Assembly (NCBI GenBank): GCA_902763655.1
Contig: CACWSW010000002.1
Span: forward strand, 10,519 to 74,518
Direction of reading: 5' to 3'
DNA length: 64,000 bases
Source of the DNA: an uncultured bacterium
GTDB lineage: Bacteria > Verrucomicrobiota > Kiritimatiellia > RFP12 > UBA1067
Shown here: positions 1-64,000 of the stretch, piece after piece
How positions within the stretch are numbered: position 1 is the stretch's first letter
Layout of the letters: each line of letters begins with the position of its first letter
Translations under genes and position numbers: made by a program
The notes under the pieces: model-generated
The model's database searches: none
Seen by the model: the letters and a program-made list of their open reading frames with translations, nothing else
Told to the model about the DNA's origin: nothing

Positions 1-2203
1 TCACGCGGAGCGCGGTGATCTCCATCTCGGGAAACGAATGCACGCGGTGGCGCAGAAAGTTTTCCTGCTCTTCCGCCAGCGTCCGCCACGTGCCGCCCGC
101 AAGACCTTCCACCCGGTACACCTTCGCCAGGCACTTCGGCATCCGCACCTTCACCCGCATCGGCGTCAGGTCGGTGTCGAAGGTCAGACGCACCTCGTGC
201 GCCTTCACGGATTTCGGGAAATCAAGGCGTACCGCCTGCGGCAGCGGCTGCGACCTGTCGGACACCCATCCGTGCACGCAATCGCCGACCTGGCGCGCGA
301 TGCCGTCTATGATGCCGTCCGGCATGCCGCTCGTCGCCGACACGCGTGCGCTGCGCGCATGATCGCGCGTGTCGCCGTTCGCAAGCTCGGGAATGTAGTG
401 GTCGTCCTTGAGGAGTAGCTGCTGCAGCTCGCCGATGCGTGTCCACCCCAGTTCGCGTGGCGTGAGGCCGTGCCGGATGCAGAGCGCCGCCGCCGTGCCT
501 GCGGCCTGTCCTGCCGCCATCTGCGTGCCCTGCACGCGCATCGAGCCGAGCGCGATGTGCGTCATGCTCTGGCAGCGCGATCCGATGAGCAGGTTCGGGA
601 CGTCCGCCGAGTAGAGCGAGCGGAACGGCACCGAGTAGATCGGCACGCCCATGTGCGGATGCCACCAGCCGTCGCCATGAGGGTTATCCATGCCAAGGGG
701 ATCGTGCGTGTCGAGCGACCAGCCGCCGTACGTCACGCGGTCAGGGAACATCCGCGCGTCCCGGCAGTCGTTCGCCGTCAGCACGTAGTCGCCCACGATG
801 CGCATGCCCTCGCGCCGTCCGTTGAAGATGGAAGGCGGGACGAACGCGTAGTGCTGCACCTTGTGCGCCGGACCATCCGGCCATTCGTTGCGCACGTATC
901 CCCAGTAGCCGAAGCAGATGCGGATCAAGTGGTCGCGCGCGGCCTCGGGATCCTCCAGGTCGTCGATGCGCCCAGGCGCCTCCAGCCACCACGGGCGACC
1001 CAGTCCCGGCACCTTCCGGTCGAAACCCTTCGGCATCACGCGCGCCCAGACGGGCGTCTCGTACGGTTGCTCGCGGTCCGTGCGTCGGCTCAGTCCCGTC
1101 GTGAGCGTGCCGCTCATCGTGAGCCGGTCCGCGACCTTCGGCGCGATCCACTCCTCTCCGAACTCGCTGCCCGCCTCCCGGCCGTACATCGTGCGCGCCT
1201 CGGCGAAGTGCCCGATCCAGCCGTCGCCGGTGGAATCGACGAAAATCCGCCCGCGCCAGCGCGTCCAGCGCCCGGTCAGCGTGTTGCGCGAGAGGACGGC
1301 GGCGATCCGCGCGCCGTCCTTCTCCACGCGCATCACGCGCTCGTTGCGGAAGAGCGAAAGGCTCGGGCTCTTGCGCGCCATCTCCTCGAACGCGCCGGTG
1401 TAGCCCTTGCCACGATAGACCTTCGTGAGGCGCAGTTCCTCCACCACGCCCGTCTCGCGCGCGTTCTTCTTGCCTAGCGACGCGCCGTCGAACCCGATGC
1501 CGCACTCGTCGCTCGCGTTGCCGCCGGGGATCGGGCGGTCGAACACGAGAGCCACGCGCGCGCCGTTCCGCGCCGCGCCGAGCGACGCGCCCATGCCGCC
1601 AGGCCCGGCGCCGACGACGACCACGTCGTACGACCCGCCGTCGGCGACCGTCGCCGGCTCGCCCTTGAACCGCCGCCGCTCCGCGCCGTCGGGGTCGTCG
1701 TCAGACGGCACGAACGAGAGGTCTTCCGCGAGCAGCACCGCGTCGCAGCGCGCATACGCGCCGGAGAGGTCGCGCAGGGCCAGCTCCGTCTCGCCGGCCT
1801 TCAGCTTGAAGTCGCCGACGTTTTCCCAGCCCCAGCCTTTCTTCGACTCTCCCAGCACCTTGCCGCGCCGGCCGTCCACCTCCAGCGCAAAACGTCCGGG
1901 CGAGAATTCGGGCAGCCAGTCCTTCGTGCGCGCCCACACGCGCCACGTGCCTGCGCGCGGAATCAATATGGTCGTGCGTGCGACTTTCGGTCTGGGCGTG
2001 TTCGCGCCCGGACAGATCAGGTACGCGCTTCCCATCTTGTGGGTGAACTGAGTGTCCACCTCCCAGTCCCCGCGCTCGGCGAAGTCCTCGGCTTCTATCC
2101 AGATGAATCCTGGCACGTGTTCCGCGCCCGATGCGGCCAAGGCCGCCATCCCGCAGATGGCGCACACGACGGGAAACGCACGGACATTCTGGAAAGCGCT
2201 CAT
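1..2203 (-). CDS. Secreted FAD-dependent oxidoreductase family protein (partial; C-terminus runs off the left edge)
   Basis: Absent from the ORF track because it has no in-window stop. My own translation from ATG 2203-2201 stays open to position 2. An AAGGAG RBS lies on the complement of 2212-2217. N-terminus MSAFQNVRAFPVVCAICGMAALAASGAEH looks like a signal peptide. YDVVVVGAGPGGMGASLGAARNGARVALV is a GxGxxG Rossmann dinucleotide fold. Further motifs: IFVDSTGDGW and GSRCQSMTHIALGSMRVQGTQMAAGQAAG. Frame spot-checked at 1660-1681 (ERRRFKG). Confidence 0.75.
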   Translation of the reverse strand, partial: MSAFQNVRAFPVVCAICGMAALAASGAEHVPGFIWIEAEDFAERGDWEVDTQFTHKMGSAYLICPGANTPRPKVARTTILIPRAGTWRVWARTKDWLPEFSPGRFALEVDGRRGKVLGESKKGWGWENVGDFKLKAGETELALRDLSGAYARCDAVLLAEDLSFVPSDDDPDGAERRRFKGEPATVADGGSYDVVVVGAGPGGMGASLGAARNGARVALVFDRPIPGGNASDECGIGFDGASLGKKNARETGVVEELRLTKVYRGKGYTGAFEEMARKSPSLSLFRNERVMRVEKDGARIAAVLSRNTLTGRWTRWRGRIFVDSTGDGWIGHFAEARTMYGREAGSEFGEEWIAPKVADRLTMSGTLTTGLSRRTDREQPYETPVWARVMPKGFDRKVPGLGRPWWLEAPGRIDDLEDPEAARDHLIRICFGYWGYVRNEWPDGPAHKVQHYAFVPPSIFNGRREGMRIVGDYVLTANDCRDARMFPDRVTYGGWSLDTHDPLGMDNPHGDGWWHPHMGVPIYSVPFRSLYSADVPNLLIGSRCQSMTHIALGSMRVQGTQMAAGQAAGTAAALCIRHGLTPRELGWTRIGELQQLLLKDDHYIPELANGDTRDHARSARVSATSGMPDGIIDGIARQVGDCVHGWVSDRSQPLPQAVRLDFPKSVKAHEVRLTFDTDLTPMRVKVRMPKCLAKVYRVEGLAGGTWRTLAEEQENFLRHRVHSFPEMEITALRV

Positions 2204-2255
2204 AAGGCAAGCTCCTTTTGGCAAGTTGGGCGTATCTTACCACCGCCCTCTCCCG

Positions 2256-2271
2256 CTTGTCAATTGACAAG
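2256..2271. promoter_or_regulatory. Perfect 16-bp palindrome CTTGTCAATTGACAAG (candidate operator / back-to-back -35 hexamers)
   Basis: The two halves are exact reverse complements, and TTGACA reads outward on both strands. On the minus strand a TAAGAT -10-like hexamer (complement of 2234-2239) follows after 18 nt. Next come the AAGGAG RBS and ATG 2203 of the FAD oxidoreductase gene. Confidence 0.4.
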
Positions 2272-2278
2272 TCGGCGG

Positions 2279-2643
2279 AAGTCGGCGGGCCGCCCGATAG
2301 GGGTGCCGCTGGAAGTTGGCGGACCGCCCGATAGGAATTTCATTTTCCAGTGGGCGGGCCGGGACCACCGGGACCACCGAGACCACCGGGAAATGGCAAG
2401 CCAGGCTTGCGCTCTTTGCAATTGGCCCGTAGCCTATTCCTGGCGCGAAGCACCTCCCAGGCGCAATCCCGGCGGTCCCGGTGGTCTCGGCGGTCCCGGT
2501 AGCAGGCACTTGCCCCGCGAAGCGGCCTAGCGCCTACCCGGCCATCGGCCTGTGCCTTGTCACGCGAAGCGGCCTAGCGCCTACCCGGCCATCGGCCCGC
2601 TGCCGCAAAATCCCTTCACCTTTCACCTTTCACCATTCACCCT
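2279..2643. repeat. Mosaic of short direct and inverted repeat families in a divergent intergenic region
   Basis: Direct repeat AAGT(C/T)GGCGG(G/A)CCGCCCGATAGG at 2279-2301 and 2313-2335. GGACCACCG-unit array at 2359-2390, with its inverted partner CCCGGCGGTCCCGGTGGTCTCGGCGGTCCCGG at 2468-2499. 35-nt direct repeat CGCGAAGCGGCCTAGCGCCTACCCGGCCATCGGCC at 2516-2550 and 2563-2597. CACCTTTCA-unit array at 2613-2643. Confidence 0.85.
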
Positions 2644-2663
2644 CCATGTGCTATACTTGGCGC

Positions 2664-3581
2664 ATGACAACGGAATGGATAGACCTTCAGATAAACGGCT
2701 ACGGCGGAATCGACTTCAATTCCGCCGGCCTCACGGCGGACATGGTGAAGTCGGTCACGCGGCGGCTGGCGGCGGACGGCACCGCCGCCTACCTGCCAAC
2801 GTTCGTCACCGGCGACCCGGACGTCGCCTGCGCGAACCTGCGCGCGATATCGGAGGCGCGCCGCACGGACGCCGAGTGCCGCGAGCGAATACTGGGCGTC
2901 CACCTGGAAGGCCCCTTCATCTCGCCCGAGCTAGGCGCGGTCGGCTCGCATCCCATCGAATGGGTGCATGCGCCCGACCTCGCGCTCTTCGACCGCTACC
3001 AGGAGGCGGCGGACGGCGCGGTGCGGCTCGTGACGGTGGCGGCGGAGATCGATGGCATGCCTGCCTTCGTGAAGGAGCTCGTCTCGCGCGGGATCACGGT
3101 CTCGCTCGGGCACCAGATGGCGGCGACGCCTGCGGAGATCGAGCCGTGCATCGCCGCGGGGGCCACGGCGTTCACGCACCTCGGAAACGGCATCCCCAAC
3201 ATGATCCCTCGCCACGGCAACATCGTGATGACGGCGCTTGCCGAGGACCGCGCCACCGTCATGTTCATCCCGGACGGGCACCATCTCCCGGACACGATGC
3301 TGAAGGTTTATTGCCGGGCGGTTCCACTCTCGCGCCTCGTGGCGGTATCCGACGCCCAGTACCCCGCCGGGATGCCGCCGGGCGAATACGAGGTCTGCGG
3401 CGCGCACGCGCGCCTGGAACCTAACGGCCTCCTGTGGAACCCTGCGCGCAACTGCCTAGTGGGCGCCACCACGCCCATGGCGGCGATGATGCGCCTGCTG
3501 CGAGAGCGGATCGGCCTCTCCGACGCCGAGCTCGAGGCCATCGGACGGGACAACCCCCTGCGGCTGATACGCGCCGGTTGA
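2664..3581 (+). CDS. nagA: N-acetylglucosamine-6-phosphate deacetylase-like amidohydrolase (short form, lacks the N-terminal beta-sandwich)
   Basis: ATG 2664 lies inside track ORF 2481..3581; the upstream part of that ORF is repeat sequence. Motifs line up with my recollection of E. coli NagA: DLQINGYGGIDFN (DVQLNGCGGVQFN), AYLPTFVTGD (NYLPTLITTS), GVHLEGPFISPE (GLHLEGPWLN), VSLGHQMA (VSAGHSNA), FTHLGNGIP (ATHLYNAMP). Confidence 0.65.
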   Translation: MTTEWIDLQINGYGGIDFNSAGLTADMVKSVTRRLAADGTAAYLPTFVTGDPDVACANLRAISEARRTDAECRERILGVHLEGPFISPELGAVGSHPIEWVHAPDLALFDRYQEAADGAVRLVTVAAEIDGMPAFVKELVSRGITVSLGHQMAATPAEIEPCIAAGATAFTHLGNGIPNMIPRHGNIVMTALAEDRATVMFIPDGHHLPDTMLKVYCRAVPLSRLVAVSDAQYPAGMPPGEYEVCGAHARLEPNGLLWNPARNCLVGATTPMAAMMRLLRERIGLSDAELEAIGRDNPLRLIRAG

Positions 3582-3590
3582 CGGATGCCC

Positions 3591-3619
3591 TTCAACCCGC
3601 CAGATCTTTATGGTATAAT
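3591..3619 (+). promoter_or_regulatory. Sigma70-type promoter for exbB operon (-35 TTCAAC, 17-nt spacer, extended -10 TGGTATAAT)
   Basis: TTCAAC at 3591-3596 and TATAAT at 3614-3619, with TG two nt upstream of the -10. GGAG RBS at 3633-3636. ATG at 3646. Confidence 0.55.
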
Positions 3620-3645
3620 CACCTTCGCAAACGGAGAAATGTAAC

Positions 3646-4374
3646 ATGGTTGATTTTTTTGCAAGTTCGCTCATCAACGGCTTCATGCAGTCGAGCATGA
3701 TGGGCAAGGGCATCGTGCTGATACAGCTGGCCACGTCCATCGTGATGCTGGCCGCGGTCTTCAGCAAGTGGAAGAGCCTGGCGTCGGCCGGGATGATGAC
3801 GCGGCGCATCGGACGCGACGTGATGGGCGGGCGCGAGGTGCTGGACTACTACACGGCCCGCCACGACAGCACGCACTCCGCGATCGAGAACATCTACATC
3901 GCCACGTGCGAGCGCCTGCTGAAGCTCTTCGCGCCGGACGTGCGCACCATGCTCGTGGGGCGCCAGCCGGGGGCGAGCTCGATCGCCGCGCTCACCGCCA
4001 ACGAGGTCGGCCTCGTGAAGGCGCTGTGCGAGCACGTGCTGGAGGAGGAGGAGATCCGCCTCGAGAAAGGCATGGGGCTCATCTCCACCGTCGTCGCGCT
4101 CGCGCCGATGCTCGGCCTGCTCGGCACTGTGTGGGGCGTGCTTGACGCCTTCGCGGACATGGGCGCCGCCGGCACCGCGACGATCGCGACGATGGCCCCC
4201 GCCATCTCGTCCGCCCTCGTCACGACGGTCGTCGGCCTCCTCATCGCCATCCCCGGCGTCGCGCTGCACTCGAACCTGTCGTCCAAGCTCCGCGACCTGA
4301 TGTCCGACCTCGAGGGCTTCGCCGACGACCTTATGGGCCGCATCGCGCTCGAGTTCCAGGGAAGGAGCGCCTGA
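3646..4374 (+). CDS. exbB: MotA/TolQ/ExbB family proton channel
   Basis: Three predicted TM segments. C-terminal core LGLLGTVWGVLDAFADMG...APAISSALVTTVVGLLIAIPGVALHSNL is typical of ExbB/TolQ. Followed by ExbD-like and TonB-like genes. Confidence 0.85.
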   Translation: MVDFFASSLINGFMQSSMMGKGIVLIQLATSIVMLAAVFSKWKSLASAGMMTRRIGRDVMGGREVLDYYTARHDSTHSAIENIYIATCERLLKLFAPDVRTMLVGRQPGASSIAALTANEVGLVKALCEHVLEEEEIRLEKGMGLISTVVALAPMLGLLGTVWGVLDAFADMGAAGTATIATMAPAISSALVTTVVGLLIAIPGVALHSNLSSKLRDLMSDLEGFADDLMGRIALEFQGRSA

Positions 4375-4790
4375 TGAGCCGACGCAGCAGACGCGGCGCG
4401 CGCACGGGCGTCGGGAAGGCGTCGATCGACATGAACTCGCTGATCGACCTCACCTTCCTCCTGCTCGTCACGTTCATCCTAACCATCCCCGCGCTGGAGC
4501 AGGGCATCACGATAATGCTTCCGCGCGCGAAGACCGACCTTCTGCCGAACAAGAACAACAAGGCGAACACCATCACGCTCGACGTCAACCACAAGCTTTT
4601 CCTAAACGACGTGCCCACCACGCTGGACGAGCTTGAGAACACGCTGAAGGAGAAGGTGGCGCTGGACCCGGACGTGCCCGTGCTGGTGCGGGGCGACGAG
4701 CGGCTGGAATACGGAGAGGTGATGGACGTGGTGAAGGTCGTCTACAAGTGCCAGGTCCGCAAGATGGCGTTGGTGACGGTGGAGAAGTAG
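4374..4790 (+). CDS. exbD: ExbD/TolR biopolymer transport protein
   Basis: TGATG overlap with the exbB stop. Contains the N-terminal TM segment LIDLTFLLLVTFILT and the periplasmic domain VLVRGDERLEYGEVMDVVKVV. Confidence 0.85.
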   Translation: MSRRSRRGARTGVGKASIDMNSLIDLTFLLLVTFILTIPALEQGITIMLPRAKTDLLPNKNNKANTITLDVNHKLFLNDVPTTLDELENTLKEKVALDPDVPVLVRGDERLEYGEVMDVVKVVYKCQVRKMALVTVEK

Positions 4791-4796
4791 GATCCC

Positions 4797-5645
4797 ATGC
4801 AACTGGGAACGTACATGGAGAGGCAGAGGGGAACCGAGAGCGTGCTGAACGCGCGCGCTCTGGGCTATGCCTTGGCCGTGCACCTGGCGCTATTCGTCTT
4901 CTTCTGGGGGATGGCCAAGTTCGCGTTCCGCAGGCCGGACGTGGTGATCCCCATCGACATGACGATCGTCCCCCCGTGGGCGGAGCAGACGGACGATCCC
5001 GATCCCGACCCCAACCCTCCGCCGAAGCCCGAGGAGGCGAAACCGGAGCCGAAGCCGCAAGTGAAGGAGCCGGAGCCGAAGATCGAGCAGCCCAAGGTTG
5101 ATGCCGTCGAGCAGGTGAAGGAGAAGCCCAAGCCCAAAGAGAAGCCAAACCTGCGCGAAAAGGCGAAGCTAATCAAGACGCCGCCGAAGCCGAAGGAGAA
5201 GCTCGACCTGCGCAAGAACGCGAAGAAGATTGACGCGCCGCCCATGAAGAAGACAGGCAAGGCCACCGCCCACGACAAGCCGCTTTCGCCGGAGGAATTC
5301 ATGCGGAAGATGAACGAGGGCTACCGCATCGGCGCGCGTAACCAGCTCGCCACTAGCGAGGAGCAACGGTGTGTGAGCCTCATAGCGCAGGCGATCAAGC
5401 GAGAGTGGAACAAGGAATCGTTCAAGTGGTATCCCGGCCTCAAGCCGCTCCAAGTATCACTCAAGCTAGGGCCAGGCGGCAGCGTGCGCGGCTTCACCAT
5501 CCTCGTCGGCAGCGGCGATGCGGACGTGGATCGCACCGCGCGCAGCGCGCTCAACCGTCTCAAGTCCATCCCAGGCCTTTCCGCCACCTTCCTCGAAAAC
5601 TTCCCCGAGATCGCGCTACTCATGGAGCCGACCCAGGGCGAGTAA
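4797..5645 (+). CDS. tonB: TonB-like energy transducer (TM anchor, Pro/Lys/Glu-rich spacer, C-terminal domain)
   Basis: TM segment LGYALAVHLALFVFFWG. Spacer PDPDPNPPPKPEEAKPEPKPQVKEPEPK. Compact C-terminal domain. Sits third after exbB and exbD. A TolA-like role is not excluded. Confidence 0.65.
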   Translation: MQLGTYMERQRGTESVLNARALGYALAVHLALFVFFWGMAKFAFRRPDVVIPIDMTIVPPWAEQTDDPDPDPNPPPKPEEAKPEPKPQVKEPEPKIEQPKVDAVEQVKEKPKPKEKPNLREKAKLIKTPPKPKEKLDLRKNAKKIDAPPMKKTGKATAHDKPLSPEEFMRKMNEGYRIGARNQLATSEEQRCVSLIAQAIKREWNKESFKWYPGLKPLQVSLKLGPGGSVRGFTILVGSGDADVDRTARSALNRLKSIPGLSATFLENFPEIALLMEPTQGE

Positions 5646-5676
5646 CTGATTCCATAAAAGCCAAGGAGATAGCGAC

Positions 5677-7059
5677 ATGCTGCTGACAAGACGATCCTTC
5701 ATCGAAACATCCGCCGGGACCGCCGCCGCGTTAGCGGTGCCGGGATGCGCCACCGCCGCGCTGGACGCAGCGGCGCCCGTGGAGATCCTTACGAAGACGC
5801 ACTTTGCAAAACCTGGCTCTAAGCTCCGCATGGGCTTCATCGGCTCCGGCGGGCGTGGCGGCGCGAACCTCAACGAGTTCTTCAACCTAGGCGAGGAGAT
5901 CGTGGCGCTGTGCGACGTGGACGCCACCCGCCTAGACGCCGCCGCGAAGAAGGTCGCCTCTCGTTGTCCGAAGGCCCGCCGCTACCGCGACTGGCGCGAC
6001 ATGCTCGACAAGGAGAAGGACCTCGACGCCGTGGTCGTCTCCACGCCCGACCACATGCACGCCGCCGCCGCCATCGCCGCCATGAAGCGCGGCCTGCACG
6101 TCTACGTGGAGAAGCCGCTCGTGCGCACCTTCTTCGAGGCCGAGCGGTTCCGCAAGGTTGCGGAGGCTTGCGGCGTAGTCACGCAGATGGGCAACAACGG
6201 CAACGGCACCGACGGACAGCGCCGCAACATCGAGATACTCCAGAGCGGCGTCCTCGGCGAAGTCTCGGAGATCCACGTCACCACCGACCGTCCCATCTGG
6301 CCGCAGGCGATCAACCGCCCCGAGGGGAGCGACACCATTCCCGACACCTTCGACTGGAACCTCTGGCTAGGCGTCGCTCCGAAACGCCCCTTCAAGAAGA
6401 ACGTCTACCATGCCTTCAAGTGGCGCGGCTGGTTCGACTTCGGCACCGGCGCGATGGGAGACATCGCGTGCCACGCCATGAGTTTCTTCTGGCGCGGGCT
6501 CGCGCTCGAGCGCGTCGTCTCCGTGGAGACGATCCAGTCGACGCCGAAGTTCTCCGAGACGTACCCCGCCGCGACGACCGTCAAGCTCGTCGTCACCTCG
6601 GCCCGCCAGAAGAAGCCGGTCGAGATATACTGGTACGACGGCAAGACCGGTCCCGCGGAGGCGACGGCCCGACGCCTGACAGACGGCGTGATGTCTTCCC
6701 TCGGCGGCACCACGGTCGTCGGCGCGAACGGCATCCTGCGCGGCGGCACGCTGATGATGAAGGGCGAGCGCAAGTTCATCCGCTGGCAGGACCATCCCGC
6801 CACGCGCGAGCTGCCCGTCACGCTCCCGCGAGTGAAGAACCACCACTGGGAATTCGCCGAGGCGGTGCGCGGCGGCGCGAAGCCGTTCTCGCACATCGAC
6901 CATTCCGTGCCGCTCACGGAGGCAGTCCTCCTCGGCTGCATCTCGCAGCGCGTGGCCGGCAAGCTCGACTGGGACGCCGCCAAGGGCCGCTTCTCAAACA
7001 GCGACGAGGCCAACGCCCTTCTCGCGCCATATGTCCGTCCCGGCTGGGAAATCGGCTGA
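5677..7059 (+). CDS. Tat-signal Gfo/Idh/MocA family oxidoreductase
   Basis: Twin-arginine leader MLLTRRSFIETSAGTAAALAVPG. Rossmann segment LRMGFIGSGGRGGANL. STPDHMHAAAAIAAMKRGLHVYVEKPL is the family signature region. AAGGAGA RBS. Confidence 0.85.
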   Translation: MLLTRRSFIETSAGTAAALAVPGCATAALDAAAPVEILTKTHFAKPGSKLRMGFIGSGGRGGANLNEFFNLGEEIVALCDVDATRLDAAAKKVASRCPKARRYRDWRDMLDKEKDLDAVVVSTPDHMHAAAAIAAMKRGLHVYVEKPLVRTFFEAERFRKVAEACGVVTQMGNNGNGTDGQRRNIEILQSGVLGEVSEIHVTTDRPIWPQAINRPEGSDTIPDTFDWNLWLGVAPKRPFKKNVYHAFKWRGWFDFGTGAMGDIACHAMSFFWRGLALERVVSVETIQSTPKFSETYPAATTVKLVVTSARQKKPVEIYWYDGKTGPAEATARRLTDGVMSSLGGTTVVGANGILRGGTLMMKGERKFIRWQDHPATRELPVTLPRVKNHHWEFAEAVRGGAKPFSHIDHSVPLTEAVLLGCISQRVAGKLDWDAAKGRFSNSDEANALLAPYVRPGWEIG

Positions 7060-7083
7060 CGGCTCAGGTACAAAAAAGGAGAC

Positions 7084-9755
7084 ATGGGAATGCGCAGGTC
7101 TGTGCTCACTATCGGCTTTCTTGCTTTTTGCTGTGCAACCGGTCTGATGGCCGAGACGCCCGACAAGTTCATCCGCTACGTGGAGGCCACGGGCCAGCAG
7201 GCGGTTGACACGGGCATCGTCGGCCGGTACGGCATGAGGGCCGAGATGCAGGTGGAGTGGATGGCCGTGGGCGGCGACACCGCGTTCCTCGACGCGCGCG
7301 GCGACGACGGGACGTCCGAAAACAACACGCGCATCATGTTCTGTCACAACGGCGGGGAGGCGCCGATTGGCGTGGCGTACGGGGCGTTCCAATACGGCAA
7401 GTATGGCGGCGCCACCTGCAAATGGGAGAAAGACCGGATCTACAGCATGACGACCGATCTCACGGTGACGAACGCCACAGAGGTTTTGTGCCAGTCGTGG
7501 GTGGACGGCATCCAGTTGTGGAACGAGGTGAAGTCTGGACTGATCGACACGGGCTACAATCTCTACATCTTCGCCTGCAACCTGCACGGCGATACGGTGT
7601 ACCATTCCAAGTCCCGTTGCTACTGGTTGAAGATCTGGCAGGACGACGCGAACGGGGTCCGCCATCTGGTACGCGACTTCCGACCCTGCCTGAAGGACGG
7701 GCGCGTGGGCCTGTACGACGCCGTCTCCGAGACGATCTTCTACTCCTTCACGGGGACGGATCTCGCCTACGACATGAACGACGACGTGCCGGACGACATG
7801 GCGACACCTACGTGGATACCGGCGTGATCGGGCGTTCCGGAACAAGTTGCGAGGCGGACATGGAATGGCTGGCGCTCGGCGGCGACTATGCGTTCCTGGA
7901 CGTGCGCGGCACATACGGCGCAGACGATCGTATCATGCTGATCCACAGCCATCTATCGAAGATGAGCTTGGGGTACGGAGTCTTTCAGGGCAACACGACG
8001 GCTCATCAATATTCGCTCGGAACGCGGTATCTTGTCGCAAGTGACCTGCGCGCTGGCAGCCAGACGCTCGTCGTGAACGGCGAAACGGTCTACTCAGGGA
8101 CTTCGTCCGCCACCTTCGACACGGGGCGCAACCTCTATCTCTTCGCCAATAACCGCGCCGGATCCGTGGAAAACTATTGCAGCGCGCGGCTCTACGGATT
8201 GAAGATCTGGCAGGACGGCACGCTCGTGCGCGACCTCCGGCCCTGCCGCAAGCGCGGCGTGCCGGCGCTCTACGACGACGTGGAGAAAGTCATCCTCTAT
8301 CCGAAGCAGAAGAAACTGACATGTCCGAACCTTTGGACGGCGGAGGGGCGGCCCGACTACTTCGTCGAGTACCTTCGAGGGAACGGCACCGTCTGCCTCG
8401 ACACGGGCGTGCGGGGACGCGCCGGTACGCGTGCGACGGGCGAGTATGCATGGACGCAGATGCGTACCGCCTGGCAAGAGCAGAGCGTGTACCTGGAGAA
8501 CATCTACTCGCGTCAGGAGCGTTGCTATCTCGGATCGGTGGGTGGCGATAACCGTTTCTACATGGTGCACGAGAACAGCACGGCCACCTGGTCGGGCTAC
8601 GGCTTGCAGCGCATCTATCCGGAACGCATCACGACCAACCTCGTGGAGGAGGTTGTCACGAACCTCGACGAGACAGTCACGACCAACATGGTGGAGGTCG
8701 TGTCCACGAACAGGATCCTGTTGGCGGCCGGGCATAAGTATGCGTTCGACGTCTCGTACGATGCCGGTTCGCAGACGATCGATCTGGACGGCGAGCGGAT
8801 CATGGAAAAGGACAGTGCGGCAGCCGTCGATTCAGGTTGCAATCTCTATCTCTTCGCCGTGAACGGCAACGGGAGTCCTGTCTACGAATCGCCGGCGCGC
8901 TGCTACTCGCTGAAGCTGTGGCAGGACGGGACGCTCGTGCGCGACTTCAAGCCGTGCGTGAAGGACGGGAAGGGGATGCTGTGGGACGAGGTCTCTCAGA
9001 CGCTCTTCCGCCCGATCCCCGACATCCCGGCGACGGACGCCAACACGGGCGAATTCCGCGGTTTCGGCGAGGTGGAGCCGGTTGCGTTCCTGGAATACGT
9101 GGAGACGGACAGGAAGCAGTACGTCGACACGGAGATCGTCGGACGCTCCGGCACGACTGCCGAGTTCGAGATGGCGTGGACGGCGGCCGGTGCCGACGAG
9201 TCCTTCCTCGGCTTGCGCGACACGTCCAAGGCGGACAGCCTCAGCCGTTTCTACTTCTGGCAGAAGAACAGCACGGCAACGCTCGCCTCGGCCATCTACT
9301 ACGGCTACGGCTACACGAAATATCTCATAGCAGACGCGCCGGATCAAGTTGGCAGCAACCAGAGCGCGAACTTGATACCCGTGACAGCCGGGCAGGTCTA
9401 CCACGTGCGCTCGTCGCTGAACACAGACTCGCAGACGATCGAGGTGGACGGCACGACGCTCCTGAACCGCACGGAACCGGCCACGATCAGCTCGGACCTC
9501 CATCTCTACCTGTTCGCCCTCAACTACGGCGGAACCGCGCAGTATTTCGGGCGCACGCGCTTCTACTGGCTGAAGATCTGGCAGGACGGGCAGCTTGTGC
9601 GCAACTTCCGTCCCATCCTGCTCGAAAGCGGCCTTGCCGCGCTGTGGGATTCGGTGAGCAAGCAGGTGTTCCTGCCGAGCGCGCCGTTCAGCGCGATGGG
9701 GCCGGTCAGCGGCGATTTCGAGATCAAGAGCGGCACGACGATCATCATTCGGTAG
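7084..9755 (+). pseudogene. Secreted four-module repeat protein (cassette 1), split by a frameshift at ~7796
   Basis: Track ORFs 7084..7827 and 7257..9755 (real from ~7797) together parallel the intact paralog 13946..16723. Relative to that paralog, 22 nt (GTTCGTGGACTACGTCGAGGCC, encoding FVDYVEA) are missing after 7796. Signal peptide MGMRRSVLTIGFLAFCCATGLMA. The downstream part could restart at GTG 7824, which overlaps stop 7825-7827. Confidence 0.6.
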
Positions 9756-9772
9756 TTTTTTGATCTGACGAA

Positions 9773-12700
9773 ATGAACGTTTCGCGTAGATGGTTTATCG
9801 GCGGGATGGCCGCCTCGATGGGTTCTGCGCGCGTCCTGCGCGCGGCGCCCGGGCTGCTTTCGGGCGGCACGCCGAACCTCGTGCTCGGCATCGTCACGGA
9901 CATCCATCTCTCGATCGGCCGCTCGAACGGCGCGTTCGTGTTCGGCGGGGAGGCGACGTTCCGCAGTACGCTGGAGTGGTTCCGCGACAGGGGCGTGGAC
10001 GGAGTCGTGATCTGCGGGGACATGGCCGACAACGGGCTGGTTGAGGAACTTGCGGCCGTGGCGCGGGTGTGGTACGAGGTGTTCCCGAACGACCTCGCGC
10101 CGGACGGACACCGCGTCGAGCGCCTGTTCGTCTACGGCAACCACGACTACGATGGCTACACGTACGGCACCGCGCGGAACCTGTTCGGCGACGATGCCTA
10201 CGACCACTCCATCAACAAGGACCTCGCCGCGGCCTGGCAGAGCTGCTTCAACGAGGCGTACGCGCCGGTGTGGCGCAAGGAAGTGAAAGGCTACTCGTTC
10301 GTGGGCGCGCACTGGATCGCGGACCATTGCCGCGGGTGGAATGAAATCGGCGTGCCGCAGATGCCGGACTGGTTCGCCGCGAACGGCGCGTCGCTCGATC
10401 CGTCCAAGCCGTTCTTCTACATCCAGCATCCGCCGCCCAGGGACACATGCCACTGCGACTGGGTGTGGGGGCACGACAACGGCGCCTCCACGGCCGCGCT
10501 CTCGCCCTACCCGAACGCGGTGGCGCTTTCGGGGCACTCGCACGCGTCGCTCAATGACGAGCGCGCGATCTGGCAGGGCGCGTTCACCTCGATCGGCGCC
10601 GCCTCGCTGAAGTACATCGGGCTGGAATATGGCGACGTTGCGCCGTTCGGGCGCGAGAACGACCTGCCCATCTCATCCCAGCGCGGCGAAGACCCCTACA
10701 AGGTCATGCAGAAGATGCCCGGTGGCGACAGGGACGGGCACCAGGGTCTCCTCGCGCGCGTCTTCGACGACCGCATCGCGTTCGAGCGCGTCGACTGCGC
10801 GGACTTCACGAGCCTGGGCGACGACTGGGTGGTGCCCATGCCGCTCGCGGAGCCGCCGCCGTTCGCCTACGCGGCGCGGGCGGCGGCAAGCCTCGTTCCC
10901 GAGTTTCCGGACGGCGCCGCGCTCCAGGTTCGCCTGACGACGGGCACAAACCGCGGCGGAGGCAGCGTGCAGGCCGTCGAGCAGTCCGTCCTCGAGGTGA
11001 CCATCCCGGCGGCTCTCCGCGCCGGCTGCGGAAGGGCGCTCGACTACGCGCTGAAGATCACCGACGGCACGGGCATCCGCGACGACCGGTACGTGTTCGC
11101 GGCGAAGTTCTTCCGTTCGACCGCGAGCGGCGCGGCGAACGTTCCGACCGTCTGCAAGCTCCCGGTCAGCCGCCTGAGCGCGTCGGGGCCGATCCACATC
11201 GAGGTGACGCCGCGCAACAGCTTCGGCCGTGCGGGCGCGCCGATCTCAACGGACTTCGAGCTCCCCGCCGTTCCCTTCAGGTACGTGGAGTACGTGGAAT
11301 CGACGGGCACGCAGTACGTCAACACGGGCATCAGGGGCCGGTGCAACACGAGCGCGGACATGCGCATCAAGTGCCTCAGCGCCAACGACGTCTCCTTCCT
11401 CAGCTCGCGCACGGACAGCAACAACACGCGCTTTCTCCTGTGCAGCACGCTGCCCCAATACTACATGGGGCACCGCTCGTACACGGCGTCGAGGGACAGG
11501 TCCAGCCTCTCGTGCCTCACCGACACGGAATCCGACCACGTCGTCAGCAGCATCACCCACGACGGCACGAACGTCTCCTATTCGATGTCGGTCAACGGCA
11601 CGACGATCATCGACCAGACGCGCGCGGAAGAGGCGTTGGACACGGGCCTCAACATGTACCTCTTCGCGCAGAACAAGGGCGGCTCGGCGACGCTCCATTC
11701 CAAGGTCCGGTGCTACGGCGTGAAGATCTGGCAGGACGGCGCGCTCGTGCGCGACTTCAGGCCCTGCGTGAGGGGCGGCAAGGCGGGGCTGTTCGACGAG
11801 GTGTCGAGGAGCTTCTTCTTCGCGTATGGCGGCGACCTGCTTCCGCCCGTCGAGACGCCGGACGCCTTCGTGCAGTACGTGGAGTCCAACGGCACGCAGT
11901 ACGTGGACACCGGCATCAAGGGCCGGTGCAACACGAAGGCGGACATGACCCTGCGGCTGATGAAGGTGGCCGACACGACCTTCCTCGGCGCGCGCAACGA
12001 CAACGGCAACACGCGCTTCCTCCTGTGCCACGGCAACAGCCAGGGCCTGGTCTGCACCGGGCACGTCTCGTTCGACTGGGGAGACAAGTATCTCTCCACC
12101 AGCCACCCCGACCGCCTCGTCGGCAGCATCATGCACGACGGGACGCAGGTGACGATTTCGGCGACGCTCAACGGCCAGACATCCGTTTCCACAAGCCGGG
12201 AGCAGGCGGCGCTCGACACGGGGCTCAACATGTACATGTTCGCGGCGAACATGTCGGGGACAGCGACCTACAGAGCCTCAATTCGCTGCTACGCCACCCG
12301 CATTTGGCAGGACGGCGTCCTCGTGCGGGACTTCTGGCCGTGCGTGAAAGGCGGCATCGCCGGACTGTACGACAAGGTCTCGGGCCGGATCTTCCAGCCG
12401 GGCAGTGGCGCGCTTGTCGCCGGTCCCGTCACCGCGCGGAAGGCGGAGGTCGCCAAGTTCGTCCCGTACGTTGAATCGACGGGCGCGCAGTTCGTCGACA
12501 CCGGCGTGATGGGTCGGGCCGGAACGCGTTGCGAGGCGGCGTTCGGCATGACGGAGGTGGCAGGCGACGGCAACTACGGCGTCCTTTCCATGCGGCACAA
12601 TACCAACTACCAGTATGGCGACACGTACAGATGGTTCGACCTGCTGAGCGTGTACAACGGAAAGTTGGACTGCCAGTACGGAACGTGGCGCGACAACAGC

Positions 12701-13084
12701 GCGCTGGTTCTTTCGGCGGGTCGTGTCCTCACGGCGGCGAGCAAGCTCTGGGAGGGAAGCCAGGAATTTGCCGTGGACGGCGAACGGATCCGGAGCGCGT
12801 CCAACGCCCATGCGTACGACATGGGATTCAGCCTCTACGCCTTCGGGCGAAACCGCGACTACAGCGCGACGGACGTGAATTTCAGCCGGCTCCGACTCTA
12901 CTCGATGAAGATCTGGCAGGGCGAGGCGGACGGATCGAACGAGGCGCTCGTGCGCGACTTCAAGCCGTGCATGACGGCCGACGGCGAGGCGGGCCTTTAC
13001 GACGAGGTGTCCGGCATGGTGTACGTCTCCGCCAGCGGAACCAGCCTGCTGCCGTCGGGCGGCCTGACGGTCAAGATCCGCTGA
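9773..13084 (+). CDS. Tat-signal calcineurin-like metallophosphoesterase fused to three copies of the repeat module (cassette 1)
   Basis: Tat leader MNVSRRWFIGGMAASMGSARVLRAAPG. MPE motifs: GIVTDIHLS, VVICGDMADNG, VYGNHDY, GAHW, LSGHSHASLND. After a beta-rich linker come modules starting FRYVEYVESTGTQYVNTG, FVQYVESNGTQYVDTG and FVPYVESTGAQFVDTG. Each module ends in a KIWQ(D/G)...LVRDF.PC motif. Confidence 0.8.
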   Translation: MNVSRRWFIGGMAASMGSARVLRAAPGLLSGGTPNLVLGIVTDIHLSIGRSNGAFVFGGEATFRSTLEWFRDRGVDGVVICGDMADNGLVEELAAVARVWYEVFPNDLAPDGHRVERLFVYGNHDYDGYTYGTARNLFGDDAYDHSINKDLAAAWQSCFNEAYAPVWRKEVKGYSFVGAHWIADHCRGWNEIGVPQMPDWFAANGASLDPSKPFFYIQHPPPRDTCHCDWVWGHDNGASTAALSPYPNAVALSGHSHASLNDERAIWQGAFTSIGAASLKYIGLEYGDVAPFGRENDLPISSQRGEDPYKVMQKMPGGDRDGHQGLLARVFDDRIAFERVDCADFTSLGDDWVVPMPLAEPPPFAYAARAAASLVPEFPDGAALQVRLTTGTNRGGGSVQAVEQSVLEVTIPAALRAGCGRALDYALKITDGTGIRDDRYVFAAKFFRSTASGAANVPTVCKLPVSRLSASGPIHIEVTPRNSFGRAGAPISTDFELPAVPFRYVEYVESTGTQYVNTGIRGRCNTSADMRIKCLSANDVSFLSSRTDSNNTRFLLCSTLPQYYMGHRSYTASRDRSSLSCLTDTESDHVVSSITHDGTNVSYSMSVNGTTIIDQTRAEEALDTGLNMYLFAQNKGGSATLHSKVRCYGVKIWQDGALVRDFRPCVRGGKAGLFDEVSRSFFFAYGGDLLPPVETPDAFVQYVESNGTQYVDTGIKGRCNTKADMTLRLMKVADTTFLGARNDNGNTRFLLCHGNSQGLVCTGHVSFDWGDKYLSTSHPDRLVGSIMHDGTQVTISATLNGQTSVSTSREQAALDTGLNMYMFAANMSGTATYRASIRCYATRIWQDGVLVRDFWPCVKGGIAGLYDKVSGRIFQPGSGALVAGPVTARKAEVAKFVPYVESTGAQFVDTGVMGRAGTRCEAAFGMTEVAGDGNYGVLSMRHNTNYQYGDTYRWFDLLSVYNGKLDCQYGTWRDNSALVLSAGRVLTAASKLWEGSQEFAVDGERIRSASNAHAYDMGFSLYAFGRNRDYSATDVNFSRLRLYSMKIWQGEADGSNEALVRDFKPCMTADGEAGLYDEVSGMVYVSASGTSLLPSGGLTVKIR

Positions 13085-13101
13085 TGGTTTAGGATTGCTG
13101 C

Positions 13102-13130
13102 TTGACGGGGGCAACCGTGTGATGTATAAT
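13102..13130 (+). promoter_or_regulatory. Sigma70-type promoter of the toxin-antitoxin pair (-35 TTGACG, 17 nt, -10 TATAAT)
   Basis: TTGACG at 13102-13107 and TATAAT at 13125-13130. AAAGGTGA RBS. ATG at 13164. Confidence 0.6.
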
Positions 13131-13163
13131 TTGAATCACTTTGAACTAGAAAGGTGATTCATC

Positions 13164-13415
13164 ATGACGACCTTTACAATCCATACCGACGAGAAGATGG
13201 CGGATGCCATCCGCCAGGGTGCGGCCGAGGCTGGCAAGAGCATCAACAAGTTCATCCAGGATGCCCTTGGCGGGGCGCTCGGTCTTTTCAAGCGCAAAGA
13301 ACGCCCGTTGCCGGACTTCTTCGACATAGGTACGCCATTGTCGAAGGAAGCCGCTGACGAATTACGGTCGGTACAGAAAGAATTTGACGTGATTGATGAG
13401 GAGATGTGGAAATGA
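13164..13415 (+). CDS. Antitoxin (small RHH/VapB-like DNA-binding protein)
   Basis: 83 aa with an acidic C-terminus. Its stop overlaps the toxin start (ATGA at 13412-13415). It sits immediately upstream of a PIN-domain gene. Confidence 0.7.
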   Translation: MTTFTIHTDEKMADAIRQGAAEAGKSINKFIQDALGGALGLFKRKERPLPDFFDIGTPLSKEAADELRSVQKEFDVIDEEMWK

Positions 13416-13816
13416 CGCAAGTTGTCTTTGACACGAATTTGCTCATCAATCTGTTGTCTGGTAAATTCAAGTTACCGGAATCATTTCGCAAATATGATCG
13501 CATTCTGATACCGGCGATTGTCATCGGCGAATATCAGGCTGGCATATTCGATACGCGGCCAGGGCGGGAGAACGCGGCGAAACTCGTAGAATACCTTGGG
13601 CGTCTGACGGTTGAAGCCGTTCCCGTCACAACCAGGACAGCGGAAAAGTATGCATTGATATTCAAGGCACTCCGCGCGCAGGGGCATCCGATTCCGCAGA
13701 ACGACATGTGGATTGCTGCCTCCGCACTTGAAAACGGTGCTGACTTGGCGACAACGGACGGGCACTTCCACTTCATCCCGATGTTGACCGTCATCGTCCC
13801 CGGTGCCGACACGTGA
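13412..13816 (+). CDS. vapC: PIN-domain ribonuclease toxin (VapC family)
   Basis: The real start is ATG 13412; the track start 13406 is GTG. VVFDTNLLI provides the first acidic Asp, IVIGEY the Glu, and ATTDGHF the C-terminal Asp. This is the typical PIN layout. Confidence 0.8.
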   Translation: MTQVVFDTNLLINLLSGKFKLPESFRKYDRILIPAIVIGEYQAGIFDTRPGRENAAKLVEYLGRLTVEAVPVTTRTAEKYALIFKALRAQGHPIPQNDMWIAASALENGADLATTDGHFHFIPMLTVIVPGADT

Positions 13817-13832
13817 TTCTCGCGTGACAAAT

Positions 13833-13849
13833 GAAAACGAGCCGTTTTC
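13833..13849 (+). terminator. Weak hairpin after vapC (GAAAACG-AGC-CGTTTTC)
   Basis: 7-bp stem with a 3-nt loop. The T-run is part of the stem rather than trailing it. Confidence 0.25.
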
Positions 13850-13945
13850 GCCCGCTTGCGGAATGGGGGGGAATTATGGTATCATATCGCCAACCTTGGA
13901 AAAGGTATGGCGGCATGATGTCTTGCCATTCAAGAGGAGGAGACG

Positions 13946-16723
13946 ATGAAAACGAGCAAAATGTGTGTTTTAGGAGGCGTGTTCGCGGTTTGTCTGGCGG
14001 CGAGCGCGGAGACGCCCGACAGGTTCATCCGCTACGCGGAGGCGACGGGCGCGCAAGCCGTGGACGTGGGCGTGCGCGGACGGTACGGGACGAAGATGGA
14101 GGCAGAGATCGAGTGGATGGCGCTTGCCGACATGTCGATCCTCGACGCGCGCACGGACGCGGATACGGACAGCCGCGTCTACTTCGCGCACAGCGGCGGC
14201 ACCGGTCAGATCGGGGTGGGTTACGGCAAGTACTACACGACCTTCCGCGGCTCGGGCGGCGAGAGACGCAACTGCACCTGGGAACTCGGGCGCACGTACA
14301 AGGTGGAGACGGATTTCGCCGTGACGAACGAGATCGTGACGACGCAAAACGTCGTGACGAACCTCGTCGAGAATCCGGAGACCGGCGAGACCGACGAGGT
14401 GGAGGAGACGGTGACGACGGAAACGACGAACGTCATTTGCAAGGCCTCCTGCAAGGTTGACGGGCTTACCCTCAGCCTCGGGCAGGGCTTCTTCGACCTG
14501 ATCGACACGGGAGCCAATTTCTACATGTTCGCCTGCAACATTCAGGGGACGCCGAACTGGATGGCGAAGGCGCGATGCTACGGGATGAAGATCTGGCAGG
14601 ACGATGCGAACGGCGTCCGCCAGCTCGTGCGCGACTTCCGCCCGTGCATGAAGAACGGGCGCGTGGGCCTGTACGATTACGTCTCTCAGACGATCTTCTA
14701 CTCCATCACGGGCACGGACCTCGTCTATGACGCGAACGAGGATGTGCCGGACGAGTTCGTGGACTACGTCGAGGCCCACGGCAACACCTACGTGGACACG
14801 GAAGTGATCGGCCGTTCGGGGACGAGCTGCGAGGCGGACATGGAATGGCTGAAGCTTGGCACCGCCAACGTTGACGACTATGGATTTCTGGACGTGCGCG
14901 GCACGCGTGACGGCACTGACCGTTTCTTCCTGATCCACAGCTATATCAGCAGGATGAACGTCGGATACGGTACGTTTCTTAACAACGTGAGCGGCGCCCG
15001 TCAGTTTTCCGTCAATACGCGTTACACGATCACAAGCGATCTACGCGCGGGCAGCCAGACGCTCGTCGTGAACGGCGAGACGGTCTATTCGGCCACTGAT
15101 TCCGCCGACTACGACACGGGGCGCAACCTCTACCTCTTCGGCAACAACCGAGGGGGCGCCGTGGAAAACCGATGCAGCGCGCGGCTCTACGGACTGAAGA
15201 TCTGGCAGGACGGCGTGCTTGTGCGCGATTTCCGTCCCTGCCGCAAACATGGCATCCCGGCACTCTACGACGACGTGGAAAAGCGCATCTTCTACGCCGA
15301 GCAGTCGCAGCTTACAGCGCCCTTCGATCCCACGGTGGCGGGCAGGCCCGATTATTTAACGGAGTACTTGCAGGCGAACGGCAACAATTACCTCGACACG
15401 TGCGTGCAGGGACGCGCCGGCACGCGCGCGGCGGGTGAATTCTCCTGGACGCAGATGCGGGTTATGCCAGATGAGCAGAACTGCTATCTGGAGAATGCGA
15501 TTTCACGGCACGAACGGACCTACCTCGGTGCGGTGAACGGCGACGACCGGTTCTATCTTCTGCACGATGCCGGTGCGCAGATCTGGTCGGGGTACGGTAC
15601 GCAGAGACTCTATCCCGAGCGGCATGTGACGAACTACGTGGAGACCGTGACGACGAACCTTGACGAGACGGTCACGACCAATTTGGCGGAGGTGGTGTCG
15701 ACGAACCACATTATCATGGCGGCCGGGCGCAGGTATGCGTTCGACGTCTCGTACGCCGCCGGTTCGCAGACGGTCGACCTGGACGGCGAGCGGATATTGA
15801 ATGCGGCCAGTACGGCGTCCATCGACACCGGCTGCAACCTCTACCTTTTCGCCGTGAACGACAACGGACACCCCAAATACGAGTCTCTCGCACGTTGCTA
15901 CGGGCTGAAGATCTGGCAGGACGGGACGCTCGTGCGCGACTTCAAGCCATGCGTGAAGGACGGGAAGGGGATGCTGTGGGACGAGGTCACGCAGACGCTC
16001 TATCGTCCGTTCCTCCCCGTTCCGGCGACGTTGGAAAACGTGGGCGCGATTGTCTCTGTCGGCGACGCGAAGCCCGTCTCGTACCTGGAATACATCGAGA
16101 CCGACGGCACGCAGTACATCGACACGGAGATCGTCGGGCGCGACGGCACGGCGGCCGAGTTCGAGATGGCGTGGCTGGTGTCGAGCGGCGACGAGTCGTT
16201 CCTGGGTTCGCGGACAAGCGGCAGCACCGACAGCCGGTTCTTCTTCTGGCAGAAGAACTACGGGTTTTTCTACTACGGCTACAATACCGTCTGGTATCCC
16301 GACAAAACCGACCCGACGAAGACCGTCCTCAACACGAGCGCAAACAAAATCCCGGTGGTGCCCGGACAGACGTACCACGTCAACGCCTCGTTCGCGGCCG
16401 GAGCGCAGAGGATCACGATAGACGGCAATCTCGCCGTGAGCTGCAGCGCTTCAAGTGCCGTCGCCTCGGTGCAACCCCTGTACCTCTTCGCCGCTAACTT
16501 CGGTGGAACGCCGCAGTTCTTCGGCAAGTGCCGGTTCCGCTGGCTGAAGATATGGCAGGACGGCGAACTCGTCCGCAACTTCCGTCCTGTCTTGCTCGAC
16601 AGCGGCTTTGCCGCGCTGTGGGACTCGGTGAGCGAACGGGTGTTCTGGCCGAACGCGCCGTTCAGCGCCATCGGCCCTGTCACCCGCAAGTTCAACAGCA
16701 ACACGGTGATCACGGTGCGGTAG
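13946..16723 (+). CDS. Secreted four-module repeat protein (cassette 2, intact paralog of 7084..9755)
   Basis: GAGGAGGAG RBS. Signal peptide MKTSKMCVLGGVFAVCLAASA followed by ETPD. Four modules start at FIRYAEATGAQAVDVG, FVDYVEAHGNTYVDTE, PDYLTEYLQANGNNYLDTC and VSYLEYIETDGTQYIDTE. Each module ends in KIWQDG.LVR(D/N)F.P. Confidence 0.8.
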   Translation: MKTSKMCVLGGVFAVCLAASAETPDRFIRYAEATGAQAVDVGVRGRYGTKMEAEIEWMALADMSILDARTDADTDSRVYFAHSGGTGQIGVGYGKYYTTFRGSGGERRNCTWELGRTYKVETDFAVTNEIVTTQNVVTNLVENPETGETDEVEETVTTETTNVICKASCKVDGLTLSLGQGFFDLIDTGANFYMFACNIQGTPNWMAKARCYGMKIWQDDANGVRQLVRDFRPCMKNGRVGLYDYVSQTIFYSITGTDLVYDANEDVPDEFVDYVEAHGNTYVDTEVIGRSGTSCEADMEWLKLGTANVDDYGFLDVRGTRDGTDRFFLIHSYISRMNVGYGTFLNNVSGARQFSVNTRYTITSDLRAGSQTLVVNGETVYSATDSADYDTGRNLYLFGNNRGGAVENRCSARLYGLKIWQDGVLVRDFRPCRKHGIPALYDDVEKRIFYAEQSQLTAPFDPTVAGRPDYLTEYLQANGNNYLDTCVQGRAGTRAAGEFSWTQMRVMPDEQNCYLENAISRHERTYLGAVNGDDRFYLLHDAGAQIWSGYGTQRLYPERHVTNYVETVTTNLDETVTTNLAEVVSTNHIIMAAGRRYAFDVSYAAGSQTVDLDGERILNAASTASIDTGCNLYLFAVNDNGHPKYESLARCYGLKIWQDGTLVRDFKPCVKDGKGMLWDEVTQTLYRPFLPVPATLENVGAIVSVGDAKPVSYLEYIETDGTQYIDTEIVGRDGTAAEFEMAWLVSSGDESFLGSRTSGSTDSRFFFWQKNYGFFYYGYNTVWYPDKTDPTKTVLNTSANKIPVVPGQTYHVNASFAAGAQRITIDGNLAVSCSASSAVASVQPLYLFAANFGGTPQFFGKCRFRWLKIWQDGELVRNFRPVLLDSGFAALWDSVSERVFWPNAPFSAIGPVTRKFNSNTVITVR

Positions 16724-16791
16724 TTATGGAGAGCCGCCATCTTGGCGGCGCACGATGAGAAATTATGGAGAGCCGCCATCTTGGCGGCTCA
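16724..16791. repeat. 39-nt-period direct repeat carrying the hairpin AGCCGCCATCTTGGCGGC
   Basis: TTATGGAGAGCCGCCATCTTGGCGGC occurs at 16724-16749 and 16763-16788. The core is a 7-bp stem (GCCGCCA / TGGCGGC) with a TCT loop. The identical 18-mer recurs inside dnaX at 37048-37065. Confidence 0.85.
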
Positions 16792-18500
16792 TGAAGGAGC
16801 AAGATGATGAAGATCAACAGAAGGCAATTCATCGGGGGAATGGCGGCGGCCGGGACGGTGCCGGGCGCGTGGCGCGGGTCGGGCTCGTCACCGACACGCA
16901 CGTCGGCACGACGATGGAGAGCTGCGCGCGCGTGCGTGCCGCGCTGGAGCTGTTCAAGAAGAAAGGCGTTGAGATGGTGGTGAACTGCGGCGACATCGCC
17001 GACCGCCACTACCCCGACGGCTACCGCTACTACCGCAAGACCGTGAACGAAGTCTATCCCGATCCCGCGTCGCGTCCGATTGAGCGGTTCGTCTACGCCT
17101 TCCACGACGTGTGCGACTACCGTCCCGGCAGCGGCTGGAACGTGGCGCGCGACGCGGCGCCGGCGTTCGCGGACGTCCATCGTCTCCTGGAGGCGCCGAA
17201 CACGCACACCGACTCGCTCGAGTGGAAGGGAATGGCGTTCCTCAACTTCCCGCAGTCGACCGGCATGAAGGGCTTTCTCTCGTGGGACGACTACGAAGCG
17301 GCCGTGCGCCGAGCGTGCGAGACGCATCCCGGCAAGCCTGTCTTCGTGTTCGACCACCTGCCGCCAGCCGGCACCACGTTCCACAGCCGCCAGTGGGGCA
17401 GCGACGCCTGCCGCCGCGTGCTGAACAAGTATCCGCAGGTGGTGTCCATCTCCGGACACGTGCACGGCTCGCTCGCGAGCGAGCGTCAGATCTGGCAGGG
17501 CGAGTTCACGGCGGTGAACGTGGGGTGCCTCCAGACGTGGGGCGGGTTCGCGCCCGGCTCCACGCCGCCGCCGCAGGCGAAGCAGAACTTCGGCGCGCTC
17601 GTGATGGACATCTATTCGGACCGCCTCGTGTTCTACCGCTGCGACGTGCGCGACGGCTCGGAGTTCGGCGCGCCGTGGGTGGTGCCCCTGCCGTTCGCGG
17701 CGCAGTCCGCGCCGTTCGTGCCGGCGCGCGCCGCCGCGCGCGTGGAGCGCCTGCCCGCGTTCGGGGCGGACGCGGCGGTCGCCGTGACGCCGGTCAGCGG
17801 CGGCTATGCCGTGGAGTTTCCAGAGGCGACGGTCCCCGACCCGTTCATGTACCGCATCCGCTGCGAGCGGAAGGGCGCGTCCGGCGCATGGGAGGCCTTC
17901 TCGGAAGACGACATCTTCAGCGAGTTCTGGAAGGCGAAGGCCGACCGTACGGGCAAGGCGCGCCACGTGCTCGCGAGCGGCTTCTTCACGCCGGGCGCGA
18001 CGTACCGCGTCTCGGTGGCGCCGCTCGACTACTTCTACCGCGCCTCGCGCGCGATCGAGTCCACGTTCACGGCCTCGCACGCCGCCGAGACGGTATGGAC
18101 GCTCGACGATCCGATGCACGCGCTGCGCTTCACCGAGCATGGCAATCCGGTGGGCCTCACCGCGGGCGGGCGTTTCGCGCCGCCGAGCGGGCAGGGCACG
18201 CTGTGGCTCCCCGATGGCGCGCTCGCTAAGCTCAAGCCGGGCGCGCGCCACCAGCTCGTCGTAGACCTCGACGCCGTGCAGCCGGACGGCGAGTGGTGCG
18301 CGTGGCGAATCGGCCTGCACGCGCGCGAGGGTGCGAAGCTCGGCGGCGACATCCAGACCGTGCCCGGCGCGCCGGGGACGCTGCGGTACGTCTTTGCGTT
18401 CACCGTGCCGGCCGGCGGTCTCGACAGCGCCAAGCTCGTGTTCAACTACGTGAGCCCAGGGGCGAGCCTCCGCATCGAACGCTGCGTGGTTTTAACCTAA
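16755..18500 (+). CDS. Calcineurin-like metallophosphoesterase with FN3-like and beta-sandwich C-terminal domains (cassette 2); 5-prime end uncertain or frameshifted
   Basis: MPE motifs: GLVTDTHVG, VVNCGDIADRH, FVFDHLPP, ISGHVHGSLASE. It is paralogous to the N-terminal half of 9773..13084. A complete Tat leader MMKINRRQFIGGMAAAGTVPGA starts at ATG 16804 but lies in the +1 frame. An in-frame GTG at 16869 is the alternative start. Confidence 0.75.
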   Translation: MRNYGEPPSWRLMKEQDDEDQQKAIHRGNGGGRDGAGRVARVGLVTDTHVGTTMESCARVRAALELFKKKGVEMVVNCGDIADRHYPDGYRYYRKTVNEVYPDPASRPIERFVYAFHDVCDYRPGSGWNVARDAAPAFADVHRLLEAPNTHTDSLEWKGMAFLNFPQSTGMKGFLSWDDYEAAVRRACETHPGKPVFVFDHLPPAGTTFHSRQWGSDACRRVLNKYPQVVSISGHVHGSLASERQIWQGEFTAVNVGCLQTWGGFAPGSTPPPQAKQNFGALVMDIYSDRLVFYRCDVRDGSEFGAPWVVPLPFAAQSAPFVPARAAARVERLPAFGADAAVAVTPVSGGYAVEFPEATVPDPFMYRIRCERKGASGAWEAFSEDDIFSEFWKAKADRTGKARHVLASGFFTPGATYRVSVAPLDYFYRASRAIESTFTASHAAETVWTLDDPMHALRFTEHGNPVGLTAGGRFAPPSGQGTLWLPDGALAKLKPGARHQLVVDLDAVQPDGEWCAWRIGLHAREGAKLGGDIQTVPGAPGTLRYVFAFTVPAGGLDSAKLVFNYVSPGASLRIERCVVLT

Positions 18501-18543
18501 AAGCCTCGGTTGGATGTCTCACGCAGAGGCACAAGCGGATTTG

Positions 18544-18552
18544 TGATATACT
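18544..18552 (+). promoter_or_regulatory. Extended -10 element TGATATACT upstream of the HzsA-like/FGE gene
   Basis: Lies 46 nt upstream of ATG 18598, with a GGAGG RBS in between. An identical TGATATACT precedes the paralog on the other strand (24875-24883). Confidence 0.4.
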
Positions 18553-18597
18553 TTTCCCGCACAAGACCAGCGAGAACTGCTAATCGATGGAGGCATC

Positions 18598-21500
18598 ATG
18601 AAAGGTCATCTTATTGGAATCGTCTGTGGACTGATCGCCGCAACAGCGTTTTCGGCCACGCCGGACGCCGCCGCCGTGCGACGGGCGAAGGAGCAGCTGG
18701 CGCTATTCAAGCCCGATGCCGCGCGCCGCGCGATGGCCGACCTGAAGTCCAACCCGAAGTACAACTGGGCGAAGCACAACGCCGCCGTGGAGGCCTTGAT
18801 CGCGAAACGCGAATTCGTGCAGACCGCCCTCGCCGGCAAGGACGTCGCGAAGCAGGCGGAGGCCGTCGCGCTCGTAGAGGCGTACCGCGCCGCGATGCTC
18901 GCGAACCCGGTCCTCGACTTCGACAAGATCCTCTGCGTCCACCGAAAGATCGGCAACCCGCGCGGCGCGTTCGGCGGGCGTGGCAGCGGCATGACCGGCC
19001 TCAACGCCGAGAACCACATGGTCGCGCCGCGCACCGGTTTCCCGAACGAGATCGTCGTCCTCTCCAACCTGCGCGGCACGCCCACGTACACGGAGATATA
19101 CAAGCCCGCCGACGGCACGTCCGTGGTGCGCGACCTCGACCTCGACTTCGATGCCTCCCGCATCCTCTTCACGCAGTACAAGGGCACGAACAACCTCTTC
19201 GGCGTGTACGAGATTTTGGTGAAAGATGAAAGTCGAAAGGTGAAAGGTGAGGAGGGCGCGGCAGACGCCAACCCACACCTTTCACCTTTCACCCTTCACC
19301 CTTCACCGCCGACGTTGGTCTCGCCGGAAGACGGCCACTACGACATCCAGTGGTGGGACGGCTGCTACCTGCCCAACAAGGACCAGGTGGTGATGCTCGG
19401 CACGGCCGCCTTCCAGTTCCTGCCGTGCGAGGACGGCAACATGCCGATGGCCGTCCTCTACCGCATCGACCGCAAGACCGGCGAGGTGCGCCAGCTCACC
19501 TACGAGCAGGACAGCGACTACACGCCGAACATCACGCACGACGGGCGCATTCTCTACACGCGCTGGGAATACTCCGACCAGCCCCACTACTGGAGCCGCG
19601 TGCTCATGACGATGAACCCCGACGGCATCGGCCAGCTCTCCGTGTGGGGCTCGAACTCCTTCGTGCCCACGTTCTTCTACTGCGCCCGTTCCGTCCCGGG
19701 CGACCCGCACCTCCTCACCATGATCGGCGGCGGCCACCACGACCGCGCCGAGGTCGGCCGCTTCTTCCAGGTCGACCCCACCCTCGCGCGCGCCTATCCC
19801 TTCAAGTACGACCCGCCAGACCGCGAGTGGGGTCCGCCCAAGCACACGCTCCGCATCCCCACGAAGGTGTTCCCGAAGGAGAAGACCGGCCTCGTGCACG
19901 AGTTCCCCGGCTTCGGCAAGGACGTGGAGGGCGACATGGCCGACCCCTACACGATGAACCAGTTCGCGCGCGGCAAGTACTACTTCTCCCACCCGTGGCC
20001 GCTCGACGCCAAGTACAACCTCGCCACCGTCAAGGCCGCGCCCGACGCGCTCATGGGCCTCTACCTCGTGGACGTGTTCGACAACGTCACGCGCATCGCC
20101 GAGGCCGACGACGGCCTGCTCGTGGAGGCGATCCCGTTCGTGCCGCGCAAGCGCCCGCCGATCATCCCCGACCGCTCGGTGAAGGGCGCCACAACATGCT
20201 CCGTGCACGTTGCCGACATCTACAACGGCCCCGGCCTCGCTGGCATCCCGCGTGGGACGGTCAAGAAGCTCCGCCTCTTCTCCTACCACTACAACTACCA
20301 CAACGTGGGCGGACACTCCTCCACCGGCTGGATCGGCTACAGGAAGTCGCCCTACAACGAGCGAGTGGAGTCCGGCTGGGACATCAAGCGCATCCTCGGC
20401 ACCGTGGACATCGAGGCCGACGGCTCCTGCTGCTTCGAGATGCCCGCGAACACGCCGATATCACTCCAGCCGCTCGACGAGAAGGGACAGGCCGTCCAGC
20501 TGATGCGCTCGTGGGTTGTGGGCATGCCCGGCGAGCGCGTCTCGTGCACCGGCTGCCACGAGGACAACCGCACTTCCATCCACACCAAGCGCACGATCGC
20601 CGACGAGAAGTACTTCAAGGGCCAGATGCAGAAGATCAAGCCGACCGACACCGACGGCCTCCGTCCGTGGGGCTTCGCCGCCGAGATGTGGCCCGTCGTG
20701 CGCAAGAACTGCTTCTCCTGCCACGGCGACCCTGCCAAGGCCCCGCTCGCCAAGGCCGACCAGGGCGGCGCGAAGGAAGTGAAGGTGGACATCTTCACGA
20801 AGTACGAGCTCTCCGGCAAGCGCCTCGTGATGGACACGCCCGAGAACGCCTACCGGATGCTGCACCCGTACATCCGCCGCCCCGGTCCAGAGAGCGAGGA
20901 GACGCTTCTCCCGCAGATGGACTACCACGCCTCGACAAGCCCGCTCGTGCAGATGCTCCGCAAGGGTCACAAGGGAATAAAGCTCGCCGACGCCGAGTGG
21001 ATGAAGATCTACGAGTGGATCGACCTCAACGCGCCCTTCATCGGCAAGTGGAATCCGCCGGAGATCAAGGGCGACAAGTGGGTGAACGCATGCGTGCCCA
21101 GCCAGGTGGAGCGCCGCCTCGAGCTGCAGAAGCGCTACGCCAACGTCCCCGACAACCCGGAGGCGGAGTACGACAGGTATTGGGCGATCGTGAGCAACAG
21201 ACTGGAGAAGTTAAGTGGCCCTTCGGGCCTAAGTGCGCCTTCGGCGCTAAGTGCTGCTTCGCAGCTAAATGAACTTAGTCGCGAAGCGACACATAGGGGC
21301 GCAGCCCCACTTAAGGCCGAAGGCCCACTTAATCACTTAACCCTCCAGGGCTGGCCGATGAACGTGCTGCAATCCGCCGACGCGCAACTCGGCCGCATCG
21401 ACGAGATCACGCCCGTCAACACGAAGACGCTGATCCTCGGCGCGGGCCAGTCGCTCACCTTCCGCCGCATCCCCGCCGGCGCGTTCGTGATGGGCAGCTC

Positions 21501-22263
21501 CACTGGCTATCCCGACGAACGTCCGCAGGCCGTCGTGAAGATCGCGAAGCCGTTCTGGATCTCGGAGATGGAGATCCGCAACGACCAGTACAACGTCTTC
21601 GACCCCGAGCACGACTCGCGCTATCAGGACGAGTTCGGCAAGGACCACGTCTTCCCCGGCCACATCGGCAACCATCGCCGCCAGCCCGTCGTGCGCGTCT
21701 CGTGGCACGAGGCCAAGGCGTTCTGCGCGTGGCTCTCGAAGACGTGCGGCGTGAAGGCGGATCTCCCCACCGAGGCGCAGTGGGAGTGGGCCGCGAGGTC
21801 GGGCACAGACACGCCCTTCCCGTGGGGCGGGCTCGACGACGACTTCTCGAAGTTCGCCAACTTTGCCGACCGCGACACGCGTTTCCAGGTGGTCGGCTTC
21901 GACGGCGGCGGCAACATCCGCAACCGCAAGCCGTTCAAGATCGAGCAGAACTATCCGCTCCACGACGAGCGCTTCCTCGACGACTGGTTCAACATCAACT
22001 TTGTTGGCCGCGCGAACGCCAACCGCTGGGGCCTCTACGACATGCACGGCAACGCGAGCGAATGGACGCGAAGCGACTATGCGCCGTATCCGTACGTGGA
22101 CGGCGACGGACGCAACGCGAACGATCCGAAGAAGCCGAAGGTGGCGCGCGGCGGCTCGTACGCCTCGCGTCCGCGCGACGGCACCAGCTCGTACCGCCTC
22201 GTCTACGAGCCGTGGCAGAAGGTGTTCGACGTCGGTTTCCGCGTCATCCTCGAGGCAGAGTAA
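18598..22263 (+). CDS. HzsA-like beta-propeller / di-heme c-type cytochrome protein fused to a C-terminal FGE-sulfatase (SUMF1-like) domain
   Basis: Signal peptide. Propeller-type segments (YTPNITHDGRILYTRWEYSD). CxxCH motifs CTGCH at 20545-20559 and CFSCH at 20710-20724. The C-terminal ~290 aa carry RIPAGAFVMGS, RRQPVVRVSWHEAKAFCAWLS, LPTEAQWEWAARSG, NRWGLYDMHGNASEWT, ARGGSY and GFRVI, the FGE-sulfatase signature set. Confidence 0.75.
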   Translation: MKGHLIGIVCGLIAATAFSATPDAAAVRRAKEQLALFKPDAARRAMADLKSNPKYNWAKHNAAVEALIAKREFVQTALAGKDVAKQAEAVALVEAYRAAMLANPVLDFDKILCVHRKIGNPRGAFGGRGSGMTGLNAENHMVAPRTGFPNEIVVLSNLRGTPTYTEIYKPADGTSVVRDLDLDFDASRILFTQYKGTNNLFGVYEILVKDESRKVKGEEGAADANPHLSPFTLHPSPPTLVSPEDGHYDIQWWDGCYLPNKDQVVMLGTAAFQFLPCEDGNMPMAVLYRIDRKTGEVRQLTYEQDSDYTPNITHDGRILYTRWEYSDQPHYWSRVLMTMNPDGIGQLSVWGSNSFVPTFFYCARSVPGDPHLLTMIGGGHHDRAEVGRFFQVDPTLARAYPFKYDPPDREWGPPKHTLRIPTKVFPKEKTGLVHEFPGFGKDVEGDMADPYTMNQFARGKYYFSHPWPLDAKYNLATVKAAPDALMGLYLVDVFDNVTRIAEADDGLLVEAIPFVPRKRPPIIPDRSVKGATTCSVHVADIYNGPGLAGIPRGTVKKLRLFSYHYNYHNVGGHSSTGWIGYRKSPYNERVESGWDIKRILGTVDIEADGSCCFEMPANTPISLQPLDEKGQAVQLMRSWVVGMPGERVSCTGCHEDNRTSIHTKRTIADEKYFKGQMQKIKPTDTDGLRPWGFAAEMWPVVRKNCFSCHGDPAKAPLAKADQGGAKEVKVDIFTKYELSGKRLVMDTPENAYRMLHPYIRRPGPESEETLLPQMDYHASTSPLVQMLRKGHKGIKLADAEWMKIYEWIDLNAPFIGKWNPPEIKGDKWVNACVPSQVERRLELQKRYANVPDNPEAEYDRYWAIVSNRLEKLSGPSGLSAPSALSAASQLNELSREATHRGAAPLKAEGPLNHLTLQGWPMNVLQSADAQLGRIDEITPVNTKTLILGAGQSLTFRRIPAGAFVMGSSTGYPDERPQAVVKIAKPFWISEMEIRNDQYNVFDPEHDSRYQDEFGKDHVFPGHIGNHRRQPVVRVSWHEAKAFCAWLSKTCGVKADLPTEAQWEWAARSGTDTPFPWGGLDDDFSKFANFADRDTRFQVVGFDGGGNIRNRKPFKIEQNYPLHDERFLDDWFNINFVGRANANRWGLYDMHGNASEWTRSDYAPYPYVDGDGRNANDPKKPKVARGGSYASRPRDGTSSYRLVYEPWQKVFDVGFRVILEAE
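19217..19308. repeat. Intragenic imperfect inverted repeat of GTGAAAG / CTTTCAC units
   Basis: GGTGAAAGATGAAAGTCGAAAGGTGAAAGGTGAGG at 19217-19251 faces CACACCTTTCACCTTTCACCCTTCACCCTTCACCG at 19274-19308. It is translated in frame as ...KDESRKVKGEEGAADANPHLSPFTLHPSPP.... Confidence 0.8.
21211..21340. repeat. Intragenic composite palindrome built from TAAGTG-spaced mini-hairpins with TTCG / GAAG loops
   Basis: Left half: TTAAGTG-GCCCTTCGGGCC-TAAGTG-CGCCTTCGGCGC-TAAGTG-CTGCTTCGCAGC-TAAATG. Right half: CTTAG-TCGCGAAGCGAC-ACATAG-GGGCGCAGCCCC-ACTTAAG-GCCGAAGGCC-CACTTAA. It is translated in frame (LSGPSGLSAPSALSAASQLNELSREATHRGAAPLKAEGPLNHL). Confidence 0.8.
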
Positions 22264-24852
22264 CTACTGGAGGACTGGCTCTACGACCTGGCCCTCGAGC
22301 TGCATCTGCGGCTCGTAGTCGTGGGCCAGGTAGGAGCCGTTGGAATCCATGAAGAGGATCAGCCGCCGCCACTCGTCAGACGAGAGCGTCACGCCGTGAT
22401 GGCCTGCCTTCAGGATCGCGTATAGCTTCGAGCCGCGCGCGCCGACCTTGCCTGGCTCGGAGTACGACTGGAAGAAGTCGTCGCGCTGGCGGCCGAGCTT
22501 GTACCAGTCCTTGCCCTTGTACACCTTCGTGTAGTACTGCACGTAGCCGCCCGCGATCAGCTCCACGAACGACGTGTGGAACTGGAACGGGTTCGCACCG
22601 ATGTCGCCCTTCGTGAGGTTGGGCATCTTCTTCGCGTCGAACTTCGCGTTCGCGGGGCTGTGGCAGGAGACGCACTTCGCGTTCAGGACGCCCTGCACAA
22701 GACGAGGGTAGTTGTAGGGCTTGGAGCCTGACGGTTCGGGCTGGAGCGTGCTCGGCGGGCGGCGCATCGCCTTCGGGGAGGCCGTAGGGAGGGTCGCGCT
22801 CCTGCGCGACCGTTCCTCGTGGCAACCGTTGCACGTGAGCGTCTCGCCAGGCGCGGCGTAGGTGTCCGACCGCATCGTCTGCACGGCGCAGCCGTCGGCG
22901 TCGAGCGCCTGGAAGTAGACGGGGACGTTCACGGGAATCTTGAAGTACGCGCTGCCGTCCTCCTCCACAGGCACGGTGCCGAGGCACTGGCGGCCCGGCT
23001 GCTCGTCCGTGACGCCGAGACGCGGGATGGAGACGAACGGCTCTATCTTCGGTAGGATCTGCCACACGCGCAGCGCCTTGATGGGGACGTCCTTCGGGAA
23101 CGGATAGCGCGAGTTGTACACGTCCACCACGCCCACGGTCGCCGTCTTGGGCAGCTCCTCCGGCGGGATGCGCGGCGGCAGGCTGCCGTCCGCGCGGCGC
23201 GGACGACCCACGAGCGTCTTGTGCGAGATAGCGGGCGGCATCGGGCGCGCCTGGAGCGGCATCGGGTCGAGGCAGGAGATGGTGGGATGGGCGAATATCT
23301 CGATCTTGTTGCCGAAGGCGTCGAGGAGCGTGATGTTGTACTTGCGGCGCTGGGCGTCGATGGGCCCGTACTGGACGTTCGCGTCGCCGTCGTACACGCA
23401 CAGGTAGTACGTCTCCGAGAGAGGCCAGGCGGTGGCGTACGCGCCGGAGTGGTGGTAGAGGGTGTTGTTGGCCTCGGATTCCGGGAAGAGCTGGTCTGGC
23501 GTGAGGCGCTTCACCTGCGACATGGCGTCGTCGTCGGGCACGGACGGGTCGATAACGACCAGCGAACCGCGCTGGAGGGTGTGGTGGCCGGCGGCGGTGG
23601 CCACGTACTTGCGCGAGCCGGGGATGGCGCGGACGGAATGCTCGGCGTGCGGCCCCACGTCCTGGCGCGTGCGCGTGTTGCCGTTCAGTTCGCGCGGGTC
23701 GCGTCCGTCAGGATACGCGATCCAGGCGTGGTGCGCTTGGTTGAAGCCGCGGTCCACGTAGTCCCAGCGCGTGTAGACGATCATGCCATCGTTGTTGATC
23801 GACGGCTCGAACTCGTTCGTCTCGTGGTAGGAGATGCAGGTGATGTCGGAGCCGTCGGGGAACATCGAGTAGAGAGTGTAGTTCGGCACCTCGCGGCGGT
23901 GGCAGCGGCCGTATCCGCCGCGCCGCTCGCTCACGAACGCGACGCGTCCGTTCGGCATCCAGCAAGGGAAAAGGTCGTTCACGTTGCCGCTAGTGAGCTG
24001 CTCGAGGTGCGAGCCGTCGGTGCGGCACCTGAAGATGTGGAACACGGTGTCGTCGTTCCACTTGCGGATCTCGGGCTTCGCGCGCGTGGCACAGAAGAGG
24101 ATGTCCTTGCCGTCGTACGAGACGTCAGGCGCGAGGAAACCACACGTGTTGCGCGTGTCCCAGCCGTGCTTGAAGCGGAGCTTGCGCCCCTTCCACGGCC
24201 CCTTCTCCACCTTGCGGTCGAAGAGCAGGTCCACGAGCTTCGGGCTGTCGCCGAAGGGATCTTCCAGCACGTACAGCCCGTCGTCCATGGTGGATTCCTT
24301 CAGGCGCGCGTGGAAACCGAAGAACTGGTCGCAGATGTGCGTGCCCCAGTCGAGCTCCTGGGTGGGGAACGCCTCGCGCGTGACGAACAGGAGCTTGCGG
24401 ATGGACCGCACGAGCGGGTTCTTCCATGCGATCGACTTGCGGATGCGCATCAGGCGCGTGAAGAGCGCGTAGCGCGCATCCTCGTCGGCGGGCGCTGCCT
24501 TCGCGGCCTCGGCGGCGAGCGCGGCGAGCGCGACGCGGTCTTGCGCAAACACGGTTTGCGCATCAGGACTGGACTGCAGGTCGTCCGCAAGCGCCTGCGT
24601 GCGGCGGAGCAGCACGTCGAGCGGATCGCGGTCCTCGGGCCAGATGAGCGCCTGGCGGTTGAGCACCTCGCTCTCGGGCGGCTGGAAGTTTGGGACGGTC
24701 TCGGTGGCGCGCGGACGCGGCTTGTTCCACATGGCGATGTCGCGCGCGAGCAGGCGCCACGTCTTCGCCGTCTCCTCGCGGGAGACCGTCGGCGCGGCAA
24801 GCAGGCCGGAGATGCACAGGACGGACAGTATTGCTGGCAGGATTTTTTTCAT
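22264..24852 (-). CDS. HzsA-like beta-propeller / di-heme c-type cytochrome protein (paralog of 18598..22263, no FGE domain)
   Basis: The real start is ATG 24852 (MKKILPAILSVLCISGLLAAP signal peptide, AGAGAGG RBS). The track ORF is over-extended to 25647 across tsaB. Propeller segments include PSINNDGMIVYTRWDYVD. CxxCH motifs CNGCH (complement of 22819-22833) and CVSCH (complement of 22660-22674). Confidence 0.75.
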   Translation of the reverse strand: MKKILPAILSVLCISGLLAAPTVSREETAKTWRLLARDIAMWNKPRPRATETVPNFQPPESEVLNRQALIWPEDRDPLDVLLRRTQALADDLQSSPDAQTVFAQDRVALAALAAEAAKAAPADEDARYALFTRLMRIRKSIAWKNPLVRSIRKLLFVTREAFPTQELDWGTHICDQFFGFHARLKESTMDDGLYVLEDPFGDSPKLVDLLFDRKVEKGPWKGRKLRFKHGWDTRNTCGFLAPDVSYDGKDILFCATRAKPEIRKWNDDTVFHIFRCRTDGSHLEQLTSGNVNDLFPCWMPNGRVAFVSERRGGYGRCHRREVPNYTLYSMFPDGSDITCISYHETNEFEPSINNDGMIVYTRWDYVDRGFNQAHHAWIAYPDGRDPRELNGNTRTRQDVGPHAEHSVRAIPGSRKYVATAAGHHTLQRGSLVVIDPSVPDDDAMSQVKRLTPDQLFPESEANNTLYHHSGAYATAWPLSETYYLCVYDGDANVQYGPIDAQRRKYNITLLDAFGNKIEIFAHPTISCLDPMPLQARPMPPAISHKTLVGRPRRADGSLPPRIPPEELPKTATVGVVDVYNSRYPFPKDVPIKALRVWQILPKIEPFVSIPRLGVTDEQPGRQCLGTVPVEEDGSAYFKIPVNVPVYFQALDADGCAVQTMRSDTYAAPGETLTCNGCHEERSRRSATLPTASPKAMRRPPSTLQPEPSGSKPYNYPRLVQGVLNAKCVSCHSPANAKFDAKKMPNLTKGDIGANPFQFHTSFVELIAGGYVQYYTKVYKGKDWYKLGRQRDDFFQSYSEPGKVGARGSKLYAILKAGHHGVTLSSDEWRRLILFMDSNGSYLAHDYEPQMQLEGQVVEPVLQ

Positions 24853-24874
24853 TATGGCCTCTCTATTCGGCAAG

Positions 24875-24883
24875 AGTATATCA
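24875..24883 (-). promoter_or_regulatory. Extended -10 element TGATATACT for 22264..24852
   Basis: The complement of AGTATATCA reads TGATATACT. It lies 22 nt upstream of ATG 24852, with a purine-rich RBS in between. Confidence 0.4.
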
Positions 24884-24921
24884 AAAGTTGGCGACGGCAC
24901 ATGGCGGAAACGGCACGGATT

Positions 24922-24930
24922 TGGTAAAAT
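24922..24930 (+). promoter_or_regulatory. Extended -10 element TGGTAAAAT 9 nt upstream of the tsaB ATG (near-leaderless)
   Basis: TGGTAAAAT at 24922-24930 and ATG at 24940. There is no Shine-Dalgarno sequence in between. Confidence 0.4.
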
Positions 24931-24939
24931 CTTTCCCGC

Positions 24940-25563
24940 ATGAACCTCTTGGCAATCGACAGATCGACCGATACGCAAAGCGTGGCCGTTGCAAAGGACG
25001 GGAAGATCGCCGCGCGCGTCTTCGCCGGCCTTGATTCCCGCAGCGCGGAATGGCCCGTCAAGGTGCGCGACTTCCTCGCGGCCAACGGGCTTGCCGTGGG
25101 AGATGTCGACACGATCCTCGTCGGACAAGGCCCAGGCTCCTTCGCCGGCATCCGCTCCGCCCTGGCGTTCGCCCAGGGGCTTGCCCTTCCAGCAGGCAAG
25201 AAGGTGGTCGGACTCCCCAGCACGCTTGCCCTCGCACGCGAGGGCGCGCGCACGGCCGTCGTCGGCGACGCCAGGCGCGACCGCTTCTGGGTGATAGTCT
25301 ACGACGGCGTCCAGACCGTGAAGGACTTCACGCTCGTGGCGAAGGATGAGCTGGCTAACGCGGTGCCGGAGCATTGCGCCGTCGTCACGCCGGACGGCGC
25401 GCGCATCGAGCCGCTCCTCCGGGCCGTCTTCGCCCACCATTACAAGGGTTCGCTCGTGCCGCTCGCGGCGAACCTCGCCGAGGTGGCGCTCGCGCACCCC
25501 GAGCTGCTCCGCCCGGAGCCGCTGCCCATCTACCTCCAACCCGCAGTACGCCCGCCAGCCTGA
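24940..25563 (+). CDS. tsaB: tRNA threonylcarbamoyladenosine biosynthesis protein TsaB
   Basis: MNLLAIDRSTDTQSVAV...ILVGQGPGSFAGIRSALAFAQGLA is the YeaZ/TsaB signature. Confidence 0.85.
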   Translation: MNLLAIDRSTDTQSVAVAKDGKIAARVFAGLDSRSAEWPVKVRDFLAANGLAVGDVDTILVGQGPGSFAGIRSALAFAQGLALPAGKKVVGLPSTLALAREGARTAVVGDARRDRFWVIVYDGVQTVKDFTLVAKDELANAVPEHCAVVTPDGARIEPLLRAVFAHHYKGSLVPLAANLAEVALAHPELLRPEPLPIYLQPAVRPPA

Positions 25564-25568
25564 CCGCC

Positions 25569-26357
25569 ATGCAACGCATATCCTTCCACGTGAACAGCGA
25601 CAAGCCCGAGGCAGGTGCCGTACGCGCACGCCTCGCAGGCTTCGCACGCGAGATCGGTCTCGACGTGCTTGACGACGCGCGAGCGGATGAGTGCGAGGCC
25701 ATCATCGTCCTTGGCGGCGACGGCACCATGCTCTCTGCGGTGCACCGGTTTCCAGGCATTCCCCTTCTCGGGCTCAACCTCGGCTCGCTCGGCTACCTGG
25801 CGGGCGTGGAGGCCCCGCACTTCGAGGACGCGCTGCGCGCCGTCCGCGACGACGCCTTCACCATCTCGCGCAGGACAGCGCTCTCGGTGAAGGGTCGCAC
25901 GGCGCTGAACGACGTCGTGTTCTCGCGCGGCAACTCTGGCCAGGCGGCCATCATCGCGCTCTCTGTGGACGGATGTGCCGCCACGCGCTTCTTCGCGGAC
26001 GGGCTGGTAATCGCCACGCCTACCGGCTCCACCGCATATTCGCTCGCCGCAGGCGGACCGATCCTGCTGCCGGACTCGCGGTCTGTCGTAGTCACGCCCG
26101 TCTGCCCCCACGCCCTCTCGTCGCGCCCATTCGTGGTGCGCGAGGACTCGCGGCTGTCAGTCCGCCTTGTGGCGCGCCCCGGCGCGGAGACACTTGACAT
26201 CTTCGCAGACGGCGAGGCCGTCGCGCAGGTCCATGAGGGCGAGGAGGTCATCGTGGAGAAGGCATCGGTGACGGTGCCGCTCGTGGAGCTACCCGGTGCC
26301 GATCCGTTCGAGGTGCTCAGCCGCAAGCTCGGCTGGGCGGGTTCGTCTATCAGATGA
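25569..26357 (+). CDS. nadK: NAD kinase
   Basis: The real start is ATG 25569 (MQRISFHVN); the track ORF starts too early. Motifs: IIVLGGDGTMLSA, NLGSLGYL, DGLVIATPTGSTAYSLAAGGPIL. Confidence 0.9.
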   Translation: MQRISFHVNSDKPEAGAVRARLAGFAREIGLDVLDDARADECEAIIVLGGDGTMLSAVHRFPGIPLLGLNLGSLGYLAGVEAPHFEDALRAVRDDAFTISRRTALSVKGRTALNDVVFSRGNSGQAAIIALSVDGCAATRFFADGLVIATPTGSTAYSLAAGGPILLPDSRSVVVTPVCPHALSSRPFVVREDSRLSVRLVARPGAETLDIFADGEAVAQVHEGEEVIVEKASVTVPLVELPGADPFEVLSRKLGWAGSSIR

Positions 26358-26361
26358 CGCC

Positions 26362-27042
26362 ATGACGGAACTTGAAGAGAAGATCGGCTACGAATTCCGC
26401 GATCCCGCCCTGCTGGATCGCGCGCTGACGACGCCGGCCTGCCGCATGTCGAACCCGCACGTCGCCGACAACCAGAGGCTCGAGTTCCTGGGCGATGCCG
26501 TCTTCGGGCTTCTTTCGGCGGATGTCGTGTTCGCAGCGTATCCCGACGAGCAGGAGGGACGCCTCACCGTCCGGCGCACGCACCTAGTCTCGGGAACGGT
26601 CCTTGCCGAGGCCGGCGAGCGCATCGGGCTGGAGAAGTTCCTCAAGCGCAACACGGGCGCACACCCGCTGCCGCCGCATGCGAAGGTGATCGCGGACGCG
26701 CTCGAGGCCGTGATGGGGGCAGTGTGGCTCGACGGCGGACTTGCCGCCGCGCAGGCCGTATTCGCCCGGCTCGGGCTGCCGATCGACGCACCGCTCAACG
26801 AATGGGCCGCCAACCCGAAGGGCTACCTGCAGGTGAAGGCGCAGGCGCACAAGCCGCCGGCACGCCCCATTTACGAGACGTTGAAGACGGAAGGCCCGTC
26901 GCACGCGCCCGTCGTAACCGTGCGCGTGACCGTGGAAGGGCTGGGCGAGGCCACGGCCACGGCCGGCTCGAAGACCGCGGCGGAGATCGCAGCAGCAGCA
27001 ACGCTGCTCGAACAGCTTGACAAATCGAACAAGGAGAATTGA
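26362..27042 (+). CDS. rnc: Ribonuclease III
   Basis: Start ATG 26362 (MTELEEKIGYEFRD). Catalytic signature NQRLEFLGDAV. C-terminal dsRBD (PKGYLQVKAQAHKPPARPIYETLKTEGPSHAPVVTVRV). Confidence 0.9.
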   Translation: MTELEEKIGYEFRDPALLDRALTTPACRMSNPHVADNQRLEFLGDAVFGLLSADVVFAAYPDEQEGRLTVRRTHLVSGTVLAEAGERIGLEKFLKRNTGAHPLPPHAKVIADALEAVMGAVWLDGGLAAAQAVFARLGLPIDAPLNEWAANPKGYLQVKAQAHKPPARPIYETLKTEGPSHAPVVTVRVTVEGLGEATATAGSKTAAEIAAAATLLEQLDKSNKEN

Positions 27043-27043
27043 C

Positions 27044-27544
27044 ATGGACAGCAAAGAACCGCTTGTTGGAATCGTGATGGGGTCGGACAGCGACTGGCCC
27101 CTCGTTCAGAAGGCCTGCGCGACGCTCGACGGATTTGGCGTCCCGTACGAGACGCGCGTGATCAGCGCGCACCGCACGCCTGACGTGGCGCTGGAGTACT
27201 CGAAGACCGCCGAGTCGCGCGGCATCAAGGTGATCATCGCCGCCGCAGGCGGCGCGGCGCACCTTGGCGGCGTTCTCGCCGCAGGCACCGTGCTTCCCGT
27301 TATCGGCATCCCGGTGGCGGGCGGTGCGCTGAACGGGCTGGATGCGCTCTACGCGACGGTGCAGATGCCGTCAGGCGTGCCGGTGGCGACAGTCGCCGTG
27401 GGCAGCGCAGGCCCGACCAACGCCGCGCTTCTGGCAGTGCAGATCCTCGGCACGTCCGACGCGTCTCTTCGCGAGAAGTTCCGCGCCCACAAGGAGACTC
27501 TCCGCACGAAAGTCGCCGCAGCCAACGAGAAGATCCACGCATGA
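27044..27544 (+). CDS. purE: 5-(carboxyamino)imidazole ribonucleotide mutase
   Basis: VGIVMGSDSDWPLV, RVISAHRTP and IIAAAGGAAHLGGVLAAGTVLPVIGIPV are hallmark PurE motifs. The start is probably ATG 27044. Confidence 0.9.
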   Translation: MDSKEPLVGIVMGSDSDWPLVQKACATLDGFGVPYETRVISAHRTPDVALEYSKTAESRGIKVIIAAAGGAAHLGGVLAAGTVLPVIGIPVAGGALNGLDALYATVQMPSGVPVATVAVGSAGPTNAALLAVQILGTSDASLREKFRAHKETLRTKVAAANEKIHA

Positions 27545-28317
27545 GGCTACGCGTTTTCGGGAGCGGATCAAAGGGCAACGCGCTCGCGATACGGTCAGGC
27601 GGAACGCTTCTTCTTCTGGATTGCGGCTTCTCGTGCCGCGAGCTGGAAAAGCGCATGACCGCCTGCGGCGTGTGCCCCGCCGACGTGACCGCCGTCCTCT
27701 TCACCCACGACCACGACGACCACTGCAAGGGAATCGCCACCTTCCACAAACGCCACCCGCTGGTGCCGCTCTATGCGAACGGCAACACGGCGGACGCCAT
27801 CGCCACGCTGACTGGCGTCGAAGACGGCTGGCGCATCTTCGAGACAGGGGAACCGTTCGCGATCGGCGACGTTTCCGTCTCCGCGTTCTCCATCCCGCAC
27901 GATGCCGCCGACACGGTTGGATATCTCTTCTCGGACGCAGCCTCGTCCCTCTTCGTCGCAACGGACATGGGCGTGCCGACCTTGCCAGTGAAGTACGCGC
28001 TCGCGCAAGCCACGTGCGCGGTGCTGGAGTCGAATCACGACCCGACGCTCCTCGCCTGCTCCGACCGTCCGGTCTCGCTCAAGCAGCGCATCGCCGGCCG
28101 TTGCGGACATCTCTCGAACCTGGACGCCGCCGATCTCGTGCGCGAGGTGGCACCGCCGAACCTGAAGACGCTCCTGCTCGCACACCTTTCGCGCCCCTGC
28201 AACGCGCCGCACCTCGCGCTGGAGTCCATGCGCGAAGCGCTCAAAGACATCGAGCGCGAAGATGTCGCGCTGGCCGCCCTGGACCAGGACGAGCCTAGCG
28301 ATCTATACGAGTTCTGA
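27541..28317 (+). CDS. MBL-fold metallo-hydrolase
   Basis: ATGA overlap with purE. HxHxDH motif in FTHDHDDHCKG, plus downstream His/Asp ligands. Confidence 0.8.
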   Translation: MRLRVFGSGSKGNALAIRSGGTLLLLDCGFSCRELEKRMTACGVCPADVTAVLFTHDHDDHCKGIATFHKRHPLVPLYANGNTADAIATLTGVEDGWRIFETGEPFAIGDVSVSAFSIPHDAADTVGYLFSDAASSLFVATDMGVPTLPVKYALAQATCAVLESNHDPTLLACSDRPVSLKQRIAGRCGHLSNLDAADLVREVAPPNLKTLLLAHLSRPCNAPHLALESMREALKDIEREDVALAALDQDEPSDLYEF

Positions 28318-28335
28318 CCGCAGGCTGCGCGGCGG

Positions 28336-29625
28336 CTATTTTGCCCGGCGCTCGCCGGTGTGCCAGGTTATCAGGTGCCAGAAGAGGGAATGGCGCGTGC
28401 GACCGTCCTTGCGGTCCCAGCACTCCCAGAACGTCCAGAACGGCGACCAGTTGCGGTCAAAGCCTTCCGAGTGGCGGATTGGGTTCAACTCCAGGACTCG
28501 CTGGCGCGAGCGGCCCTTCACCGTCGTCGAGCTCCAGAACGGCCAGACGCGCGTGTAGGACGCGACCTCCGTGCGCGTTCCGTCCTTAGCCTTCGAGAAT
28601 CGCCGCTCGCTTGTCCAGAACGGGAACACCGTGAAACGCGTCTCCAGCGTCCTGTCGGACTCCAGCTCCGAATCCTCCACAAGGTACCACCCGTAGCGGC
28701 GCGTACGCTCCTCCACCTTCTCCTTGCGTCCCTTGTCGGCGTATGGATAGCCGTCGATCGCCTCGTAGAACGGCCAGACGGAAATGCGGTCGCGCACTGT
28801 GGAATGCAGGACATCCACCAGCGGCCACGGCAGCCGCCAGCGAGTGGCCTTGTCGGTCCGCGCGTAGGAGAAGAACGGCGGCAGCACGAGCGTCTGCGAT
28901 TCCCGTGCGCGGCGGACCTGACCGTAGAACGGCAAGAACATCCATGACGAGCCTGCACCGGAAGTGTCGCGGTCCTCCAGGTAGCTTGCCCACGTGAAAA
29001 GCGGCCACAGCGCGTAGCCGTGCTCGGACTCGCGCTGCGTTGCGGTCCCGTAGAACGGCCACACTCCCACGCCCGCGCGCGGTTCGTCGCGCCAGGTGAC
29101 GAACGGCCACAGGATCGCGCGGCTCCTCACGTCCTTCACGGAGTACGACTGCCATATCGGCCACAGGATGAAGTCCCAGTCATCCATGAAGAAGAAGTGC
29201 GGGTGATGTCCGTAGATCGGGAAGAATCCCCAATAGCCGTCATCCTTCCTGTCGCAGCCGCTGAACCAGAGCGGAAACACGTTGAAGCTCCACGTGGGAT
29301 CGTCATCGCGAGAGTCGCCATATGCAATGGCAGCGCGCCACCAGTCGGCCTTGTTGTGGTAGTGATAGGTTCCAAGCGGCCACAGAACATCGCACGCGAA
29401 GGTGTCGGAGGCTGGCGCGTCGACCTGGGAATAGAACGGACGGATCGCCCAGAACGACGACTGGCCTGGGGCGGCGCGCCGATACTCGAACAACGGCCCG
29501 AAGTTCCAGTGCGATCTCGTGCTCCCTCCGATACGCGCCTTCTCCGCCTCTACATCGGCGGCAAGGGACTGCAAGGACAAAAGGGCAAAGGATAAAAGAC
29601 AAACGGCTCTAGCGACGGACTTCAT
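28336..29625 (-). CDS. Secreted Trp/Pro/Phe-rich repeat protein of unknown function
   Basis: Signal peptide MKSVARAVCLLSFALLSLQSLAA. At least 10 irregular repeats centre on WP[FL][FYV] (LWPLGTY, FPLWF, LWPIW, LWPFVTW, VWPFYG, LWPLFTW, WPLVD, VWPFYE, FPFWT, VWPFWS). I do not recognise the family. Confidence 0.6.
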   Translation of the reverse strand: MKSVARAVCLLSFALLSLQSLAADVEAEKARIGGSTRSHWNFGPLFEYRRAAPGQSSFWAIRPFYSQVDAPASDTFACDVLWPLGTYHYHNKADWWRAAIAYGDSRDDDPTWSFNVFPLWFSGCDRKDDGYWGFFPIYGHHPHFFFMDDWDFILWPIWQSYSVKDVRSRAILWPFVTWRDEPRAGVGVWPFYGTATQRESEHGYALWPLFTWASYLEDRDTSGAGSSWMFLPFYGQVRRARESQTLVLPPFFSYARTDKATRWRLPWPLVDVLHSTVRDRISVWPFYEAIDGYPYADKGRKEKVEERTRRYGWYLVEDSELESDRTLETRFTVFPFWTSERRFSKAKDGTRTEVASYTRVWPFWSSTTVKGRSRQRVLELNPIRHSEGFDRNWSPFWTFWECWDRKDGRTRHSLFWHLITWHTGERRAK

Positions 29626-29660
29626 TCACCATTCACCTTTCACCATTCACCTTTCACTTC
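29621..29660. repeat. CACCTTTCA / CACCATTCA unit array (same family as 2613-2643)
   Basis: The 20-mer TTCACCTTTCACCATTCACC at 29632-29651 is identical to 2622-2641. The array lies between two minus-strand genes. Confidence 0.85.
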
Positions 29661-32600
29661 TTCATCTGGGCGGCCTTCTGCAGCTTCTCGAACTCGCCGA
29701 GGTCGTACTTGGAAAGCTCGGATTGGCGCTTCTGAATCTTCTTGATCGTGCTACGTGCCTGGGATCGGCTCTGATCGTCGCCCTTGGCGAGCTGCACGCG
29801 AGCAAGCGTAATGTACATGCGGATATCATCGACCTGGTTTTTGCCAGACTTCGAGAGCTTGATGGCCTGGTTCACGCAGGTCTCCGCTTCGTCAAGGCTC
29901 TTCTTCTGGTCCAGAAGCGCGGAGCCGAGCGTCTCCCACGCCACGTACAGGTCGGGGTCCGTCTTGGTCGCGTCCCTCGCGAACTTCTCGGCCTCTTCCG
30001 GACGCTGGAGGCGGCGCAGCACCTCCGCGAGGTCGTTCTGCGCGGCGGCCAAAGGCCGCTCGGCGCTGACGGAGAGGCGGAGGAAAGTCTCGGCGATGCT
30101 GTACTCGCCGGCTCTCAGGCGCAACGACCCCATAACGTAGTTGGCGAGCTTGTTGGAACGGTCCTGCCGCAGAAGCTGGCGCGCGTGCGTCTCCGCGCTC
30201 TCGCCGTCGTCGAGCGCGATGTCGAGGTTGAGGATCATGTCGCCGACGGAGATGACGTCGGGACGCGACCTCGAGGCCACGACCAGCGCGTCGCGCGCCT
30301 GCTTCTGGTGAGCCTTGCCCTTGCGCATCCACACGAGCGCGCGCGTCATCTGCAGGTAGTAGTTCCTGGGCGAGTCTGCGATCGTCTCCATCTTCGGCAG
30401 GATCACCGACTCAAGCTCGTGGAACGCCGACTTCTTCGCGGCATCGTCCTTTGCCTGGTCTATCTCCTGAAGCAGAACTCCGGCCAGCAGCGCCCACGCC
30501 TGGAGGCTCTTTGGCTGGAGATCCGTCACCTTCTGCAGCGCCATTCGCGCAGCGCCGAGGTCGTTGTTCATCAGGTGGAGGAGCGCCCAGTCGAAGGATG
30601 TGGTCGCCACATTGTCCGTTGCGGACTTCACGGCCTTCGAAAGGAATCCCTTCGCCTTCTCCATGTCGCCAGACTGCATCGCGAGACGCATCATGCCCAT
30701 GAGAGCGTCGTGGTTGTTCTCGTCCTTCTCGAGAACCTTCTCGTACACCGCCTTTGAGTGCTTGGTCTGGTTGCCGCTGGCGTAGATGGCGGCCATCATG
30801 TTGAGCAGGCCGGTCTGCCTGTCCGGCGGGACGAAGTTGATCGCGCGCTGCACCTGCGCGATGGCGTTGCCAGTCTGCCCGGAGCGCGCCCACTCGTAGC
30901 CCATGCGCGCAAAGATCTCCGGAGAACGGATGTAGCCGTAGTAGCGGGACAGCGACCACAGCCTGTAGCGCCGCTTGGAATCGTCCACGATCGCCTTCAG
31001 CTTCTTCTCGATCTCCTTCTTGTGCGGCACCGCCACCTTCACTCCGGCACGGACCATCTCGAACTCGTTGAAGAGTGCGCAGATGTTGTCGCTGTCGATC
31101 TTCTCGAGCACGAGGTCGTAGAGCTCGAACGCGTCGTTGTCCATCCCGATGTCCTGCAGGACGACACCGAGGTTGTTCGCGATGAATCCGACGTGGCGGC
31201 GCATCTGCATGCGCATGCGGTCCACGGGATCCTCGATCTCGAATATCCCGCGGGACCCCTTTCTGGTGCCGGGGGCAAGGATCGGGTCGATTTCCTTCCA
31301 GAACGACAGGAACTCCTCCTTCGCCTTCGCGCCGTCGACCTTCTTGACGTCCTTGACGCCGCCGAAGAAGAGGCACTCCGGCACCGGCACGCGCTCAGAC
31401 ATGTACCACAGGTCGGGCACGCCGAAGATGGCCACCTGGGACTCAACGTTCGTGTCACCGGCGAACCAGTCCTGCAGGAACGAGAGGACGCCGAGCTGGA
31501 TGGATATCGAAAGATCCGCGCTCCCAGCCGAGAGCCCCTTCTCGCGCACCGTCTCGGCCAGCTCCTTCAGGTAGGCGTCGTCCATGTCGCGGTGGAGGCA
31601 AATGAGGTTGAGCTCGCGTCCGCGCGCTGCCGCCGCCGCACGCAGCTGGTCGTCGATCATTCCGTCGGTCACGATCCACTTCCGGTCCCCGAGCCTGTCA
31701 ATGATGGCGTTCGCGCACACGTCAGCGAACGCGCCGCGGTCGCGCGAGAAGGATGCCGCGTTCACGATGGCCGACAAGACCAGCAGCAGCGCAAAGGCTC
31801 CGGCGATGAACGGCGCCATCCGGTGGCCCACGGTAATGGCAGCGTCGAGCTTGTCGAACTCCACCGGCGGCAACGGCGCGCGCGCCAGCAGATACCAGTA
31901 GGCGAGCAGGTAGCCGCATGCCATCGCCACGAGGACTGACGTCGCGACGGGCGAGATGCCGAACGGGCGCATGACACCCTCAGGCGACAGCTTCGTCGCG
32001 GTCGCCAGGATCATGCAGATCGTCATGGCCGCATGGAACGTGTACTGGCTCCATGTGCGCTCGTTGTTGAGGCCGCGCACCGACGCGAAGGAGCATACCA
32101 CGAACGGCGCCACGGCCAGCACGAAGATGTACAGCCATCCCGGCCGCGATATCCACTGGCGCATCTCGTGCGCGTACGCCGTCCATATGCTCTTCCACAC
32201 GTCGCCAGAGCTCGCCACGCCCGCCGTCTTCGCCTCGGGCAGCAGCAGGAAGCCGTTTGCCACCTTGTTCATCGTCACGACGTAGCATACGGAGAAAAAC
32301 ACGAGGAAGATGGCCATGGGCAGGTAGAACTTGCGGCCGGTCTTCACGGACGCCACCACTACGAGGAGCATGCAGAGGGGAAGCAGCGGCAGGAATATCA
32401 CGCTTTCGGCAAGGCCGATCCCGCATCCTATCGCGATCACCGCGGTGCAGTACGGCATTGCCTTCGGCCAGTGGATAGCCGGAATGAAGACGGAAAACAC
32501 AGCCAGCGCAAGGAACACGTCGAACATGCCGTAATCGAGGTGGGTGGATGACTGCCAGATCGCCGTCGAGAATATGAAGACAAAGGCCGCCCCGATGCCG

Positions 32601-32977
32601 GACAGCAGCGAGGCGCCGCGCGCCAGCTTGACGGTGTCCTCGTTGTGTGTCGACTGGTGGACGAAGTATCCCACGAGACCGCACAGGAGTCCCGCCGAAA
32701 GCACGCCGCACACCATCGACATCACATTCAGCCGAAGCCCCATGGCCCCGCCTCCGAAGGCCTTCACGAGCCCACCCCATATCGGATGGATAGGCACCTT
32801 CAGCGCATCCATTCCCATCCACTGCGTCGCAAGGCTTGTCGACGAATCGGGGAACATGTATCCGGCCAGCGTCAGCGAGTATACCGCAAGCGCCACTAGC
32901 GAGGCTCCTAATGCCGCCAGCCACAGGCTCCATCCAAGCGTCACAGGTGCGCCCTGGGTGTTCTTGCTATCAGACAT
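29654..32977 (-). CDS. Polytopic membrane protein (DUF2723/glycosyltransferase-like N-terminus) with long C-terminal TPR region
   Basis: About 12 hydrophobic segments in the first ~420 aa. The C-terminal ~650 aa hold many TPR-like helical pairs (AIAQVQRAINF, AVYEKVLEKD, AWALLAGVLL, AWETLGSALLDQ). Confidence 0.55.
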   Translation of the reverse strand: MSDSKNTQGAPVTLGWSLWLAALGASLVALAVYSLTLAGYMFPDSSTSLATQWMGMDALKVPIHPIWGGLVKAFGGGAMGLRLNVMSMVCGVLSAGLLCGLVGYFVHQSTHNEDTVKLARGASLLSGIGAAFVFIFSTAIWQSSTHLDYGMFDVFLALAVFSVFIPAIHWPKAMPYCTAVIAIGCGIGLAESVIFLPLLPLCMLLVVVASVKTGRKFYLPMAIFLVFFSVCYVVTMNKVANGFLLLPEAKTAGVASSGDVWKSIWTAYAHEMRQWISRPGWLYIFVLAVAPFVVCSFASVRGLNNERTWSQYTFHAAMTICMILATATKLSPEGVMRPFGISPVATSVLVAMACGYLLAYWYLLARAPLPPVEFDKLDAAITVGHRMAPFIAGAFALLLVLSAIVNAASFSRDRGAFADVCANAIIDRLGDRKWIVTDGMIDDQLRAAAAARGRELNLICLHRDMDDAYLKELAETVREKGLSAGSADLSISIQLGVLSFLQDWFAGDTNVESQVAIFGVPDLWYMSERVPVPECLFFGGVKDVKKVDGAKAKEEFLSFWKEIDPILAPGTRKGSRGIFEIEDPVDRMRMQMRRHVGFIANNLGVVLQDIGMDNDAFELYDLVLEKIDSDNICALFNEFEMVRAGVKVAVPHKKEIEKKLKAIVDDSKRRYRLWSLSRYYGYIRSPEIFARMGYEWARSGQTGNAIAQVQRAINFVPPDRQTGLLNMMAAIYASGNQTKHSKAVYEKVLEKDENNHDALMGMMRLAMQSGDMEKAKGFLSKAVKSATDNVATTSFDWALLHLMNNDLGAARMALQKVTDLQPKSLQAWALLAGVLLQEIDQAKDDAAKKSAFHELESVILPKMETIADSPRNYYLQMTRALVWMRKGKAHQKQARDALVVASRSRPDVISVGDMILNLDIALDDGESAETHARQLLRQDRSNKLANYVMGSLRLRAGEYSIAETFLRLSVSAERPLAAAQNDLAEVLRRLQRPEEAEKFARDATKTDPDLYVAWETLGSALLDQKKSLDEAETCVNQAIKLSKSGKNQVDDIRMYITLARVQLAKGDDQSRSQARSTIKKIQKRQSELSKYDLGEFEKLQKAAQMKK

Positions 32978-33076
32978 TCCGTCGTCCTTTCTTTCTGCTT
33001 TTCCGTCACGACAACTTGTTGCGAGAATCGGCGTAAATTATACCCTAAATCCTTCACTTGCGAAAGCGCAAAGTTT

Positions 33077-34663
33077 CTAGAGACCTCCAACAGTGGCGTT
33101 TTCTTGCGCGGAGGCGCCCGACTCGGACACCTTCAGCCACTTGCGCACGGTGTTCTCGGAACATCCGAGCCGCCTTGCTATCTCCTTCACCGGCCGGTCT
33201 TTGTACCTGTCCGCCACCATGCGGACGTGCCTGGCCACGGCCGCGTCCAGCGATTCGTCGTCCGACACCGGCTCATGGCCCATGTCGCGGCGAAGCCCCG
33301 CGTTCTCGCGCTTCCAGTGCTCCACCAGCTCTCCAAAGTCCGTCACCTTCATGACTCGCGCGTAGATCAGCATGTTCTCGAGCTCGCGCGCGTTGCCGGG
33401 GAAGTCGTATCGGCAAAGCGCGGCGCGCTGCTCGCGGCTGAGCGACTTCCCCGTCTCGCGGTACCAGATGGTCTTCGCGATCTCGGGAATGTCCTCCGGC
33501 CGTTCGGCGAGCGACTTCATCCTGATCTGTATGACGTTCAGGCGGTAGTAGAGGTCCTCGCGGAAGCGCCCCTCGTTCACGAGCCGCACTATGTCCTTGT
33601 TAGTCGCGGCGATGATGCGCACGTTCTGTATCCTGCGCGGCACCGACTCGCCGACCTTCAGGAAATCGCCGTCCTGTAGCACGCGCAGGAGCTGCCCCTG
33701 CATCTCAAGGTCAAGCTCCGCCACCTCGTCAAGGAACAGCGTTCCGTTCGCCGCCGCCTCGAGGAGTCCCCGGCTGTCGCGCGCGTCCGTGAACGCGCCC
33801 TTCACGCTGCCGAAGAGCTTGCTCTCGAACAGGCTCGCCGTAGTGCATGCGCAGTTGAACGTGAGGAAAGCGCCGTTCGCGCGGCTCTTCGACTTGCGGT
33901 GGATCAGCTGCGCGACCGTCTCCTTGCCGGTGCCGCTCGGCCCGGTGATGAGCACGCGGACTACAGGGTCGTCGCACTCCGCCGCCTTCTCCGCCATCTG
34001 CCGCACCTCCAGCATGTGCGGGCTCACGCCTATCAGCTCGCGCTTCCCCCACTTGTTGTAGTAGTCGACTATCTTGTGCAGGTCCGTCTCGAGCGCATCG
34101 TAGCGCACACCGTTCGCGAGACCGAATATCGCCCTCGGGTAGTACCCCATCTCGCGGTCGTTCTTGTGCTTCCAGTCCGCAGCCGTGAACAGGTGCCGGT
34201 ACCGCCCCTCCTCGGAGTCGCCCTTCGTCCTGCCAAACGCGAAGCGCCTGAACGTCTCCACATCCTTTTGCGTCACCTGGCGCGGAAAAGCCTTCTGCAC
34301 GGCATCGAAGAGGTCGCCTTCCGCAATCACGACCTTGTCGAACACCGACCCGCCATCCTTCATCATGAACTCGATGGCGACCTCCGACGGCATCTCCCTC
34401 GCGCTGATCCACCAGACCTTTACGCCCGCATCCTTGAGCGCCCGCAGCTCGGCCGCTATCGCCTTCGGGTCCTTCGTGAGGCCAACTCCCAGCACATACA
34501 CCTCGGAGCAGGTCTCTGCGCAATGCTTCAGCGCCGTCGGCAGGTACTGCTGCGAAGACCCTATGACCTCCGCGGAGCACTTGAACGCGCACCGCAGCAG
34601 CATCGCCGCCGCCGGCGCGTACTCCGGCAGCCCCCAGCCGGTCATTATCATTCGCTTTGCCAT
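33077..34663 (-). CDS. Sigma-54-dependent transcriptional activator (bEBP) with an unrecognised ~230-aa N-terminal domain
   Basis: AAA+ core: VLITGPSGTGKE (Walker A), GAFTDA (variant of GAFTGA), GTLFLDEV (Walker B), IIAATN, FREDLYYRL, GNARELEN. C-terminal HTH: VKEIARRLGCSENTVRKWL. Confidence 0.85.
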   Translation of the reverse strand: MAKRMIMTGWGLPEYAPAAAMLLRCAFKCSAEVIGSSQQYLPTALKHCAETCSEVYVLGVGLTKDPKAIAAELRALKDAGVKVWWISAREMPSEVAIEFMMKDGGSVFDKVVIAEGDLFDAVQKAFPRQVTQKDVETFRRFAFGRTKGDSEEGRYRHLFTAADWKHKNDREMGYYPRAIFGLANGVRYDALETDLHKIVDYYNKWGKRELIGVSPHMLEVRQMAEKAAECDDPVVRVLITGPSGTGKETVAQLIHRKSKSRANGAFLTFNCACTTASLFESKLFGSVKGAFTDARDSRGLLEAAANGTLFLDEVAELDLEMQGQLLRVLQDGDFLKVGESVPRRIQNVRIIAATNKDIVRLVNEGRFREDLYYRLNVIQIRMKSLAERPEDIPEIAKTIWYRETGKSLSREQRAALCRYDFPGNARELENMLIYARVMKVTDFGELVEHWKRENAGLRRDMGHEPVSDDESLDAAVARHVRMVADRYKDRPVKEIARRLGCSENTVRKWLKVSESGASAQENATVGGL

Positions 34664-34671
34664 GGCGCTCC

Positions 34672-35274
34672 TCAGATCACGTATAGCGTCCTGATGTACG
34701 GCAGCAGCACGCGCGTGACGATCAGCGCGTTCATCCTGTGCCCGCCTTCGAATACTTGCGACATGCCGGGATAATGCTGCTCGAACATGGGACGGGTCTC
34801 GACGGCCATCGGATCCTCGTCGCCGAAGAGGCCGTGGCAGAGCGGACGGTCATCGTCCGTCACGCCGTCGAACTGGTGCGCCTCCAGTTCCTGGTAGTGC
34901 GCGATGATCTCCTTCGTGACGTGGAACTCGGTCGCGCCGTCCCTGCGCGCGTTGAGCCACTTGTGCTTCCCGACGAACAGCACGTCGTACTTCTTCGAGA
35001 GCGTGAACGAGGGATTCACGCAGATGCGCACGAATCCGTGCATCTGCTGCGCGTACCATCCGCCCATCGACGTGCCGATCACGAGGTTCGGCCGCTCCTT
35101 CGCCGCAAGCTCCTTCAGCATGGGCAGCGCAATGGCCGGATCCACCGGAATGTCCGGAGCGACGACCGCCGCGCGGTGCGCCGCGTCCGTCTCCCAGAAC
35201 GACTTCCTCAGCAGCTCCACCGTTCCGCTAGCGCCCGACGACCCGAATCCGTGCAGATAAAGAATCTTCTTCAT
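34672..35274 (-). CDS. YqiA/YcfP-like alpha/beta hydrolase (esterase)
   Basis: The real start is ATG 35274 (MKKILYLHGFGSSGASG). Nucleophile elbow GTSMGG. The track ORF is over-extended. Confidence 0.7.
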   Translation of the reverse strand: MKKILYLHGFGSSGASGTVELLRKSFWETDAAHRAAVVAPDIPVDPAIALPMLKELAAKERPNLVIGTSMGGWYAQQMHGFVRICVNPSFTLSKKYDVLFVGKHKWLNARRDGATEFHVTKEIIAHYQELEAHQFDGVTDDDRPLCHGLFGDEDPMAVETRPMFEQHYPGMSQVFEGGHRMNALIVTRVLLPYIRTLYVI

Positions 35275-35299
35275 TTCTCTTCCTTGGTATAGGCTGGTG

Positions 35300-35653
35300 T
35301 CACACGGCGATGAATACGATCCCGGGATTCGGGGAACGCCTGTATGGCGGCGGAATCTGCGACGAGTCCGGGAACGCGAGGCATTCCGACGAGAACACGT
35401 CGCCCGCGAACTCGCCGTCGAGGAAACCACGTATGTGGTTCTGCGCCCGGTAGCGGCGGCAGGCCGCCAGCACTCCATCCTTGATGAGCGAGGTTCCGCC
35501 CGACGAGCCGTAGCCGGTGATGACCGCGAAGAGCGACGGCCCCGACGCGCGCGCAGCGCTCACGATCTGCTCGAGCCGCGCGAGCGCCATGTCGACGTTC
35601 GTGCCGCGCGGGTGCAGGTCGTACTCGACCAGTCCGCGGCCGCGCCTCACCAC
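35300..35653 (-). CDS. Smr-domain-like small protein
   Basis: YDLHPRGTNVDMALARLEQIV...FAVITGYGSSGGTSLIKDGV resembles the Smr DLHG...GKG core. The proposed GTG start at 35653 overlaps the upstream stop (35647-35649). The long track version overlaps the neighbouring gene. Confidence 0.45.
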   Translation of the reverse strand: MVRRGRGLVEYDLHPRGTNVDMALARLEQIVSAARASGPSLFAVITGYGSSGGTSLIKDGVLAACRRYRAQNHIRGFLDGEFAGDVFSSECLAFPDSSQIPPPYRRSPNPGIVFIAV

Positions 35654-36738
35654 GCACCTCCATCCCTGAGACGCGACTGGACGGACACCACGGCCGCGCG
35701 CGCCGTCGCGAACGCCAGAGTAAGGTTGTATCCGCCCGTCGGACCGTCCACGTCCAGCACCTCGCCCGAGAAGTATAGCCCCGGCACCTTCCGCGACATC
35801 ATCGTCGCAGGATCCACGTCCTCGCGCGACACACCGCCGACCGTCACGATCGCCTCCTTGAGCGGACGCGGCAGCAGCTGCCGCAGCAGCACGGACTGCC
35901 CGCCGAAAGACACTTCCATCGACATCCCCGCGTAGCCGTGTCGCGCCACCCAGCGCTGGCAGTTGTACACCGCGGCACCGCTCAGCCCCCACGCCTCGCA
36001 GTCCACCTCCCCAGTAGACGAGAAGACGGTCCGTCCCGTCGCGTCCAGCACGCGAGCCTCGCCGTCGTCGAACCGCGCCCCCGCCTGCGCTGCCACCGCG
36101 CGGTCGCGCACCTCAAGTCCTGTCAGGCCGGCGCGGCAAGGTTCAATGCGATGTCCGAGACGGCGCGCGAAGTCCTGCCCGTCGCCAACGGATCCAGTCT
36201 TCGGGAACGACAGCCCGCCCGTAGCGACAAGCACGTTCTTCGCCCACAACGTAAAGCGCTCCGTCGCGACGATGAATCCGTTCTTCATCGGCTGTATGCC
36301 GGTCACGGGGCAGTTCACGCAGAGCGGCACGCCTTCGTCGCGCAGCAGATCGCCAAACGCATGCACGACCGTCGCCGCCTGCCCAGAATCCGGAAACATC
36401 CGCCCGTCGGGCATGCGGCGCAGCTTCACGCCGAGGCTTCGCACGCCGCGGACGATGGCCTGCGGCGGACAGTTCCGCAAGGCGGGAGCCGCCCACTCGG
36501 CGACGGGATCGCCCAGGTCGCGCAGGAACGCCTCCGGAGAGATGTCCTTCGTGAAGTTGCAGCGCCCGTTCGCCGTCATCAGCATCTTCGCGCCAAGCCG
36601 CACCTTCCGCTCGAAGACGAGGCAGCCGACCTTGCGCTCGGCCGCAACCGCGGCGGCGAACATTCCGGCCGCTCCGCCGCCGACGATCGCCAGCGGCACC
36701 GGTTCGTGCTTCAGGTTCTGGTTGCTGCGCTCTTTCAT
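35647..36738 (-). CDS. HI0933-like NAD(P)/FAD-dependent oxidoreductase (aminoacetone oxidase family)
   Basis: LAIVGGGAAGMFAAAVAAERKVGCLVFERKVRLGAKMLMTANGRCNFTK is the family N-terminal signature. C-terminal GLYFSGEVLDVDGPTGGYNL. Confidence 0.8.
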   Translation of the reverse strand: MKERSNQNLKHEPVPLAIVGGGAAGMFAAAVAAERKVGCLVFERKVRLGAKMLMTANGRCNFTKDISPEAFLRDLGDPVAEWAAPALRNCPPQAIVRGVRSLGVKLRRMPDGRMFPDSGQAATVVHAFGDLLRDEGVPLCVNCPVTGIQPMKNGFIVATERFTLWAKNVLVATGGLSFPKTGSVGDGQDFARRLGHRIEPCRAGLTGLEVRDRAVAAQAGARFDDGEARVLDATGRTVFSSTGEVDCEAWGLSGAAVYNCQRWVARHGYAGMSMEVSFGGQSVLLRQLLPRPLKEAIVTVGGVSREDVDPATMMSRKVPGLYFSGEVLDVDGPTGGYNLTLAFATARAAVVSVQSRLRDGGAW

Positions 36739-36744
36739 CTCGCA

Positions 36745-38226
36745 CTACTTTATCGCCGTGACCTTGGCTCCCGGCAAGGCCGCAAGGAGCGCGTTGAGCT
36801 TGGGATCGTCCATCATCTTTCGCTGCTCTTCCGGCGTCAGCTGCGGACGGGCAGCCGGCTTGGAAGTTGACTGGACACTTGGCTTGGCGGTTGACTGGGC
36901 ACCCGCGGCAGAAGGGCTGGCACCTCCGGCGACTTTAAGGTCTTTAGGGCCTTTAACGTCGTTAGGGTCTTTAGGGTCATTAGAGACTTTAACGACCTTA
37001 TCATCCTTATCGACATCGCCGCCGCTAGACCCTGCGCTGACTGGGACAGCCGCCATCTTGGCGGCTCCACCACCAGCCGCGAGCGCGCGGACGGCCCGCA
37101 TCAGCTCCTCGATGCTCGCCACCGTGGCGATGCGAGACGCTCGCAGAAGCGTCATCTCGATGAGAGTGCGCACGCTGAGAGCGTAGCGCAGCTTGTCCTC
37201 CATCGCGGCCAGCTGGTCGGCTATGCGGAAGATGCGAGAGGCGTCGCAGAGCTTCGCCTGCTCCGAGAGCGTCTTCACCTGGTCGGGCGTGGCCTCCAGG
37301 ACGGCGGTCTGCCCGCCCAGCGACTGGTACACGATCAGGTTGCGGAAGTGCCGCAGCAGCTCGCCCGCGAGACGGCGCATGTTCTTGCCCGCCGAGTCGA
37401 ACGCCTCAACGGACTGCAGGATCGCCGCCGCGTCGCCTTTCAGGATCGCTCCGGCGAGGTCTTCGAGCGCCTTGCGCGAAACGAGGCCGAACACGCTCAG
37501 GGCATCCTCTTCCGTGATGGTGGTGCCCTTGAACGCGATCAGCTGGTCGAGTGAAGAGAGCGCGTCGCGCATGCCTCCCTCCGCGCCGCGCGCGATGGCG
37601 AGGAGCGCATCCTGGTCGGCCGTGATGCCTTCCTTGCCGCAGATGTACTGCAGACGGGCTGCTATCTGGTGCGTCTGGATGCGGCGCAGGTCGAACCGCT
37701 GGCAGCGCGAGACGATCGTCGCGAGAACCTTGTCGCCCTCCGTGGTGGCGAAGACGAACTTCACGTACGGCGGCGGCTCCTCGAGCGTCTTGAGGAGCGC
37801 GTTCCACGCCGAGGGCGTGAGCATGTGGCATTCGTCGATGATGAAGATCTTGTACTTCGAGGTCGTCGGCTTGAACTGGACGGCCTCGATGATCGGACGC
37901 ACATCCTCCACCTTGTTGTGGCTGGCGGCGTCGAGCTCCGTGACGTCAAGCGACCTGCCTGCGGCGATCTGCTTGCAGTTGTCGCACTCCCCGCACGGCT
38001 CCACGCCCTTCGGGCTTGCGCAGTTGAGCGCCTTCGCGAAGATGCGCGAGAGCGTGGTCTTGCCGATGCCGCGCGGGCCGACGAAGAGGTAGGCGTTGGC
38101 GATGCGCCCCGATTCCAGGGCGTTCCTTAGCGTGCGCGTGACGTGCTCCTGGCCGACGACGTCGTCGAACGTCATCGGCCTGTACTTCAGCGGCAACGCC
38201 ACATGGACTTGTTCTGTCTCCTGCAT
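36745..38226 (-). CDS. dnaX: DNA polymerase III subunit gamma/tau
   Basis: LKYRPMTFDDVVGQEHV, FVGPRGIGKTTLSRIFAKALNC, zinc module CGECDNC, IFIIDECHML, FVFATTE, SRCQRF. Confidence 0.95.
   Translation of the reverse strand: MQETEQVHVALPLKYRPMTFDDVVGQEHVTRTLRNALESGRIANAYLFVGPRGIGKTTLSRIFAKALNCASPKGVEPCGECDNCKQIAAGRSLDVTELDAASHNKVEDVRPIIEAVQFKPTTSKYKIFIIDECHMLTPSAWNALLKTLEEPPPYVKFVFATTEGDKVLATIVSRCQRFDLRRIQTHQIAARLQYICGKEGITADQDALLAIARGAEGGMRDALSSLDQLIAFKGTTITEEDALSVFGLVSRKALEDLAGAILKGDAAAILQSVEAFDSAGKNMRRLAGELLRHFRNLIVYQSLGGQTAVLEATPDQVKTLSEQAKLCDASRIFRIADQLAAMEDKLRYALSVRTLIEMTLLRASRIATVASIEELMRAVRALAAGGGAAKMAAVPVSAGSSGGDVDKDDKVVKVSNDPKDPNDVKGPKDLKVAGGASPSAAGAQSTAKPSVQSTSKPAARPQLTPEEQRKMMDDPKLNALLAALPGAKVTAIK
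36933..37066. repeat. Repeat units embedded in the dnaX C-terminal linker (TTAAGGTC/TTAGGGTC array plus the AGCCGCCATCTTGGCGGC hairpin)
   Basis: The array TTTAAGGTCTTTAGGGCCTTTAACGTCGTTAGGGTCTTTAGGGTCATTAGAGACTTTAACGACC at 36933-37005 belongs to the same unit family as 54873-54968. The 18-mer at 37048-37065 is identical to 16732-16749. Translation: GGAAKMAAVP...DKDDKVVKVSNDPKDPNDVKGPKDLKV. Confidence 0.8.
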
Positions 38227-38233
38227 AGGCTAG

Positions 38234-38242
38234 ATTATACCA
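38234..38242 (-). promoter_or_regulatory. Extended -10 element TGGTATAAT 7 nt upstream of the dnaX ATG (leaderless candidate)
   Basis: The complement of ATTATACCA reads TGGTATAAT. CTAGCCT follows, then ATG at 38226. No room for an RBS. Confidence 0.45.
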
Positions 38243-38261
38243 TATCTCGCCGCGGCATGTG

Positions 38262-39527
38262 TCATCCAAGCGAAATGCTCATGCCGAAGCCGGGAGGTAT
38301 GTCGTCAGGACGATGTGCCACGCAGATCGCCGTGCAATCCGGGCGTGACGAAAGGTAGTGCGCAACGCGCGAGCGCAGGCGGCGCGCCGCCGCCACGTCC
38401 AGGTTCAGGCAAGGTTCGTCCAGAAGGAGCAGGTCCGGCTTCTTGCGCAGCGCCATTTCCAGAAGCTCGTCCGCGCCTAGGCCAAGATAGGACTGCTGCT
38501 CCGGCGACACCATGCCGATGCGCCGCCGCACCTTGGCAAGCTCCGTGCCGGGCGCGCGACGCACGCCGAACACGGTCACGTCGTTGGCGTAGGCCAAGGG
38601 ACTGTCCCCCGTGATGAGCGCAAGAAGCGTTGTCTTGCCGCTCCCGTTCGGACCCTGCAGCACCCAATGCTCGCCGCGCCGAACCGTCCACGAGAACCCG
38701 TCGAAAAGTTTCCTCCGACCAAAGCAAATCCGAATTCCCCTCAGCTCAACCACCGGAGTCGCCGGATGGCCCTGTGTCGCCGGATGGCCCTGTAGTATCT
38801 CCCGGTCCCGGCGGTCCCGGTGGTCTCGGCGGTCCCGGCACTCCCATCGCTCCCGGCACTCCCATCGCTCTCGGCCAAGATAGCGCACTTCAGTGACACA
38901 GGAAGGGATCTCGTCCTCGTGCCGCACGGAAATGAGGAGCGACGTCCCTTGCGCGGCCAGCGTATCCAGAAGCCGCTTGAGTTCGTCGCGCCGTTCAGGG
39001 TCCAGTCCCGCGCACGGGTCGTCCAGCACCAGCAGCGCGGGAGCTGAAAGGAGCGCGTGCGCGAGCAACACACGGCGCGTCTCGCCGTTCGAGAGCGCGA
39101 GGAAGGGACGGTCCATCAGATCGCGGAGACGAAGAAGCGGCATGATCCTGCGGCGCGCAGCGGCGTAGGATCGACGTTCCGCGAGGCGCGACCGCCCGAC
39201 CTCAAACGGGTTGACGTCGAACACGCGGTTGAAGGAAAGAACATCGGCCACGGTATCGCCAGGGCCGGCGTCATCCACAAGCGAATAGTAGCGCGCCTGC
39301 AGGAATCCCCCCTTCCGCGCGGCCGCGCGCTGCTGCGCGAAGGAGACGAGCCGCACGCGCCCTTCCATTCCTTCGTCCATCTCCACGGACATCCCGCGCG
39401 GCACCGGCTCCTCGCCGGCAACGATCCTGCACAGGCGCGACTTCGCCGCGCCGTCGTCGCCGAGAAGCGCCCAGCAGCGTCCGCGCTCGAACCGCCAGGT
39501 TCCACCTATAGAAATTGCCTTTGTCAT
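38262..39527 (-). CDS. ModF-like tandem ABC ATPase (two nucleotide-binding domains, no TM domain)
   Basis: The real start is ATG 39527 (MTKAISIGG); the track start 39563 is TTG. NBD1: degenerate Walker A GDDGAAKS, LSNGETRRVLLAHALLSAPALLVLDDPCAGLD. NBD2: QGPNGSGKTTLLALITGD, LLLLDEP. Long stretches parallel my recollection of E. coli ModF (LSWQVNPGEHWQIVGPNGAGKSTLLSLITGDHPQGYSNDLTLFGRRRG). Confidence 0.75.
   Translation of the reverse strand: MTKAISIGGTWRFERGRCWALLGDDGAAKSRLCRIVAGEEPVPRGMSVEMDEGMEGRVRLVSFAQQRAAARKGGFLQARYYSLVDDAGPGDTVADVLSFNRVFDVNPFEVGRSRLAERRSYAAARRRIMPLLRLRDLMDRPFLALSNGETRRVLLAHALLSAPALLVLDDPCAGLDPERRDELKRLLDTLAAQGTSLLISVRHEDEIPSCVTEVRYLGRERWECRERWECRDRRDHRDRRDREILQGHPATQGHPATPVVELRGIRICFGRRKLFDGFSWTVRRGEHWVLQGPNGSGKTTLLALITGDSPLAYANDVTVFGVRRAPGTELAKVRRRIGMVSPEQQSYLGLGADELLEMALRKKPDLLLLDEPCLNLDVAAARRLRSRVAHYLSSRPDCTAICVAHRPDDIPPGFGMSISLG
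38758..38874. repeat. 117-nt block of three tandem repeat types inside the ABC ATPase inter-domain linker
   Basis: GTCGCCGGATGGCCCTGT x2 at 38758-38793. The CGGTCCCGG-unit array includes the 32-mer at 38807-38838, identical to 2468-2499. CACTCCCATCGCTC(C/T)CGG x2 at 38839-38874. Translation: RERWECRERWECRDRRDHRDRRDREILQGHPATQGHPAT. Confidence 0.85.
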
Positions 39528-39534
39528 TTCCCGT

Positions 39535-39543
39535 ATTTTATCA
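39535..39543 (-). promoter_or_regulatory. Extended -10 element TGATAAAAT 7 nt upstream of the ABC ATPase ATG (leaderless candidate)
   Basis: The complement of ATTTTATCA reads TGATAAAAT. ACGGGAA follows, then ATG at 39527. Confidence 0.4.
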
Positions 39544-39569
39544 AACAATCCGCCCCGCCCCAATATTAA

Positions 39570-39578
39570 TGGTATAAT
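39570..39578 (+). promoter_or_regulatory. Extended -10 element TGGTATAAT 6 nt upstream of ATG 39585 (leaderless candidate)
   Basis: TGGTATAAT, then GTGGCG, then ATGAAACGC. It is arranged divergently with the element at 39535-39543. Confidence 0.4.
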
Positions 39579-39584
39579 GTGGCG

Positions 39585-41513
39585 ATGAAACGCTTTCTTC
39601 TAGGAGCAACCATACTTGCGGCGCTGGTCGGTCTACTGTATGCGCCGACAGGTTCGTTCGGATTTCTGCATCTCGACGACCACGACTACACTTTCCTCTG
39701 CCCGTTCGTGCACGGCGGGCTGTCATGGGGCAACATAAAGGAAGCTTTCACGAACCTGAGCCATGGCGGCGTATGGATGCCGCTCACCTACATTTCCTAC
39801 ATGTGCGACATCTCTCTGTTCGGGCCTGGAGCAGGGCCGCATCACCTCGTGAACGTGGCGCTTCACATGGTCAACGCCATGCTGCTGCTGACGCTCGCCT
39901 GGCGGCTCGCGGGCGGCAGAAGACGCTTCTGGATCGTGCTTGCCGTGGCATTCTGGGCGTTCCATCCGCAGCGCGTGGAGGCCGTGGCGTGGATCGCCAG
40001 CCGCAAAGAGTTGTTGTGGGCCGCATTCACGCTCGCGGGCCTGCTGTTTTGGGGATCGGCAGATCGCAGATCGGCCATCAGATCCATCGCGGCGTATCTG
40101 TGCTGCGCGCTCGCATGCATGAGCAAGCCTACGGCCATGTGCTTTCCGGCGCTCGCGCTTTGCGTGGATCTGGCGATGCGCAGTGGCATTTGCCCAAGCG
40201 ACAGCGAGGCCAGGCACACAGAAGATGCCAAGTACACAGAAGGGGGCAAGCACATAGCATTGATGCGCGAACTGCGTTCGCGTATCTTCCCCTACCTGCC
40301 GCTCCTGCTCATGGCCATCGCCACTGGTGCGCTCGCCATGTATTCGCAGACACACCCAGCCGGCCACGAGGTGCGTGCGATCTTCAGCGCATCCCTGCCG
40401 TGGCGACTTCTCAATGCCATTGTAGCGATCGGCCTTTCGCTGTTCCAGATGATCGTGCCCGTAGGAATCCACATCGACTACCGCGCCGTCCCCGGACAGT
40501 GGCCTATCCACGGGCTCCTAGGCTGCCTGACATTCGTTTCGTGCCTGGTGCTTGTAGTTGGAGCTTTTAGCTTTAAGCTTGGAGCTTGGAGTGTTGCTTT
40601 CGCGCATATCTCTTGCCCGCAAGACCCGCACAAAGCTCAAAGCTCTAAGCTCAAAGCTCTAAGCTCTAAGCACCAAGCACCTGCAATCTCCATCCTCTGG
40701 TTCCTGGCAGCCCTCCTGCCAACCCTCGGCATCTTCGGCAGCTTCGGCGAACATGCGCGCGCCGACCGATTCCTCTACGTGCCGATGATGGCCGTGGCGG
40801 TGGCGGTGGCGATGGCAGGGGGGGACCAGGACCGCCGGGATCACCGAGACCACCGGGGAAAGCCAGCTAAGAAGTGGCAGAGCTTGGCAATGAGGTCCAT
40901 GGCCGGCCTGTATGTGGCGACATTGGCAGTGATTGCCTGGCCCGTAATCGATTCCTACAGAAACGACGAGTCCGTCTTCAGGCGCGCACTACTCTTCGAT
41001 CCCGATAACGGCCGCGCGCTCGCACACGTGGGCCAGGCGGAATGCGCTCAGCGCAACGGCATCGACCGCGGCATCGAACATCTCCGCCGAAGCCAAGCAG
41101 TCCGTCCGCGCGACGACACCTCCGCCCAGCTGGCCTACGCGCTTGCAATGCGCGGCCATTCCGGCGACTTCGGTGAGATCCGTCGCCTATGCAGCAAGTT
41201 CGCCTGCGACCATACGCTCGACAGGAAGGGACAGGCCCTCGAGGCGCTTGGCATCACGGCCATGCGCCAGCGACGGTGGAACGAGGCCATCGGCTGCCTC
41301 TACGACTCCATCCGCGCGCCGAATCGATTCTACTCGAACGAGGACGCCATGCTGAAGCTCGCGGCATGCCTCTGCAACGCAGGCCGACAGGCAGAAGCCA
41401 CGAAATGGCTCGAGCAACTGACGCGCTCAAAGCGAAACGACATTAGAGGGAAGGCCATCCAGTCGCTGGAGACGCTCAAGCGCAATCCACGGACCGTGCT
41501 CTTCCTCGATTAG
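39585..41513 (+). CDS. TMTC/PMT-like polytopic membrane protein with C-terminal TPR repeats
   Basis: ATG 39585 (MKRFLLG); the track start 39579 is GTG. The N-terminal loop FLHLDDHDYTF...GGVWMPLTYISYMCD...HHLVNVALHMVNAMLL fits the DD...RPL...H.N..H pattern of TMTC-type O-mannosyltransferase-like proteins. About 10 TM segments. TPR-like C-terminus. Confidence 0.6.
   Translation: MKRFLLGATILAALVGLLYAPTGSFGFLHLDDHDYTFLCPFVHGGLSWGNIKEAFTNLSHGGVWMPLTYISYMCDISLFGPGAGPHHLVNVALHMVNAMLLLTLAWRLAGGRRRFWIVLAVAFWAFHPQRVEAVAWIASRKELLWAAFTLAGLLFWGSADRRSAIRSIAAYLCCALACMSKPTAMCFPALALCVDLAMRSGICPSDSEARHTEDAKYTEGGKHIALMRELRSRIFPYLPLLLMAIATGALAMYSQTHPAGHEVRAIFSASLPWRLLNAIVAIGLSLFQMIVPVGIHIDYRAVPGQWPIHGLLGCLTFVSCLVLVVGAFSFKLGAWSVAFAHISCPQDPHKAQSSKLKALSSKHQAPAISILWFLAALLPTLGIFGSFGEHARADRFLYVPMMAVAVAVAMAGGDQDRRDHRDHRGKPAKKWQSLAMRSMAGLYVATLAVIAWPVIDSYRNDESVFRRALLFDPDNGRALAHVGQAECAQRNGIDRGIEHLRRSQAVRPRDDTSAQLAYALAMRGHSGDFGEIRRLCSKFACDHTLDRKGQALEALGITAMRQRRWNEAIGCLYDSIRAPNRFYSNEDAMLKLAACLCNAGRQAEATKWLEQLTRSKRNDIRGKAIQSLETLKRNPRTVLFLD
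40546..40680. repeat. Intragenic inverted repeat of AGCTT(T/G)-type units
   Basis: The left arm GTGCCTGGTGCTTGTAGTTGGAGCTTTTAGCTTTAAGCTTGGAGCTTGGAG pairs with the right arm CAAAGCTCAAAGCTCTAAGCTCAAAGCTCTAAGCTCTAAGCACCAAGCAC. Same unit family as the intergenic array at 44136-44320. Translation: ...GAFSFKLGAWSVAFAHISCPQDPHKAQSSKLKALSSKHQAP. Confidence 0.8.
40821..40858. repeat. Intragenic GGACC(A/G)CCG-unit array (inverted copy of the 2468-2499 / 38807-38838 element)
   Basis: GGGGACCAGGACCGCCGGGATCACCGAGACCACCGGGG. Translation: GGDQDRRDHRDHRG. Confidence 0.75.
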
Positions 41514-41529
41514 GTTAAACCACAGAATA

Positions 41530-41607
41530 GGTTAACCACGAAATACACGAAACACACGAAAGAGTACCGAGACGCCTTTCGTGTATTTCGTGTGTTTCGT
41601 GGTTCAA
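41530..41607. repeat. Near-perfect ~30-bp-arm hairpin of CACGAAA(T/C)A units between convergent genes
   Basis: GGTTAACCACGAAATACACGAAACACACGAAAG, then a 13-nt loop, then CTTTCGTGTATTTCGTGTGTTTCGTGGTTCAA. No trailing U-tract on either strand. Confidence 0.8.
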
Positions 41608-41613
41608 TAAGAC

Positions 41614-43449
41614 TCAGATGTTCTTCAAGTCCAAGGACAGCAGGAACTCCGGGTTCGACCTGAACTTCTTCATTCCCGCCAGCACGCTCTGCATGGCGCG
41701 CTCAGGACCGGCGTCGGAAAGAACGCGACGGAGAGCCCATGTCTTCTCCAGCTCGAGCGGAGCGAGAAGCAGGTCCTCCTTGCGCGTTCCCGACTTGTCG
41801 ATGTCGATCGCCGGGAAGATGCGCTTGTCGGCCATGGCGCGGTCGAGCACCAGCTCCATGTTGCCCGTGCCCTTGAACTCCTCGAAGATCACCTCGTCCA
41901 TGCGCGAGCCGGTGTCGATGAGCGCCGTCGCGATGATCGTGAGCGAGCCGCCGTTCTCGATGTTGCGCGCCGCACCGAAGAAGCGCTTCGGACGATGGAG
42001 CGCGAGCGCGTCCACGCCGCCCGTCAGGATCTTGCCGGAATGCGGCTGGACGGTGTTGTAGGCGCGTGCCAGACGCGTGATCGAATCGAGGAGGATGATC
42101 ACGTCCTTGCCGTTCTCCGCCTGCCGGCGCGACATCTCGATCACCATCTCGGCCACGTTGACGTGGTGCTGAGGTTCCTCGTCGAATGTCGATGAGAGAA
42201 CCATCGCCTTCGTGTTGCGCTGCATGTCCGTGACTTCCTCAGGACGCTCGTCGACGAGCAGCACGATCAGCACGGCCTCAGGATGGTTGGCCGTGATGGC
42301 GTTCGCCATCTTCTGGAGGAGGACGGTCTTGCCGACGCGGGGCGGAGCCACGATGAGCCCGCGCTGTCCGAATCCTATGGGCGTGAAGAGATCTACGACG
42401 CGCATCGAGAACTCGGTGGGCTTCGTCTCCAGCACGATGCGCCGCGTCGGGAACGTGGGCGTGAGGTTCTCGAAGTGGACTATGCGGGCCGCCTCGCTGG
42501 GCGTCTTGCCGTTCACGGTGAGCACGTTGCCGAGCGCAAAGAAGCGGTCACGGTCGCGCGGATCGCGGATCGGCCCCTCGATCGTGTCGCCCGTGCGCAG
42601 CGCGTGGCGACGGATCTGCTGCTGCGGGATGAAGACGTCCTCAGGGCATGCGAGGAAGTTCGTCTTCGCGGAACGCAGGAAACCATAGCCCTCCTTCACC
42701 ACCTCCAGGCAACCGCTCGCCAGAACGGCGCCGCCATGATTGAGGTAACGGCGGATGGCGTGGAAGATGATCTCGTGCCGCTTCATAGCGCCAAGCTCTT
42801 CCGCGTTGGCGTCGGGCCACATCTTCTCGACGATCGTGGCATTGTCCCAGGAATGGATGTCGGCCAACTTGTACTCGGGAAGATCGGGATTGCGGGGAAC
42901 TGTCGGCTCCGGCGGCTGGTAGTTCTGCTGCGGTGGCGGCTCCGGCGGACGGCGGTTCCCCTGCACGCTCTGGCCGTTGCGCATCTTGTTGCGCCGCTCG
43001 AACCACTGGCGGCGCTTCAGCTGGCGGTTGGAGAGCGGCTGCTCGCTATGGGCAGGAGACGGCGGGATTTCAGGTGGGGTGGTTGGAGATGCAACGGGCG
43101 AGACGCCCGTTGTCCCAGTGTCGGGCAACTTGGTATCCTTCGGGGACGTGGCGCTCTTGTCTCTTTCGGTCGCAACAAGTTGCGCCCCTCCCGTATGGGG
43201 AGCCGCCGGCTCGGCAGCTGGGGCCGGCATGGGATCGCCATGGGGAGCCGCCGGCTCGGCGGCTGGCGCAGGTGCTCCTCCCGCATCAAGAGGTGCCTCC
43301 TTTGCGGCGGACTTGGCCGCGGCACGGGCGGCACGTTCGGCGTTGGTGGGACGTCCGCGCTTCTTCTTCGGCTTCGCCTCGGCCGGCGCGTCCGCAGGAG
43401 CGGACGCTGCAGGACCTGCTTCGGACGCGACGCTATCTTCTGTATTCAT
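41614..43449 (-). CDS. rho: Transcription termination factor Rho with ~190-aa low-complexity N-terminal extension
   Basis: Start ATG 43449 (MNTEDS, GAAAAGG RBS), in an ATGA overlap with the coaE stop. Core motifs: FENLTPTFP, VDLFTPIGFGQRGLIVAPPRVGKT, VLLVDERPEEVTDM, SGKILTGGVD. Confidence 0.95.
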   Translation of the reverse strand: MNTEDSVASEAGPAASAPADAPAEAKPKKKRGRPTNAERAARAAAKSAAKEAPLDAGGAPAPAAEPAAPHGDPMPAPAAEPAAPHTGGAQLVATERDKSATSPKDTKLPDTGTTGVSPVASPTTPPEIPPSPAHSEQPLSNRQLKRRQWFERRNKMRNGQSVQGNRRPPEPPPQQNYQPPEPTVPRNPDLPEYKLADIHSWDNATIVEKMWPDANAEELGAMKRHEIIFHAIRRYLNHGGAVLASGCLEVVKEGYGFLRSAKTNFLACPEDVFIPQQQIRRHALRTGDTIEGPIRDPRDRDRFFALGNVLTVNGKTPSEAARIVHFENLTPTFPTRRIVLETKPTEFSMRVVDLFTPIGFGQRGLIVAPPRVGKTVLLQKMANAITANHPEAVLIVLLVDERPEEVTDMQRNTKAMVLSSTFDEEPQHHVNVAEMVIEMSRRQAENGKDVIILLDSITRLARAYNTVQPHSGKILTGGVDALALHRPKRFFGAARNIENGGSLTIIATALIDTGSRMDEVIFEEFKGTGNMELVLDRAMADKRIFPAIDIDKSGTRKEDLLLAPLELEKTWALRRVLSDAGPERAMQSVLAGMKKFRSNPEFLLSLDLKNI

Positions 43450-44132
43450 TCTACCTTTTCCATTCTGCCGATAAGCCATGCAACGCAACGCTGCACTTCT
43501 GCCTTCAGCTCTTCTACAGTCGAATCGTTTTGGATTGTCCAGTCGGCGCGAGCGGCCTTTTCGGCCACGGGCATCTGCGCCGCAAGACGCGCCTCCGCCT
43601 GCGCCCGCGTGTAACCGCGTGTACGCATCATGCGGTCGATCTGCCGATCTTCCGCGGAGGAGACGCAGAGTATTGTATCATAATCTGACTCGAAATGCGA
43701 CTCGAAAAGGAGAGGAATTATCGCGAGCCTAAAGTTGGTAGTTGGTGGTTGGCGGTTGGCTGGGTATGGTTGTCGGCCCCCGAAAGTCGAATGCCGGTCA
43801 TCACATTGCAATTCGCCATTGGCGAAATCCCGCAGCCGCCGGCGCACCAGAGGATGGAGGATCGCCTCAAGGTCGCGTCTCACGGCGGTCGCAACAAGTT
43901 GCGACCCTCCCGCGAAGACAATCTCCGCCAACCTGGAACGGTCAATGCCGCCATCGGGAGCGAGAACCGACTGGCCGAAGCGAGAGACTATGGCAGGGAC
44001 GGCCGCGCCGCCTGGCGCTTCCAGCTCGTGAACGACATCGTCCGCGTCTAATGTCTGAACGCCAAGCTCACGAAAGAACTTGGCGACCAGACTCTTCCCG
44101 CAGGCGATGCCACCTGTCAGTGCTATGCGCAT
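43446..44132 (-). CDS. coaE: Dephospho-CoA kinase
   Basis: MRIALTGGIACGKS P-loop, DADDVVHEL, ILHPLV, IPLLFE. ATG at 44132; the track start 44135 is GTG. Confidence 0.9.
   Translation of the reverse strand: MRIALTGGIACGKSLVAKFFRELGVQTLDADDVVHELEAPGGAAVPAIVSRFGQSVLAPDGGIDRSRLAEIVFAGGSQLVATAVRRDLEAILHPLVRRRLRDFANGELQCDDRHSTFGGRQPYPANRQPPTTNFRLAIIPLLFESHFESDYDTILCVSSAEDRQIDRMMRTRGYTRAQAEARLAAQMPVAEKAARADWTIQNDSTVEELKAEVQRCVAWLIGRMEKVE
43731..43825. repeat. Low-complexity GGTTGG-unit tract plus TTCGCCATTGGCGAA hairpin embedded in coaE
   Basis: AAGTTGGTAGTTGGTGGTTGGCGGTTGGCTGGGTATGGTTG ... AATTCGCCATTGGCGAAAT. It encodes the segment FANGELQCDDRHSTFGGRQPYPANRQPPTTNF. This makes the HPL-to-PLL spacing about 22 aa longer than in E. 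coli CoaE as I recall it. Confidence 0.6.
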
Positions 44133-44135
44133 CAC

Positions 44136-44320
44136 TTTTAGCTTTTAGCTTCTAGCTTTTAGCTTTTGCGTCTGCTTCTGCTTATGGCTTCCAGCTTTTA
44201 ACTTTTGCATCTGCTTCTGGCTTTTAGTTTTTAGCTTCTAGCTTCTAGCTTTGAACGGTACAGAACGACCACTCGAAAAGCTAACAGCTAAAAGCTAGAA
44301 GCTAAAAGCTAAACAACAAA
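44136..44320. repeat. 185-bp intergenic inverted repeat made of AGCTTTT/AGCTTCT units
   Basis: The left arrays CTTTTAGCTTTTAGCTTCTAGCTTTTAGCTTTT and GCTTTTAGTTTTTAGCTTCTAGCTTCTAGCTTT face AAAAGCTAACAGCTAAAAGCTAGAAGCTAAAAGCTAAA. The block fills the whole spacer between the secretin stop and the coaE start. Confidence 0.85.
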
Positions 44321-47300
44321 TCACTTCTCTTCCGCTGCAGGCGGAGGCGTGGCCGGAGCTTCGGCGGCAGGAGCCTCGGCGGAGGTTGTCGAACTGCTGT
44401 TCTGGATCATGCGGCCATCCGGTCCCACCAAGCGCGCCGTCACGAACAGGAGCAGGTTGCGCTTGTTCGACCATTCGCTGCGGCTGCGGAAGAGGCGCCC
44501 GATGAACGGGATGTCGCCGAGGAACGGAATCTTGTCCTCCATCGACTTGCGCTCTTCCGTGATCAGTCCGCCCATCACAACCGTTGCGCCATTGTAGAGG
44601 GTGACGACGGTATCGATCGAACGCTCCTTGAAGAACGGCTGCTCCATCGGCACCGTGAACCACTGCATGTCCTCGTTGCCGCTCGCGAGAGCCATCGCCT
44701 GCGCGGTGGAGCTCATCACGGAGGACATAGGAACCTTCATGCCGTAGTCCTTCCACGTCGGCTCGGAGATGACCTTCGGGTTCAGCTTCAGGTTGATGAA
44801 GTTGCCCTCTGCGGAAAGCTCAGGCGTCACAGTGAGGATCACGCCCACTTCCTGGGTCTCGAAGTTCTGGGGCTCCACCATCGGGAGGATCTTGCCGTCG
44901 CTGCCCGAACCGCCAGTCGTGCTGATGCTAGACGAGGAACTCGACGATGTGGACTGGATGGTCACATCGTAGTCCTGCGGGTAGCGGTAGATGGTGACGA
45001 CCTTGATCGTCGCTTCCTGACCAGACTTGGTCACGACCTTCGGGGCGGAGAGCAGGTCCGTATCGCTGCGCTGCGAGAGCATGTGCAGGATCATCGAAAG
45101 GTCCGCGTTTCCGAGGAACGCGTTCACGCGCATGAACTGGTCGTTCTGCGACGCGCCCTTGCCGGAAATGTGGTTGTCCTCTGTCGAGAGGTAACGCATG
45201 CCTGTCTGGTATGTCGTACCATTGATGGCATTGATGCCAACATTCTTGCCGGTACGCGTTTGAACCCCCCCGACTTCGTCCTGCGTATAGGAATATAGCT
45301 GCGTAGGACTCAAAGGATTACCATCCGTGCCAAGGACCTTATCATATTGCGTAGTTTGCATAATGCCCATTCGCGCATTATCGTACTTCGCCCAAGTAGA
45401 ATTTTCACCGTTGTTGAAATTCCGGTCACTCGTCATGCCCTGATTCCATCTCTGCCATTTCCCGATAGACGATGCACCCCCATCCGTAACCGTCGTCTTC
45501 GGCTGAGGTACTCCATCTGCATCACTCCAAGTTGTCGTCTCAACCGTGGTATCTCCCCGATAATATGTGCCTTCCCGCAACTTCAGCACCTTGGCGAGCT
45601 TGCCGCCGACGTTGAAGGAATAGTCGGAATTGAGGAGCCACTCGAAGCCGAGGGAGTTCAGGTCTTCCTGGGCGACCTCGACGAAGCGCGTCTCGACCTC
45701 GATCATCTTCGGCGTCGCGTTCAGGTCGTTGAGGGCATCCTCGAGGATGGCGAGCTGCTCTTCGGTGTTCGTGACGCGGAGCTTGCCGAGCGCCTTGATG
45801 TACTTGATCTTCGCGCCGTTCGGCCATGCGACGCCGAGATCGGAGAAGAATGCTTTCCAGGAATCCTCGGGATTGTCTTCGTCTCCGCCGTTGTTGTTGC
45901 CGCCGAACTCTCCCGCGCCCTGGTTCTTTAGGTCGCTGGAGGCGTTGTTCATGCGGTCGACAAAGTCTTCGACCACGTTGTAGGAACGCGTCACCATCTC
46001 GTCTGTCGTCATGGTCTTCGGCATCACCATGACCACGTTGCCCTGAACCTTGAACTTGTAGGCAGGCTTGATGACCTTGCAGACGAGGTTGAGCGCTTCC
46101 CACAACGAGACGTTGGAGGCGTTGACGTTCGGGATCACAGGCACGTCGCCGGCGGCCGCGTCATCCTCCGCGGCTGCGCCAAACGCATTGGCGTTGCCGC
46201 CCTGCTGCTGCGCGGCTCCGCCGTCAGCACCACCTGCGGTCAACGTCTTGTCGAGCTGAAGCACGAAGTTGAAGCCGCGCTGGTCGACAGGAATCTCCGG
46301 CCGGTCAAAGTCCTTCGACGCCTGGGTGAAGAACTCGACGGCGTCGATGATCGTGGCGGGAGGACGGAAGGAAATCGACGGAAGGATCATCTCCTGCATG
46401 CGCTTCTCGATCGACTGCTCCACAGACACGCCACCCTGGCCGCCGGTGGGTGTCTTGACGGTGCCGCCGTCGATGGCCTTCAGCTCGCCGGAATTCACGG
46501 CATAGACCGGACGCCACGCGGCGCCGATGTCGGCAATCATGCCGCGCCTTGTCGCCTCGCGCTCGTTGTCAATCACCATCTCGCGGCGGCGCTGGATGCG
46601 CGCGCGGAGCGCAATCGCCTCCGTGTTGTAGGGGTCGTAGCGCAGGACAAGATCCACCTGCTCCACCGCCTTGTCGAGGTCAAGCACTGCAAGGTACTGT
46701 GAAGCCAGGCGGAGACGGCGGCGGATCGTGTCGCGGTCCTCCTTGTACTCCTTGTCGTTCCTGCGATGGGAGATGGCGGAGACATCGGTGACCGCCTCGG
46801 TCACTGTCTCAGTCTCCAGCGCATCGATCAGTGCGGCCGCGCGCGGATGGCGCAGCTTCTGCGCCTCCTTGGCGTAGGCCTTGGCAGCCTCGCGGTCGCC
46901 GTCCTTCAACGCCTGCTTGCCGGACTGGTACTGGGCCTCGGCCATGCCAGTCACGCACTCCTTGCGCAGATCTCCCGCGTTGGCGCGATCGGAGATATGG
47001 GCATAGGCGAGACGGTACATCTTGTAGGCATTCTCCCAGTCGCGCGCAGCCATTGCCTCGCGAGCCGCACCAAGTTCCTCGGCGGCCTGCTGCTCAAGTG
47101 CCTCGCGACGCAACTTTTCCGTTGCGATGATGTCCTTGAGAAGATCGTCTTCGGGAAGCGCTTCGGCAGCGGGAGCCTCGGCAGCAGGAGCGGGAGTCGC
47201 CGCGACTGCTGGCGCAGGAGCGGGTTCCGCCGCAGGCGCTGGCGCTGGCTCGGCAACAGGCTTCTCCTCCGCCGGCTTCTCGGCAGGAGCAGGAGCGGGA

Positions 47301-47887
47301 GCCTCCGCGACCGCTGGCGCTGGCTCGGCAGCAGGCTTCTCCTCCGCCGGCTTCTCGGCAGGAGCGGGAGCGGGAGCCTCCGCGACCGCTGGCGCTGGCT
47401 CGGCAGCAGGCTTCTCCTCCGCCGGCTTCTCGGCAGGAGTAGGAGCGGGAGCCTCCGCGACCGCTGGCGCTGGCTCGGCAGCAGGCTTCTCCTCCGCCGG
47501 CTTCTCGGCAGGAGCAGGAGCAGGAGCCTCCGCGACCGCTGGCGCAGGAGCGGGTTCCGCCGCAGGCGCTGGCGCTGGCTCGGCAGCAGGCTTCTCCTCC
47601 GCCGGCTTCTCGGCAGGAGCAGGAGCGGGAGCCTCCGCAGCTGGGGCAGGAGGCGCGGCAGGCACTTCCACCTCTGGCTTGGCGGGCTTCGCCTCGGCAG
47701 GTTTTTCCGCAGGCGCCTCTGGTGCCGCGGGGGTAGCCGGGGCTTGGGCGGCAGGCTTCTTGTCCGCACCCAGTTCCTGCAGGAGATTGTCAAGGTCGTC
47801 TTGGGCAAAGACAACCATGGCTAGCGACGCACACGCGGCGCCGAGCACGGCAAACTTAGCTTTGACACTCATCGATTTTGCACTCAT
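44321..47887 (-). CDS. Secretin (type IV pilus / T2SS outer-membrane channel; Amuc_1098-like position) with Ala/Pro/Glu/Lys repeat N-terminus
   Basis: Signal peptide MSAKSMSVKAKFAVLGAACASLAMVVFA. C-terminal secretin domain: LLSAPKVVTKSGQEATIKV ... VVTLYNGATVVMGGLITEERKSMEDKIPFLGDIPFIGRLFRSRSEWSNKRNLLLFVTARLV. Confidence 0.9.
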   Translation of the reverse strand: MSAKSMSVKAKFAVLGAACASLAMVVFAQDDLDNLLQELGADKKPAAQAPATPAAPEAPAEKPAEAKPAKPEVEVPAAPPAPAAEAPAPAPAEKPAEEKPAAEPAPAPAAEPAPAPAVAEAPAPAPAEKPAEEKPAAEPAPAVAEAPAPTPAEKPAEEKPAAEPAPAVAEAPAPAPAEKPAEEKPAAEPAPAVAEAPAPAPAEKPAEEKPVAEPAPAPAAEPAPAPAVAATPAPAAEAPAAEALPEDDLLKDIIATEKLRREALEQQAAEELGAAREAMAARDWENAYKMYRLAYAHISDRANAGDLRKECVTGMAEAQYQSGKQALKDGDREAAKAYAKEAQKLRHPRAAALIDALETETVTEAVTDVSAISHRRNDKEYKEDRDTIRRRLRLASQYLAVLDLDKAVEQVDLVLRYDPYNTEAIALRARIQRRREMVIDNEREATRRGMIADIGAAWRPVYAVNSGELKAIDGGTVKTPTGGQGGVSVEQSIEKRMQEMILPSISFRPPATIIDAVEFFTQASKDFDRPEIPVDQRGFNFVLQLDKTLTAGGADGGAAQQQGGNANAFGAAAEDDAAAGDVPVIPNVNASNVSLWEALNLVCKVIKPAYKFKVQGNVVMVMPKTMTTDEMVTRSYNVVEDFVDRMNNASSDLKNQGAGEFGGNNNGGDEDNPEDSWKAFFSDLGVAWPNGAKIKYIKALGKLRVTNTEEQLAILEDALNDLNATPKMIEVETRFVEVAQEDLNSLGFEWLLNSDYSFNVGGKLAKVLKLREGTYYRGDTTVETTTWSDADGVPQPKTTVTDGGASSIGKWQRWNQGMTSDRNFNNGENSTWAKYDNARMGIMQTTQYDKVLGTDGNPLSPTQLYSYTQDEVGGVQTRTGKNVGINAINGTTYQTGMRYLSTEDNHISGKGASQNDQFMRVNAFLGNADLSMILHMLSQRSDTDLLSAPKVVTKSGQEATIKVVTIYRYPQDYDVTIQSTSSSSSSSISTTGGSGSDGKILPMVEPQNFETQEVGVILTVTPELSAEGNFINLKLNPKVISEPTWKDYGMKVPMSSVMSSTAQAMALASGNEDMQWFTVPMEQPFFKERSIDTVVTLYNGATVVMGGLITEERKSMEDKIPFLGDIPFIGRLFRSRSEWSNKRNLLLFVTARLVGPDGRMIQNSSSTTSAEAPAAEAPATPPPAAEEK
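47137..47722. repeat. Coding tandem repeat, ~75-nt period (AEKPAEEKPAAEPAPAVAEAPAPAP units)
   Basis: At least five near-identical 25-aa units, plus longer variants, follow the secretin signal peptide. CTTCTCGGCAGGAGC recurs at 75-nt spacing. Confidence 0.85.
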
Positions 47888-47949
47888 TGAAGATGCTCCT
47901 CTGTCAGCGTCCGTACATGATACAGTATTCCGTTCGCAGAATCAAGTCT

Positions 47950-49062
47950 CTACCTGATTACTTTTTGTTTTTTTGTTTTGACGTTCTCAACCTTGACTTC
48001 GCACCCGTTCTCGACGGCGCGGAGGCTGACTACGCGGAATTTCTCCCCGTTAAGGTCAATTTCAGCGCCCGTTGATACGGTCTTCTTCCAGCTGTGCTTG
48101 CCTCGGTCGTACGAAAGCTCCACCTGCGTCTCGACGGGAACCTTGCGCACTCCGATCACGGTCACGATCTTCTTCCCGTCCGCCGCACGGGTCAGCTCAA
48201 GCTCGGACACGTCATGGTTCTTCTTGTTTCCGGCCTTGGATCCCGCGATGACCTGCAGCTTCGACTTCTTCTCGAACCCGGAGACGGTGTATCCCGTCTT
48301 GCCGATCACGTCACCCTTCTTCACCGACCAGGTGGAGTTGTAGCCAGAGAGATCCTGTCCGTTCTGGTCGAGCTGGCGGAGCGTGAAGCGATGGCCTCCG
48401 GGGATGGGCGTGTAGTTCTGGAACCAGAAAGGCAGGAACGTCTGCTGGAGCGCGCCCGCCACCGAGAGCGAGTCAATATAGTCCGGATGCGACTTGGGAT
48501 CGGTCGGGTCTGTACCGGCCTCGAACTCCTCCTTGTTGGTGAAGCCGTCGCCGTCCTTGTCCAGATCCGCGTCCGCAGCATCGTTCGGGTTCAGCCCGTA
48601 CTTCTTCTCCCACTCGTTCGGAAGGCCGTCCTGGTCGTTGTCGACCTGGACCTTGACGACATGCTGCTTCATCCCGCAGAACGGGCACACCTCGAGGTCG
48701 GCGGGAATCGGGCGACCGCACGCCTCCTTCTTGCTGTCGGACCCGTCACCCTTCTGGCAGAACGCGCGGCGCTCGCTAGCCAGGAAGCTCTTGGCCTTCG
48801 CGTCGACCGCCTGCAGTTGGGGCGGCGTCTTCAGCTGCGCGGAAACCTTCTGCAGGTCTCCCAGGTCAACCGCCTCGACGCCCTTGTGGGCCTTGCGAAG
48901 CTCAGCGTCCATCCATGCCCTGCACTCCGCCTCGGCGTCCTCCGGAGACTGGCCGATCGCGCTGAACATGTAGACCGCGGCCAAGCCCAACGCCACCACG
49001 CCTCCTAGCGCGACGAGCCAATCCCAATGGGCCTTGAAGAAATTCTCCTTAGAAGCTACCAT
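47950..49062 (-). CDS. Membrane-anchored pilus-system accessory protein with Cys cluster and bacterial TSP3 repeats (Amuc_1099-like position)
   Basis: GGAGG RBS. GTGATG start region overlaps the upstream stop. TM segment WDWLVALGGVVALGLAAVYMF. Cys cluster C-x13-C-x10-C-x2-C. TSP3 repeats: DNDQDGLPNEWEKKYGLNPNDAADADLDKDGDGFTNKEEFEAGTDPTDP. Confidence 0.6.
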   Translation of the reverse strand: MVASKENFFKAHWDWLVALGGVVALGLAAVYMFSAIGQSPEDAEAECRAWMDAELRKAHKGVEAVDLGDLQKVSAQLKTPPQLQAVDAKAKSFLASERRAFCQKGDGSDSKKEACGRPIPADLEVCPFCGMKQHVVKVQVDNDQDGLPNEWEKKYGLNPNDAADADLDKDGDGFTNKEEFEAGTDPTDPKSHPDYIDSLSVAGALQQTFLPFWFQNYTPIPGGHRFTLRQLDQNGQDLSGYNSTWSVKKGDVIGKTGYTVSGFEKKSKLQVIAGSKAGNKKNHDVSELELTRAADGKKIVTVIGVRKVPVETQVELSYDRGKHSWKKTVSTGAEIDLNGEKFRVVSLRAVENGCEVKVENVKTKKQKVIR

Positions 49063-50150
49063 CACTTGGCCTCCTTTTCTTCCTTAGGCGCCGCACCGTC
49101 GGATGGGGCGGCATTCTTGCCGCCATCCTCTCCGGCCTTTGCGCTGGCGAAACCGAAATCGTACACCGCCAGCGTGAACTCGACGTCGAACGGCGCGTCA
49201 AGCTCGGGATCGACCACGAGCCGACTGCGCTTCTGGGGCGATGCCTCGTCGCCGAGCGTCGGCCGCTCGGCAATGACGCCGCGGCGACGACGGCCACGGC
49301 TAGACGACGAGGATGTGGCCTTTGACTCCTCGGACTCTTTCGCGGACATGTTTATGAGAATCATGTCTGCCGCCTCGGGCCTGCGGAAGGAGAAGTTCTT
49401 CGCGACCATGAAGCGCACATCGGACGAAATCCTGTTGGCCATCTGCACGAGCGCCGCAGGACGCGCCGCGATCGTGAACTTGTACTCTAGGCACGTCCAT
49501 TCGAGCGGCTTCACCACTGAACCGCCCTTCCCCTTCGGCTTGGACGCCTTCTTGGCCTCGTCGTCCTTGTCTGCCTCCTCCTTCGGCTCTATGCGCTGGA
49601 CCGACTTGACCTCGAACACGCCCGACGTCGCGAAGATGTCCACCACGCGGACTATCGCCGACAACTGCTCCGACAGGCGCGGCACCGCGGCCGATGGCGG
49701 CAGGATGCCGTTCTCGCCAAGGTACTGTTCGAACCCGAAGAGAAAATCAGGCGCGGCTATGTGCCCGTTGACTCCGCCAGGCAGCAATCCCATCCGCCGG
49801 ACTTCCGCCTGCAGGCGCTGCTTGAACACGGAAGGCTCCTCCGCGGCTGGCGGAGGGCAGTCGCCCTTCGCGGCCAGCTCCAGCGCCGCATTGCGCCAGG
49901 CGACATACTGGTTCTTGTTCGACTCCACCGACTTGATGGAGCCGTCCGACGGGAAGACCGGCGCCTGGTTGTACTGGACAAACGCCGCCTTCGCCTCCTC
50001 TAGTCCGGGATCTCCGCTCTCTTCGTCACCGGTCTCGACCTTGCTGCGGGCCGATGCCGCGTCGAAGAGCATGTATCCCAGGAATCCCGCAACGGCAAGG
50101 AACGCGCATCCGCATCCCACACCGACCATCTGCTGCTTAGACAGGCTCAT
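49062..50150 (-). CDS. Amuc_1100-like pilus-associated membrane protein (PilO position)
   Basis: The real start is ATG 50150 (MSLSKQQMVGVGCGCAFLAVAGFLGYMLF), in an ATGA overlap with the pilM/N stop. Architecture and several blocks resemble my recollection of Akkermansia Amuc_1100: FKQRLQAEVRRM vs FQNELKTFRDSL, and LSEQLSAIVRVVDIFATSGVFEVKSVQR vs LGFELKAINSLVNKLAECGLSKFIKVYR. Family assignment rests on memory and synteny only. Confidence 0.5.
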   Translation of the reverse strand: MSLSKQQMVGVGCGCAFLAVAGFLGYMLFDAASARSKVETGDEESGDPGLEEAKAAFVQYNQAPVFPSDGSIKSVESNKNQYVAWRNAALELAAKGDCPPPAAEEPSVFKQRLQAEVRRMGLLPGGVNGHIAAPDFLFGFEQYLGENGILPPSAAVPRLSEQLSAIVRVVDIFATSGVFEVKSVQRIEPKEEADKDDEAKKASKPKGKGGSVVKPLEWTCLEYKFTIAARPAALVQMANRISSDVRFMVAKNFSFRRPEAADMILINMSAKESEESKATSSSSSRGRRRRGVIAERPTLGDEASPQKRSRLVVDPELDAPFDVEFTLAVYDFGFASAKAGEDGGKNAAPSDGAAPKEEKEAK

Positions 50151-51883
50151 TTCCTGGCCGCCTTTCCTTTGCGGTCGGCATCCTGCCGGACAATCGTCGG
50201 CGCCGGCGCGAACACGACCTTGATCTTGTATTCCATCAGGCAGCCCTTCAGCTCCTTCCAACCCTCAGGCTTGACCTCGGAGAACAGCGCCTTCGCATTC
50301 TTCAGCGAGTCGACCACGATCACGTCCGCTGTCAGCTTCTGACCGTTGTTGCGCTTCGCCCACTCGCTCTCCGCCTTCGCGACGACGTCCTTCCAGCCCC
50401 TGATCGTGATCTTGGCGCCTTCCTTGGGCTGCGCATCGTCCCTGCCGGAGCCAGACTCACCGGACAGCGGTTCCCACGCCGTGATCCACAGACCGTCGAT
50501 CTGCTTCAGGCTCTCGCGGACGGCCCGCATGCGCAGGATCGTCGCCGAACGCTGCCAGAGGAGCTTCTGGAACTTGTCGCACTCCTCCACTTCAGCGCTT
50601 ACGGCGGCCTGCGCATTCTTGAGCGCCGCCTCCTTCGACTTGAGCTGGCCATTCTTCGCCTGCACGGCCTCGAACTGCGCGCTCGCCACTTCCTTCAGGT
50701 GGTTCTCGGCGTACCATCCGGCACCTAGCGCCGCAAGGAACGCCAGCGCGCCTGCGGCGATGAAAGGTATGCGGCGGATCGTGCGCGCCTGCTCCACGAG
50801 CTCGGGCGGCATCAGGTTGAGCTGAATCGACGCGAGGTCGGTCTCGCGCAACGCGAGGCCCACGGACTCGGCCAGCGTGAAGGCGTCGCTCTCCAGCTCG
50901 TCCGCGTTGACGTGCGGCCCGACGGCCACGCCCGCGAACGGATTGAGGAAGTCGACCGACACCTGCAGCGACTCGGTGAAGAACTCCGCGAGCTGCGGCA
51001 GCCGCACCGTGCCGCCCGTAAGGAACAGGCGGCTGGGCGCGGATCCGCCCTGCTGCGAGCGGTAGAAGTTGATGGAGCGGGAAACCTCTACGTGCAGGCG
51101 CGTGAGCACGTTGCGCACGATCTTCGACACCTGGTCGGTAACCTCGTCCTCGTCTTCCGTGACGCCGCCCATCGACACGTAGCCGCGCTCGATCTTCAGC
51201 TGCTCGGCTTCCTCGAGGGAACACCCGAACGCCTGCGCGATGTCCTTCGTGATCGCGTTCCCCGCCACGGGAATGGACCTGTTGTAGATCTTCTCGTCCT
51301 CGAGGATGATCAGGTTCGTCGTTTTCGCGCCGATGTCCAGCACCACCGTGCAGCCGGGAAGCCTGGGGTTCGAGAAGCGCAGCGCGTTGCACACCGCGAT
51401 CGGCGAGACGTCGACGATGGTCGGCTTCAGCCCAGCGGATTGCGCGGTCTCCGTCACGGCCCGCACGCCTTCCAGCTTGGCCGCGACGATCAGCGCCGCC
51501 TTGTCCCCTTCCGGCGTCGTGCCCAGGAACTGGCAGTCGCTCACGATCTCGTCGATCGGGAACGGCACGTTCTGCTCGATCTCGTAGCCGACCAGCTGGT
51601 CAAGCTTAGCCGCATCGCCAACAGCCGGGAACTTCGCGAATCTCGGGAAGACCGTCTGTCCGCTCAGGGACAGCACCAGAGGTCCGGGCTTGATGCCCTT
51701 GGAACGCAGTATCTCGTGCAGGACGGGCGGCAGGGCCGCCGACAGGGCTGCAGGATCGTTGACGTCGATCCCCGAAAGGTCACCATTGCCGTACGCCGTG
51801 AGCGTGAGCTTTCGCTTCCCGCTCAGGGAGTACTCGGCAAGCGTGGCTTTCGACGCGCCGATGTTAAGGGTTAGGAATCGCAT
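50147..51883 (-). CDS. pilM: PilM-PilN fusion (actin-like ATPase fold plus TM/coiled-coil; Amuc_1101-like)
   Basis: LNIGASKATLAEY, DEIVSDCQFLG, VVLDIGAKTTNLIILE, VAGNAITKDIAQ and LFLTGGTVRLPQL form the PilM core. Then LNLMPPELVEQARTIRRIPFIAAGALAFLAALGAGWY, a PilN-type anchor. Confidence 0.85.
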   Translation of the reverse strand: MRFLTLNIGASKATLAEYSLSGKRKLTLTAYGNGDLSGIDVNDPAALSAALPPVLHEILRSKGIKPGPLVLSLSGQTVFPRFAKFPAVGDAAKLDQLVGYEIEQNVPFPIDEIVSDCQFLGTTPEGDKAALIVAAKLEGVRAVTETAQSAGLKPTIVDVSPIAVCNALRFSNPRLPGCTVVLDIGAKTTNLIILEDEKIYNRSIPVAGNAITKDIAQAFGCSLEEAEQLKIERGYVSMGGVTEDEDEVTDQVSKIVRNVLTRLHVEVSRSINFYRSQQGGSAPSRLFLTGGTVRLPQLAEFFTESLQVSVDFLNPFAGVAVGPHVNADELESDAFTLAESVGLALRETDLASIQLNLMPPELVEQARTIRRIPFIAAGALAFLAALGAGWYAENHLKEVASAQFEAVQAKNGQLKSKEAALKNAQAAVSAEVEECDKFQKLLWQRSATILRMRAVRESLKQIDGLWITAWEPLSGESGSGRDDAQPKEGAKITIRGWKDVVAKAESEWAKRNNGQKLTADVIVVDSLKNAKALFSEVKPEGWKELKGCLMEYKIKVVFAPAPTIVRQDADRKGKAARK

Positions 51884-51885
51884 TG

Positions 51886-51996
51886 GATTGAAGATTGAGG
51901 ATTGAGGATTGAAGATTCAGGATTGAGGATTGAGGATTGAAGATTCAGGATTGAGGATTGGGAAAAATCTTCAATCTGAAATCTTCAATCTAAAAT
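51886..51996. repeat. Intergenic inverted repeat of GATTGAGG/GATTGAAG units
   Basis: The (GATTGAAGATTGAGGATTGAGGATTGAAGATTCAG)x2-like array faces ATCTTCAATCTGAAATCTTCAATCTAAAATC. Related units recur at 56251-56302. Confidence 0.85.
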
Positions 51997-52740
51997 CTAC
52001 TGGATTGTCTCGTAGTCTGCGTTGTTGACGAGATAGAAAGGAGACTTGGAGCGGTCGACGAGCCCCTGGCGGATCTCGATCATCGCCTCGCCGCTCTTGT
52101 CCTTGGCGTTGATGATCGAATCGTTGTTCCACCACTCCATCTTCTCCTTCGACTCCTCGTTGAACTGGCCGGCCTGCACGTACGAGAACCCGTTAACGAC
52201 CGTCGCGCCGTCAAGCAGCTTGCCTTCTGACGTCACGAGCTCGCAGGAAATCACCACCGGTTCGCCGTAGCGCTCGATGAAGGAAGGAGGCAGACAGACG
52301 CACGAACGGTGATCGCCCTCAGGGATGTTCACGTAGCGAGAGACGAGCGTGTAGTAGACATATGGCGGCAGACGGGCAGCCGTCTTCGAGCGGTCAACCT
52401 GCTTGGCCTTCTTCGTGTCGCAGAGGACGAACCAGTTGACCGTGAGGTCCTCAGTCCACTTCTGCGCGGTGCGGTACGTCATCTCGTACACGCCCCACTG
52501 GCGGCGGCTCTTCGTGATAGGCTGGCTGCCGCCCTGCGCCTGAAGACCGGGCGCCACCAGCAGCGACTGCGGCCCGATGTTCGGCATCTGGCTGATCTTG
52601 ACCTTCGCGTCCATCTTCTCCTGGGCGGCCTCACGAGCCGTCTTGCCGCTCCCACTCCGAGAGGAGGAACGGCGCTGGGCCGAAACGGACAACGCGCACG
52701 CGAGCGCGAGGGAACAACAGAGCAACGTTTTGATCTTCAT
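51997..52740 (-). CDS. Secreted protein of unknown function, first gene of the pilus-like cluster (Amuc_1102-like position)
   Basis: The real start is ATG 52740, with a GGAGAA RBS. Signal peptide MKIKTLLCCSLALACALSVSA. No motif I recognise. Confidence 0.55.
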   Translation of the reverse strand: MKIKTLLCCSLALACALSVSAQRRSSSRSGSGKTAREAAQEKMDAKVKISQMPNIGPQSLLVAPGLQAQGGSQPITKSRRQWGVYEMTYRTAQKWTEDLTVNWFVLCDTKKAKQVDRSKTAARLPPYVYYTLVSRYVNIPEGDHRSCVCLPPSFIERYGEPVVISCELVTSEGKLLDGATVVNGFSYVQAGQFNEESKEKMEWWNNDSIINAKDKSGEAMIEIRQGLVDRSKSPFYLVNNADYETIQ

Positions 52741-52771
52741 GACTATTCTCCTTGTTTGCGACATGATTGTA

Positions 52772-53767
52772 TCATAAAACCTTGAGCTTGGGCAAATCCT
52801 GAATGTCGACGAGCCCGACGACCCTTCCGGCATCGTCGCACACGGGCAGATCGTCCACGCGCTTCCTCTCGAAGATGCGCAGGAGGTCCACGGCGTAGGC
52901 CGTGTCGCGCACGAACAGGGGACGGCGCGTCATGTGCGCGGAGACGGGGTGGCCGAGGAGGGCCGACGCGGCCGACGGAGCGGCCGCAGCAAAACCGCGG
53001 CGGAAATCGCCGTCCGTGAAGATGCCGGCGAGCGTGCCGTCGGCGTTCGCCACCACGGCGGAACCGCCCTGCGCCTTCGTCATCGCGAGAAGCGTGTCGA
53101 GCACCGTCGTCTCCGGCGGCACGCACGCGAAGCGATCGCCCGTGCGCATCACGTCGGAGACCCGCATCACGAGCGCGCGGCCGATCGCGCCCGCCGGATG
53201 GTTGAGCGCGTAGCTTTCCTTGTCGAACTGCCTCGCGTCGATCATCACCATCGCGAGCGCGTCGCCCATCGCCATCGTCGCCGTCGTGGAATTGGTTGGC
53301 GCCATGCCGAACGGACACGCCTCGGGTCCGCACGGGATCTCAAGCACGATGTCCGCCAAGCCAGCAAGCGTGGAATCGGTACGCCCGGTGAGCGCAACCA
53401 CCTTCAGCCCATGGCGGCGGATAGCGGGGATGAGGCGGATCACCTCCTCGGACTCGCCGCTGAACGAGAGCGCGAGCAGGACGTCCTTCGGACCGGTCAT
53501 CCCCAGATCGCCATGCATCGCCTGCACTGGGTTGAGGACGATCGAACAAGTGCCGGTGGAGGCGAGGATCGCGCTGATCTTCTCCGCCACGTGCAGGTTC
53601 TTGCCTACGCCGGTGACCACCACCTTCCCGCCAGCATCCATGCAGCCCTGCATCAGCGCGATCGTGCGCGTGAAGGATTCGCCTAGCGAATCGCGCGTGC
53701 GCCGCAGGCCTTCGATCTCGATGTCGAAGACCTCACGCGCGCGGGCAATCTGCTGGACGGATGTCAT
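52772..53767 (-). CDS. kdsD: KpsF/GutQ/KdsD family arabinose-5-phosphate isomerase (SIS + 2 CBS)
   Basis: SIS domain: GKVVVTGVGKNLHVAEKISAILASTG, ALSFSGESEE. CBS pair in the C-terminal third. Confidence 0.85.
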   Translation of the reverse strand: MTSVQQIARAREVFDIEIEGLRRTRDSLGESFTRTIALMQGCMDAGGKVVVTGVGKNLHVAEKISAILASTGTCSIVLNPVQAMHGDLGMTGPKDVLLALSFSGESEEVIRLIPAIRRHGLKVVALTGRTDSTLAGLADIVLEIPCGPEACPFGMAPTNSTTATMAMGDALAMVMIDARQFDKESYALNHPAGAIGRALVMRVSDVMRTGDRFACVPPETTVLDTLLAMTKAQGGSAVVANADGTLAGIFTDGDFRRGFAAAAPSAASALLGHPVSAHMTRRPLFVRDTAYAVDLLRIFERKRVDDLPVCDDAGRVVGLVDIQDLPKLKVL

Positions 53768-54810
53768 TACTTGGCCTGTGACTGCAAAAGGGTCACGCAG
53801 ATGGTGCCAACGATGTCCTCGGCGGAGCAGCCGCGCGAAAGGTCGTTCATCGCCTTCGCTAGCCCCTGGAGGTTCGGACCGATCGCCACGGCGCCGCCAA
53901 GACGCTGCGCAATCTTGTAGCCGATGTTGCCTGCCTGAAGATCGGGGAAGATAAACACGTTCGCGTTCCCCTGGATCGCGCCGCTCGGGTTCTTGAGCTG
54001 GCCGACCGCCGGAGCAATCGCCGCGTCGAACTGCAGCTCGCCGTCCATCGCGATGCCCTTCTCGGCAAACGCGGGCTTGGCCAGTTCCACCGCCTTCTGC
54101 ACCTTCTCGACAAGCTCGCCTGCGGCGGAACCCTTCGTGGAGAAGCTGAGAAACGCCACGCGAGGCTCGTTGCCCGTGAGGTCGCGGTAGGTCTGCGCCG
54201 TCGAGAGGCCGATGTCCACGAGCTGCTCGGCCGTGGGGTTAGGAATTACGGCGCAGTCGCCGAACGCGAGCACGCTGTCGCCGGACGGAGTCGGCTCGCG
54301 AAGGTCCATGATGAAGCAGCTGGAAGCAGTCTTCACGCCCTTCTGCGTGCCGAGCGTGTGGAACGCAGCGCGAAGCATGTCGCCGGTGGAGGCGATGGAG
54401 CCGGCGACGAGTCCGTTCACCATCCCCAGGCGCACCATCATGCCGCCGAAGTAGATGCGCTTCGTGCGCATCGTCTTCACGGCGGCGGCGAGGTCGATGA
54501 TCTTCTGCTTCTCCGGCGGCTTGCGCGACTCCTTCGCGTTCCACGCCTCGAGATATGCCGCGGCAAGCTCGTCGCCCAGCGGGTCAGCCGTGTAGTCGAT
54601 CACCTTGATGCCGCGCTCCGCGAGCGAAAGGCCCGCCTTGGCTTCTGCTGCGGCGATCTCTTCCGGCGTACCCAGCACGGTGGGCGTGCAGATCTTGCGA
54701 TCCACGCACGCGCAGGCCGCGGTGATCACGCGGGCATCCATGCCCTCGGGCAGAACGACCGTGCCATTCAGCTGCGAGGCCCTTTCAATGATCTTTTCAA
54801 TTGCTTTCAT
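53767..54810 (-). CDS. pta: Phosphate acetyltransferase (short form)
   Basis: VVLPEGMDARVITAA, the GDCAVIPNP region, and GPNLQGLAKAMNDLSRGCSAEDIV (Pta C-terminal signature). TAATG overlap with the kdsD start. Confidence 0.9.
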   Translation of the reverse strand: MKAIEKIIERASQLNGTVVLPEGMDARVITAACACVDRKICTPTVLGTPEEIAAAEAKAGLSLAERGIKVIDYTADPLGDELAAAYLEAWNAKESRKPPEKQKIIDLAAAVKTMRTKRIYFGGMMVRLGMVNGLVAGSIASTGDMLRAAFHTLGTQKGVKTASSCFIMDLREPTPSGDSVLAFGDCAVIPNPTAEQLVDIGLSTAQTYRDLTGNEPRVAFLSFSTKGSAAGELVEKVQKAVELAKPAFAEKGIAMDGELQFDAAIAPAVGQLKNPSGAIQGNANVFIFPDLQAGNIGYKIAQRLGGAVAIGPNLQGLAKAMNDLSRGCSAEDIVGTICVTLLQSQAK

Positions 54811-55050
54811 TGGACAATTCCTTGTGCTTCAAATGGACTGGTTAAGAAGTTGAAAAGCTGGACGGGGAGGAATTTAAGGTCTTTAGCGTCGTTAAGGTCC
54901 TTAGGGTCGTTAAGGTCGTCGTAATCATTAAGGTCGTTGTAAGCGGTAAGGTCGTTGTAAACGTTAAGCTCATGCACGAAGACTCATCGACTTTTCAACC
55001 TTTCAACTTTTTAACCATTTAACCTTTTAACCCTTTAACCTTTCGACCCG
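54811..55050. repeat. Composite repeat region (TTAAGGTCGT-unit array and TTAACC(T/A)TT-unit array) spanning the pta-ackA spacer and the last codons of ackA
   Basis: AAGGTCTTTAGCGTCGTTAAGGTCCTTAGGGTCGTTAAGGTCGTCGTAATCATTAAGGTCGTTGTAAGCGGTAAGGTCGTTGTAAACGTTAAG, then CTTTTCAACCTTTCAACTTTTTAACCATTTAACCTTTTAACCCTTTAACCTTTCGACC. GTTAAGAAGTTGAAAAG at 54841-54857 is roughly complementary to 54995-55018. Confidence 0.8.
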
Positions 55051-56248
55051 CCAGGGTCGAGACCGTTTCCCGGGCTATCATCAGCTCCTCGTTGGTGGGG
55101 ATCACGATCACCGGAATCTTCGAGTCCTTGGTGGAGATGAGGCCGCTCTTGCCGCCGCGGATCGCCTTGTTGGCCTTCTTGTCGAGCTTCACGCCGAGCG
55201 CGCCGAGGCGCTTGACGATCTGCTCGCGCAGCTCGGCGGCGTTCTCGCCGATGCCGCCGGCCATGACGATCGCGTCCGCGCCGCCGACGAGCGTATTGTA
55301 GCCGCCGATGTAGAGCGCCGCCCTGTGTCCGAACGCCTCAAGCGCCTCGATCGCGTCGAGGTCGCCCGCTTCCGCCTTCGCCACCACGTCGCGGGTGTCG
55401 CCGCCGAACGCGCCGGTGAGGCCCTGGAACCCACTCTCCTTGTTGAGGAGCTTGTCCATCTGCTCGAGCGTGTAGCCGTTCTTTCCGAGGAAGAAGAGGA
55501 CCGCAGGGTCGATCGTGCCGGAGCGCGTGCCCATGATGAGGCCGTCCAGCGGTGTGAAGCCCATCGTCGTGTCCATGCACTGGCCGTTCTTGACCGCGGC
55601 GAGCGACGAGCCGTTGCCGAGGTGGCACGTCACGAGGTTCACCCTCTTGAGCGGCTTCTTGAGCCACGCGGCGGCGGCCTGCGTGATGAACTTGTGCGAG
55701 GTGCCGTGGAACCCGTACTTGCGGATGCCGTACTTGCGCGCAAGCTTGCGCGGGATCGCGTAGGTGTAGGCGCAGCCGGGCATCGTCTGGTGGAAGGCCG
55801 TGTCGAACACCGCCACGTTGGGCACGCCAGGGCACGCCTTCTCGCAGGCCATGATGCCGTCGAGGTTCGGCGGGTTGTGCAAGGGCGCGAGCGGCGAGCA
55901 CTTGGCGATGGCCTTCTTGGTGGCGGCGGTGATCTTCACCGGCGCCGCGAAGAGCGAGGCTCCATGCACCACGCGGTGGCCGATGGCGTCCACTTCCTTG
56001 AGGGACTTGACGACGCCGATAGCGGCGTCGCACAAGACCTCCATGACGGCCTTGATCGCGGCCACATGGTTGGCGATCGGCATTTCCTTCACGATCTTCT
56101 CGGCGCCCGCCTTGGAGTACACGAGGCGAGAGCCCGCGATGCCGATGCGCTCAACAAGACCCTTGCAGAGCATCTTCTCGCCCTGCATGTCGAACAGCAT
56201 GTACTTGAGCGACGACGAACCGGCGTTTACTACTAGGACTTTCTTCAT
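55019..56248 (-). CDS. ackA: Acetate kinase
   Basis: The real start is ATG 56248 (MKKVLVVNAGSSSLKY). Motifs: GHRVVHG, VFDTAFHQTMP, YGFHGTSH, CHLGNGSS, GGIGEN, IPTNEELMIA. Confidence 0.95.
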   Translation of the reverse strand: MKKVLVVNAGSSSLKYMLFDMQGEKMLCKGLVERIGIAGSRLVYSKAGAEKIVKEMPIANHVAAIKAVMEVLCDAAIGVVKSLKEVDAIGHRVVHGASLFAAPVKITAATKKAIAKCSPLAPLHNPPNLDGIMACEKACPGVPNVAVFDTAFHQTMPGCAYTYAIPRKLARKYGIRKYGFHGTSHKFITQAAAAWLKKPLKRVNLVTCHLGNGSSLAAVKNGQCMDTTMGFTPLDGLIMGTRSGTIDPAVLFFLGKNGYTLEQMDKLLNKESGFQGLTGAFGGDTRDVVAKAEAGDLDAIEALEAFGHRAALYIGGYNTLVGGADAIVMAGGIGENAAELREQIVKRLGALGVKLDKKANKAIRGGKSGLISTKDSKIPVIVIPTNEELMIARETVSTLAGRKVKGLKG

Positions 56249-56250
56249 TG

Positions 56251-56302
56251 CAGATTGTAGATTGAGGATTGATGATTGGGGAATGGGGAACGGGGATTGA
56301 CT
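56251..56302. repeat. GATTG(A/T)-unit array upstream of ackA
   Basis: GCAGATTGTAGATTGAGGATTGATGATTGGGGAATGGGGAACGGGGATTGAC. Same unit family as 51886-51996. Confidence 0.75.
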
Positions 56303-56371
56303 AGGGGGATGTTGGTCGCCGAATGCCGAATGTCGAAAGAAGCAATCGACATCCGGCAACTTCCATCCACC

Positions 56372-59300
56372 CTATTGCTCGAGCTTCACCTTGAAGAAGG
56401 CGGAGTTGCCCAGGCCGGCCGTGTCGATTGCGTCGCGGAGCTCATCGGCGGACACGATCTCCTTCGTCTCCACGTTGGCGCGGATCGTGATGGTCTTGAC
56501 CTCTGTCTCCTTCGCGTTGGCGAAGTCGGGCGAATCGGACGCCACAAGGACGACCCTCACATTCGCGGAATCCGTCGTCATGAAGACCGACAGGTCGCCA
56601 GCGTCAGACGGCTGCACGTCGGAGGTGATGGACAGCGCGAGTCCGTCGGCCAGCGAGAAGGAGTCGATCCTCACGGCCACGCTCTCCGCGCCCGCCGGAC
56701 TGTCGGTCAGGAGGTCGATCGCCGCAGCCATCGCCGCCGGATCGGATCCGGAGATGATGGAGTTCATCAGCGTGATTGGCGCATAGGTCTGACCGGAAGA
56801 AGAGGCGTTCAGCATCGTGTACGACTTGACGGTCGTCGCCAGGTTCGTGTTGACCTTCGTGAAGAACGTCGCTCCGGTCGGCGTCGTACGCTTGGTGAGA
56901 GACTTCTCCGTATTGTACTCGTAGATGTCCGGCAGATGATCGGCATCCGAATCCATGTCCTCGATGTAGATCTCCGCGACAGGAGGCTCCTCGCCAACTG
57001 CAACCTTGTAGGGACGAGGCGAGTACGGGAACGCCGTAGCGGCGACGTTGGCCGCAAGGCCACGCGACACGGAGGCTGCCACCGCATCCACGGCACCGAC
57101 GTAGTTGCCGTACCCCCACGACTCCCACTGTGACCATTTCGCATCCCCGACCGTGTCGATGAACGCGCGGACGTAGTACGTGCCAGGCTTGACGCCCAGA
57201 ATGACAGCGTTGACGTCGATTTCGCCTTCGGACGACAGCTGCGAGAGGTCCGTGACCATCGCTTCGCCTGCGGGCATTCCCGTGAAGTCGGGCGAAGTGA
57301 ACGCCTGGACGCGGATAAGGTCGTTGCTCCTGCCGGTCGCAACCGTACCCGGCCCGAAGTAGCGCACCTTGGCCCTGATCATGCCGTAGTCGCTGATCTT
57401 CCCGAGCTGTCCAGATGCCTCCAGGCGGAACTCCTGACGCGTTTCCGCTCCCGGAGTCGAGAACTTCGCGTCCTGCATCGAGACGGACCACCAGTAGTTG
57501 TTCGTTGTCGCGAACACCTTCCCTTGTGGCGTCATCATGTCGGGATAGATCGGCGCAGTCCACGCGTATTCGTAGTTGCCATCGCTGTTGATGGTCCGCG
57601 GCGGCGCAGGCAAAGCCCCGGAATCGTACACCAGGTTTGCCGCGCCAGTGGCAGTGGCCGAGTTCCAGACGCGAAGGCGGAACGCGGGATATGCCTTGCC
57701 GATGGAATTGTCGTGCGTCCACCTGAACGTGGGCTGCGAGTAGATCGCCCCCTGCGGCGAGACGGGAATGGCGCTTGACAACGCACCCTCGTACTGGTTG
57801 ACAAACGCAACGGACAAGTTGTTGTTCGTGTTGTAGGACAGGATCTCGCCATCGCCCAGCACTACGCGGAATGTCATGCTCGTCACGCTCGCCGTAGCCA
57901 GGCCAAGACGTGTCCCCTGCGCCGCGAAGTCTCCCCAACCGAGGTCGTACTTGCCATCGGCAAGAAGGTCCCCTTCGGTCAAGATGCCGTTCTCGGCCAG
58001 ATTGATCCGCTTGTCAAAGAACACGCCATTCGGATAGACCTTTCCGGACGACGGATTCGCCTGATAGTATTCCCGGCCGTTGATGGCCTGGACGGCGACA
58101 CGTACGCGGACAGAGTTATATGTCTGCGCCGGCATGTTCGTACCTTCAGGAACCATCACGTTCGGCGCCATGCCGTTGCCAAGGATGCCGCGATCGGTAA
58201 AGAGGGTGACCGCTTCAAAGCCAGACGCTGCAACCGCATCGTGGAGGTTTATGCGCATCATCGAGGGAGAAGTGTCCGTCATCTCGATGGCAACGGAATT
58301 CCCCGACCAGCCGACATCCACGCCGGACACCGCACCATAAGGCTCGCCGGGCGTCCAGAGGCCATCCCCGTTCTTGTCGGCAAACACCTCGAACATGGTC
58401 TTGCCCTCGCGCAGACGCCCCGACACGTTCGGCATCGCAAGGCAGGTATTCCATTCGCGACCATTCCCGGACGCGACGATTCCGGACCAACGGACTCTCA
58501 CAAAGGACTTGGCCATGTTGAGGCGCACCCAATCGTTCGACACAGGAGGCTCGCTGTACTTATAGACATTTTCCGTGTTGTCGAAATAGAGGTAGTCCTG
58601 CAATTTCGACAAGTCCAACGTCATTTCGCCGGTCTCATACGTCACAGAGCCGACATCGCCACCCCAAGATCCACGGCGCAAGGGCGCAGTATCGATCGTT
58701 CCTTCACCTAGGAACTCAATTACGCCCAGCTGCCACGTCGTGGACGATGGATGCAGCCAAACGCCACCGCCACCTGCTTCATGCTTGAACTCATTCGGGT
58801 CTCGGAACTCGACATTTATGGATCCGGGAACCACGGAGCCCGGCCCCAAGTTGAAGGTCATGATATCGCCGGTGTTCGCGCCCAGATTCATGCTGTACGA
58901 CTGCGGAGCAGACATGGACACGCTCCAGACCGCATCTGGGGCGGACTGCTGAGCAAAGCGTTCGGGATAGGCCGCGATCAGCAACGGCGCAGAAAGCTGT
59001 TCATTGCCGCGGCCAGAGTAGAACACCCTGAGGCGAATCGTCGGCGTCGGACTTTCCGGCAACGTCTCGCCATCCAACAGCATGGAGAACTGCTTCGTGG
59101 GATCCGTGCCGGAACGCACCTCGGAGTAGTTGCTCCAGCCGTCCTTGTCCGGGTCGGCCCAGGCGTCGAACTTGAAGCGGGAGACCTGGTCGGGATCGAA
59201 CAAGTCTTCCCACGAGTCCTCGATGAAGTCGTGGTCGGCGAACATGTCGCCGAGGTAGGTTTTACCGACCTTCAAGAAGTAGTCTGGCACCTTCTGGCCG

Positions 59301-62300
59301 AGATCATGTGCGAATGTCTGCGACAAGATCGGGCTTACGCGCGGGAATCCGTACTTCGAGAAACACTCGCTGATAAGGTACTCGGCATAGTTGGAGAGGC
59401 CGTCGTTGTCGGCATCGTCCAGGCCATTCTGGCTACGAATGCCGTACAAGTCCTCCCACCAGTCGGGCAGGCCGTCGTTGTCCGTGTCGGCAATGTCGAC
59501 GAACGTACCGTTGACAGCGCCAGACGACTTGCCTGTAGGAACCATTCCGCGCTGGAGGTCGCGAATGTACGCCTCGCGCGCGGTCATCTCGCGTCCATCC
59601 CAAGTCAATATCGTGTCCCAGCCGAAGCCGGCAGCGGCACCGTAGCTCGAGATGGCGAGTTTCTCCCACCAGTCGGGAATGCCGTTCGCGTTGAGATCGC
59701 GTCCCGTCATTTCCCAGGCGTCCGCAGGACCGTTTCCGTCCCACATGCTCTCGCAGCGCTTCGCGAACGCGCCGCCGAGCGGCAAAAGGTCGGAAGAGCC
59801 GACAATCGTGGTACGCAACTCGTACTCGTACTTGGCCCTGGCATTGTTCGCGTCAAGCCCGTACCCGCGCAGCCGCTCGAGCGCGAACTGGTGGAAACGG
59901 CGCTCCATGGTGAAGATGCTGTACGGATAGGGATTGGCAGTGTTCGGGAACAGTATCTTATCCACCCCGAGCTCGCTGGCAGGGGTCGTGCCGCCGAAGC
60001 CTTCGCTCCAGAACTGAGAATCCGGGGCCGAGCCGTCCATGAGCGGCAGATGTCCGACCGTGTTCTGGATCCACGGCACGAGGCGGTAATGGGTGTACAC
60101 CGTGCTGTGGACCGGCGTCTCGTACCACCAGCCGCAGTAGATGTCGCCCGGCACGTTGTTGCCCTCGACCTTGCCGAGGTTGCGCACGTTCTTCGTGAAG
60201 CCGCTCGGCTCCCACGCCACGTATTTGCTGTCGGTGGCGCCAGGCAGCGTCTGGAAGTTGTAGTGCGCGATCAGCTCTGCCGGCAGGTTGTCCTTGCCGT
60301 CGTTGTCGTTGCGCGTGGCGCCAGCGGCCCAAGCGGCATAGACAGAATCGCGAATCGACGACACGTCGTCGAAGGAGTAGCGCTTTTTCATGTCTGTCAC
60401 GATATCGGCCAGCGGACGCGCACCGTCCCACACGCGCACTTCGTCGATGTAACCCTTGTAGAAGTTCGTGTAGGACGACCATGCGGACTTGTCGGAGATC
60501 GCAATGCCGTTGTAGTCGAGAGCCTGCGCACCAAGAACGACCGCGCTGGGCACGGCGGTGTAGCCGTTGTTGAGGACAGGGAAGTTGGACATGTTCGGAA
60601 CCGCGTCCTCCACGAAGTTGATTAGCCCGTTCGCAGGAATCAGAGCCGTCGGAGCCAAGCCTACGGCCACGCCGTCCATGTACAGGGTCAGCGTGGAACC
60701 GTTGAAGGCGAGCACCACGTGCCGCCACTCGTTGGCTGTGAGTCCCGTGCCGAGCACGAAGGACGTGCCTGGTCCCTCGCCGGAGGTGACGGCGTCGTTC
60801 GTATCGAAGAGACCGTACAGGCGGCCGTCCGCCCGGATGCCGATGCGGAAGTTGGCGCGGAGCTTCGCGACGTTGTTGGACATCGTCGACGCGCCGTACA
60901 CGGCCACGCGCTCCAGGATCACCTGGTCGCGCGAGACGTCCTCAGGGCATATCCAGGCCTCGACCGTGAACTGGCGCAACAGGTCGTACGCGGCGTAATT
61001 GAGGCGACGGTAGTCTGCCGAGTAGGATACGGCGGCCGAGTTCTCGCCGGGGAACCAGAGCGCCTGGCGGCGGTCGGGATCCGTGAACTTGAGCGGATCG
61101 GAGATCGGCTTTGCGGTCATGAGCTGCTCTTCGCCGTCCGGCACGCCGTCGCGGTCCGTGTCGTAACCCTCGTTCTCTTCGAAGGAGAAGAGGAAGCTGG
61201 TGTACGATCCGTCGCCGGTCTGGCCGCTTACGGTCCACGGCCATGGATAGAAGAGGAAGATTTCCTCGTCGAGCAGGTAGTACTGCGACGTGTAGCTCGC
61301 CTTGTTCGGGGCGGTTGAGTCGGTGAGCCACAAGGGCGTCGGGTCGGTATGCGTGGGCTGCGGGCTCGTCATGTTGACGACGAGAGCCTCGTCGCCGTTG
61401 CGGAGACCGTCACCGTCGGCGTCGGCCTCTGGCGTGCCGATCATCCACGGATACTTGACGGCGTCGATGTCGCGGTAGGCGACCTCTCCCGAGAGCCAGT
61501 CCTGCGGCATCATCGGCCAACCGGTCCAGGCGTTGCTCCAGAAGCAGATCTGGCCGGCGTATGCCCTAGCAATCACGTCGCCTGACAGGTCAGGCATGCC
61601 TTCCGGCGTCGTGTTTGCGACCGAGCCGAGGAGCGGGTTGAGGCCGTGGAAGAGCTCGTAGTAGTCGTCCATGTTGTCGTAGTCCGAGTCCCACATGCGC
61701 GGATCGGTGGAGGCGTAGCCGAGGGGATCCAGGCGACTGCCGCCAGAAAGGCCGTGCGGCGGCAGCATGATCCTGTAGCCCGTGGCGTCTCCGTAGTTCG
61801 ACATGGCGCGCGGGATGCAGGCGGTCGGATCCCATTCGTGCGGCGGCCGCGCGAAGTAGCCGAGCTCGCGGAACTGCCACGCGCCGCCACCGACGAAGCC
61901 TGCGTCCTTCGTCTGCGAGTAGAACGTCTCGCCGTCCATGTAGTTCATCGGCAGGAATCCGATGAACGTGCGCGAAGACATCGAGCCGTCGGGCATCCAG
62001 CTGCCCATGAGAGGCGTCTCGCTGTCGTCGTAGCGGAGGTGGCGGAGCGCCTGGACGAGATACTCCTGGAAGTTCTGGAGTCCGTCGCCGTCGAAGTCGA
62101 AGTTGCGGATGGTGCGGGTGCGCGGATCCCGGAAGGACGGGTTCGTGTATGCGTCGCCCGTGAAGGAGGCGTTGTCCTCGCGCGGACCGAGCGTGGCGTC
62201 CATGCCGGCCGTGATGTACACGCCGGCGGCACTGCTCGTCTCGTTGGTGTCGGTGCTAGTCGTCTCCACGCCGGTCAGTCCGTCGTTGCGGTTGCATATC

Positions 62301-64000
62301 ATCGTGACCGCCCTGCTAAAGCTTCCGCCGAGCAAGGTCCCCCCTTGCGCCCTCACGCCCGCATGGCACATCTCCCACGGGTCGGGGAGGAGGTCGAAGT
62401 CCGTATCCACGGAGCACGGGTTCATGCCGCCGCCGCGGATGCAGAGGGTCTTGTCGTCCGCGGGGCTGCCGTAGATGAACGTGAACGAGTACAGTCCGTT
62501 GCCGTCAGTGGAGTAGCTCATCGCGTTGTTGAGGACGCAGACGTTCTTCCAGGAGCCGCCTTCCGTGTCGTCGCGGATGCAGTCGCCGTCCGTGTCGCCG
62601 CTCCACGGGTCGGTCGGGAAGAACTTGTTGAACCAGCCGTTGCTGTTTCCGGGATGGTTCTTGTAGATGGTCGCGACCTCGGTCTCCGAATCGGAGTCGG
62701 TCTCCGCCACGAGCGAGACGGCGTTCGAGTAGGCGTTGCAGGAATCCGTGCCGGCATACTCGCGGGCGAGCGCCAGCGTGTCGCCGTCAACCTCCAGTAT
62801 GCCGTCCTTCTTGAAGTTCGGGTTGAAGCCCACGTAGAGTTCCCAGCCGTCAGGCACGCCGTCGCTGTCGGTGTCCGCGCCGTGCGTCTTGTCGGTGAAT
62901 GTCGTGAGGTTGCCCGACTCCTCGCCGTCGGCGGAGGACGAAGAACCGTAATTCCCGTATGTCTTGTCGGCATAGCGGATGTTCGGGTTGGTGGTGCCAG
63001 CCTTGAATATCTTGCCGATTCCGCTCGGACCGTCCTTCTTCCAGTCCGAAAGATCCTTGGAAAGGGACCTGCTCAGGTCCATGTTAGGAGACCCGCCGGA
63101 CGTCATGTAGCGGTACTTCAGCAGGAGGTACTCGTCGAGATTCGAGTACGCCTTCGTGTTGACCGCACGGCCAGACTCGCCCGCGCGGCGCGCGTGGATC
63201 GGGTTCAAGTTGGGATCCCAGCGGTTGCAGACGTAGCCGTTCACGTTCATGCCCCAGGCCGTGCGCGGATCGAAGCCGTACTGCGCGCGCACCTGCTCGT
63301 GGACGAGCGTGAGCTTCTGGTTCAGCTTGACGACCACGTTCGAGAGATCGATGTCTTCACCCCAGTCGATCGGGGCCGCGTCCAGCGGCTTGAAGATGCA
63401 GGTGAACTCCTGGAACGCAGCCTGCACGTTCCCCTTCATAGCGAACTTGTCCGTTGAAGCCCACGCGCCGCGGTTGGTCGGCACCAGCGTGGAACTCGCG
63501 TTGCCGTAGCGGTAGACAGGGATTGCGGCCACCGTGTTCGTGCCGTCCTCGATGATCGTCGGCTCTTCGCCGCTGCTGTCGACCAGCCCCTTGCCGTTGC
63601 TGGCCACCGCGAACATGCGCCCGTCTGGCAGCGTCAGGAGCGCGTAGTCCTTGCCGACCTCCGCCCAGGCCATGTAGTCCTTGTCGGGGTTCGTGTCGGG
63701 AACCGTCGTGTCGTCCTCCACGACGAGCGGGTTCAGGCCGCGCATGATTTCCCAGTAGTCGCTGATGCCGTCGCCGTCTGTGTCCCAGTGTACCGGGTTC
63801 GTGCCGATGGCGAACTCCTCGAGGTCCGTGAGGCCGTCGTTGTCCGTGTCGCGCTCGTCGACGTTGCTGGCGTATTCGTTCGGGTTGAACGCCTTGGCGA
63901 TCTCCTCGGGTGTGATCTTCTTGCCGACGGCGATGTCCTCGAGCTGGAACTTCGAACCTTCGAGGCGCTTCAGCTTGCCGTCTTCCATCCAGCCGACGTA
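56372..64000 (-). CDS. Giant extracellular protein with many bacterial TSP3 calcium-binding repeats and a LamG_3 domain (N-terminus off the right edge; >2540 aa in window)
   Basis: The reading frame stays open upstream of the first in-window Met (..YVGW-MEDG), so the gene continues past 64000. At least 10 DxDxDG motifs, often followed by P-D-x-W-E-x-x-[YH]-G-L-N-P (DTDNDGLTDLEEF, DTDGDGISDYWE, DSDGVPDGWE, DADGDGLRNGDE, DTDRDGVPDGEE, DTDNDGLPDWWE, DADNDGLSNYAEY, DPDKDGWSNYSE). LamG_3 signature: FTVEAWICPE...WRHVVLAFNGSTLTLYMDG...YKGYIDEVRVWDGARPLADI. Confidence 0.85.
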   Translation of the reverse strand, partial: YVGWMEDGKLKRLEGSKFQLEDIAVGKKITPEEIAKAFNPNEYASNVDERDTDNDGLTDLEEFAIGTNPVHWDTDGDGISDYWEIMRGLNPLVVEDDTTVPDTNPDKDYMAWAEVGKDYALLTLPDGRMFAVASNGKGLVDSSGEEPTIIEDGTNTVAAIPVYRYGNASSTLVPTNRGAWASTDKFAMKGNVQAAFQEFTCIFKPLDAAPIDWGEDIDLSNVVVKLNQKLTLVHEQVRAQYGFDPRTAWGMNVNGYVCNRWDPNLNPIHARRAGESGRAVNTKAYSNLDEYLLLKYRYMTSGGSPNMDLSRSLSKDLSDWKKDGPSGIGKIFKAGTTNPNIRYADKTYGNYGSSSSADGEESGNLTTFTDKTHGADTDSDGVPDGWELYVGFNPNFKKDGILEVDGDTLALAREYAGTDSCNAYSNAVSLVAETDSDSETEVATIYKNHPGNSNGWFNKFFPTDPWSGDTDGDCIRDDTEGGSWKNVCVLNNAMSYSTDGNGLYSFTFIYGSPADDKTLCIRGGGMNPCSVDTDFDLLPDPWEMCHAGVRAQGGTLLGGSFSRAVTMICNRNDGLTGVETTSTDTNETSSAAGVYITAGMDATLGPREDNASFTGDAYTNPSFRDPRTRTIRNFDFDGDGLQNFQEYLVQALRHLRYDDSETPLMGSWMPDGSMSSRTFIGFLPMNYMDGETFYSQTKDAGFVGGGAWQFRELGYFARPPHEWDPTACIPRAMSNYGDATGYRIMLPPHGLSGGSRLDPLGYASTDPRMWDSDYDNMDDYYELFHGLNPLLGSVANTTPEGMPDLSGDVIARAYAGQICFWSNAWTGWPMMPQDWLSGEVAYRDIDAVKYPWMIGTPEADADGDGLRNGDEALVVNMTSPQPTHTDPTPLWLTDSTAPNKASYTSQYYLLDEEIFLFYPWPWTVSGQTGDGSYTSFLFSFEENEGYDTDRDGVPDGEEQLMTAKPISDPLKFTDPDRRQALWFPGENSAAVSYSADYRRLNYAAYDLLRQFTVEAWICPEDVSRDQVILERVAVYGASTMSNNVAKLRANFRIGIRADGRLYGLFDTNDAVTSGEGPGTSFVLGTGLTANEWRHVVLAFNGSTLTLYMDGVAVGLAPTALIPANGLINFVEDAVPNMSNFPVLNNGYTAVPSAVVLGAQALDYNGIAISDKSAWSSYTNFYKGYIDEVRVWDGARPLADIVTDMKKRYSFDDVSSIRDSVYAAWAAGATRNDNDGKDNLPAELIAHYNFQTLPGATDSKYVAWEPSGFTKNVRNLGKVEGNNVPGDIYCGWWYETPVHSTVYTHYRLVPWIQNTVGHLPLMDGSAPDSQFWSEGFGGTTPASELGVDKILFPNTANPYPYSIFTMERRFHQFALERLRGYGLDANNARAKYEYELRTTIVGSSDLLPLGGAFAKRCESMWDGNGPADAWEMTGRDLNANGIPDWWEKLAISSYGAAAGFGWDTILTWDGREMTAREAYIRDLQRGMVPTGKSSGAVNGTFVDIADTDNDGLPDWWEDLYGIRSQNGLDDADNDGLSNYAEYLISECFSKYGFPRVSPILSQTFAHDLGQKVPDYFLKVGKTYLGDMFADHDFIEDSWEDLFDPDQVSRFKFDAWADPDKDGWSNYSEVRSGTDPTKQFSMLLDGETLPESPTPTIRLRVFYSGRGNEQLSAPLLIAAYPERFAQQSAPDAVWSVSMSAPQSYSMNLGANTGDIMTFNLGPGSVVPGSINVEFRDPNEFKHEAGGGGVWLHPSSTTWQLGVIEFLGEGTIDTAPLRRGSWGGDVGSVTYETGEMTLDLSKLQDYLYFDNTENVYKYSEPPVSNDWVRLNMAKSFVRVRWSGIVASGNGREWNTCLAMPNVSGRLREGKTMFEVFADKNGDGLWTPGEPYGAVSGVDVGWSGNSVAIEMTDTSPSMMRINLHDAVAASGFEAVTLFTDRGILGNGMAPNVMVPEGTNMPAQTYNSVRVRVAVQAINGREYYQANPSSGKVYPNGVFFDKRINLAENGILTEGDLLADGKYDLGWGDFAAQGTRLGLATASVTSMTFRVVLGDGEILSYNTNNNLSVAFVNQYEGALSSAIPVSPQGAIYSQPTFRWTHDNSIGKAYPAFRLRVWNSATATGAANLVYDSGALPAPPRTINSDGNYEYAWTAPIYPDMMTPQGKVFATTNNYWWSVSMQDAKFSTPGAETRQEFRLEASGQLGKISDYGMIRAKVRYFGPGTVATGRSNDLIRVQAFTSPDFTGMPAGEAMVTDLSQLSSEGEIDVNAVILGVKPGTYYVRAFIDTVGDAKWSQWESWGYGNYVGAVDAVAASVSRGLAANVAATAFPYSPRPYKVAVGEEPPVAEIYIEDMDSDADHLPDIYEYNTEKSLTKRTTPTGATFFTKVNTNLATTVKSYTMLNASSSGQTYAPITLMNSIISGSDPAAMAAAIDLLTDSPAGAESVAVRIDSFSLADGLALSITSDVQPSDAGDLSVFMTTDSANVRVVLVASDSPDFANAKETEVKTITIRANVETKEIVSADELRDAIDTAGLGNSAFFKVKLEQ

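Follow-up and report, generated by a model that had tools for sequence, protein, structure and literature searches.

Hairpin-prone palindromes of short tandem units in spacers and genes of a ruminant-gut Kiritimatiellia lineage

Spacers and genes of an uncultured Kiritimatiellia lineage from the ruminant gut (rumen/gut) carry dispersed repeats that, on balance, we take to be non-coding, non-autonomous and hairpin-prone DNA elements restricted to this clade and shaped by slippage, template switching and copying between loci. We call them tandem-array palindromes, each of which is an array of 7- to 18-nt units followed by a loop and the inverted array. We analyzed a 64-kb stretch of DNA (the window) together with related loci. 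The focal spacer of the window (2204–2663) is a mosaic of one member of a modular repeat family and a separate heptamer array. The elements are variations on known repeat classes, the nearest being the inverted heptamer arrays of Xanthomonas, the Rickettsia palindromic elements (RPE) and REPINs.

Results

Our census, which covered ~64 kb plus fragments of related loci, found 41 short-period arrays in the window, 22 of them strong (TRF score of at least 40), and 12 array arms with an inverted partner at most 200 nt away. Twenty order-3 Markov simulations, which set the chance level, gave ~4.6 arrays, at most one strong array and no inverted pairs. Enrichment was confined to arrays: the lone 9-mer GGACCACCG occurred 22 times versus 26 expected, so the expectation that such k-mers exceed what composition predicts held for arrays and failed for the single unit. 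The units had been described in a reading made from the sequence alone (the sequence-only reading) as 8–10 nt long, about one helical turn, but heptamers and 9-mers dominate, with higher-order units of 14 and 18 nt, and at least 10 unrelated families with units of 7, 8, 9, 10 and 18 nt lie within the 64 kb. The arrangement of array, loop and inverted array, put forward as the common architecture, is indeed frequent. We found it in both linkers of the HZS_alpha/FGE-sulfatase gene, at site A, in the membrane-protein/rho and secretin-to-CoaE spacers and upstream of pilM, and in degenerate form in the ackA-pta spacer (Table 1); it does not extend to several arrays that are single arms or non-complementary hetero-pairs and not hairpins. 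Folding predicted very stable stems for the composites. Scans of the window gave no Rfam match at the gathering threshold and no tRNA. The same repeat sequences are present in independent assemblies from different samples, which rules out an assembly artifact and confirms that the spacer repeats are genuine.

Table 1. Repeat features and an associated promoter-like site in the window
Position	Strand	Feature	Details
2234–2263	−	Promoter-like site	TTGACA, 18 nt, TAAGAT, with TG; left edge of repeat block
2277–2361	+	Focal element, 5' module	25-nt motif ×2 and third half-site
2359–2391	+	Focal element, arm 1	9-mer GGGACCACC ×3.7
2392–2466	+	Focal element, loop (75 nt)	Nested small hairpins GCAAGC-CAG-GCTTGC and GCGCGAAGC; conserved in L126
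2467–2499	+	Focal element, arm 2, inverted 9-mer array	Includes 32-mer identical to 38807–38838
2500–2612	+	Focal element, tail module	42-nt unit, period 47; includes CGCGAAGCG mini-hairpin
2615–2641	+	Heptamer array	TTCACCT ×3.9; no counterpart in L126 element copy
16726–16788	+	Direct repeat, intercistronic spacer	39 nt ×2; hairpin AGCCGCCATCTTGGCGGC in each copy
19218–19307	+	Composite, linker 1 of HZS_alpha/FGE-sulfatase gene (18598–22263)	GGTGAAA ×4.7, 20-nt loop, CACCTTT ×4.6; in frame
21211–21332	+	Composite, linker 2 of HZS_alpha/FGE-sulfatase gene	18-nt units; in frame
29573–29657	−	Degenerate pair	GGTGAAT/GGTGAAA heptamers and partner array
36857–36992	−	Arrays, dnaX C-terminal linker	24-mer ×1.9; 9-mer TAAAGACCC-type ×6.6; in frame
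38758–38875	−	Arrays, linker joining two halves of ABC ATPase	In frame
40543–40681	+	Composite (site A), membrane/TPR protein gene	GAGCTT-type heptamer arms; in frame
40821–40858	+	Site B, membrane/TPR protein gene	Single 9-mer arm, GGACCGCCG family; in frame
41534–41604	.	Near-perfect composite, convergent membrane-protein/rho spacer	CACGAAACA ×2.8, 13-nt loop, inverted array
43733–43760	−	Single heptamer array in CoaE	CCAACCA-type on coding strand; in frame
44135–44313	−	Composite, secretin-to-CoaE spacer, stop to start	TTAGCTT arrays
51881–52002	−	Composite filling spacer upstream of pilM	GGATTGA ×10.9 and inverted array
54874–55049	−	Imperfect (degenerate) array pair, ackA-pta spacer	TTAAGGTCG 9-mers; CTTTTAAC 8-mers
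56253–56300	−	Single GATTGAG-family array	Ends at ackA start codon

The focal spacer had been credited with four repeat types, and all four are there, but three of them are not independent: the 25-nt motifs, the 9-mer arms and the 42-nt repeats are modules of one element of ~270–330 nt. Members of this family begin with two to four copies of the palindromic motif GGCGGNCCGCC, continue with a 9-mer arm that a loop separates from its inverted counterpart, and close with a tail. In the window, GGCGGNCCGCC is contained in each of the 25-nt motifs (2277–2301 and 2311–2335), which are followed by the half-site at 2349–2361, and the 5' module is also kept in loci L126, L189 (as four tandem 19-mers) and L180. 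The arms are 33 nt each and 88% complementary, and the 42-nt tail unit is present twice in the window (2509–2550 and 2556–2597) and once each in L126 and L189. Between the window and L189, which belongs to a sister species, 11 of the 33 arm positions differ while pairing is kept, with 8–9 double compensatory pairs. The family has four copies in four genomes, each in a different context. A block of ~265 nt adjoining a 23S rRNA gene in another genome is 87.6% identical to window positions 2294–2558 and is the strongest evidence for the dispersed families that had been proposed; L189 and L180 hold further members.

The TTCACCT heptamers are absent from the L126 element copy and thus form a separate array. 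One unit (2629–2634) coincides with the −35 of a promoter-like site whose TATACT ends at 2657, making the array a candidate source of the −35 box of the nagA-like gene. As the ATG is at 2664, an mRNA from this site (2629–2657) would probably be leaderless. The promoter-like site at the left edge of the repeat block would serve the divergent FAD-oxidoreductase gene (start codon at 2203), and the focal element is situated between the two divergent −35 boxes. Three strains share the focal spacer without a single difference, so on short timescales it shows no visible instability.

The recurrences and coordinates reported in the sequence-only reading all hold. The 32-mer at 2468–2499 matches 38807–38838 exactly, with no chance match expected, and has an inverted relative at 40829–40855; the 20-mer at 2622–2641 is identical to 29632–29651 and related to sequence at 19274–19307. 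The hairpin AGCCGCCATCTTGGCGGC is found at 16732 and 16771 and, a third time, inside dnaX at 37048. A loop-core family is present at three loci.

At least seven sites in the window lie inside genes and in frame. They occupy hypervariable linkers, the host genes remain intact, and homologues have short linkers or different composites at these positions. Relative to the homologues the in-gene copies are insertions or replacements, in keeping with the likeness to RPE that had been pointed out. The two HZS_alpha/FGE-sulfatase linkers have at least five different composites across lineages; in linker 2, each 18-nt unit joins a TAAGTG linker to a mini-hairpin whose loop is TTCG or GAA. In locus L006, dnaX has 33-mer hairpin units in its C-terminal linker in place of the window arrays, and the ABC ATPase linker holds an 18-mer ×2, a 9-mer ×6 (including the 32-mer) and an 18-mer ×2.4. 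At site A the loop core GTTGCTTTCGCGC...CTTGCCCGCAAG is conserved, but L172 has it in the opposite orientation to the window and L006. The arms of site A are GTGCTT-type in L006 and L172, and in the window both arms combine GTGCTT-type outer units with symmetric GAGCTT-type inner units. Site B is a full heptamer composite in L006 and L172. The predicted peptides from in-frame copies include RERWECRDRRDHRDRRDRE and LSGPSGLSAPSALSAASQ.

Intergenic copies show a similar exchange of units. The GGTGAAT/GGTGAAA heptamers of the degenerate pair occupy a 28-nt stop-to-start spacer (29626–29653) and the partner array (29573–29603) falls where the downstream gene encodes its signal peptide; at this site in L006 there is a 9-mer composite. 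The secretin-to-CoaE spacer differs by 39 nt in copy number between strains and in L006 contains a different family, which combines AGTGCTT arms with the loop core. The composite upstream of pilM varies between strains by 28 nt (four units, 4 × 7), and inside the ackA-pta array pair the gene caller placed a 56-aa ORF. The convergent membrane-protein/rho spacer is 100% identical in L006, while flanks of the two species average ~88%, which hints that at least this copy may have a function.

Presence/absence polymorphism between strains, suggested earlier as a check, was found downstream of pta. In four assemblies a 155-bp composite exactly fills the interval from the pta stop to the SIS start; it is absent from the window, which has an overlapping TAATG at that position. 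The filled and empty alleles show no target-site duplication (GCCAAGTA/ATG versus GCCAAGTAG...CC/ATG). The pair coincides with the boundary of a recombination tract, with no differences in the 3 kb upstream and 26 in the first 400 nt downstream, so no insertion mechanism, target motif or target-site duplication is demonstrable from it, and we dropped a reading of the insertion mechanism from these alleles as confounded by the tract.

We saw composites only in the window, in loci of the same species, in L006 (88–95% nucleotide identity) and, at lower density, in L180–L184 and L189. None was found in ~200 kb of more distant Kiritimatiellia, and one in ~600 kb from other phyla. The blastn alignment of L006 with the window is interrupted exactly at the repeat sites, and orthologous sites in sister species have different units or families. 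A metagenome scan with the 9-mer array pattern gave 120 matches, most of which were coding repeats of an unrelated GGA-CCR-CCG type; the relevant ones were confined to L126, L172 and, as a marginal case, L158. A search for further copies via a spurious ORF spanning the element gave no matches. Viral contigs, searched with three patterns specific to the elements, and plasmids yielded nothing, and hence gave no sign of phage- or plasmid-borne elements.

The composites are also asymmetric between strands. On the sense strand, transition mismatches in the arms comprise 43 A·C versus 14 G·U, the antisense strand is the better fold in 15 of 18 composites, and in 16 of the 18 the G-rich arm lies 5' of the C-rich arm.

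Discussion

Our preferred reading, that these are tandem-array palindromes evolving as DNA, involves several processes. In the proposed mechanism, slipped-strand mispairing lengthens and shortens the arrays, as the copy-number differences between strains show. Template switching or inter-arm recombination of DNA would preserve arm complementarity and flip loops. The inverted loop of L172, the compensatory arm changes in L189 and the symmetric units of site A all indicate that the arms are coupled at the DNA level; this pattern is plain in the data, and the enzymology would be that of established quasipalindrome biology. Copies and unit types are dispersed between loci, and they may spread by gene conversion or by trans-mobilization of single-stranded DNA hairpins; we identified no enzyme or process copying them to new loci in the window and related loci. 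Selection would tolerate copies only at harmless places, namely stop-to-start gaps, spacers between divergent or convergent genes, and disordered protein linkers, in which the copies would be read in frame. We regard most copies as probable neutral or selfish passengers; the −35 box and the convergent-gene hairpin are examples of the few that may have been recruited for a function. Neutral dynamics leaves the G-arm-first chirality of 16 out of 18 composites unexplained.

We also entertain the more speculative and, in our judgment, doubtful idea that an undescribed structure-directed process makes and spreads "sequence-free" palindromes of tandem units in this clade. Behind it might be an enzyme specific for hairpins, or some defect or peculiarity of replication and repair confined to this lineage, and the process may reseed the same permissive junctions, namely stop/start gaps and protein linkers. 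The chirality and the sense/antisense mismatch asymmetry would be its footprints. If this process were real, new peptide segments would be written into housekeeping proteins.

Mobile elements of the REPIN or MITE kind, whose single-stranded DNA hairpins are copied in trans by an HUH transposase (Y1, RAYT- or IS200/IS605-type) without target-site duplication, would account for the scattering of conserved-loop families over unrelated contexts, for the pta-SIS polymorphism without target-site duplication and for the retention of structure while arm sequence varies freely. REPINs are inverted REP pairs moved by RAYTs (PMC3116915). In L189, positions 444–860 encode a 138-aa protein with a weak match to Y1_Tnp and the REP-associated tyrosine transposases, but the match spans only the N-terminal 60 aa (REP_Tyr_transpos, 21 bits against a cut-off of 80) and the gene has no visible flanking composites. 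Moreover, neither the 64-kb window nor the called genes of related loci contain a transposase, we found neither a conserved motif at the ends nor a target motif, and the many differing units would each have to be recognized by structure alone. The presence of differing families at the same orthologous sites fits in-place turnover equally well or better, and we consider mobilization of this kind unlikely. A functional RNA hairpin is a reading we find quite unlikely. Rho-independent-like terminators, REP-like stabilizers of 3' ends or stems that join stop and start for translational coupling would suit the very stable predicted stems, the intercistronic copies that span exactly from stop to start codon, with the stem base bringing both together, and the conservation of the convergent-gene hairpin in L006; that canonical U-tract terminators are not above chance in 28–48 kb is a further point in favor, but the elements themselves have no U-tracts and no canonical terminators. 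The excess of A·C over G·U mismatches disfavors a sense-RNA hairpin and, with the better antisense folds, is the opposite of what selection on an mRNA hairpin predicts. This asymmetry, the divergent −35 boxes around the focal element and the lack of an Rfam family argue against an RNA device. In addition, many copies consist of one arm alone or of hetero-pairs without complementarity, copies in coding regions would impede ribosomes, and the empty TAATG allele works without a composite.

Protein-binding arrays, with the GGCGGNCCGCC palindromes and symmetric 9-mer arrays serving as operator or architectural sites in a portable regulatory cassette, are suggested by the regular spacing (34 or 19 nt) of the two to four palindromic motifs and by the position of three of the four family members, 50–100 nt upstream of promoter-like −35/−10 sequences with a co-oriented downstream gene; glycan-related genes (nagA-like and FGE-sulfatase/HZS_alpha) are among these. 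Such a cassette would cover the focal family only and leave out composites within genes or spanning stop to start, no gene in the same orientation lies downstream of the L189 copy, and arm sequence that is free as long as pairing is kept is atypical of sequence-specific sites. No cognate regulator was identified in the loci analyzed, and we regard this explanation as very improbable. Contingency loci, where phase variation would arise from arrays that shift the reading frame or change promoter spacing, seem hardly credible to us: array copy number does differ between strains, heptamers are not multiples of three and one array overlaps a −35 box, but the hosts are housekeeping genes (dnaX, coaE, the ABC ATPase) with every copy in frame, and the copy-number changes that we saw are intergenic. 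A copy change in the array at the −35 box would leave the −35/−10 spacing unaltered, and the focal spacer does not vary among three strains. Other element types were also rejected. We dropped CRISPR, as the units are contiguous and lack spacers and cas genes, and integron attC sites, given the lack of an integrase or R-box and the copies inside core operons and genes. A MIRU-type repeat carries a small ORF that is translationally coupled to both neighboring genes through overlapping start and stop codons; such an ORF is present only in the ackA-pta spacer, all frames of the other spacers being interrupted by stops. On inspection of the insertion sites the units showed no relation to their flanks, so insertion templated by local flanking sequence was rejected.

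Tandem-array palindromes can be placed among described repeats, although no matching type had been named in the sequence-only reading. In Xanthomonas, GGGAATC heptamer arrays are mostly intergenic, ~70–75 cases per genome are nearby array pairs on opposite strands that could form stem-loops or cruciforms, and array length varies between related strains with the type preserved (Rehm et al. 2015, PMC4692102); the same paper treats cyanobacterial long simple-sequence repeats (STRR). This class consists of strongly over-represented, mainly intergenic tandem arrays with units of 5–11 nt, mostly 7 nt, and over-represented arrays are likewise found here, with periods of 7 and 9 nt dominant; close convergent inverted pairs of the same unit, as in Xanthomonas, are also present (12 arms). 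Such genomes have one or a few characteristic units, in Xanthomonas a single G-rich one for which G-quadruplex formation has been discussed, whereas the elements here have many unrelated units, some conserved loops, some copies in frame within genes and a unit family that switches at orthologous sites. In Beggiatoaceae and cyanobacteria, direct repeats of the heptamer TAACTGA terminate at a start codon or beside it, as a rule without an intervening Shine-Dalgarno sequence; they contain stop codons in all three frames of one orientation, and a few copies overlap gene ends (MacGregor 2015, PMC4679880). Heptamer arrays here also end at or adjoin start codons, but the TAACTGA repeats have a single unit, almost never form inverted pairs (one case) and are not in frame mid-gene.

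RPE are palindromes of ~100–150 bp located in frame in unrelated housekeeping genes and in intergenic DNA, where they add peptide segments at tolerated positions and have no known transposase (PMC10969869). The in-frame palindromes in genes with intact ORFs are shared with RPE. Compared by description, families RPE-1 to RPE-10 share a consensus, whereas units here vary by site and species; RPE are not made of tandem short units, are old and mostly static, and belong to Rickettsia, in contrast to elements of a Kiritimatiellia host that turn over between close species and vary between strains. With REP, BIME and REPIN sequences, the last being a long hairpin of two REPs in inverted orientation that RAYTs mobilize (Bertels & Rainey 2011, PMC3116915), the elements share short hairpin-forming repeats and families that evolve within a genome. 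REPINs are mobilized without target-site duplication, and none was seen at the pta-SIS pair. The stated difference from classical REP/BIME stands: REPs are extragenic imperfect palindromes of 20–40 nt with a conserved head, repeated throughout the genome, whereas the arms here are non-palindromic 7–9-nt arrays of many sequences, many copies are intragenic and there is no conserved GTAG-type head. The only REP-like items are the hairpin at 16732, 16771 and 37048 and the 18-nt mini-hairpin units of HZS_alpha/FGE-sulfatase linker 2, which resemble small BIME-like clusters. No RAYT is present in the window or the called genes of related loci apart from the sub-threshold fragment in L189. MITEs have terminal inverted repeats and target-site duplications and descend from a parent IS with matching ends, which also moves them; inverted arms are present here but the duplication is absent at the pta-SIS pair, and no IS was seen in the window or the related loci examined.

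Borg tandem repeats are fast-evolving, arise independently and in genes create low-complexity or disordered segments (PMC9879509). They resemble our rapidly evolving arrays with new low-complexity protein segments, but are perfect direct repeats that lack inverted partners and belong to an archaeal extrachromosomal element. Template switching between inverted-repeat arms, a process and not an element, homogenizes arms and inverts spacers (PMC8604942, PMC7202029), and we see both outcomes here. It is known for point and multinucleotide mutations at short inverted repeats (PMC7202029, PMC8604942), not for building or maintaining array palindromes of 100–190 bp genome-wide.

In one bacterial lineage, palindromes of short-unit arrays rank as a major source of structural variation, and a very fast one, and new low-complexity segments within essential proteins are part of this variation. 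With strains and sister species in public metagenomes, they offer a natural system for studying the co-evolution of inverted-repeat arms and the spread of hairpin repeats without a known transposase. They also disrupt alignments and assemblies of rumen MAGs, yield spurious small ORFs, inflate apparent protein divergence and could be used as high-resolution strain markers.

Distribution and non-random nature of the repeats

TRF identified 41 arrays of period 6-20 in the window, 22 of them with a score of at least 40, and 12 array arms have an inverted partner no more than 200 nt away. Order-3 Markov simulations (n = 20) gave ~4.6 weak arrays and no pairs. The repeats are real and non-random. 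An excess over composition, implied by a sequence-only reading of this stretch, was found for arrays (22 strong ones against weak simulated ones) but not for a single 9-mer, which alone was not enriched in the window. The description given in that reading is largely right: its 32-mer recurs exactly at 38807-38838 (0 expected by chance) and has an inverted relative at 40829-40855, its 20-mer recurs exactly at 29632-29651, and the other unit families that it named were found in the window. Corrections concern the modular focal spacer (see below), prior art and unit length, given as 8-10 nt; the periods are chiefly 7 and 9, with higher-order units of 14/18 nt.

The window has a gene content typical of PVC bacteria (Amuc_1100/1102 pilus genes, secretin, HZS_alpha/FGE proteins, and Rho), and exact-protein matches place its locus in several ENA ruminant-gut assemblies. 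A single GTDB scan assigned the locus to Kiritimatiellia, with RUG11483 (L006) as the closest representative; its sequence is collinear with that of the window, and the two share 88-95% nucleotide identity. Using one pipeline for every locus compared, we observed composites (a tandem array, a loop, and an inverted array) only in the window, same-species loci, L006 and, more sparsely, the relatives L180-L184 and L189, at about 76-87% protein identity, with 0 in ~200 kb of more distant Kiritimatiellia and one in ~600 kb of other phyla.

The earlier reading could name no matching element type, but similar arrays have been published. Xanthomonas GGGAATC heptamer arrays often form convergent inverted pairs (PMC4692102), TAACTGA arrays abut start codons, as some arrays do here (PMC4679880), RPEs are in-frame palindromic insertions like the in-gene copies (PMC10969869), REPINs are likewise hairpin pairs with within-genome evolution (PMC3116915), and Borg tandem repeats resemble the in-gene arrays in forming de novo protein segments (PMC9879509). 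No single one of the five systems has the full combination of many unit families, tandem-unit arms, flippable conserved loops, in-frame genic copies, and family turnover at orthologous sites.

The focal element belongs to a dispersed modular family

All four repeat types reported for the focal spacer are present, but the spacer is modular, a mosaic. The metagenome contig L126 has a block of ~265 nt that matches window 2294-2558 at 87.6% identity and consists of motif, arm, loop, arm, and a single tail unit. Its context differs from that in the window: the 5' end of a 23S rRNA gene is ~200 nt away, and an FGE-sulfatase gene follows downstream. Because the TTCACCT heptamer array is absent from the L126 copy, it does not belong to the focal element. 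In the member of L189 (19125-19450), the motif forms four tandem 19-mers, the 9-mers of the arms differ, and the tail is related; another member, in L180 (9445-9660) upstream of the HZS/FGE gene, lacks the 3' arm. An nhmmer search with these four family members (window, L126, L189, and L180) found no additional copies in the DNA of the window and the compared loci. The arms of the window and L189 differ at 11 of 33 positions with pairing kept, including 8-9 double compensatory pairs. In L126 (1-1767), what precedes the 23S rRNA gene is not a 16S gene but a protein-coding gene and a composite element, which suggests that the rRNA genes are unlinked.

Features of the focal spacer and its flanks (window positions)
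Feature	Position	Strand	Remarks
FAD-oxidoreductase gene	start 2203	minus	left of spacer
Focal spacer	2204-2663		460 bp between two divergent genes
Perfect 16-nt palindrome CTTGTCAATTGACAAG	2257-2272		left edge; TTGACA on both strands
25-nt motif, two copies	2277, 2311		palindrome GGCGGNCCGCC in each; third half-site besides
9-mer array and inverted partner	2359-2391 / 2467-2499		arms 33 nt, 88% complementary; loop 75 nt
42-nt direct repeat	2509, 2556
TTCACCT heptamer array	2615-2641
-35 of promoter-like site TTCACC-17-TATACT	2629-2634		one TTCACCT-array unit
Extended -10-like box	2652-2666		TGnTATACT / TGGTATCAT, ~7 nt before ATG
nagA-like gene	ATG 2664		right of spacer

The TTCACC-17-TATACT site ends 7 nt before the nagA-like ATG, and a TTGACA/TAAGAT promoter-like site on the opposite strand bounds the repeat block on the left. 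Since it lies between two divergent -35 boxes, the focal element is probably not transcribed. The genes upstream of nagA are other ones in sister species and are separated from it by 8-31 nt, so the focal spacer is judged species-specific and located at a synteny breakpoint; it is identical in two other strains. Boxes of the type TTGTCAAT(T/G), like the palindrome at the left edge, occur upstream of other genes (L180 ~9663, L185 ~7250). The extended -10-like box is also found in L126 (~2270-2285) and L180 (~9688-9700), and its end ~7 nt before the ATG suggests that leaderless mRNAs are common in the lineage. Many operon-internal start codons lack a Shine-Dalgarno sequence.

Copies within genes and turnover at orthologous sites

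Arrays translated in frame occupy linkers in three proteins (an ABC ATPase, between its two halves; dnaX, at the C-terminal end; and an HZS_alpha/FGE protein, in two linkers) and also occur in two loops of a membrane protein, in the signal-peptide region of a 429-aa protein, and in CoaE. The host genes are intact, and alignments with homologues showed the array positions to be hypervariable and gap-rich. Most homologues of the HZS/FGE protein have short linkers, and a DNA-level check of close relatives revealed at least 5 different composites, or none, at the same two sites. A publicly called 56-aa ORF at 54807-54977 (L001 9834-10004) is a translated TTAAGGTCG array spacer (DLNDPKDLND...) and probably a spurious gene.

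Presence/absence polymorphism, which the earlier reading listed among its checks, was observed at the pta-SIS junction. Four assemblies have a full-length composite of 155 bp there (GTTAGGT arrays, loop, ACCAAAC arrays), reaching exactly from the pta stop to the SIS start; the window and L002 have an overlapping TAATG and no composite. Array length differs between strains upstream of pilM (28 nt, 4 x 7) and coaE (39 nt). The alignment of L006 with the window breaks precisely at repeat sites, and orthologous sites carry different units or entire different families. At site A of the membrane-protein gene, the window, L006, and L172 all have a composite, with GAGCTT-type arms in the window and GTGCTT-type arms in L006 and L172. 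All three share the loop core GTTGCTTTCGCGC...CTTGCCCGCAAG, which L172 carries in inverted orientation. At site B, L006 and L172 have a whole composite, and the window has just one 9-mer arm. The composite in the convergent spacer (41534-41604) has the same sequence in L006 (100% identity).

Proposed mechanism of maintenance and spread

Selection for mRNA hairpins is disfavoured by strand tests on 18 composites with unambiguous transcription direction, because both asymmetries are opposite to its prediction: in 15 of 18 the more stable fold is that of the antisense strand, and of the transition mismatches that separate the arms, 43 are A·C and 14 G·U when read on the sense strand. There were no U-tract terminators at the elements, and those nearby were not above chance; Rfam gave no match, and the spacers hold no general coupling ORF. 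Several spacers of L189 each contain two non-complementary arrays. Despite these RNA-negative signs the arms co-vary and one loop is flipped, and template switching or recombination between inverted-repeat arms in DNA is known to cause both (PMC8604942, PMC7202029).

The elements are dispersed, and we infer the mechanism. On balance we lean towards clade-specific, hairpin-prone, non-autonomous repeats acting at the DNA level, in which slippage would shape the arrays, template switching between arms would shape the elements, inter-locus copying would spread them, and selection would confine them to permissive sites. In 16 of 18 composites the G-rich arm stands 5' of the C-rich arm, whichever strand is read, and C/A-rich arrays without a Shine-Dalgarno sequence adjoin downstream start codons; both patterns remain unexplained by this account.

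Neither the window nor the called genes of related loci included a transposase, and the viral contigs and plasmids searched contained nothing related. A 138-aa ORF in L189 (444-860) matched REP-associated tyrosine transposase / IS200-type TnpA far below the cut-off and just in the N-terminal 60 residues; its C-terminal region, the usual site of the catalytic tyrosine, had no match. The one filled/empty allele pair, at pta-SIS, showed no target-site duplication and coincides with a recombination-tract edge (the 3 kb upstream are free of differences; the first 400 nt downstream have 26). These 26 substitutions, which cluster at the start of the SIS gene (window 53367-53767, L001 11199-11600), could reflect either this edge or element-linked mutagenesis.

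Other features of the window

Three large paralogous genes at 7257-16723 (832, 1103, and 925 aa), two with Metallophos domains nearby, have internal coding repeats of ~711-nt period and duplicated blocks ~7 kb apart with 73-85% identity. At 13164-13816, an 83-aa antitoxin-like gene and a PIN-domain (VapC-like) gene overlap; the pair lies in an island of lower GC, flanked by promoter-like TATAAT boxes. L006 (~19103) lacks 77 nt, not a multiple of 3, of a TPR/TMEM260-like gene (window 30355-30432); the gap could be a frameshift or pseudogene in L006, an assembly error, or a compensated indel. The Rho ORF (41614-43488) has a ~250-aa N-terminal extension ahead of its RNA-binding domain, and its true start is uncertain because the longest reading overlaps the coaE end. 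The N-terminal region of the secretin gene (47183-47652) contains 75/150-nt coding tandem repeats, and the protein has 1163, 1188, or 1196 aa depending on the strain.

Follow-up and report, generated by a model that had tools for sequence, protein, structure and literature searches.

Tandem lectin-like modules of an uncatalogued family and their metallophosphoesterase neighbors in a Kiritimatiellae locus

The tandem modules described here form a family that is uncatalogued in curated libraries. As a whole, the best explanation is that they are non-catalytic, probably glycan-binding units that serve phosphoesterase/glycosidase loci, a reading that we hold with moderate confidence. They were analyzed in a 64,000-nucleotide stretch of DNA (the window, meaning that whole stretch), and the region is best explained as belonging to a locus for nutrient acquisition on the chromosome of a Kiritimatiellae bacterium from rumen or gut. 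Because the pairing of modules with a phosphoesterase recurs in related genomes, beside sugar-degrading genes, the system probably captures and trims phosphate-bearing carbohydrate.

Organization of the Locus

Table 1. Features of the module locus and flanking genes (window coordinates).
Feature	Position	Strand	Details
ExbB gene	3646-4374	+	Pfam MotA_ExbB E 8.5e-28
ExbD gene	4374-4790	+	Pfam ExbD E 1.1e-21
TonB/TolA-like gene	4797-5645	+	TonB_2/TolA matches weak
Gfo/Idh/MocA oxidoreductase	5677-7059	+	Twin-arginine leader; Pfam GFO_IDH_MocA E 5.6e-18, TAT_signal E 0.0028
Gene 1, 5' part	7084-7827	+	Translation: Sec-type leader MGMRRSVLTIGFLAFCCATGLMA followed by ETPDKF; module 1 (7168-7773)
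Gene 1, 3' part, other frame	7800-9755	+	Module 2 7800-8321, module 3 8361-9032, module 4 9087-9692
Gene 2	9773-13084	+	1103 aa; Tat-type leader 9773-9847, metallophosphoesterase to ~10867, Ig-like beta domain ~10868-11272
Gene 2 modules (three)	11282-11842, 11867-12418, 12458-13051	+	Then tail GGLTVKIR
VapB-like RHH antitoxin	13164-13415	+	Pfam RHH_1 E 0.002
VapC-like PIN toxin	13406-13816	+	Pfam PIN E 8.7e-14
Gene 3	13946-16723	+	Intact, 925 aa; Sec-type leader MKTSKMCVLGGVFAVCLAASA followed by ETPDRF, four modules, tail SNTVITVR
Gene 3 modules	14024-14731, 14756-15316, 15356-16027, 16082-16666	+	
25-nt intergenic element TATGGAGAGCCGCCATCTTGGCGGC	16725-16788	+	Two copies (16725, 16764); hairpin GCCGCCA-TCT-TGGCGGC in each
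Gene 4	16804-18500	+	Leader MMKINRRQFIGGMAAAG from 16804, metallophosphoesterase, unassigned C-terminal region ~240 aa, no modules
Large gene	18598-22263	+	HZS_alpha middle domain, FGE-sulfatase domain (Pfam)
Large gene	22264-25647	-	HZS_alpha middle domain, PD40 repeat (Pfam)

The locus encodes 11 homologous modules arranged 4+3+4, as the original prediction had it, with sizes of 174-236 aa and pairwise identities of 30-74%. Compared by position (M1 with M1 through M4 with M4), the modules of genes 1 and 3 are 57-74% identical. Duplication of a whole cassette in tandem, with paralogy at the DNA level, had also been proposed. This holds for the module genes (~66-76% nucleotide and 59% amino acid identity), where positions 8919-8993 and 15914-15988 do differ at 1 of 75 nt, but not for the phosphoesterases of genes 2 and 4, which share 31% amino acid identity, have differing C-terminal regions and, judged from their sequences, are distant paralogues. 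The four-module architecture is found in 117 of 120 homologues, all of which are hypothetical proteins and every named one of which belongs to Kiritimatiellae.

Gene 1 had been taken for a single ORF (7084-9755). Its first frame stops at 7827 and the remainder lies in another frame because 22 nt are missing at 7797, relative to gene 3 and to near-identical contigs such as L156; owing to the same deletion, module 2 of gene 1 has no start motif. In gene 4, leader and enzyme body lie in different frames, the body being read in that of ORF 16755-18500, because 22 nt are likewise missing at 16862 relative to near-identical contigs. The reference for both deletions consists of three contigs 98-99% identical to the window. 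Genes 2 and 3 alone are intact in the window, while all four genes are intact in sister strains, where gene 4 encodes a 571-aa protein (MQINRRQFIGGMAAAGTVPLFGVPASGRVARVGLVTDTHVG); the gene 1 orthologue of L156/L157 (895 aa) is colinear with gene 3 and 59% identical to it.

Pfam matches confirm the VapBC-type pair recognized between the cassettes. L001 and L156-L158 have it at the corresponding place. In L001, whose module protein is 59% identical, the double cassette is kept together with VapBC, and in L054 an antitoxin/toxin pair adjoins a module gene. The ExbB-ExbD-TonB/TolA-like genes lie upstream on the same strand as the module genes, in an order kept in the sister contigs L156 and L157. 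A relative of the large gene at 18598-22263 adjoins a module gene in L004/L016, which are one and the same record.

Neighborhoods and Distribution of the Module

A Metallophos domain is found within 4 kb downstream of the module gene in 22 of 48 informative loci, and 22 Metallophos starts in 204 kb of downstream sequence compare with 4 in 637 kb of other flank zones (~17-fold), counts that are not independent events, as the loci are related by descent. The linkage between modules and metallophosphoesterases is thus conserved though partial: a phosphoesterase is absent near the module gene in about half of the informative loci, and in 16 of the 48 no hydrolase of the types searched for is present. 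The phosphoesterases fall into four or more lineages: those of gene 2 and of gene 4, one that is linked to GH5 and fused to Exo_endo_phos, and one fused to NAGPA. In other genomes, module-gene neighbors also include GH5, GH127, GH129, GH2, an NAGPA-Metallophos fusion and XylR-like regulators, the latter upstream of module genes in 20 of 50 loci. It is these glycoside hydrolase, NAGPA-Metallophos and XylR-like neighbors that favor the glycan-related role proposed at the outset, whereas two of the neighbors then cited do not: the FAD oxidoreductase lies ~17 kb off, at 35.6 kb, and no NagA-like gene was found among the window ORFs scanned (nearly all). The third, the Gfo/Idh/MocA gene, is present with its TAT signal. 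Against this role, Bacteroidaceae homologues of the phosphoesterase are found in non-glycan neighborhoods.

The module family is large (21,822 cluster representatives), and its copy number varies from 1 to 13 on unrelated enzymes and phage tail proteins. Fusions with Metallophos can be found in both domain orders (gene 2, P0222, P0252), and the module is fused to Peptidase_C10 in P0234 and P0245 and also occurs on PATR (autotransporter-passenger repeat) proteins. In L106, it forms the C-terminus of a phage tail protein (phrog_3558, E 6.5e-122). Of the viral contigs retrieved through the N-terminal motif of the module, all 67 carry it; tblastn found nothing in cultured-phage records. Proteins made of modules only are present as several paralogues per genome.

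The multi-module proteins could alternatively be adhesins of the cell surface or structural proteins of a coat, attaching to the surfaces of a host, of microbes or of particles and having no role in substrate breakdown, their phosphoesterase neighbors reflecting inherited gene order or phosphate scavenging. The module-only paralogues, the occurrence on PATR and phage tail proteins and the loci devoid of the hydrolases searched for are consistent with this reading, as is a conserved C-terminal tail (SGTTIIIR in gene 1), which suggests surface sorting. It is nevertheless unlikely in our judgment, considering that phosphoesterase domains cluster directly downstream and on the same strand, that they stem from several unrelated lineages with fusions in both orders, and that glycoside hydrolases and sugar-responsive XylR-like regulators recur near module genes.

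Sequence and Predicted Fold of the Module

As in the original prediction, the module is assigned to no curated family: no model of Pfam, NCBIfam or PHROGs scores above threshold, and the latter two give no matches at all. The sequence profile makes weak contact with laminin LG domains, and Pfam Laminin_G_3 (PF13385) remains below threshold, with a best score of 21.6 bits against a cut-off of 27.6 and 5 of 47 modules at E<=1. The motifs first described stand as consensus patterns but not as strict rules, the strict start motif fitting 3 of the 11 modules, NLYLF 7, KIWQDG 6 and GLYDxV 5.

Judged by the AlphaFold model of gene 3 module 2 (pLDDT 95.1, pTM 0.91), the predicted fold is that of the beta-sandwiches of the concanavalin A-like/LamG superfamily. 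With Foldseek, matches of probability 1.0 were obtained to 4DQA, to LamG/LNS domains, to pentraxins and to sialic-acid-binding CBM40, which fits the jelly roll guessed at the outset, lectin-like and divergent from LamG; none of the characterized families could be assigned with high probability. The best solved match is 4DQA (E 2.3e-05, TM 0.66 on the query), and uncharacterized gut-virome proteins are closer still (TM 0.74-0.80). Enzymes, too, are found among the concanavalin A-like folds, as are domains that bind proteins or steroids.

It may accordingly be asked whether the modules are themselves enzymes, either of the concanavalin A-like glucanase/lyase type or resembling DUF1080 3-keto-glycoside hydrolases, which would make each protein a tandem multi-catalytic enzyme. 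DUF1080 3-keto-glycoside hydrolases act together with Gfo/Idh/MocA dehydrogenases, and in the window the gene just upstream encodes a Tat-exported Gfo/Idh/MocA protein, but relatives of it occur near module genes in few other loci only (L006, L045, L060). Many charged or polar residues of the module are nearly invariant (D14, R56, N131, R143, Y145, R157, and D172), PL7 alginate lyases turn up lower in the list of structural matches (rank 49-50), and one of 47 modules weakly matches PF06439, the 3-keto-disaccharide hydrolase family (E 0.067). Against these points, the structures matched best are binding domains without catalytic function, and a copy number so variable, on unrelated enzymes and phage tails, is typical of binding modules rather than of catalytic domains; a catalytic role is therefore quite improbable.

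The Phosphoesterases and Their Proposed Cooperation with the Modules

A metallophosphoesterase does follow each module protein, the products of 9773-13084 and 16755-18500 scoring 39.1 and 35.0 bits against the Pfam Metallophos cut-off of 21.5. Both twin-arginine-type leaders were recovered as predicted, that of gene 2 (MNVSRRWFIGGMAAS) in frame and that of gene 4 out of frame. Gene 2 has all five canonical metallophosphoesterase motifs (DIH, GD, GNHD, H, GHSH), and fusions of its type are also present in P0121-P0128, L001, and L064. The AlphaFold model of gene 2 (pLDDT 88.7) matches the folds of class III phosphodiesterase-type enzymes (Rv0805, GpdQ) and purple acid phosphatases through its catalytic domain, at 11-17% sequence identity; a sequence search with this domain detects no solved structure. 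Unlike these enzymes, gene 2 has a catalytic domain with large insertions, followed by an Ig-like domain, and it bears a Tat-type leader and added lectin-like modules. In gene 4, motif III reads AFHD, and A[FW]HD, conserved in the orthologues, replaces GNHD. Since the metal-ligand Asn of this motif is lost, proteins of the gene 4 type may not be normal phosphoesterases.

In the glycan-binding reading, the locus contains two old paralogous gene pairs. Each opens with a Sec-exported protein of four tandem beta-sandwich modules only and closes with a binuclear metallophosphoesterase that is exported by Tat and is of phosphodiesterase/phosphatase type, the pair 1 enzyme itself bearing an Ig-like domain and three more modules. 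The modules would be non-catalytic ligand-binding units, with glycan as the most likely ligand; those borne by the enzyme would work like carbohydrate-binding modules, and the four-module protein, being multivalent, would capture or present the ligand for the enzyme of the adjoining gene. The substrate would most likely be a carbohydrate polymer or glycoconjugate with phosphate esters. Sec and Tat leaders carry proteins across the inner membrane only, and the cellular location of the two proteins beyond this step is one that we infer.

Comparison with Known Systems

4DQA is the LamG3/ConA-like domain of BACOVA_03559, which is encoded in a PUL of Bacteroides ovatus and is a putative carbohydrate-binding protein (PMC11216935). 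It is a non-catalytic beta-sandwich on a secreted protein of a glycan-utilization locus (PMC11216935), as is proposed for the module, but the two share 12% sequence identity, and BACOVA_03559 carries a single domain of this kind, preceded by a DUF1735 spacer, in a SusC/SusD locus, in contrast to four tandem modules with a phosphoesterase partner and no SusC/SusD here. Laminin_G_3, LamG/LNS domains (neurexin, laminin alpha, SHBG) and pentraxins have the two-sheet jelly-roll fold in common with the module; the Laminin_G_3 profile match is weak, over the strands ...VDG...LY.G/F..., and the module has motifs of its own (YVE..G.QY.DTG, NLYLFA.N, KIWQDG.LVRDF.PC, GLYD.V). The CBM40 of sialidases (S. 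pneumoniae NanA, R. gnavus NanH) is of the same beta-sandwich class (TM about 0.55-0.57) and is an accessory binding module on a hydrolase, as the module would be, but with 10-14% identity, a different copy number and tandem arrangement, and a sialidase context not seen here.

By analogy, and with no claim of membership, we think that the present system works like the surface glycan-binding or multi-CBM proteins of PULs, which are secreted, consist of binding domains only, have their genes beside those of the enzymes that they serve and come with a sugar-responsive regulator. The lineage is a different one (Kiritimatiellae), as are the domain family and the partner enzymes (phosphoesterases), and neither a lipoprotein signal nor SusC/SusD was seen here.

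As for LamG-like receptor-binding domains of phage tails, the module family does occur on uncultivated viral contigs, where the profile matches over its full length, including the C-terminus of the phrog_3558 tail protein, but the bacterium offers no phage context. That the cassette is what is left of a degenerate prophage or mobile element, decaying and non-functional, with tail-fiber-derived modules and the toxin-antitoxin pair as a mobile-element marker, is very improbable: for all the viral occurrences of the module, the VapBC pair mid-cassette and the two frame-broken genes, no phage or mobility genes are among the Pfam matches of the window and related loci, the GC content is about that of the rest of the window, synteny extends across Kiritimatiellae with module proteins down to 59% identity, and the four modules, like the four genes of the sister strains, are kept.

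Lastly, the 25-nt element between genes 3 and 4, with two exact matches where none is expected, is a possible terminator or attenuator, and L156 has it too.

Organization of the Locus and Fold of the Module

The locus comprises four genes, two of which (genes 1 and 3) encode four-module proteins, while gene 2 encodes a phosphoesterase followed by three modules and gene 4 a phosphoesterase without modules. The 11 modules of the original prediction are real repeat units of 174-236 aa, with pairwise identities of 30-74%; the motifs by which they had been described form a good consensus but, taken as strict patterns, fit only 3, 7, 6, and 5 of the 11. The proposed VapBC-type pair is likewise present, a small RHH antitoxin gene overlapping the downstream PIN toxin gene by 10 nt (13406-13415). 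Upstream of the cassettes are found ExbB, ExbD, a TonB/TolA-like gene and a Tat-signal Gfo/Idh/MocA oxidoreductase, and past about 26 kb the window holds mainly housekeeping genes and a secretin/PilM cluster.

Coordinates of the genes and C-terminal tails in the window, and of other locus types (L numbers, loci in other genomes)
Feature	Position	Strand	Remarks
Gene 1, 5' part	7084-7827	+	Sec-type leader and module 1, then stop (translation)
Gene 1, remainder	to 9755	+	Modules 2-4, read in the frame of ORF 7257-9755
Gene 1, C-terminal tail	9732-9755		SGTTIIIR
Gene 2	9773-13084	+	1103 aa; twin-arginine-type leader, metallophosphoesterase domain, Ig-like beta domain, three modules
Gene 2, C-terminal tail	13061-13084		GGLTVKIR
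RHH antitoxin gene	13164-13415	+	Pfam RHH_1, E 0.002
PIN toxin gene	13406-13816	+	Pfam PIN, E 8.7e-14
Gene 3	13946-16723	+	925 aa, intact; leader and four modules
Gene 3, C-terminal tail	16700-16723		SNTVITVR
Gene 4	ORF 16755-18500	+	Second metallophosphoesterase
Other Kiritimatiellae locus type around module gene	L032, 12634-16430		
Other Kiritimatiellae locus type around module gene	L027, 12710-15613		
Other Kiritimatiellae locus type around module gene	L073, 17203-20592		
Other Kiritimatiellae locus type around module gene	L012, 12673-16270		

Regarding the fold, a LamG-like lectin domain had been guessed. Against Pfam Laminin_G_3 (PF13385), the module remains under the gathering threshold of 27.6 bits, the best scores being 21.6 bits for the whole gene 3 protein and 18.7 bits for a single module, and no more than 5 of the 47 modules reach E<=1. 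Genes 2, 3, and 4 had no significant match in NCBIfam or PHROGs, nothing was found in the literature on the module motif, and a profile of the 47 modules matched the laminin and Gas6 LG domains weakly among solved structures. For module 2 of gene 3, AlphaFold gave a confident all-beta model from the 47-module alignment (pLDDT 95.1, pTM 0.91). In a Foldseek comparison with the PDB, this model is matched first by 4DQA (TM 0.66), the LamG3/ConA-like domain of a putative carbohydrate-binding protein encoded in a polysaccharide utilization locus (PMC11216935), followed by neurexin, laminin, and SHBG LG domains, pentraxins, CBM40 modules of sialidases, and fungal galectins, at TM values of about 0.4-0.6 and identities of 8-16%; for LamG/LNS, pentraxins, CBM40, galectins, and 4DQA, the probability is 1.0, with TM values of 0.5-0.66. 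Predicted viral structures (BFVD) are closer (TM 0.74-0.80, rmsd about 3 Å, identity 15-21%); the closest are uncharacterized gut-virome proteins, one of them annotated as GDSL esterase, and those annotated as ConA-like reach a TM of 0.80. The modeled fold, a two-sheet jelly-roll sandwich, is that of the concanavalin A-like lectin/glucanase superfamily. The module thus belongs to the same fold superfamily as Laminin_G_3 but lies outside that Pfam family by the family's own threshold, so that the guess was right at superfamily level and the module forms a separate family.

Spread of the Module Family

Hundreds of homologues of the four-module protein can be found, all of them annotated as "hypothetical"; four modules are present in 117 of the best 120, and those bearing organism names are Kiritimatiellae. 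Among GTDB species genomes, matches come from Kiritimatiellae-type rumen and gut MAGs (goat, sheep, roe deer, cattle, human), several copies being common within one genome. When the module profile was scanned against all 1.84 billion representatives of 50% identity clusters, 21,822 proteins were retrieved at E<=0.001 and 11,558 at E<=1e-10, each with 2 to 13 modules; the family, now assigned a fold, is thus very large (at least that number of representatives) and unnamed in current curated libraries. A word-indexed protein search with the same profile yielded only short hypothetical proteins, the named ones almost all from Kiritimatiellae. The module can be fused to a Metallophos domain, placed N-terminally (gene 2 and the protein P0222) or after the modules (P0252), to Peptidase_C10 (P0234, P0245), and to PATR repeats; none of the fusions examined associates it with a glycoside hydrolase.

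The module is also found in viruses. A degenerate DNA version of Y-[VI]-E-[ST]-x-G-T-Q-Y-I-D-T-G matched 67 IMG/VR contigs with GC contents of 27 to 62%, and each of them codes for modules that match the profile, in arrays that reach six. In one of them (L106), a phrog_3558 tail protein (E 6.5e-122) has the module as its C-terminal end, and in another (L104) the module accompanies a minor-tail-protein region. No match was obtained by tblastn of one window module and one viral module against 50,697 cultured-phage records. As a side observation, the low-GC (32-36%) viral contigs L105, L111, L136, and L096 carry genes for proteins of four to six modules in tandem, and on some of these contigs several multi-module genes lie side by side, so that multi-module arrays are not confined to Kiritimatiellae.

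Association With Phosphoesterase and Sugar Genes

Co-occurrence with metallophosphoesterases, proposed as a check of the original prediction, was counted over 79 species-level loci, using those blocks of module genes that have 4 kb or more of sequence downstream (n = 48). The queries were the enzyme domains of genes 2 and 4 together with additional ones for the divergent Metallophos domains near GH5 and NAGPA, which an HMM of the gene 2/gene 4 lineage did not reach, and neighbor positions in these GC-rich loci were taken from tblastn. A Metallophos domain starts within 4 kb downstream, or is fused, in 22 of the 48 blocks, and none of the searched hydrolase types is present in 16; these counts are not independent events since the loci share ancestry. 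As an internal control, 22 Metallophos starts fall in the 204 kb of the 0-4 kb downstream zones vs. 4 in the 637 kb of the other flank zones. The linkage is strong, though not universal, and the expected co-occurrence therefore holds in part.

The linked enzymes fall into several lineages: the gene 2 type, often followed by GH127; the gene 4 type; one that comes after GH5 and carries a fusion to Exo_endo_phos or to GH5 itself; and one joined to NAGPA, the phosphodiester glycosidase family. Module-enzyme fusions are found in both the gene 2-related and the gene 4-related lineages. Such diversity in enzyme lineage and in fusion order speaks for an association that arose repeatedly. In a locus with a module protein 59% identical to that of the window (L001), the entire double cassette is repeated, toxin-antitoxin pair included, and in two others (L006, L010) two tandem module genes precede a gene 4 type enzyme. 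Elsewhere, the module gene is followed by GH5 and then by a Metallophos and Exo_endo_phos fusion (at least 11 loci) or by a phosphoesterase and then GH127, and other loci around module genes contain a GH5-Metallophos fusion or an NAGPA and Metallophos fusion. GH129 and GH2 also occur near module genes, and in 20 of 50 blocks a XylR-type regulator (Peripla_BP_3 and HTH_AraC) is located no more than 3 kb upstream, mostly in divergent orientation. The Pfam matches, which cover the window genes scanned and those related loci for which annotation was precomputed, include no SusC or SusD family. A literature search on Kiritimatiellae and metallophosphoesterase retrieved nothing.

Both enzymes pass the PF00149 gathering threshold of 21.5 bits (gene 2, 39.1 bits; gene 4, 35.0 bits). 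In gene 2, all five metallophosphoesterase motifs are kept (DIH, GD, GNHD, H, and GHSH), and the fold of its AlphaFold model (pLDDT 88.7) matches Rv0805, GpdQ, purple acid phosphatases, and Lmo2642, all phosphodiesterase/phosphatase-type members; by sequence, its enzyme domain retrieved nothing relevant among solved structures. Homologues include Bacteroidaceae proteins of about 807 aa as well as fusions to GH2, SASA, GDSL, and other domains. That this phosphoesterase family is generally encoded in glycan loci can be ruled out, since the two Bacteroidaceae genes examined sit in housekeeping-type neighborhoods, and the family as a whole is therefore not glycan-specific. Gene 4 (VYAFHD) and its orthologues (63-98% identical) display A[FW]HD where GNH[DE] is expected, the other four motifs being kept. 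The Asn of motif III GNH[DE] is a ligand of the second metal and is absent in the gene 4 type; more distant relatives of gene 4 that are fused to modules keep GNHD. The substitution suggests either an altered metal site or a pseudo-enzyme. Twin-arginine-type motifs are visible in gene 2 (SRRWFIGGMAAS) and gene 4 (NRRQFIGGMAAAG), and RRxF appears in the consensus of the homologue alignment; Pfam TAT_signal gave no match to gene 2 at E<=1.

Proposed Function and Alternatives

With a copy number that varies, a presence on unrelated enzymes and phage tail proteins, and a predicted lectin-type fold, the module appears to behave like an accessory binding module. This behavior, the phosphoesterases encoded directly downstream, the frequent glycoside hydrolases, and the sugar-type regulators lead us to infer that the locus is probably a system for substrate capture and phosphoester cleavage, directed at a phosphate-bearing carbohydrate or glycoconjugate. 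The four-module proteins, encoded directly upstream of phosphoesterases that are predicted to be exported, would capture the substrate, and the partner phosphoesterase would cleave phosphoesters of the captured carbohydrate or glycoconjugate.

A wider joint reading is distinctly more tentative. The module would be a new carbohydrate-binding family for phosphodiester-bridged glycoconjugates (teichoic acids, microbial phosphoglycans, or plant glycosyl-inositol-phosphoceramides), which together with dedicated phosphoesterases (Metallophos, Exo_endo_phos, and NAGPA fusions) and GH5/GH127 would make up an as yet undescribed phosphorylated-glycan locus type of Kiritimatiellae uncultured from rumen and gut. 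The proteins would be directed by a short and novel tag at the C-terminus (G-x-x-hydrophobic-R), and phages would have borrowed the module to recognize such polymers on their hosts. Among the alternatives, that the module proteins act purely as adhesins is unlikely, and that the module is itself a catalytic ConA-like domain is more improbable still. A prophage origin, with the cassette as a phage remnant, can be rejected almost outright as no phage genes are seen around it.

The proposed capture and cleavage system resembles polysaccharide utilization systems in its apparent logic, which likewise combines proteins consisting only of binding modules with CBM-bearing enzymes. Bacteroidota-type loci, however, have an adjacent SusC-like TonB-dependent transporter and a SusD-like lipoprotein, whereas only ExbB/ExbD/TonB-like genes lie upstream here; as SusC/SusD are not seen, the system is not of that type. 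A carbohydrate-binding module in the CAZy sense is a discrete non-catalytic fold on carbohydrate-active enzymes; the present module is fused to phosphoesterases, C10 peptidases, and phage tail proteins and adjoins GH5, GH127, and GH129. What is new is the large uncurated module family and, within an uncultured lineage, the composition of the locus, the fold and general logic being already familiar.

Little is known of the substrates of Kiritimatiellae, which are abundant and mostly uncultured inhabitants of the rumen and gut. The module family, which accompanies phosphoesterases and glycoside hydrolases in loci with sugar-type regulators, offers a lead toward a new binding-module family and toward phospho-glycan turnover in the rumen. 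Were the modules to bind phosphate-bearing glycans, they would constitute such a family and a marker of a route of teichoic acid or phosphoglycan degradation outside the known utilization loci, and their presence on phage tail proteins would indicate the receptors of those phages. At the minimum, a curated model would give a fold-level annotation to thousands of "hypothetical proteins."

Duplication of the Cassettes and Their Indels

Same-position modules of genes 1 and 3 are the closest pairs (57-74% identity), so the four-module layout is older than the duplication. The near-identity claimed for 8919-8993 and 15914-15988 is confirmed at 74 of 75 nt; it lies in the two module-3 copies, codes for the most conserved motif (WQDGTLVRDFKPCVKDGKGMLWDEV), and includes synonymous sites, identity elsewhere in genes 1 and 3 being only 66-76%. 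The pattern points to gene conversion at this site or to exceptionally strong constraint. The phosphoesterases of genes 2 and 4 share only 31% identity and have differing C-terminal regions, so that "duplicated cassette" describes the module genes correctly and fits the enzymes only loosely. An assembly chimera behind the duplication is ruled out, the same double cassette being present in L001 and in three independently assembled contigs (L156-L158) that are 98-99% identical to the window with the same gene order.

The latter contigs also served as reference for indels, only three of which separate them from the window over 14.7 kb. A 22-nt deletion at 7797 (ATACGTGGAGTACGTGGAGGCC) disrupts gene 1 where modules 1 and 2 meet; gene 1, originally described as a single ORF spanning 7084-9755, is consequently read in two frames here and is intact (895 aa) in the reference contigs. 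A second 22-nt deletion at 16862 (CGCTCTTTGGCGTGCCCGCGAG) parts the Tat-type leader of gene 4 from the enzyme body, the leader (MMKINRRQFIGGMAAAG) beginning at 16804 in a different frame from the enzyme ORF; in the reference contigs, gene 4 is intact (571 aa) with its leader in frame (MQINRRQFIGGMAAAGTVPLFGVPASGRVARVGLVTDTHVG). The third indel is an in-frame 6-nt insertion at 10718 in gene 2. The two deletions may be either real alleles, reflecting pseudogenization, or assembly artefacts.

Several modules carry loop inserts of V-T-T-N-x-x-E-like mini-repeats (e.g., TNYVETVTTNLDETVTTNLAEVVSTN), at about 14310-14440 (gene 3 module 1), 15620-15700 (gene 3 module 3), and 8640-8720 (gene 1 module 3). 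Those in module 3 are common to both paralogues and distant homologues, and the longer insert of gene 3 module 1 is absent from gene 1 module 1; Tandem Repeats Finder detected no DNA-level tandem repeat underlying them. Between genes 3 and 4, a 25-nt element (TATGGAGAGCCGCCATCTTGGCGGC) is present twice at 16725-16788, 39 nt apart, with no further copy in the window; each copy contains a hairpin with a 7-bp stem, and the element is also present in the sister strain.

C-Terminal Tail, Localization, and Flanking Genes

The products of genes 1-3 end in a tail made of G-x-x, three or four hydrophobic residues, and a terminal Arg or Lys. Among four-module homologues, 117 of 120 carry it, as do 10 of 14 fusions of enzyme and modules; of the enzyme homologues without modules, just 2 of 87 have it. 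Of the module ORFs in Kiritimatiellae loci, 50 of 85 bear it vs. 21 of 432 other large ORFs, the latter including a LamG_3/PKD protein and a GH5 protein. The tail matched none of the curated C-terminal sorting models; its distribution is that of what may be a lineage-specific sorting tag. Sec- and Tat-type leaders would prove only export across the inner membrane, and a periplasmic role after TonB-dependent uptake fits the data as well as a surface role. The secretin/PilM cluster at 44321-51883 on the minus strand, which is type II secretion/type IV pilus-like and comprises a secretin gene (1188 aa), a PilM-like gene, and several genes without family, might serve to export the module proteins.

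Downstream of the cassettes, two convergent large genes (18598-25647) share an HZS_alpha middle domain, one also with a C-terminal FGE-sulfatase domain and the other with a PD40 repeat. A relative of the first adjoins the module gene in L004/L016 (same record), and weaker relatives are found near module genes in L055, L060, and L064.

What the first reader, a model, noticed from the sequence alone, without database searches (positions are those of the whole stretch)
21211..21340. 130-nt in-frame palindrome made of TAAGTG-spaced mini-hairpins with TTCG/GAAG loops
The left half has three units of the form TAAGTG + 4-nt stem + TTCG + stem (GCCCTTCGGGCC, CGCCTTCGGCGC, CTGCTTCGCAGC). The right half has the complementary type (TCGCGAAGCGAC, GGGCGCAGCCCC, GCCGAAGGCC + CACTTAA). 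The RNA could therefore fold in two ways: as one long stem, or as a string of UUCG-type tetraloop hairpins. UUCG tetraloops are established as exceptionally stable. The element lies between the cytochrome region and the FGE domain. It is translated as a Ser/Ala/Leu/Pro-rich linker. It is the most structured sequence I see in the window.
Basis: partly seen in the sequence, partly recalled or inferred. Interest (0 to 1): 0.6.

Follow-up and report, generated by a model that had tools for sequence, protein, structure and literature searches.

The report
In-frame palindromic repeat element in gene
The 132-base hairpin is real, but it is the last copy in this genome of a small repeat-DNA family of rumen Kiritimatiellae that sits in frame inside genes and appears to be read through as an extra floppy protein loop, a phenomenon already known from Rickettsia and Opitutus, here in a new tandem-mini-hairpin form.

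Summary
Window 21211-21342 is a 132-nt imperfect palindrome that folds far better than shuffles (z = -7.3). It lies in frame (residues 872-915) in a 1221-aa HZS-alpha/di-haem/FGE-sulfatase protein.

It is not a gene-specific RNA device. The same element occurs about 37 times in four sister species (rumen Kiritimatiellae MAGs UBA3624, RUG572, RGIG2765, RGIG2632) and in rumen metagenomes:
- The build is always [TAAGT + 13-nt perfect palindrome]n, a core CTTAGTCGCGAAGCGACAC, then mirrored units.
- All copies but one are in frame in unrelated enzymes: HZS/FGE paralogs (two sites), glycyl-radical enzymes, FGGY kinases, a PLP decarboxylase and an SDR.
- Both orientations occur, and the number of 18-nt (6-codon) units varies.
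- Most orthologs of the window's gene have a 15-aa Pro/Ala linker at this place instead.

The window's copy is the only one in its genome and differs from the family's usual form at four bases.

- The stems are 5 bp with UUC triloops, not cUUCGg tetraloops.
- There is no terminator and no Rfam match.

Best reading: a tolerated selfish or neutral in-frame palindromic repeat, analogous to RPEs and intragenic REPs. It lacks the GTAG/CGTC tag, and no RAYT link was found. How it spreads is unknown. It is a new variant of a known kind, of moderate interest.

The parts
21211..21342 (+). Whole element: a 132-nt composite palindrome, in frame as residues 872-915 of the host protein. It occupies exactly the place where most orthologs have a 45-nt Pro/Ala linker.
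   Evidence: the linker is delimited by the conserved flanks ...NRLEK and LQGWP.... Fold z = -7.3.
21212..21229 (+). Left-arm unit 1: TAAGT + GGCCC-TTC-GGGCC, read as (L)SGPSG.
21230..21247 (+). Left-arm unit 2: TAAGT + GCGCC-TTC-GGCGC, read as LSAPSA.
21248..21265 (+). Left-arm unit 3: TAAGT + GCTGC-TTC-GCAGC, read as LSAASQ.
21266..21278 (+). Centre of symmetry, TAAATGAACTTAG. It departs from the family's usual TAAGT(G/A)AACTTAG.
   Evidence: Metagenome variants carry the usual G at 21269 and A at 21271.
21279..21289 (+). Asymmetric core hairpin TCGCGAAGCGA, part of the family signature CTTAGTCGCGAAGCGACAC. It gives the element an orientation.
21290..21313 (+). Right-arm unit 1: CACATA-GGGGC-GCA-GCCCC-ACTTA. 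The usual family form is CACTTAG-GGGCGAAGCCCC.
   Evidence: Positions 21293 and 21302 carry the usual bases in other samples.
21314..21342 (+). Right-arm unit 2, AGGCC-GAA-GGCCC-ACTTA, plus the terminal tail ATCACTTAACC (the ...CACTTAA end of the family).
18598..22263 (+). Host gene: a 1221-aa protein with an N-terminal hydrophobic leader, an HZS_alpha middle domain, two CxxCH motifs and a C-terminal FGE-sulfatase domain. The reading frame is intact through the element.

Best explanation
The palindrome is one copy of a lineage-specific, non-autonomous palindromic repeat element of a rumen Kiritimatiellae genus. It is the only copy left in this genome and differs slightly from the family's usual form.

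**Build.** The element has a run of 18-nt units (a TAAGT tag plus a 13-nt GC-rich perfect palindrome), a short asymmetric core (CTTAGTCGCGAAGCGACAC) and the mirror-image run.

**Why it survives inside genes.**
- All unit lengths are multiples of three.
- On each strand only one frame lacks stops.
- It lodges where extra flexible peptide is tolerated. Here that is the inter-domain linker before the FGE domain, where it stands in place of the ancestral 15-aa Pro/Ala linker.
- It appears to be read through as a 44-aa Ser/Ala/Gly/Pro/Leu-rich loop.

**Shown.** Family membership, dispersal in unrelated genes, the in-frame state, both orientations, variable unit number, and absence from most orthologs.

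**Inferred.**
- It is translated and functionally neutral or tolerated.
- Unit number changes by slippage in 18-nt steps.
- The arms are kept mirror-symmetric, and the mini-hairpins perfect, by a DNA-level process such as hairpin-templated correction or template switching.
- New sites are colonised by a trans-acting enzyme or by recombinational filling. I put roughly 25% on a HUH/Y1 (RAYT-like) transposase that acts on the tag plus hairpin; the rest is recombination or an unknown process.
For: **A repeat family**
- TAAGTG-N12-TAAGTG occurs 21-42 times in four genomes of the genus, 3 times here (all at this locus), and 0-2 times in the other 28. The reversed-pattern control gives 0-1.
- A scan of 185,579 species genomes for the core 19-mer finds only those four MAGs: UBA3624, RUG572, RGIG2765 and RGIG2632, from rumen and omasum.
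- Nineteen further true loci occur in metagenome contigs.

**In frame in unrelated hosts**
- 36 of about 37 catalogued copies lie in a stop-free frame of long reading frames (235-1549 aa; the shortest are cut by contig ends).
- Hosts are HZS_alpha/FGE paralogs at two sites, PFL-like glycyl-radical enzymes, FGGY kinases (inside FGGY_C), an Orn/DAP/Arg decarboxylase and an SDR.
- The decarboxylase copies are in the reverse orientation.
- One copy is intergenic.

**The DNA is conserved, not the protein context**
- Element identity is 0.92-0.98 between unrelated host genes, and 0.94 between sites A and B of one gene. The alignment baseline for unrelated flanks is 0.70-0.77.

**Presence versus absence**
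- Eighteen orthologs carry a 45-51-nt Pro/Ala linker at this exact place.
- At the second site, element-less orthologs carry a conserved 17-aa loop.

**Variable unit number at orthologous sites**
- For example, 2 units against at least 7 in the SDR, and 114-204 nt at site B.

**Hairpins stay perfect although the stems differ**
- 255 of 289 units are perfect 5-bp palindromes, with 10 different stems.

**The window's copy is real and departs from the usual form**
- It is present in independent metagenomes. Other samples carry the family's usual bases at 21269, 21271, 21293 and 21302.
Against: - No transposase, target-site duplication or autonomous parent was found.
- Y1_Tnp genes exist in all eight genomes tested, including genomes without the element. 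None has TAAGT units within 1.5 kb.
- The element replaces native loop sequence instead of simply adding to it. Classical cut-and-paste insertion does not predict this.
- Almost all copies are intragenic (one intergenic copy in about 37). That is more extreme than for RPEs or REPs and could mean that selection favours the encoded peptide or the RNA.
- Translation is not shown. Metatranscriptome contigs run from upstream coding sequence only 26 nt into the element.
- All genomes are fragmented MAGs, and many contigs end inside these repeats. Copy counts are therefore lower bounds, and intergenic copies may be under-assembled.
Confidence: 0.82

Rival explanations
1. It is a cis-acting mRNA structure selected for this gene. 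The long stem or hairpin string would pause ribosomes between the cytochrome-like module and the FGE domain, or act as an RNase III or termination site that uncouples the FGE domain.
For: - The predicted structure is very stable: z = -7.3 and -68 kcal/mol for the element alone.
- It sits exactly at a domain boundary.
- Mini-hairpins stay perfectly paired although the stems differ.
Against: - The same element lies in unrelated genes, inside domains (FGGY_C), in both orientations, and once between genes.
- Eighteen orthologs work with an unstructured Pro/Ala linker at this place.
- Unit number varies freely.
- There is no T-tract terminator and no Rfam family.
- Perfect palindromes can also be maintained by DNA-level quasi-palindrome correction.
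Confidence: 0.06
2. It is a protein-level innovation: a selected flexible or modifiable Ser/Ala/Gly/Pro-rich linker cassette (LSxxSx hexapeptides) that is shuffled between secreted and cytosolic enzymes. The DNA palindrome would be a by-product.
For: - The element is always in frame, and unit lengths are 18 or 33 nt, all multiples of three.
- It replaces native linkers and loops.
- Nearly all copies are intragenic.
Against: - The two arms encode unrelated peptides (LSAASQLSGPSG... against REATLRGEAPLNNL...), and the reverse orientation encodes a third (LSVASRLSSEGTLRPEGP).
- What is conserved is DNA symmetry and DNA identity (0.92-0.98) across unrelated hosts.
- An intergenic copy exists.
- In other genomes, other unit families with quite different peptides (VKGE..., VVRDS...) occupy the same sites.
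Confidence: 0.08
3. It is a metagenome-assembly artefact, such as a fold-back chimera.
For: The genome is a 465-contig MAG. Contigs of sister MAGs often end inside such repeats.
Against: - Unitigs from several independent bovine-gut metagenome studies tile the element exactly or nearly so. One 329-nt contig spans both flanks without gaps.
- The arms are only 78% complementary.
- The reading frame is kept.
- Related copies occur in five MAGs and in JGI metagenomes.
Confidence: 0.01

Closest known systems
Rickettsia palindromic elements (RPE-1 to RPE-8; Ogata et al. 2000, from my own knowledge; cited in Di Nocera et al. 2013, PMC3733652)
   Same: Both are palindromic repeats of about 100-150 bp, dispersed in the genome and inserted in frame in unrelated protein-coding genes. 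Both add a peptide segment at tolerated surface or linker positions. Neither has a known transposase.
   Different: - The phylum differs and no sequence relation is known.
- The arms here are tandem arrays of 18-nt tag-plus-mini-hairpin units, with variable unit number.
- Almost all copies are intragenic. For RPE-1 roughly half are (from my own knowledge).
- The element replaces native loop sequence.
Intragenic GTAG- and CGTC-tagged REPs, most numerous in Opitutus terrae and R. conorii (Di Nocera et al. 2013, PMC3733652)
   Same: Both have a short GC-rich hairpin with a conserved short tag at one foot. Units occur singly, as inverted dimers or grouped. They are found inside known genes, where they encode 20-30 extra residues. 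The host belongs to the PVC superphylum, as O. terrae does.
   Different: - The tag is TAAGT(G), not GTAG or CGTC.
- The stem is only 5 bp and varies between units.
- The period is a strict 18 nt.
- No REPtron or RAYT association was found.
REPIN / BIME elements of enterobacteria and Pseudomonas (from my own knowledge)
   Same: In both, two inverted sets of hairpin units form a larger fold-back that behaves as the replicating unit. Families are specific to a lineage.
   Different: REPINs are extragenic, have one REP per arm and are tied to a RAYT gene. Here the arms hold one or more units (up to six seen on the left arm), the copies are intragenic, and no RAYT link is seen.
[quoted passage not shown] 2010, PMC2996958)
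   Same: Both are intragenic tandem repeats whose coding DNA has dyad symmetry. Both have variable copy number and signs of intragenomic shuffling.
   Different: PARCELs are defined by a 25-residue amphipathic protein motif that makes up most of the ORF, in proteins of unknown function. Here a 6-residue period forms a short insert in otherwise ordinary enzymes.
Other in-frame unit-repeat hairpins of Kiritimatiellae noted earlier in this scan (for example e1-2856837, e1-2856845, e1-3526570)
   Same: They share the architecture (a run of short units, a loop, the mirror run), the host clade and the in-frame intragenic habit. They even occupy the same sites in orthologs.
   Different: The unit sequences differ (GTGAAAG, GTGGTTC, GTTAAAGG and others, against TAAGT plus hairpin). 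The TAAGT family is the one whose units each contain a hairpin of their own.

Membership tests
RPE-like in-frame palindromic repeats (a functional class) | Palindromic element of about 100-150 bp that can fold as a long hairpin | tested here: met
   132 nt; arms of 58 nt are 78% complementary; z = -7.3.
RPE-like in-frame palindromic repeats (a functional class) | Multiple dispersed copies in a genome | tested here: met
   Not met in the window's own genome, which has 1 copy. Met in four sister species, with roughly 6-11 loci each.
RPE-like in-frame palindromic repeats (a functional class) | Copies lie in frame inside unrelated protein-coding genes that stay open | tested here: met
RPE-like in-frame palindromic repeats (a functional class) | The inserted segment is translated and present in the protein | not testable with these tools
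   The available evidence is an intact frame and an RNA contig that reaches 26 nt into the element. No proteomics is available.
Rickettsia RPE families proper | Sequence homology to the RPE-1..8 consensus | not tested
   No RPE consensus was on hand. The host is a Kiritimatiellae bacterium, so membership is not claimed.
GTAG/CGTC-tagged REP super-families (PMC3733652) | GTAG or CGTC tetranucleotide at one end of the hairpin | tested here: not met
   The tag is TAAGT(G)/(C)ACTTA in 289 units.
GTAG/CGTC-tagged REP super-families (PMC3733652) | Short GC-rich stem-loop repeated singly, as inverted dimers or in groups | tested here: met
   The 13-nt palindromes are 88% perfect. They occur as direct runs plus mirrored runs, and one-armed arrays also exist.
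REPtron / REPIN-RAYT system | A RAYT (Y1 HUH transposase) gene flanked by units of the same family | tested here: not met
   31 PF01797 matches in 8 genomes. The 20 loci fetched (mostly with 1.5-kb flanks) hold no TAAGT-hairpin units. The MAGs are fragmented, so this is not an exhaustive search.
MITE | Terminal inverted repeats | tested here: met
   The ends are TTAAGT...ACTTAA, and the whole element is an inverted repeat.
MITE | Target-site duplication and a clean empty site in orthologs | tested here: inconclusive
   Orthologs without the element hold 45-51 nt of native sequence that is missing from filled sites. No clean empty site could be compared, and no flanking direct repeat beyond the element's own TTAA/TAA ends was seen.
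MITE | A parent IS with the same termini | tested here: not met
   All TAAGTG clusters are shorter than 250 nt. Pairs about 2 kb apart are two complete elements in one gene. Viral contigs hold none.
PARCEL | A 25-residue amphipathic repeat motif that forms the bulk of the ORF | tested here: not met
   The period is 6 residues, and the element is a 44-aa insert in a 1221-aa multi-domain enzyme.
Known structured RNA (Rfam) or intrinsic terminator | A match to a curated covariance model, or a hairpin followed by a T-tract | tested here: not met
   No Rfam match at E <= 1. No terminator-like site.

The most novel reading that the evidence does not exclude
The TAAGT-hairpin family and its sister unit-repeat families may form a class of repeats specialised for life inside genes. 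Three features fit this idea. Unit lengths are multiples of three. In either orientation exactly one frame is stop-free. Almost all copies are intragenic. Fixed permissive loops of proteins would then be repeatedly overwritten by whichever unit family is active in a lineage, through a templated, hairpin-dependent DNA process that keeps the two arms mirror-symmetric. The same loop in orthologs holds TAAGT-hairpin, TTTAAAT-hairpin, AGTGCTT, GTGAAAG or GTGGTTC arrays. If true, this is a mechanism of concerted, genome-wide rewriting of protein loops, not ordinary transposition.
Probability: 0.15. Interest if true: 0.7.

Novelty: new variant of a known kind. Interest (0 to 1): 0.42.

Why it matters
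- **Annotation.** The most structured sequence in the window is repeat DNA written into a protein linker. It should not be read as a riboregulator.
- **Biology.** It adds a well-delimited family to the short list of selfish DNA inside protein-coding genes (RPEs, intragenic REPs of Opitutus). The family has a tag, mini-hairpin units, a core signature and a known host range.
- **Unusual traits.** The arms have a 6-codon period. The element replaces native loops. Different unit families turn over at the same sites in sister species.
- **Practical use.** These elements mark insertion-tolerant loops in enzymes. They break short-read assemblies of rumen Kiritimatiellae. They offer a natural system for asking how palindromes are maintained and spread without an obvious transposase.

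Tried and rejected
- **Own-genome search.** I searched for further copies in three ways: a regex for the tag plus a perfect 5-3-5 palindrome, blastn-short, and motif clusters. Only the window's locus turned up. A weak hit on contig C151 proved to be one copy of a sister family with TTTAAAT spacers.
- **A failed script.** This led to the corrected 5-bp/triloop description.
- **RAYT link.** PF01797 genes are present in genomes with and without the element, and none is flanked by TAAGT units.
- **Loose single-unit scan.** The scan of the sister genomes was no more frequent than its reversed control. It revealed no transposase-flanking pair.
- **Phage origin.** There were 0 hits in viral contigs.
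- **Known RNA or terminator.** Nothing was found.
- **RNA evidence.** Rumen metatranscriptome contigs cover the flanks but only 26 nt of the element, so they cannot settle read-through, pausing or cleavage.
- **Chance hits.** Three soil-metagenome matches to the 19-mer core were chance hits in unrelated sequence.
- **Structure prediction.** I did not run one. The domain boundaries and the orthologs' Pro/Ala linker already place the element in a linker.
Full report
**1. The observation**

The sequence is as described. Window 21211-21342 reads:

TTAAGT-GGCCCTTCGGGCC-TAAGT-GCGCCTTCGGCGC-TAAGT-GCTGCTTCGCAGC-TAAATGAACTTAG-TCGCGAAGCGA-CACATA-GGGGCGCAGCCCC-ACTTA-AGGCCGAAGGCCC-ACTTAATCACTTAACC.

- The TAAGTG-N4-TTCG pattern occurs four times, against 0.04 expected.
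- Three units repeat with an 18-nt period. Two 58-nt arms (21211-21268 and 21275-21332) are 78% complementary.
- As RNA, 21200-21350 folds at -79.9 kcal/mol. Dinucleotide shuffles average -48.3 +/- 4.3, so z = -7.3, and none of 200 does as well.
- For the element alone, the best fold is -68 kcal/mol, a pure long stem is -65.2, and a string of local mini-hairpins is -45.7.

One correction is needed. The true unit is TAAGT plus a 13-nt perfect palindrome with a 5-bp stem and a 3-nt loop. These are not cUUCGg tetraloops.

**2. Context**

- The element is in frame in ORF 18598-22263 (1221 aa) as residues 872-915, LSGPSGLSAPSALSAASQLNELSREATHRGAAPLKAEGPLNHLT.
- Pfam places HZS_alpha at 553-655 and FGE-sulfatase at 957-1217. 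Two CxxCH motifs lie between them. The element therefore sits in the last inter-domain linker.
- No Rfam family matches and there is no terminator-like site.
- The window is contig C2:10519-74518 of a 4.5-Mb, 465-contig, 64% G+C MAG.
- The sister MAGs that share the element are rumen or omasum Kiritimatiellae.

**3. What orthologs have at this place**

I delimited the linker by the conserved flanks ...NRLEK and LQGWP....

- Eighteen orthologs in the genus carry a 45-51-nt Pro/Ala linker, for example AVAPKPAPQPPAAPK.
- Nine genes carry TAAGT-hairpin palindromes of 114-204 nt.
- Two genes of genome G004 carry other palindromic arrays.

On a tree of the flanking protein sequence, the Pro/Ala genes fall in two clades of nine. 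The window's gene groups with its G016 ortholog (TAAGT type) and its G004 ortholog. The more distant paralog clades also carry the element.

In the G004 ortholog the site holds a 96-nt palindrome of AGTGCTT heptamers. This looks like the TAAGTG tag without its hairpins.

**4. It is a dispersed repeat family**

- TAAGTG-N12-TAAGTG occurs 33, 42, 21 and 32 times in G016, G005, G008 and G012. It occurs 3 times here, all at this locus, and 0-2 times in the other 28 genomes of the genus. The reversed control gives 0-1.
- The conserved core CTTAGTCGCGAAGCGACAC was scanned over one genome for each of 185,579 species. It is found only in those four MAGs: UBA3624, RUG572, RGIG2765 and RGIG2632.
- It occurs in 19 true metagenome loci, plus three chance hits in soil.
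- It is absent from viral contigs.

I catalogued about 37 copies. Their build is constant:

[TTAAGT-G + palindrome]n - CTAAGT(G/A)AACTTAG - TCGCGAAGCGA - [CACTTAG + GGGGCGAAGCCCC ...]m - CACTTAA

All but one lie in a stop-free frame of a long reading frame. The hosts are unrelated:
- HZS_alpha/FGE paralogs at two sites: site A (VYEI|...|LVS) and site B, which is the window's;
- PFL-like glycyl-radical enzymes;
- FGGY kinases, inside the FGGY_C domain;
- an Orn/DAP/Arg decarboxylase;
- a short-chain dehydrogenase (SDR).

The decarboxylase copies are in the opposite orientation and read LSVASRLSSEGTLRPEGP instead of LS(K/E)LSREATLRGEAPL. One copy is intergenic and supplies the TAA stop of the gene upstream.

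Element DNA is 0.92-0.98 identical between unrelated host genes, and 0.94 between sites A and B of one gene. The same aligner gives 0.70-0.77 for unrelated flanks.

Unit number differs at orthologous sites. The SDR, for example, has 2 units in G008 and at least 7 in G005. Many contigs end inside the repeats.

Of 289 units, 255 are perfect 5-bp palindromes with ten different stems, and the loops are mostly TTC.

**5. The window's copy is a lone copy that departs from the usual form**

- The genome has no other TAAGT-type copy. It has one intergenic copy of a sister TTTAAAT-spaced hairpin family (C151) and 31 clusters of GTGAAAG/CTTTCAC unit arrays.
- Independent bovine-gut metagenomes hold the locus. 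One 329-nt contig spans 21075-21403 without indels.
- Other samples carry the family's usual bases at 21269, 21271, 21293 and 21302, where the window has TAAAT, CACATA and a GCA loop.
- The element is therefore real, not an assembly artefact, and slightly diverged.

**6. How it most likely works**

Shown:
- It is a member of a dispersed family.
- Copies survive where the single stop-free frame coincides with the host frame and the site is a linker or loop.
- Unit lengths (18 and 33 nt) are multiples of three, so expansion and contraction keep the frame.

Inferred:
- The 44 residues are translated as a flexible loop with little effect on function.
- Unit number changes by slippage.
- Arm symmetry and hairpin perfection are kept by DNA-level hairpin-templated correction.

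The spreading mechanism is unknown.
- By analogy with GTAG REPs and RAYTs (PMC3733652), a tag-plus-hairpin unit suggests an HUH/Y1 enzyme acting on single-stranded DNA.
- The tag is not GTAG or CGTC, however, and none of the 20 Y1_Tnp loci examined carries TAAGT units.
- Filled sites also lack the native 45-51 nt found in element-less orthologs. That fits replacement or filler synthesis during repair at least as well as simple insertion.

**7. Rival readings**

- *Gene-specific RNA device (pause, cleavage or uncoupling).* This is contradicted by the element's occurrence in unrelated genes, inside domains, in both orientations and between genes. It is also contradicted by the plain Pro/Ala linker in most orthologs. 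RNA data are too thin to exclude it.
- *Selected peptide cassette.* This is contradicted by the different peptides of the two arms and the two orientations, and by conservation at the DNA level. The near-exclusive intragenic location keeps it alive at low odds.
- *Assembly artefact.* This is excluded.

**8. Comparison with known elements, and novelty**

The phenomenon is known. Rickettsia palindromic elements and intragenic GTAG/CGTC REPs (most numerous in Opitutus terrae) are dispersed palindromes translated inside genes. PARCELs are dyad-symmetric coding repeats. Earlier notes of this scan report several other in-frame hairpin repeat families in Kiritimatiellae. I took those notes as leads and checked the ones that touch this gene.

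The TAAGT family fails the defining tests for GTAG/CGTC REPs (the tag), for REPtrons (the RAYT link) and for PARCELs. It meets the functional definition of an RPE-like element.

New here:
- arms built from tandem tag-plus-mini-hairpin units with a 6-codon period;
- replacement of native loops;
- different unit families at the same loop in sister genomes. Site A holds TAAGT, GTGAAAG or GTGGTTC arrays. Site B holds TAAGT, TTTAAAT-hairpin or AGTGCTT arrays. The own genome's FGGY, decarboxylase, PFL and SDR sites hold other sequence, clearly short-unit repeats in the first three.

I rate it a new variant of a known kind, of moderate interest.

Noticed in passing
window 19216-19314: The same host gene holds a second in-frame fold-back repeat at site A: GTGAAAG-type units, a GC-rich loop, then CTTTCAC-type units, read as LVKDESRKVKGEEGAADANPHLSPFTLHPSPPT. 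It replaces the 17-aa loop SADFAKRTTEMPYQTPT of element-less orthologs. In G016, G005, G008 and G012 the same site holds the TAAGT-hairpin element.
   Followed up: partly
own genome: C70 about 5620-5700, C85 about 8934-9010, C7 about 8424-8465, C399 about 4660-4750: At the FGGY kinase, decarboxylase and PFL-like sites where sister species carry the TAAGT element, this genome carries other short-unit repeats (GTTAAAGG, GTGAAAG, GGGAGGGACGC). At the SDR site it carries a different insert of similar length. The same loops hold different sequence in different species.
   Followed up: partly
L013 (G004:C327) and L005 (G004:C68), site B: Genome G004 has no TAAGTG-N12-TAAGTG anywhere, yet both of its genes have palindromes at site B. 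One is made of AGTGCTT heptamers (the tag without hairpins). The other is made of hairpins spaced by TTTAAAT. This suggests in-place, arm-symmetric turnover of units.
   Followed up: partly
L065 (G005:C329), site A: A third unit family (GTGGTTC / GAACCAC arrays, 87 nt, read as VVRDSCSVVRENREPRTTNREP...) occupies site A of a paralog whose site B holds a TAAGT element.
   Followed up: no
own genome C151:3792-3893 (L016 793-894): An intergenic copy of the sister family with hairpins spaced by TTTAAAT/ATTTAAA lies just upstream of an ATG. It is the closest relative of the window's element in this genome.
   Followed up: partly
L076 3455-3575 (G012:C174): This is the only intergenic TAAGT-family copy found. 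Its first TAA serves as the stop codon of the upstream ORF.
   Followed up: yes
G005:C285, C385, C431, C170; G008:C321: Contigs of the sister MAGs end inside TAAGT arrays. The repeats break short-read assemblies, so copy numbers are lower bounds.
   Followed up: no
window 21204-21338, runs X1, X8, X10: Metagenome unitigs show variant joints: 21218>21313 skips 94 nt, 21204>21338 skips 133 nt, and one X8 contig loops back with an extra GCCTGCGGCGC unit. These may be unit-number or presence/absence polymorphism, or copies from other species.
   Followed up: no
window 2610-2650 and 29621-29660: One-armed CTTTCAC/CATTCAC unit arrays lie between genes. They belong to the same unit family as the site-A repeat in the host gene, and the genome has 31 such clusters.
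   Followed up: partly
L128, L129, L136, L139, L143, L132 (metagenome contigs): Short one-armed variants (only hairpin + CACTTA units, read as LSREATLRPRSGHLSGEAALNG) lie in frame in further unidentified ORFs. This shows that the unit can also occur in arrays without the mirror arm.
   Followed up: no
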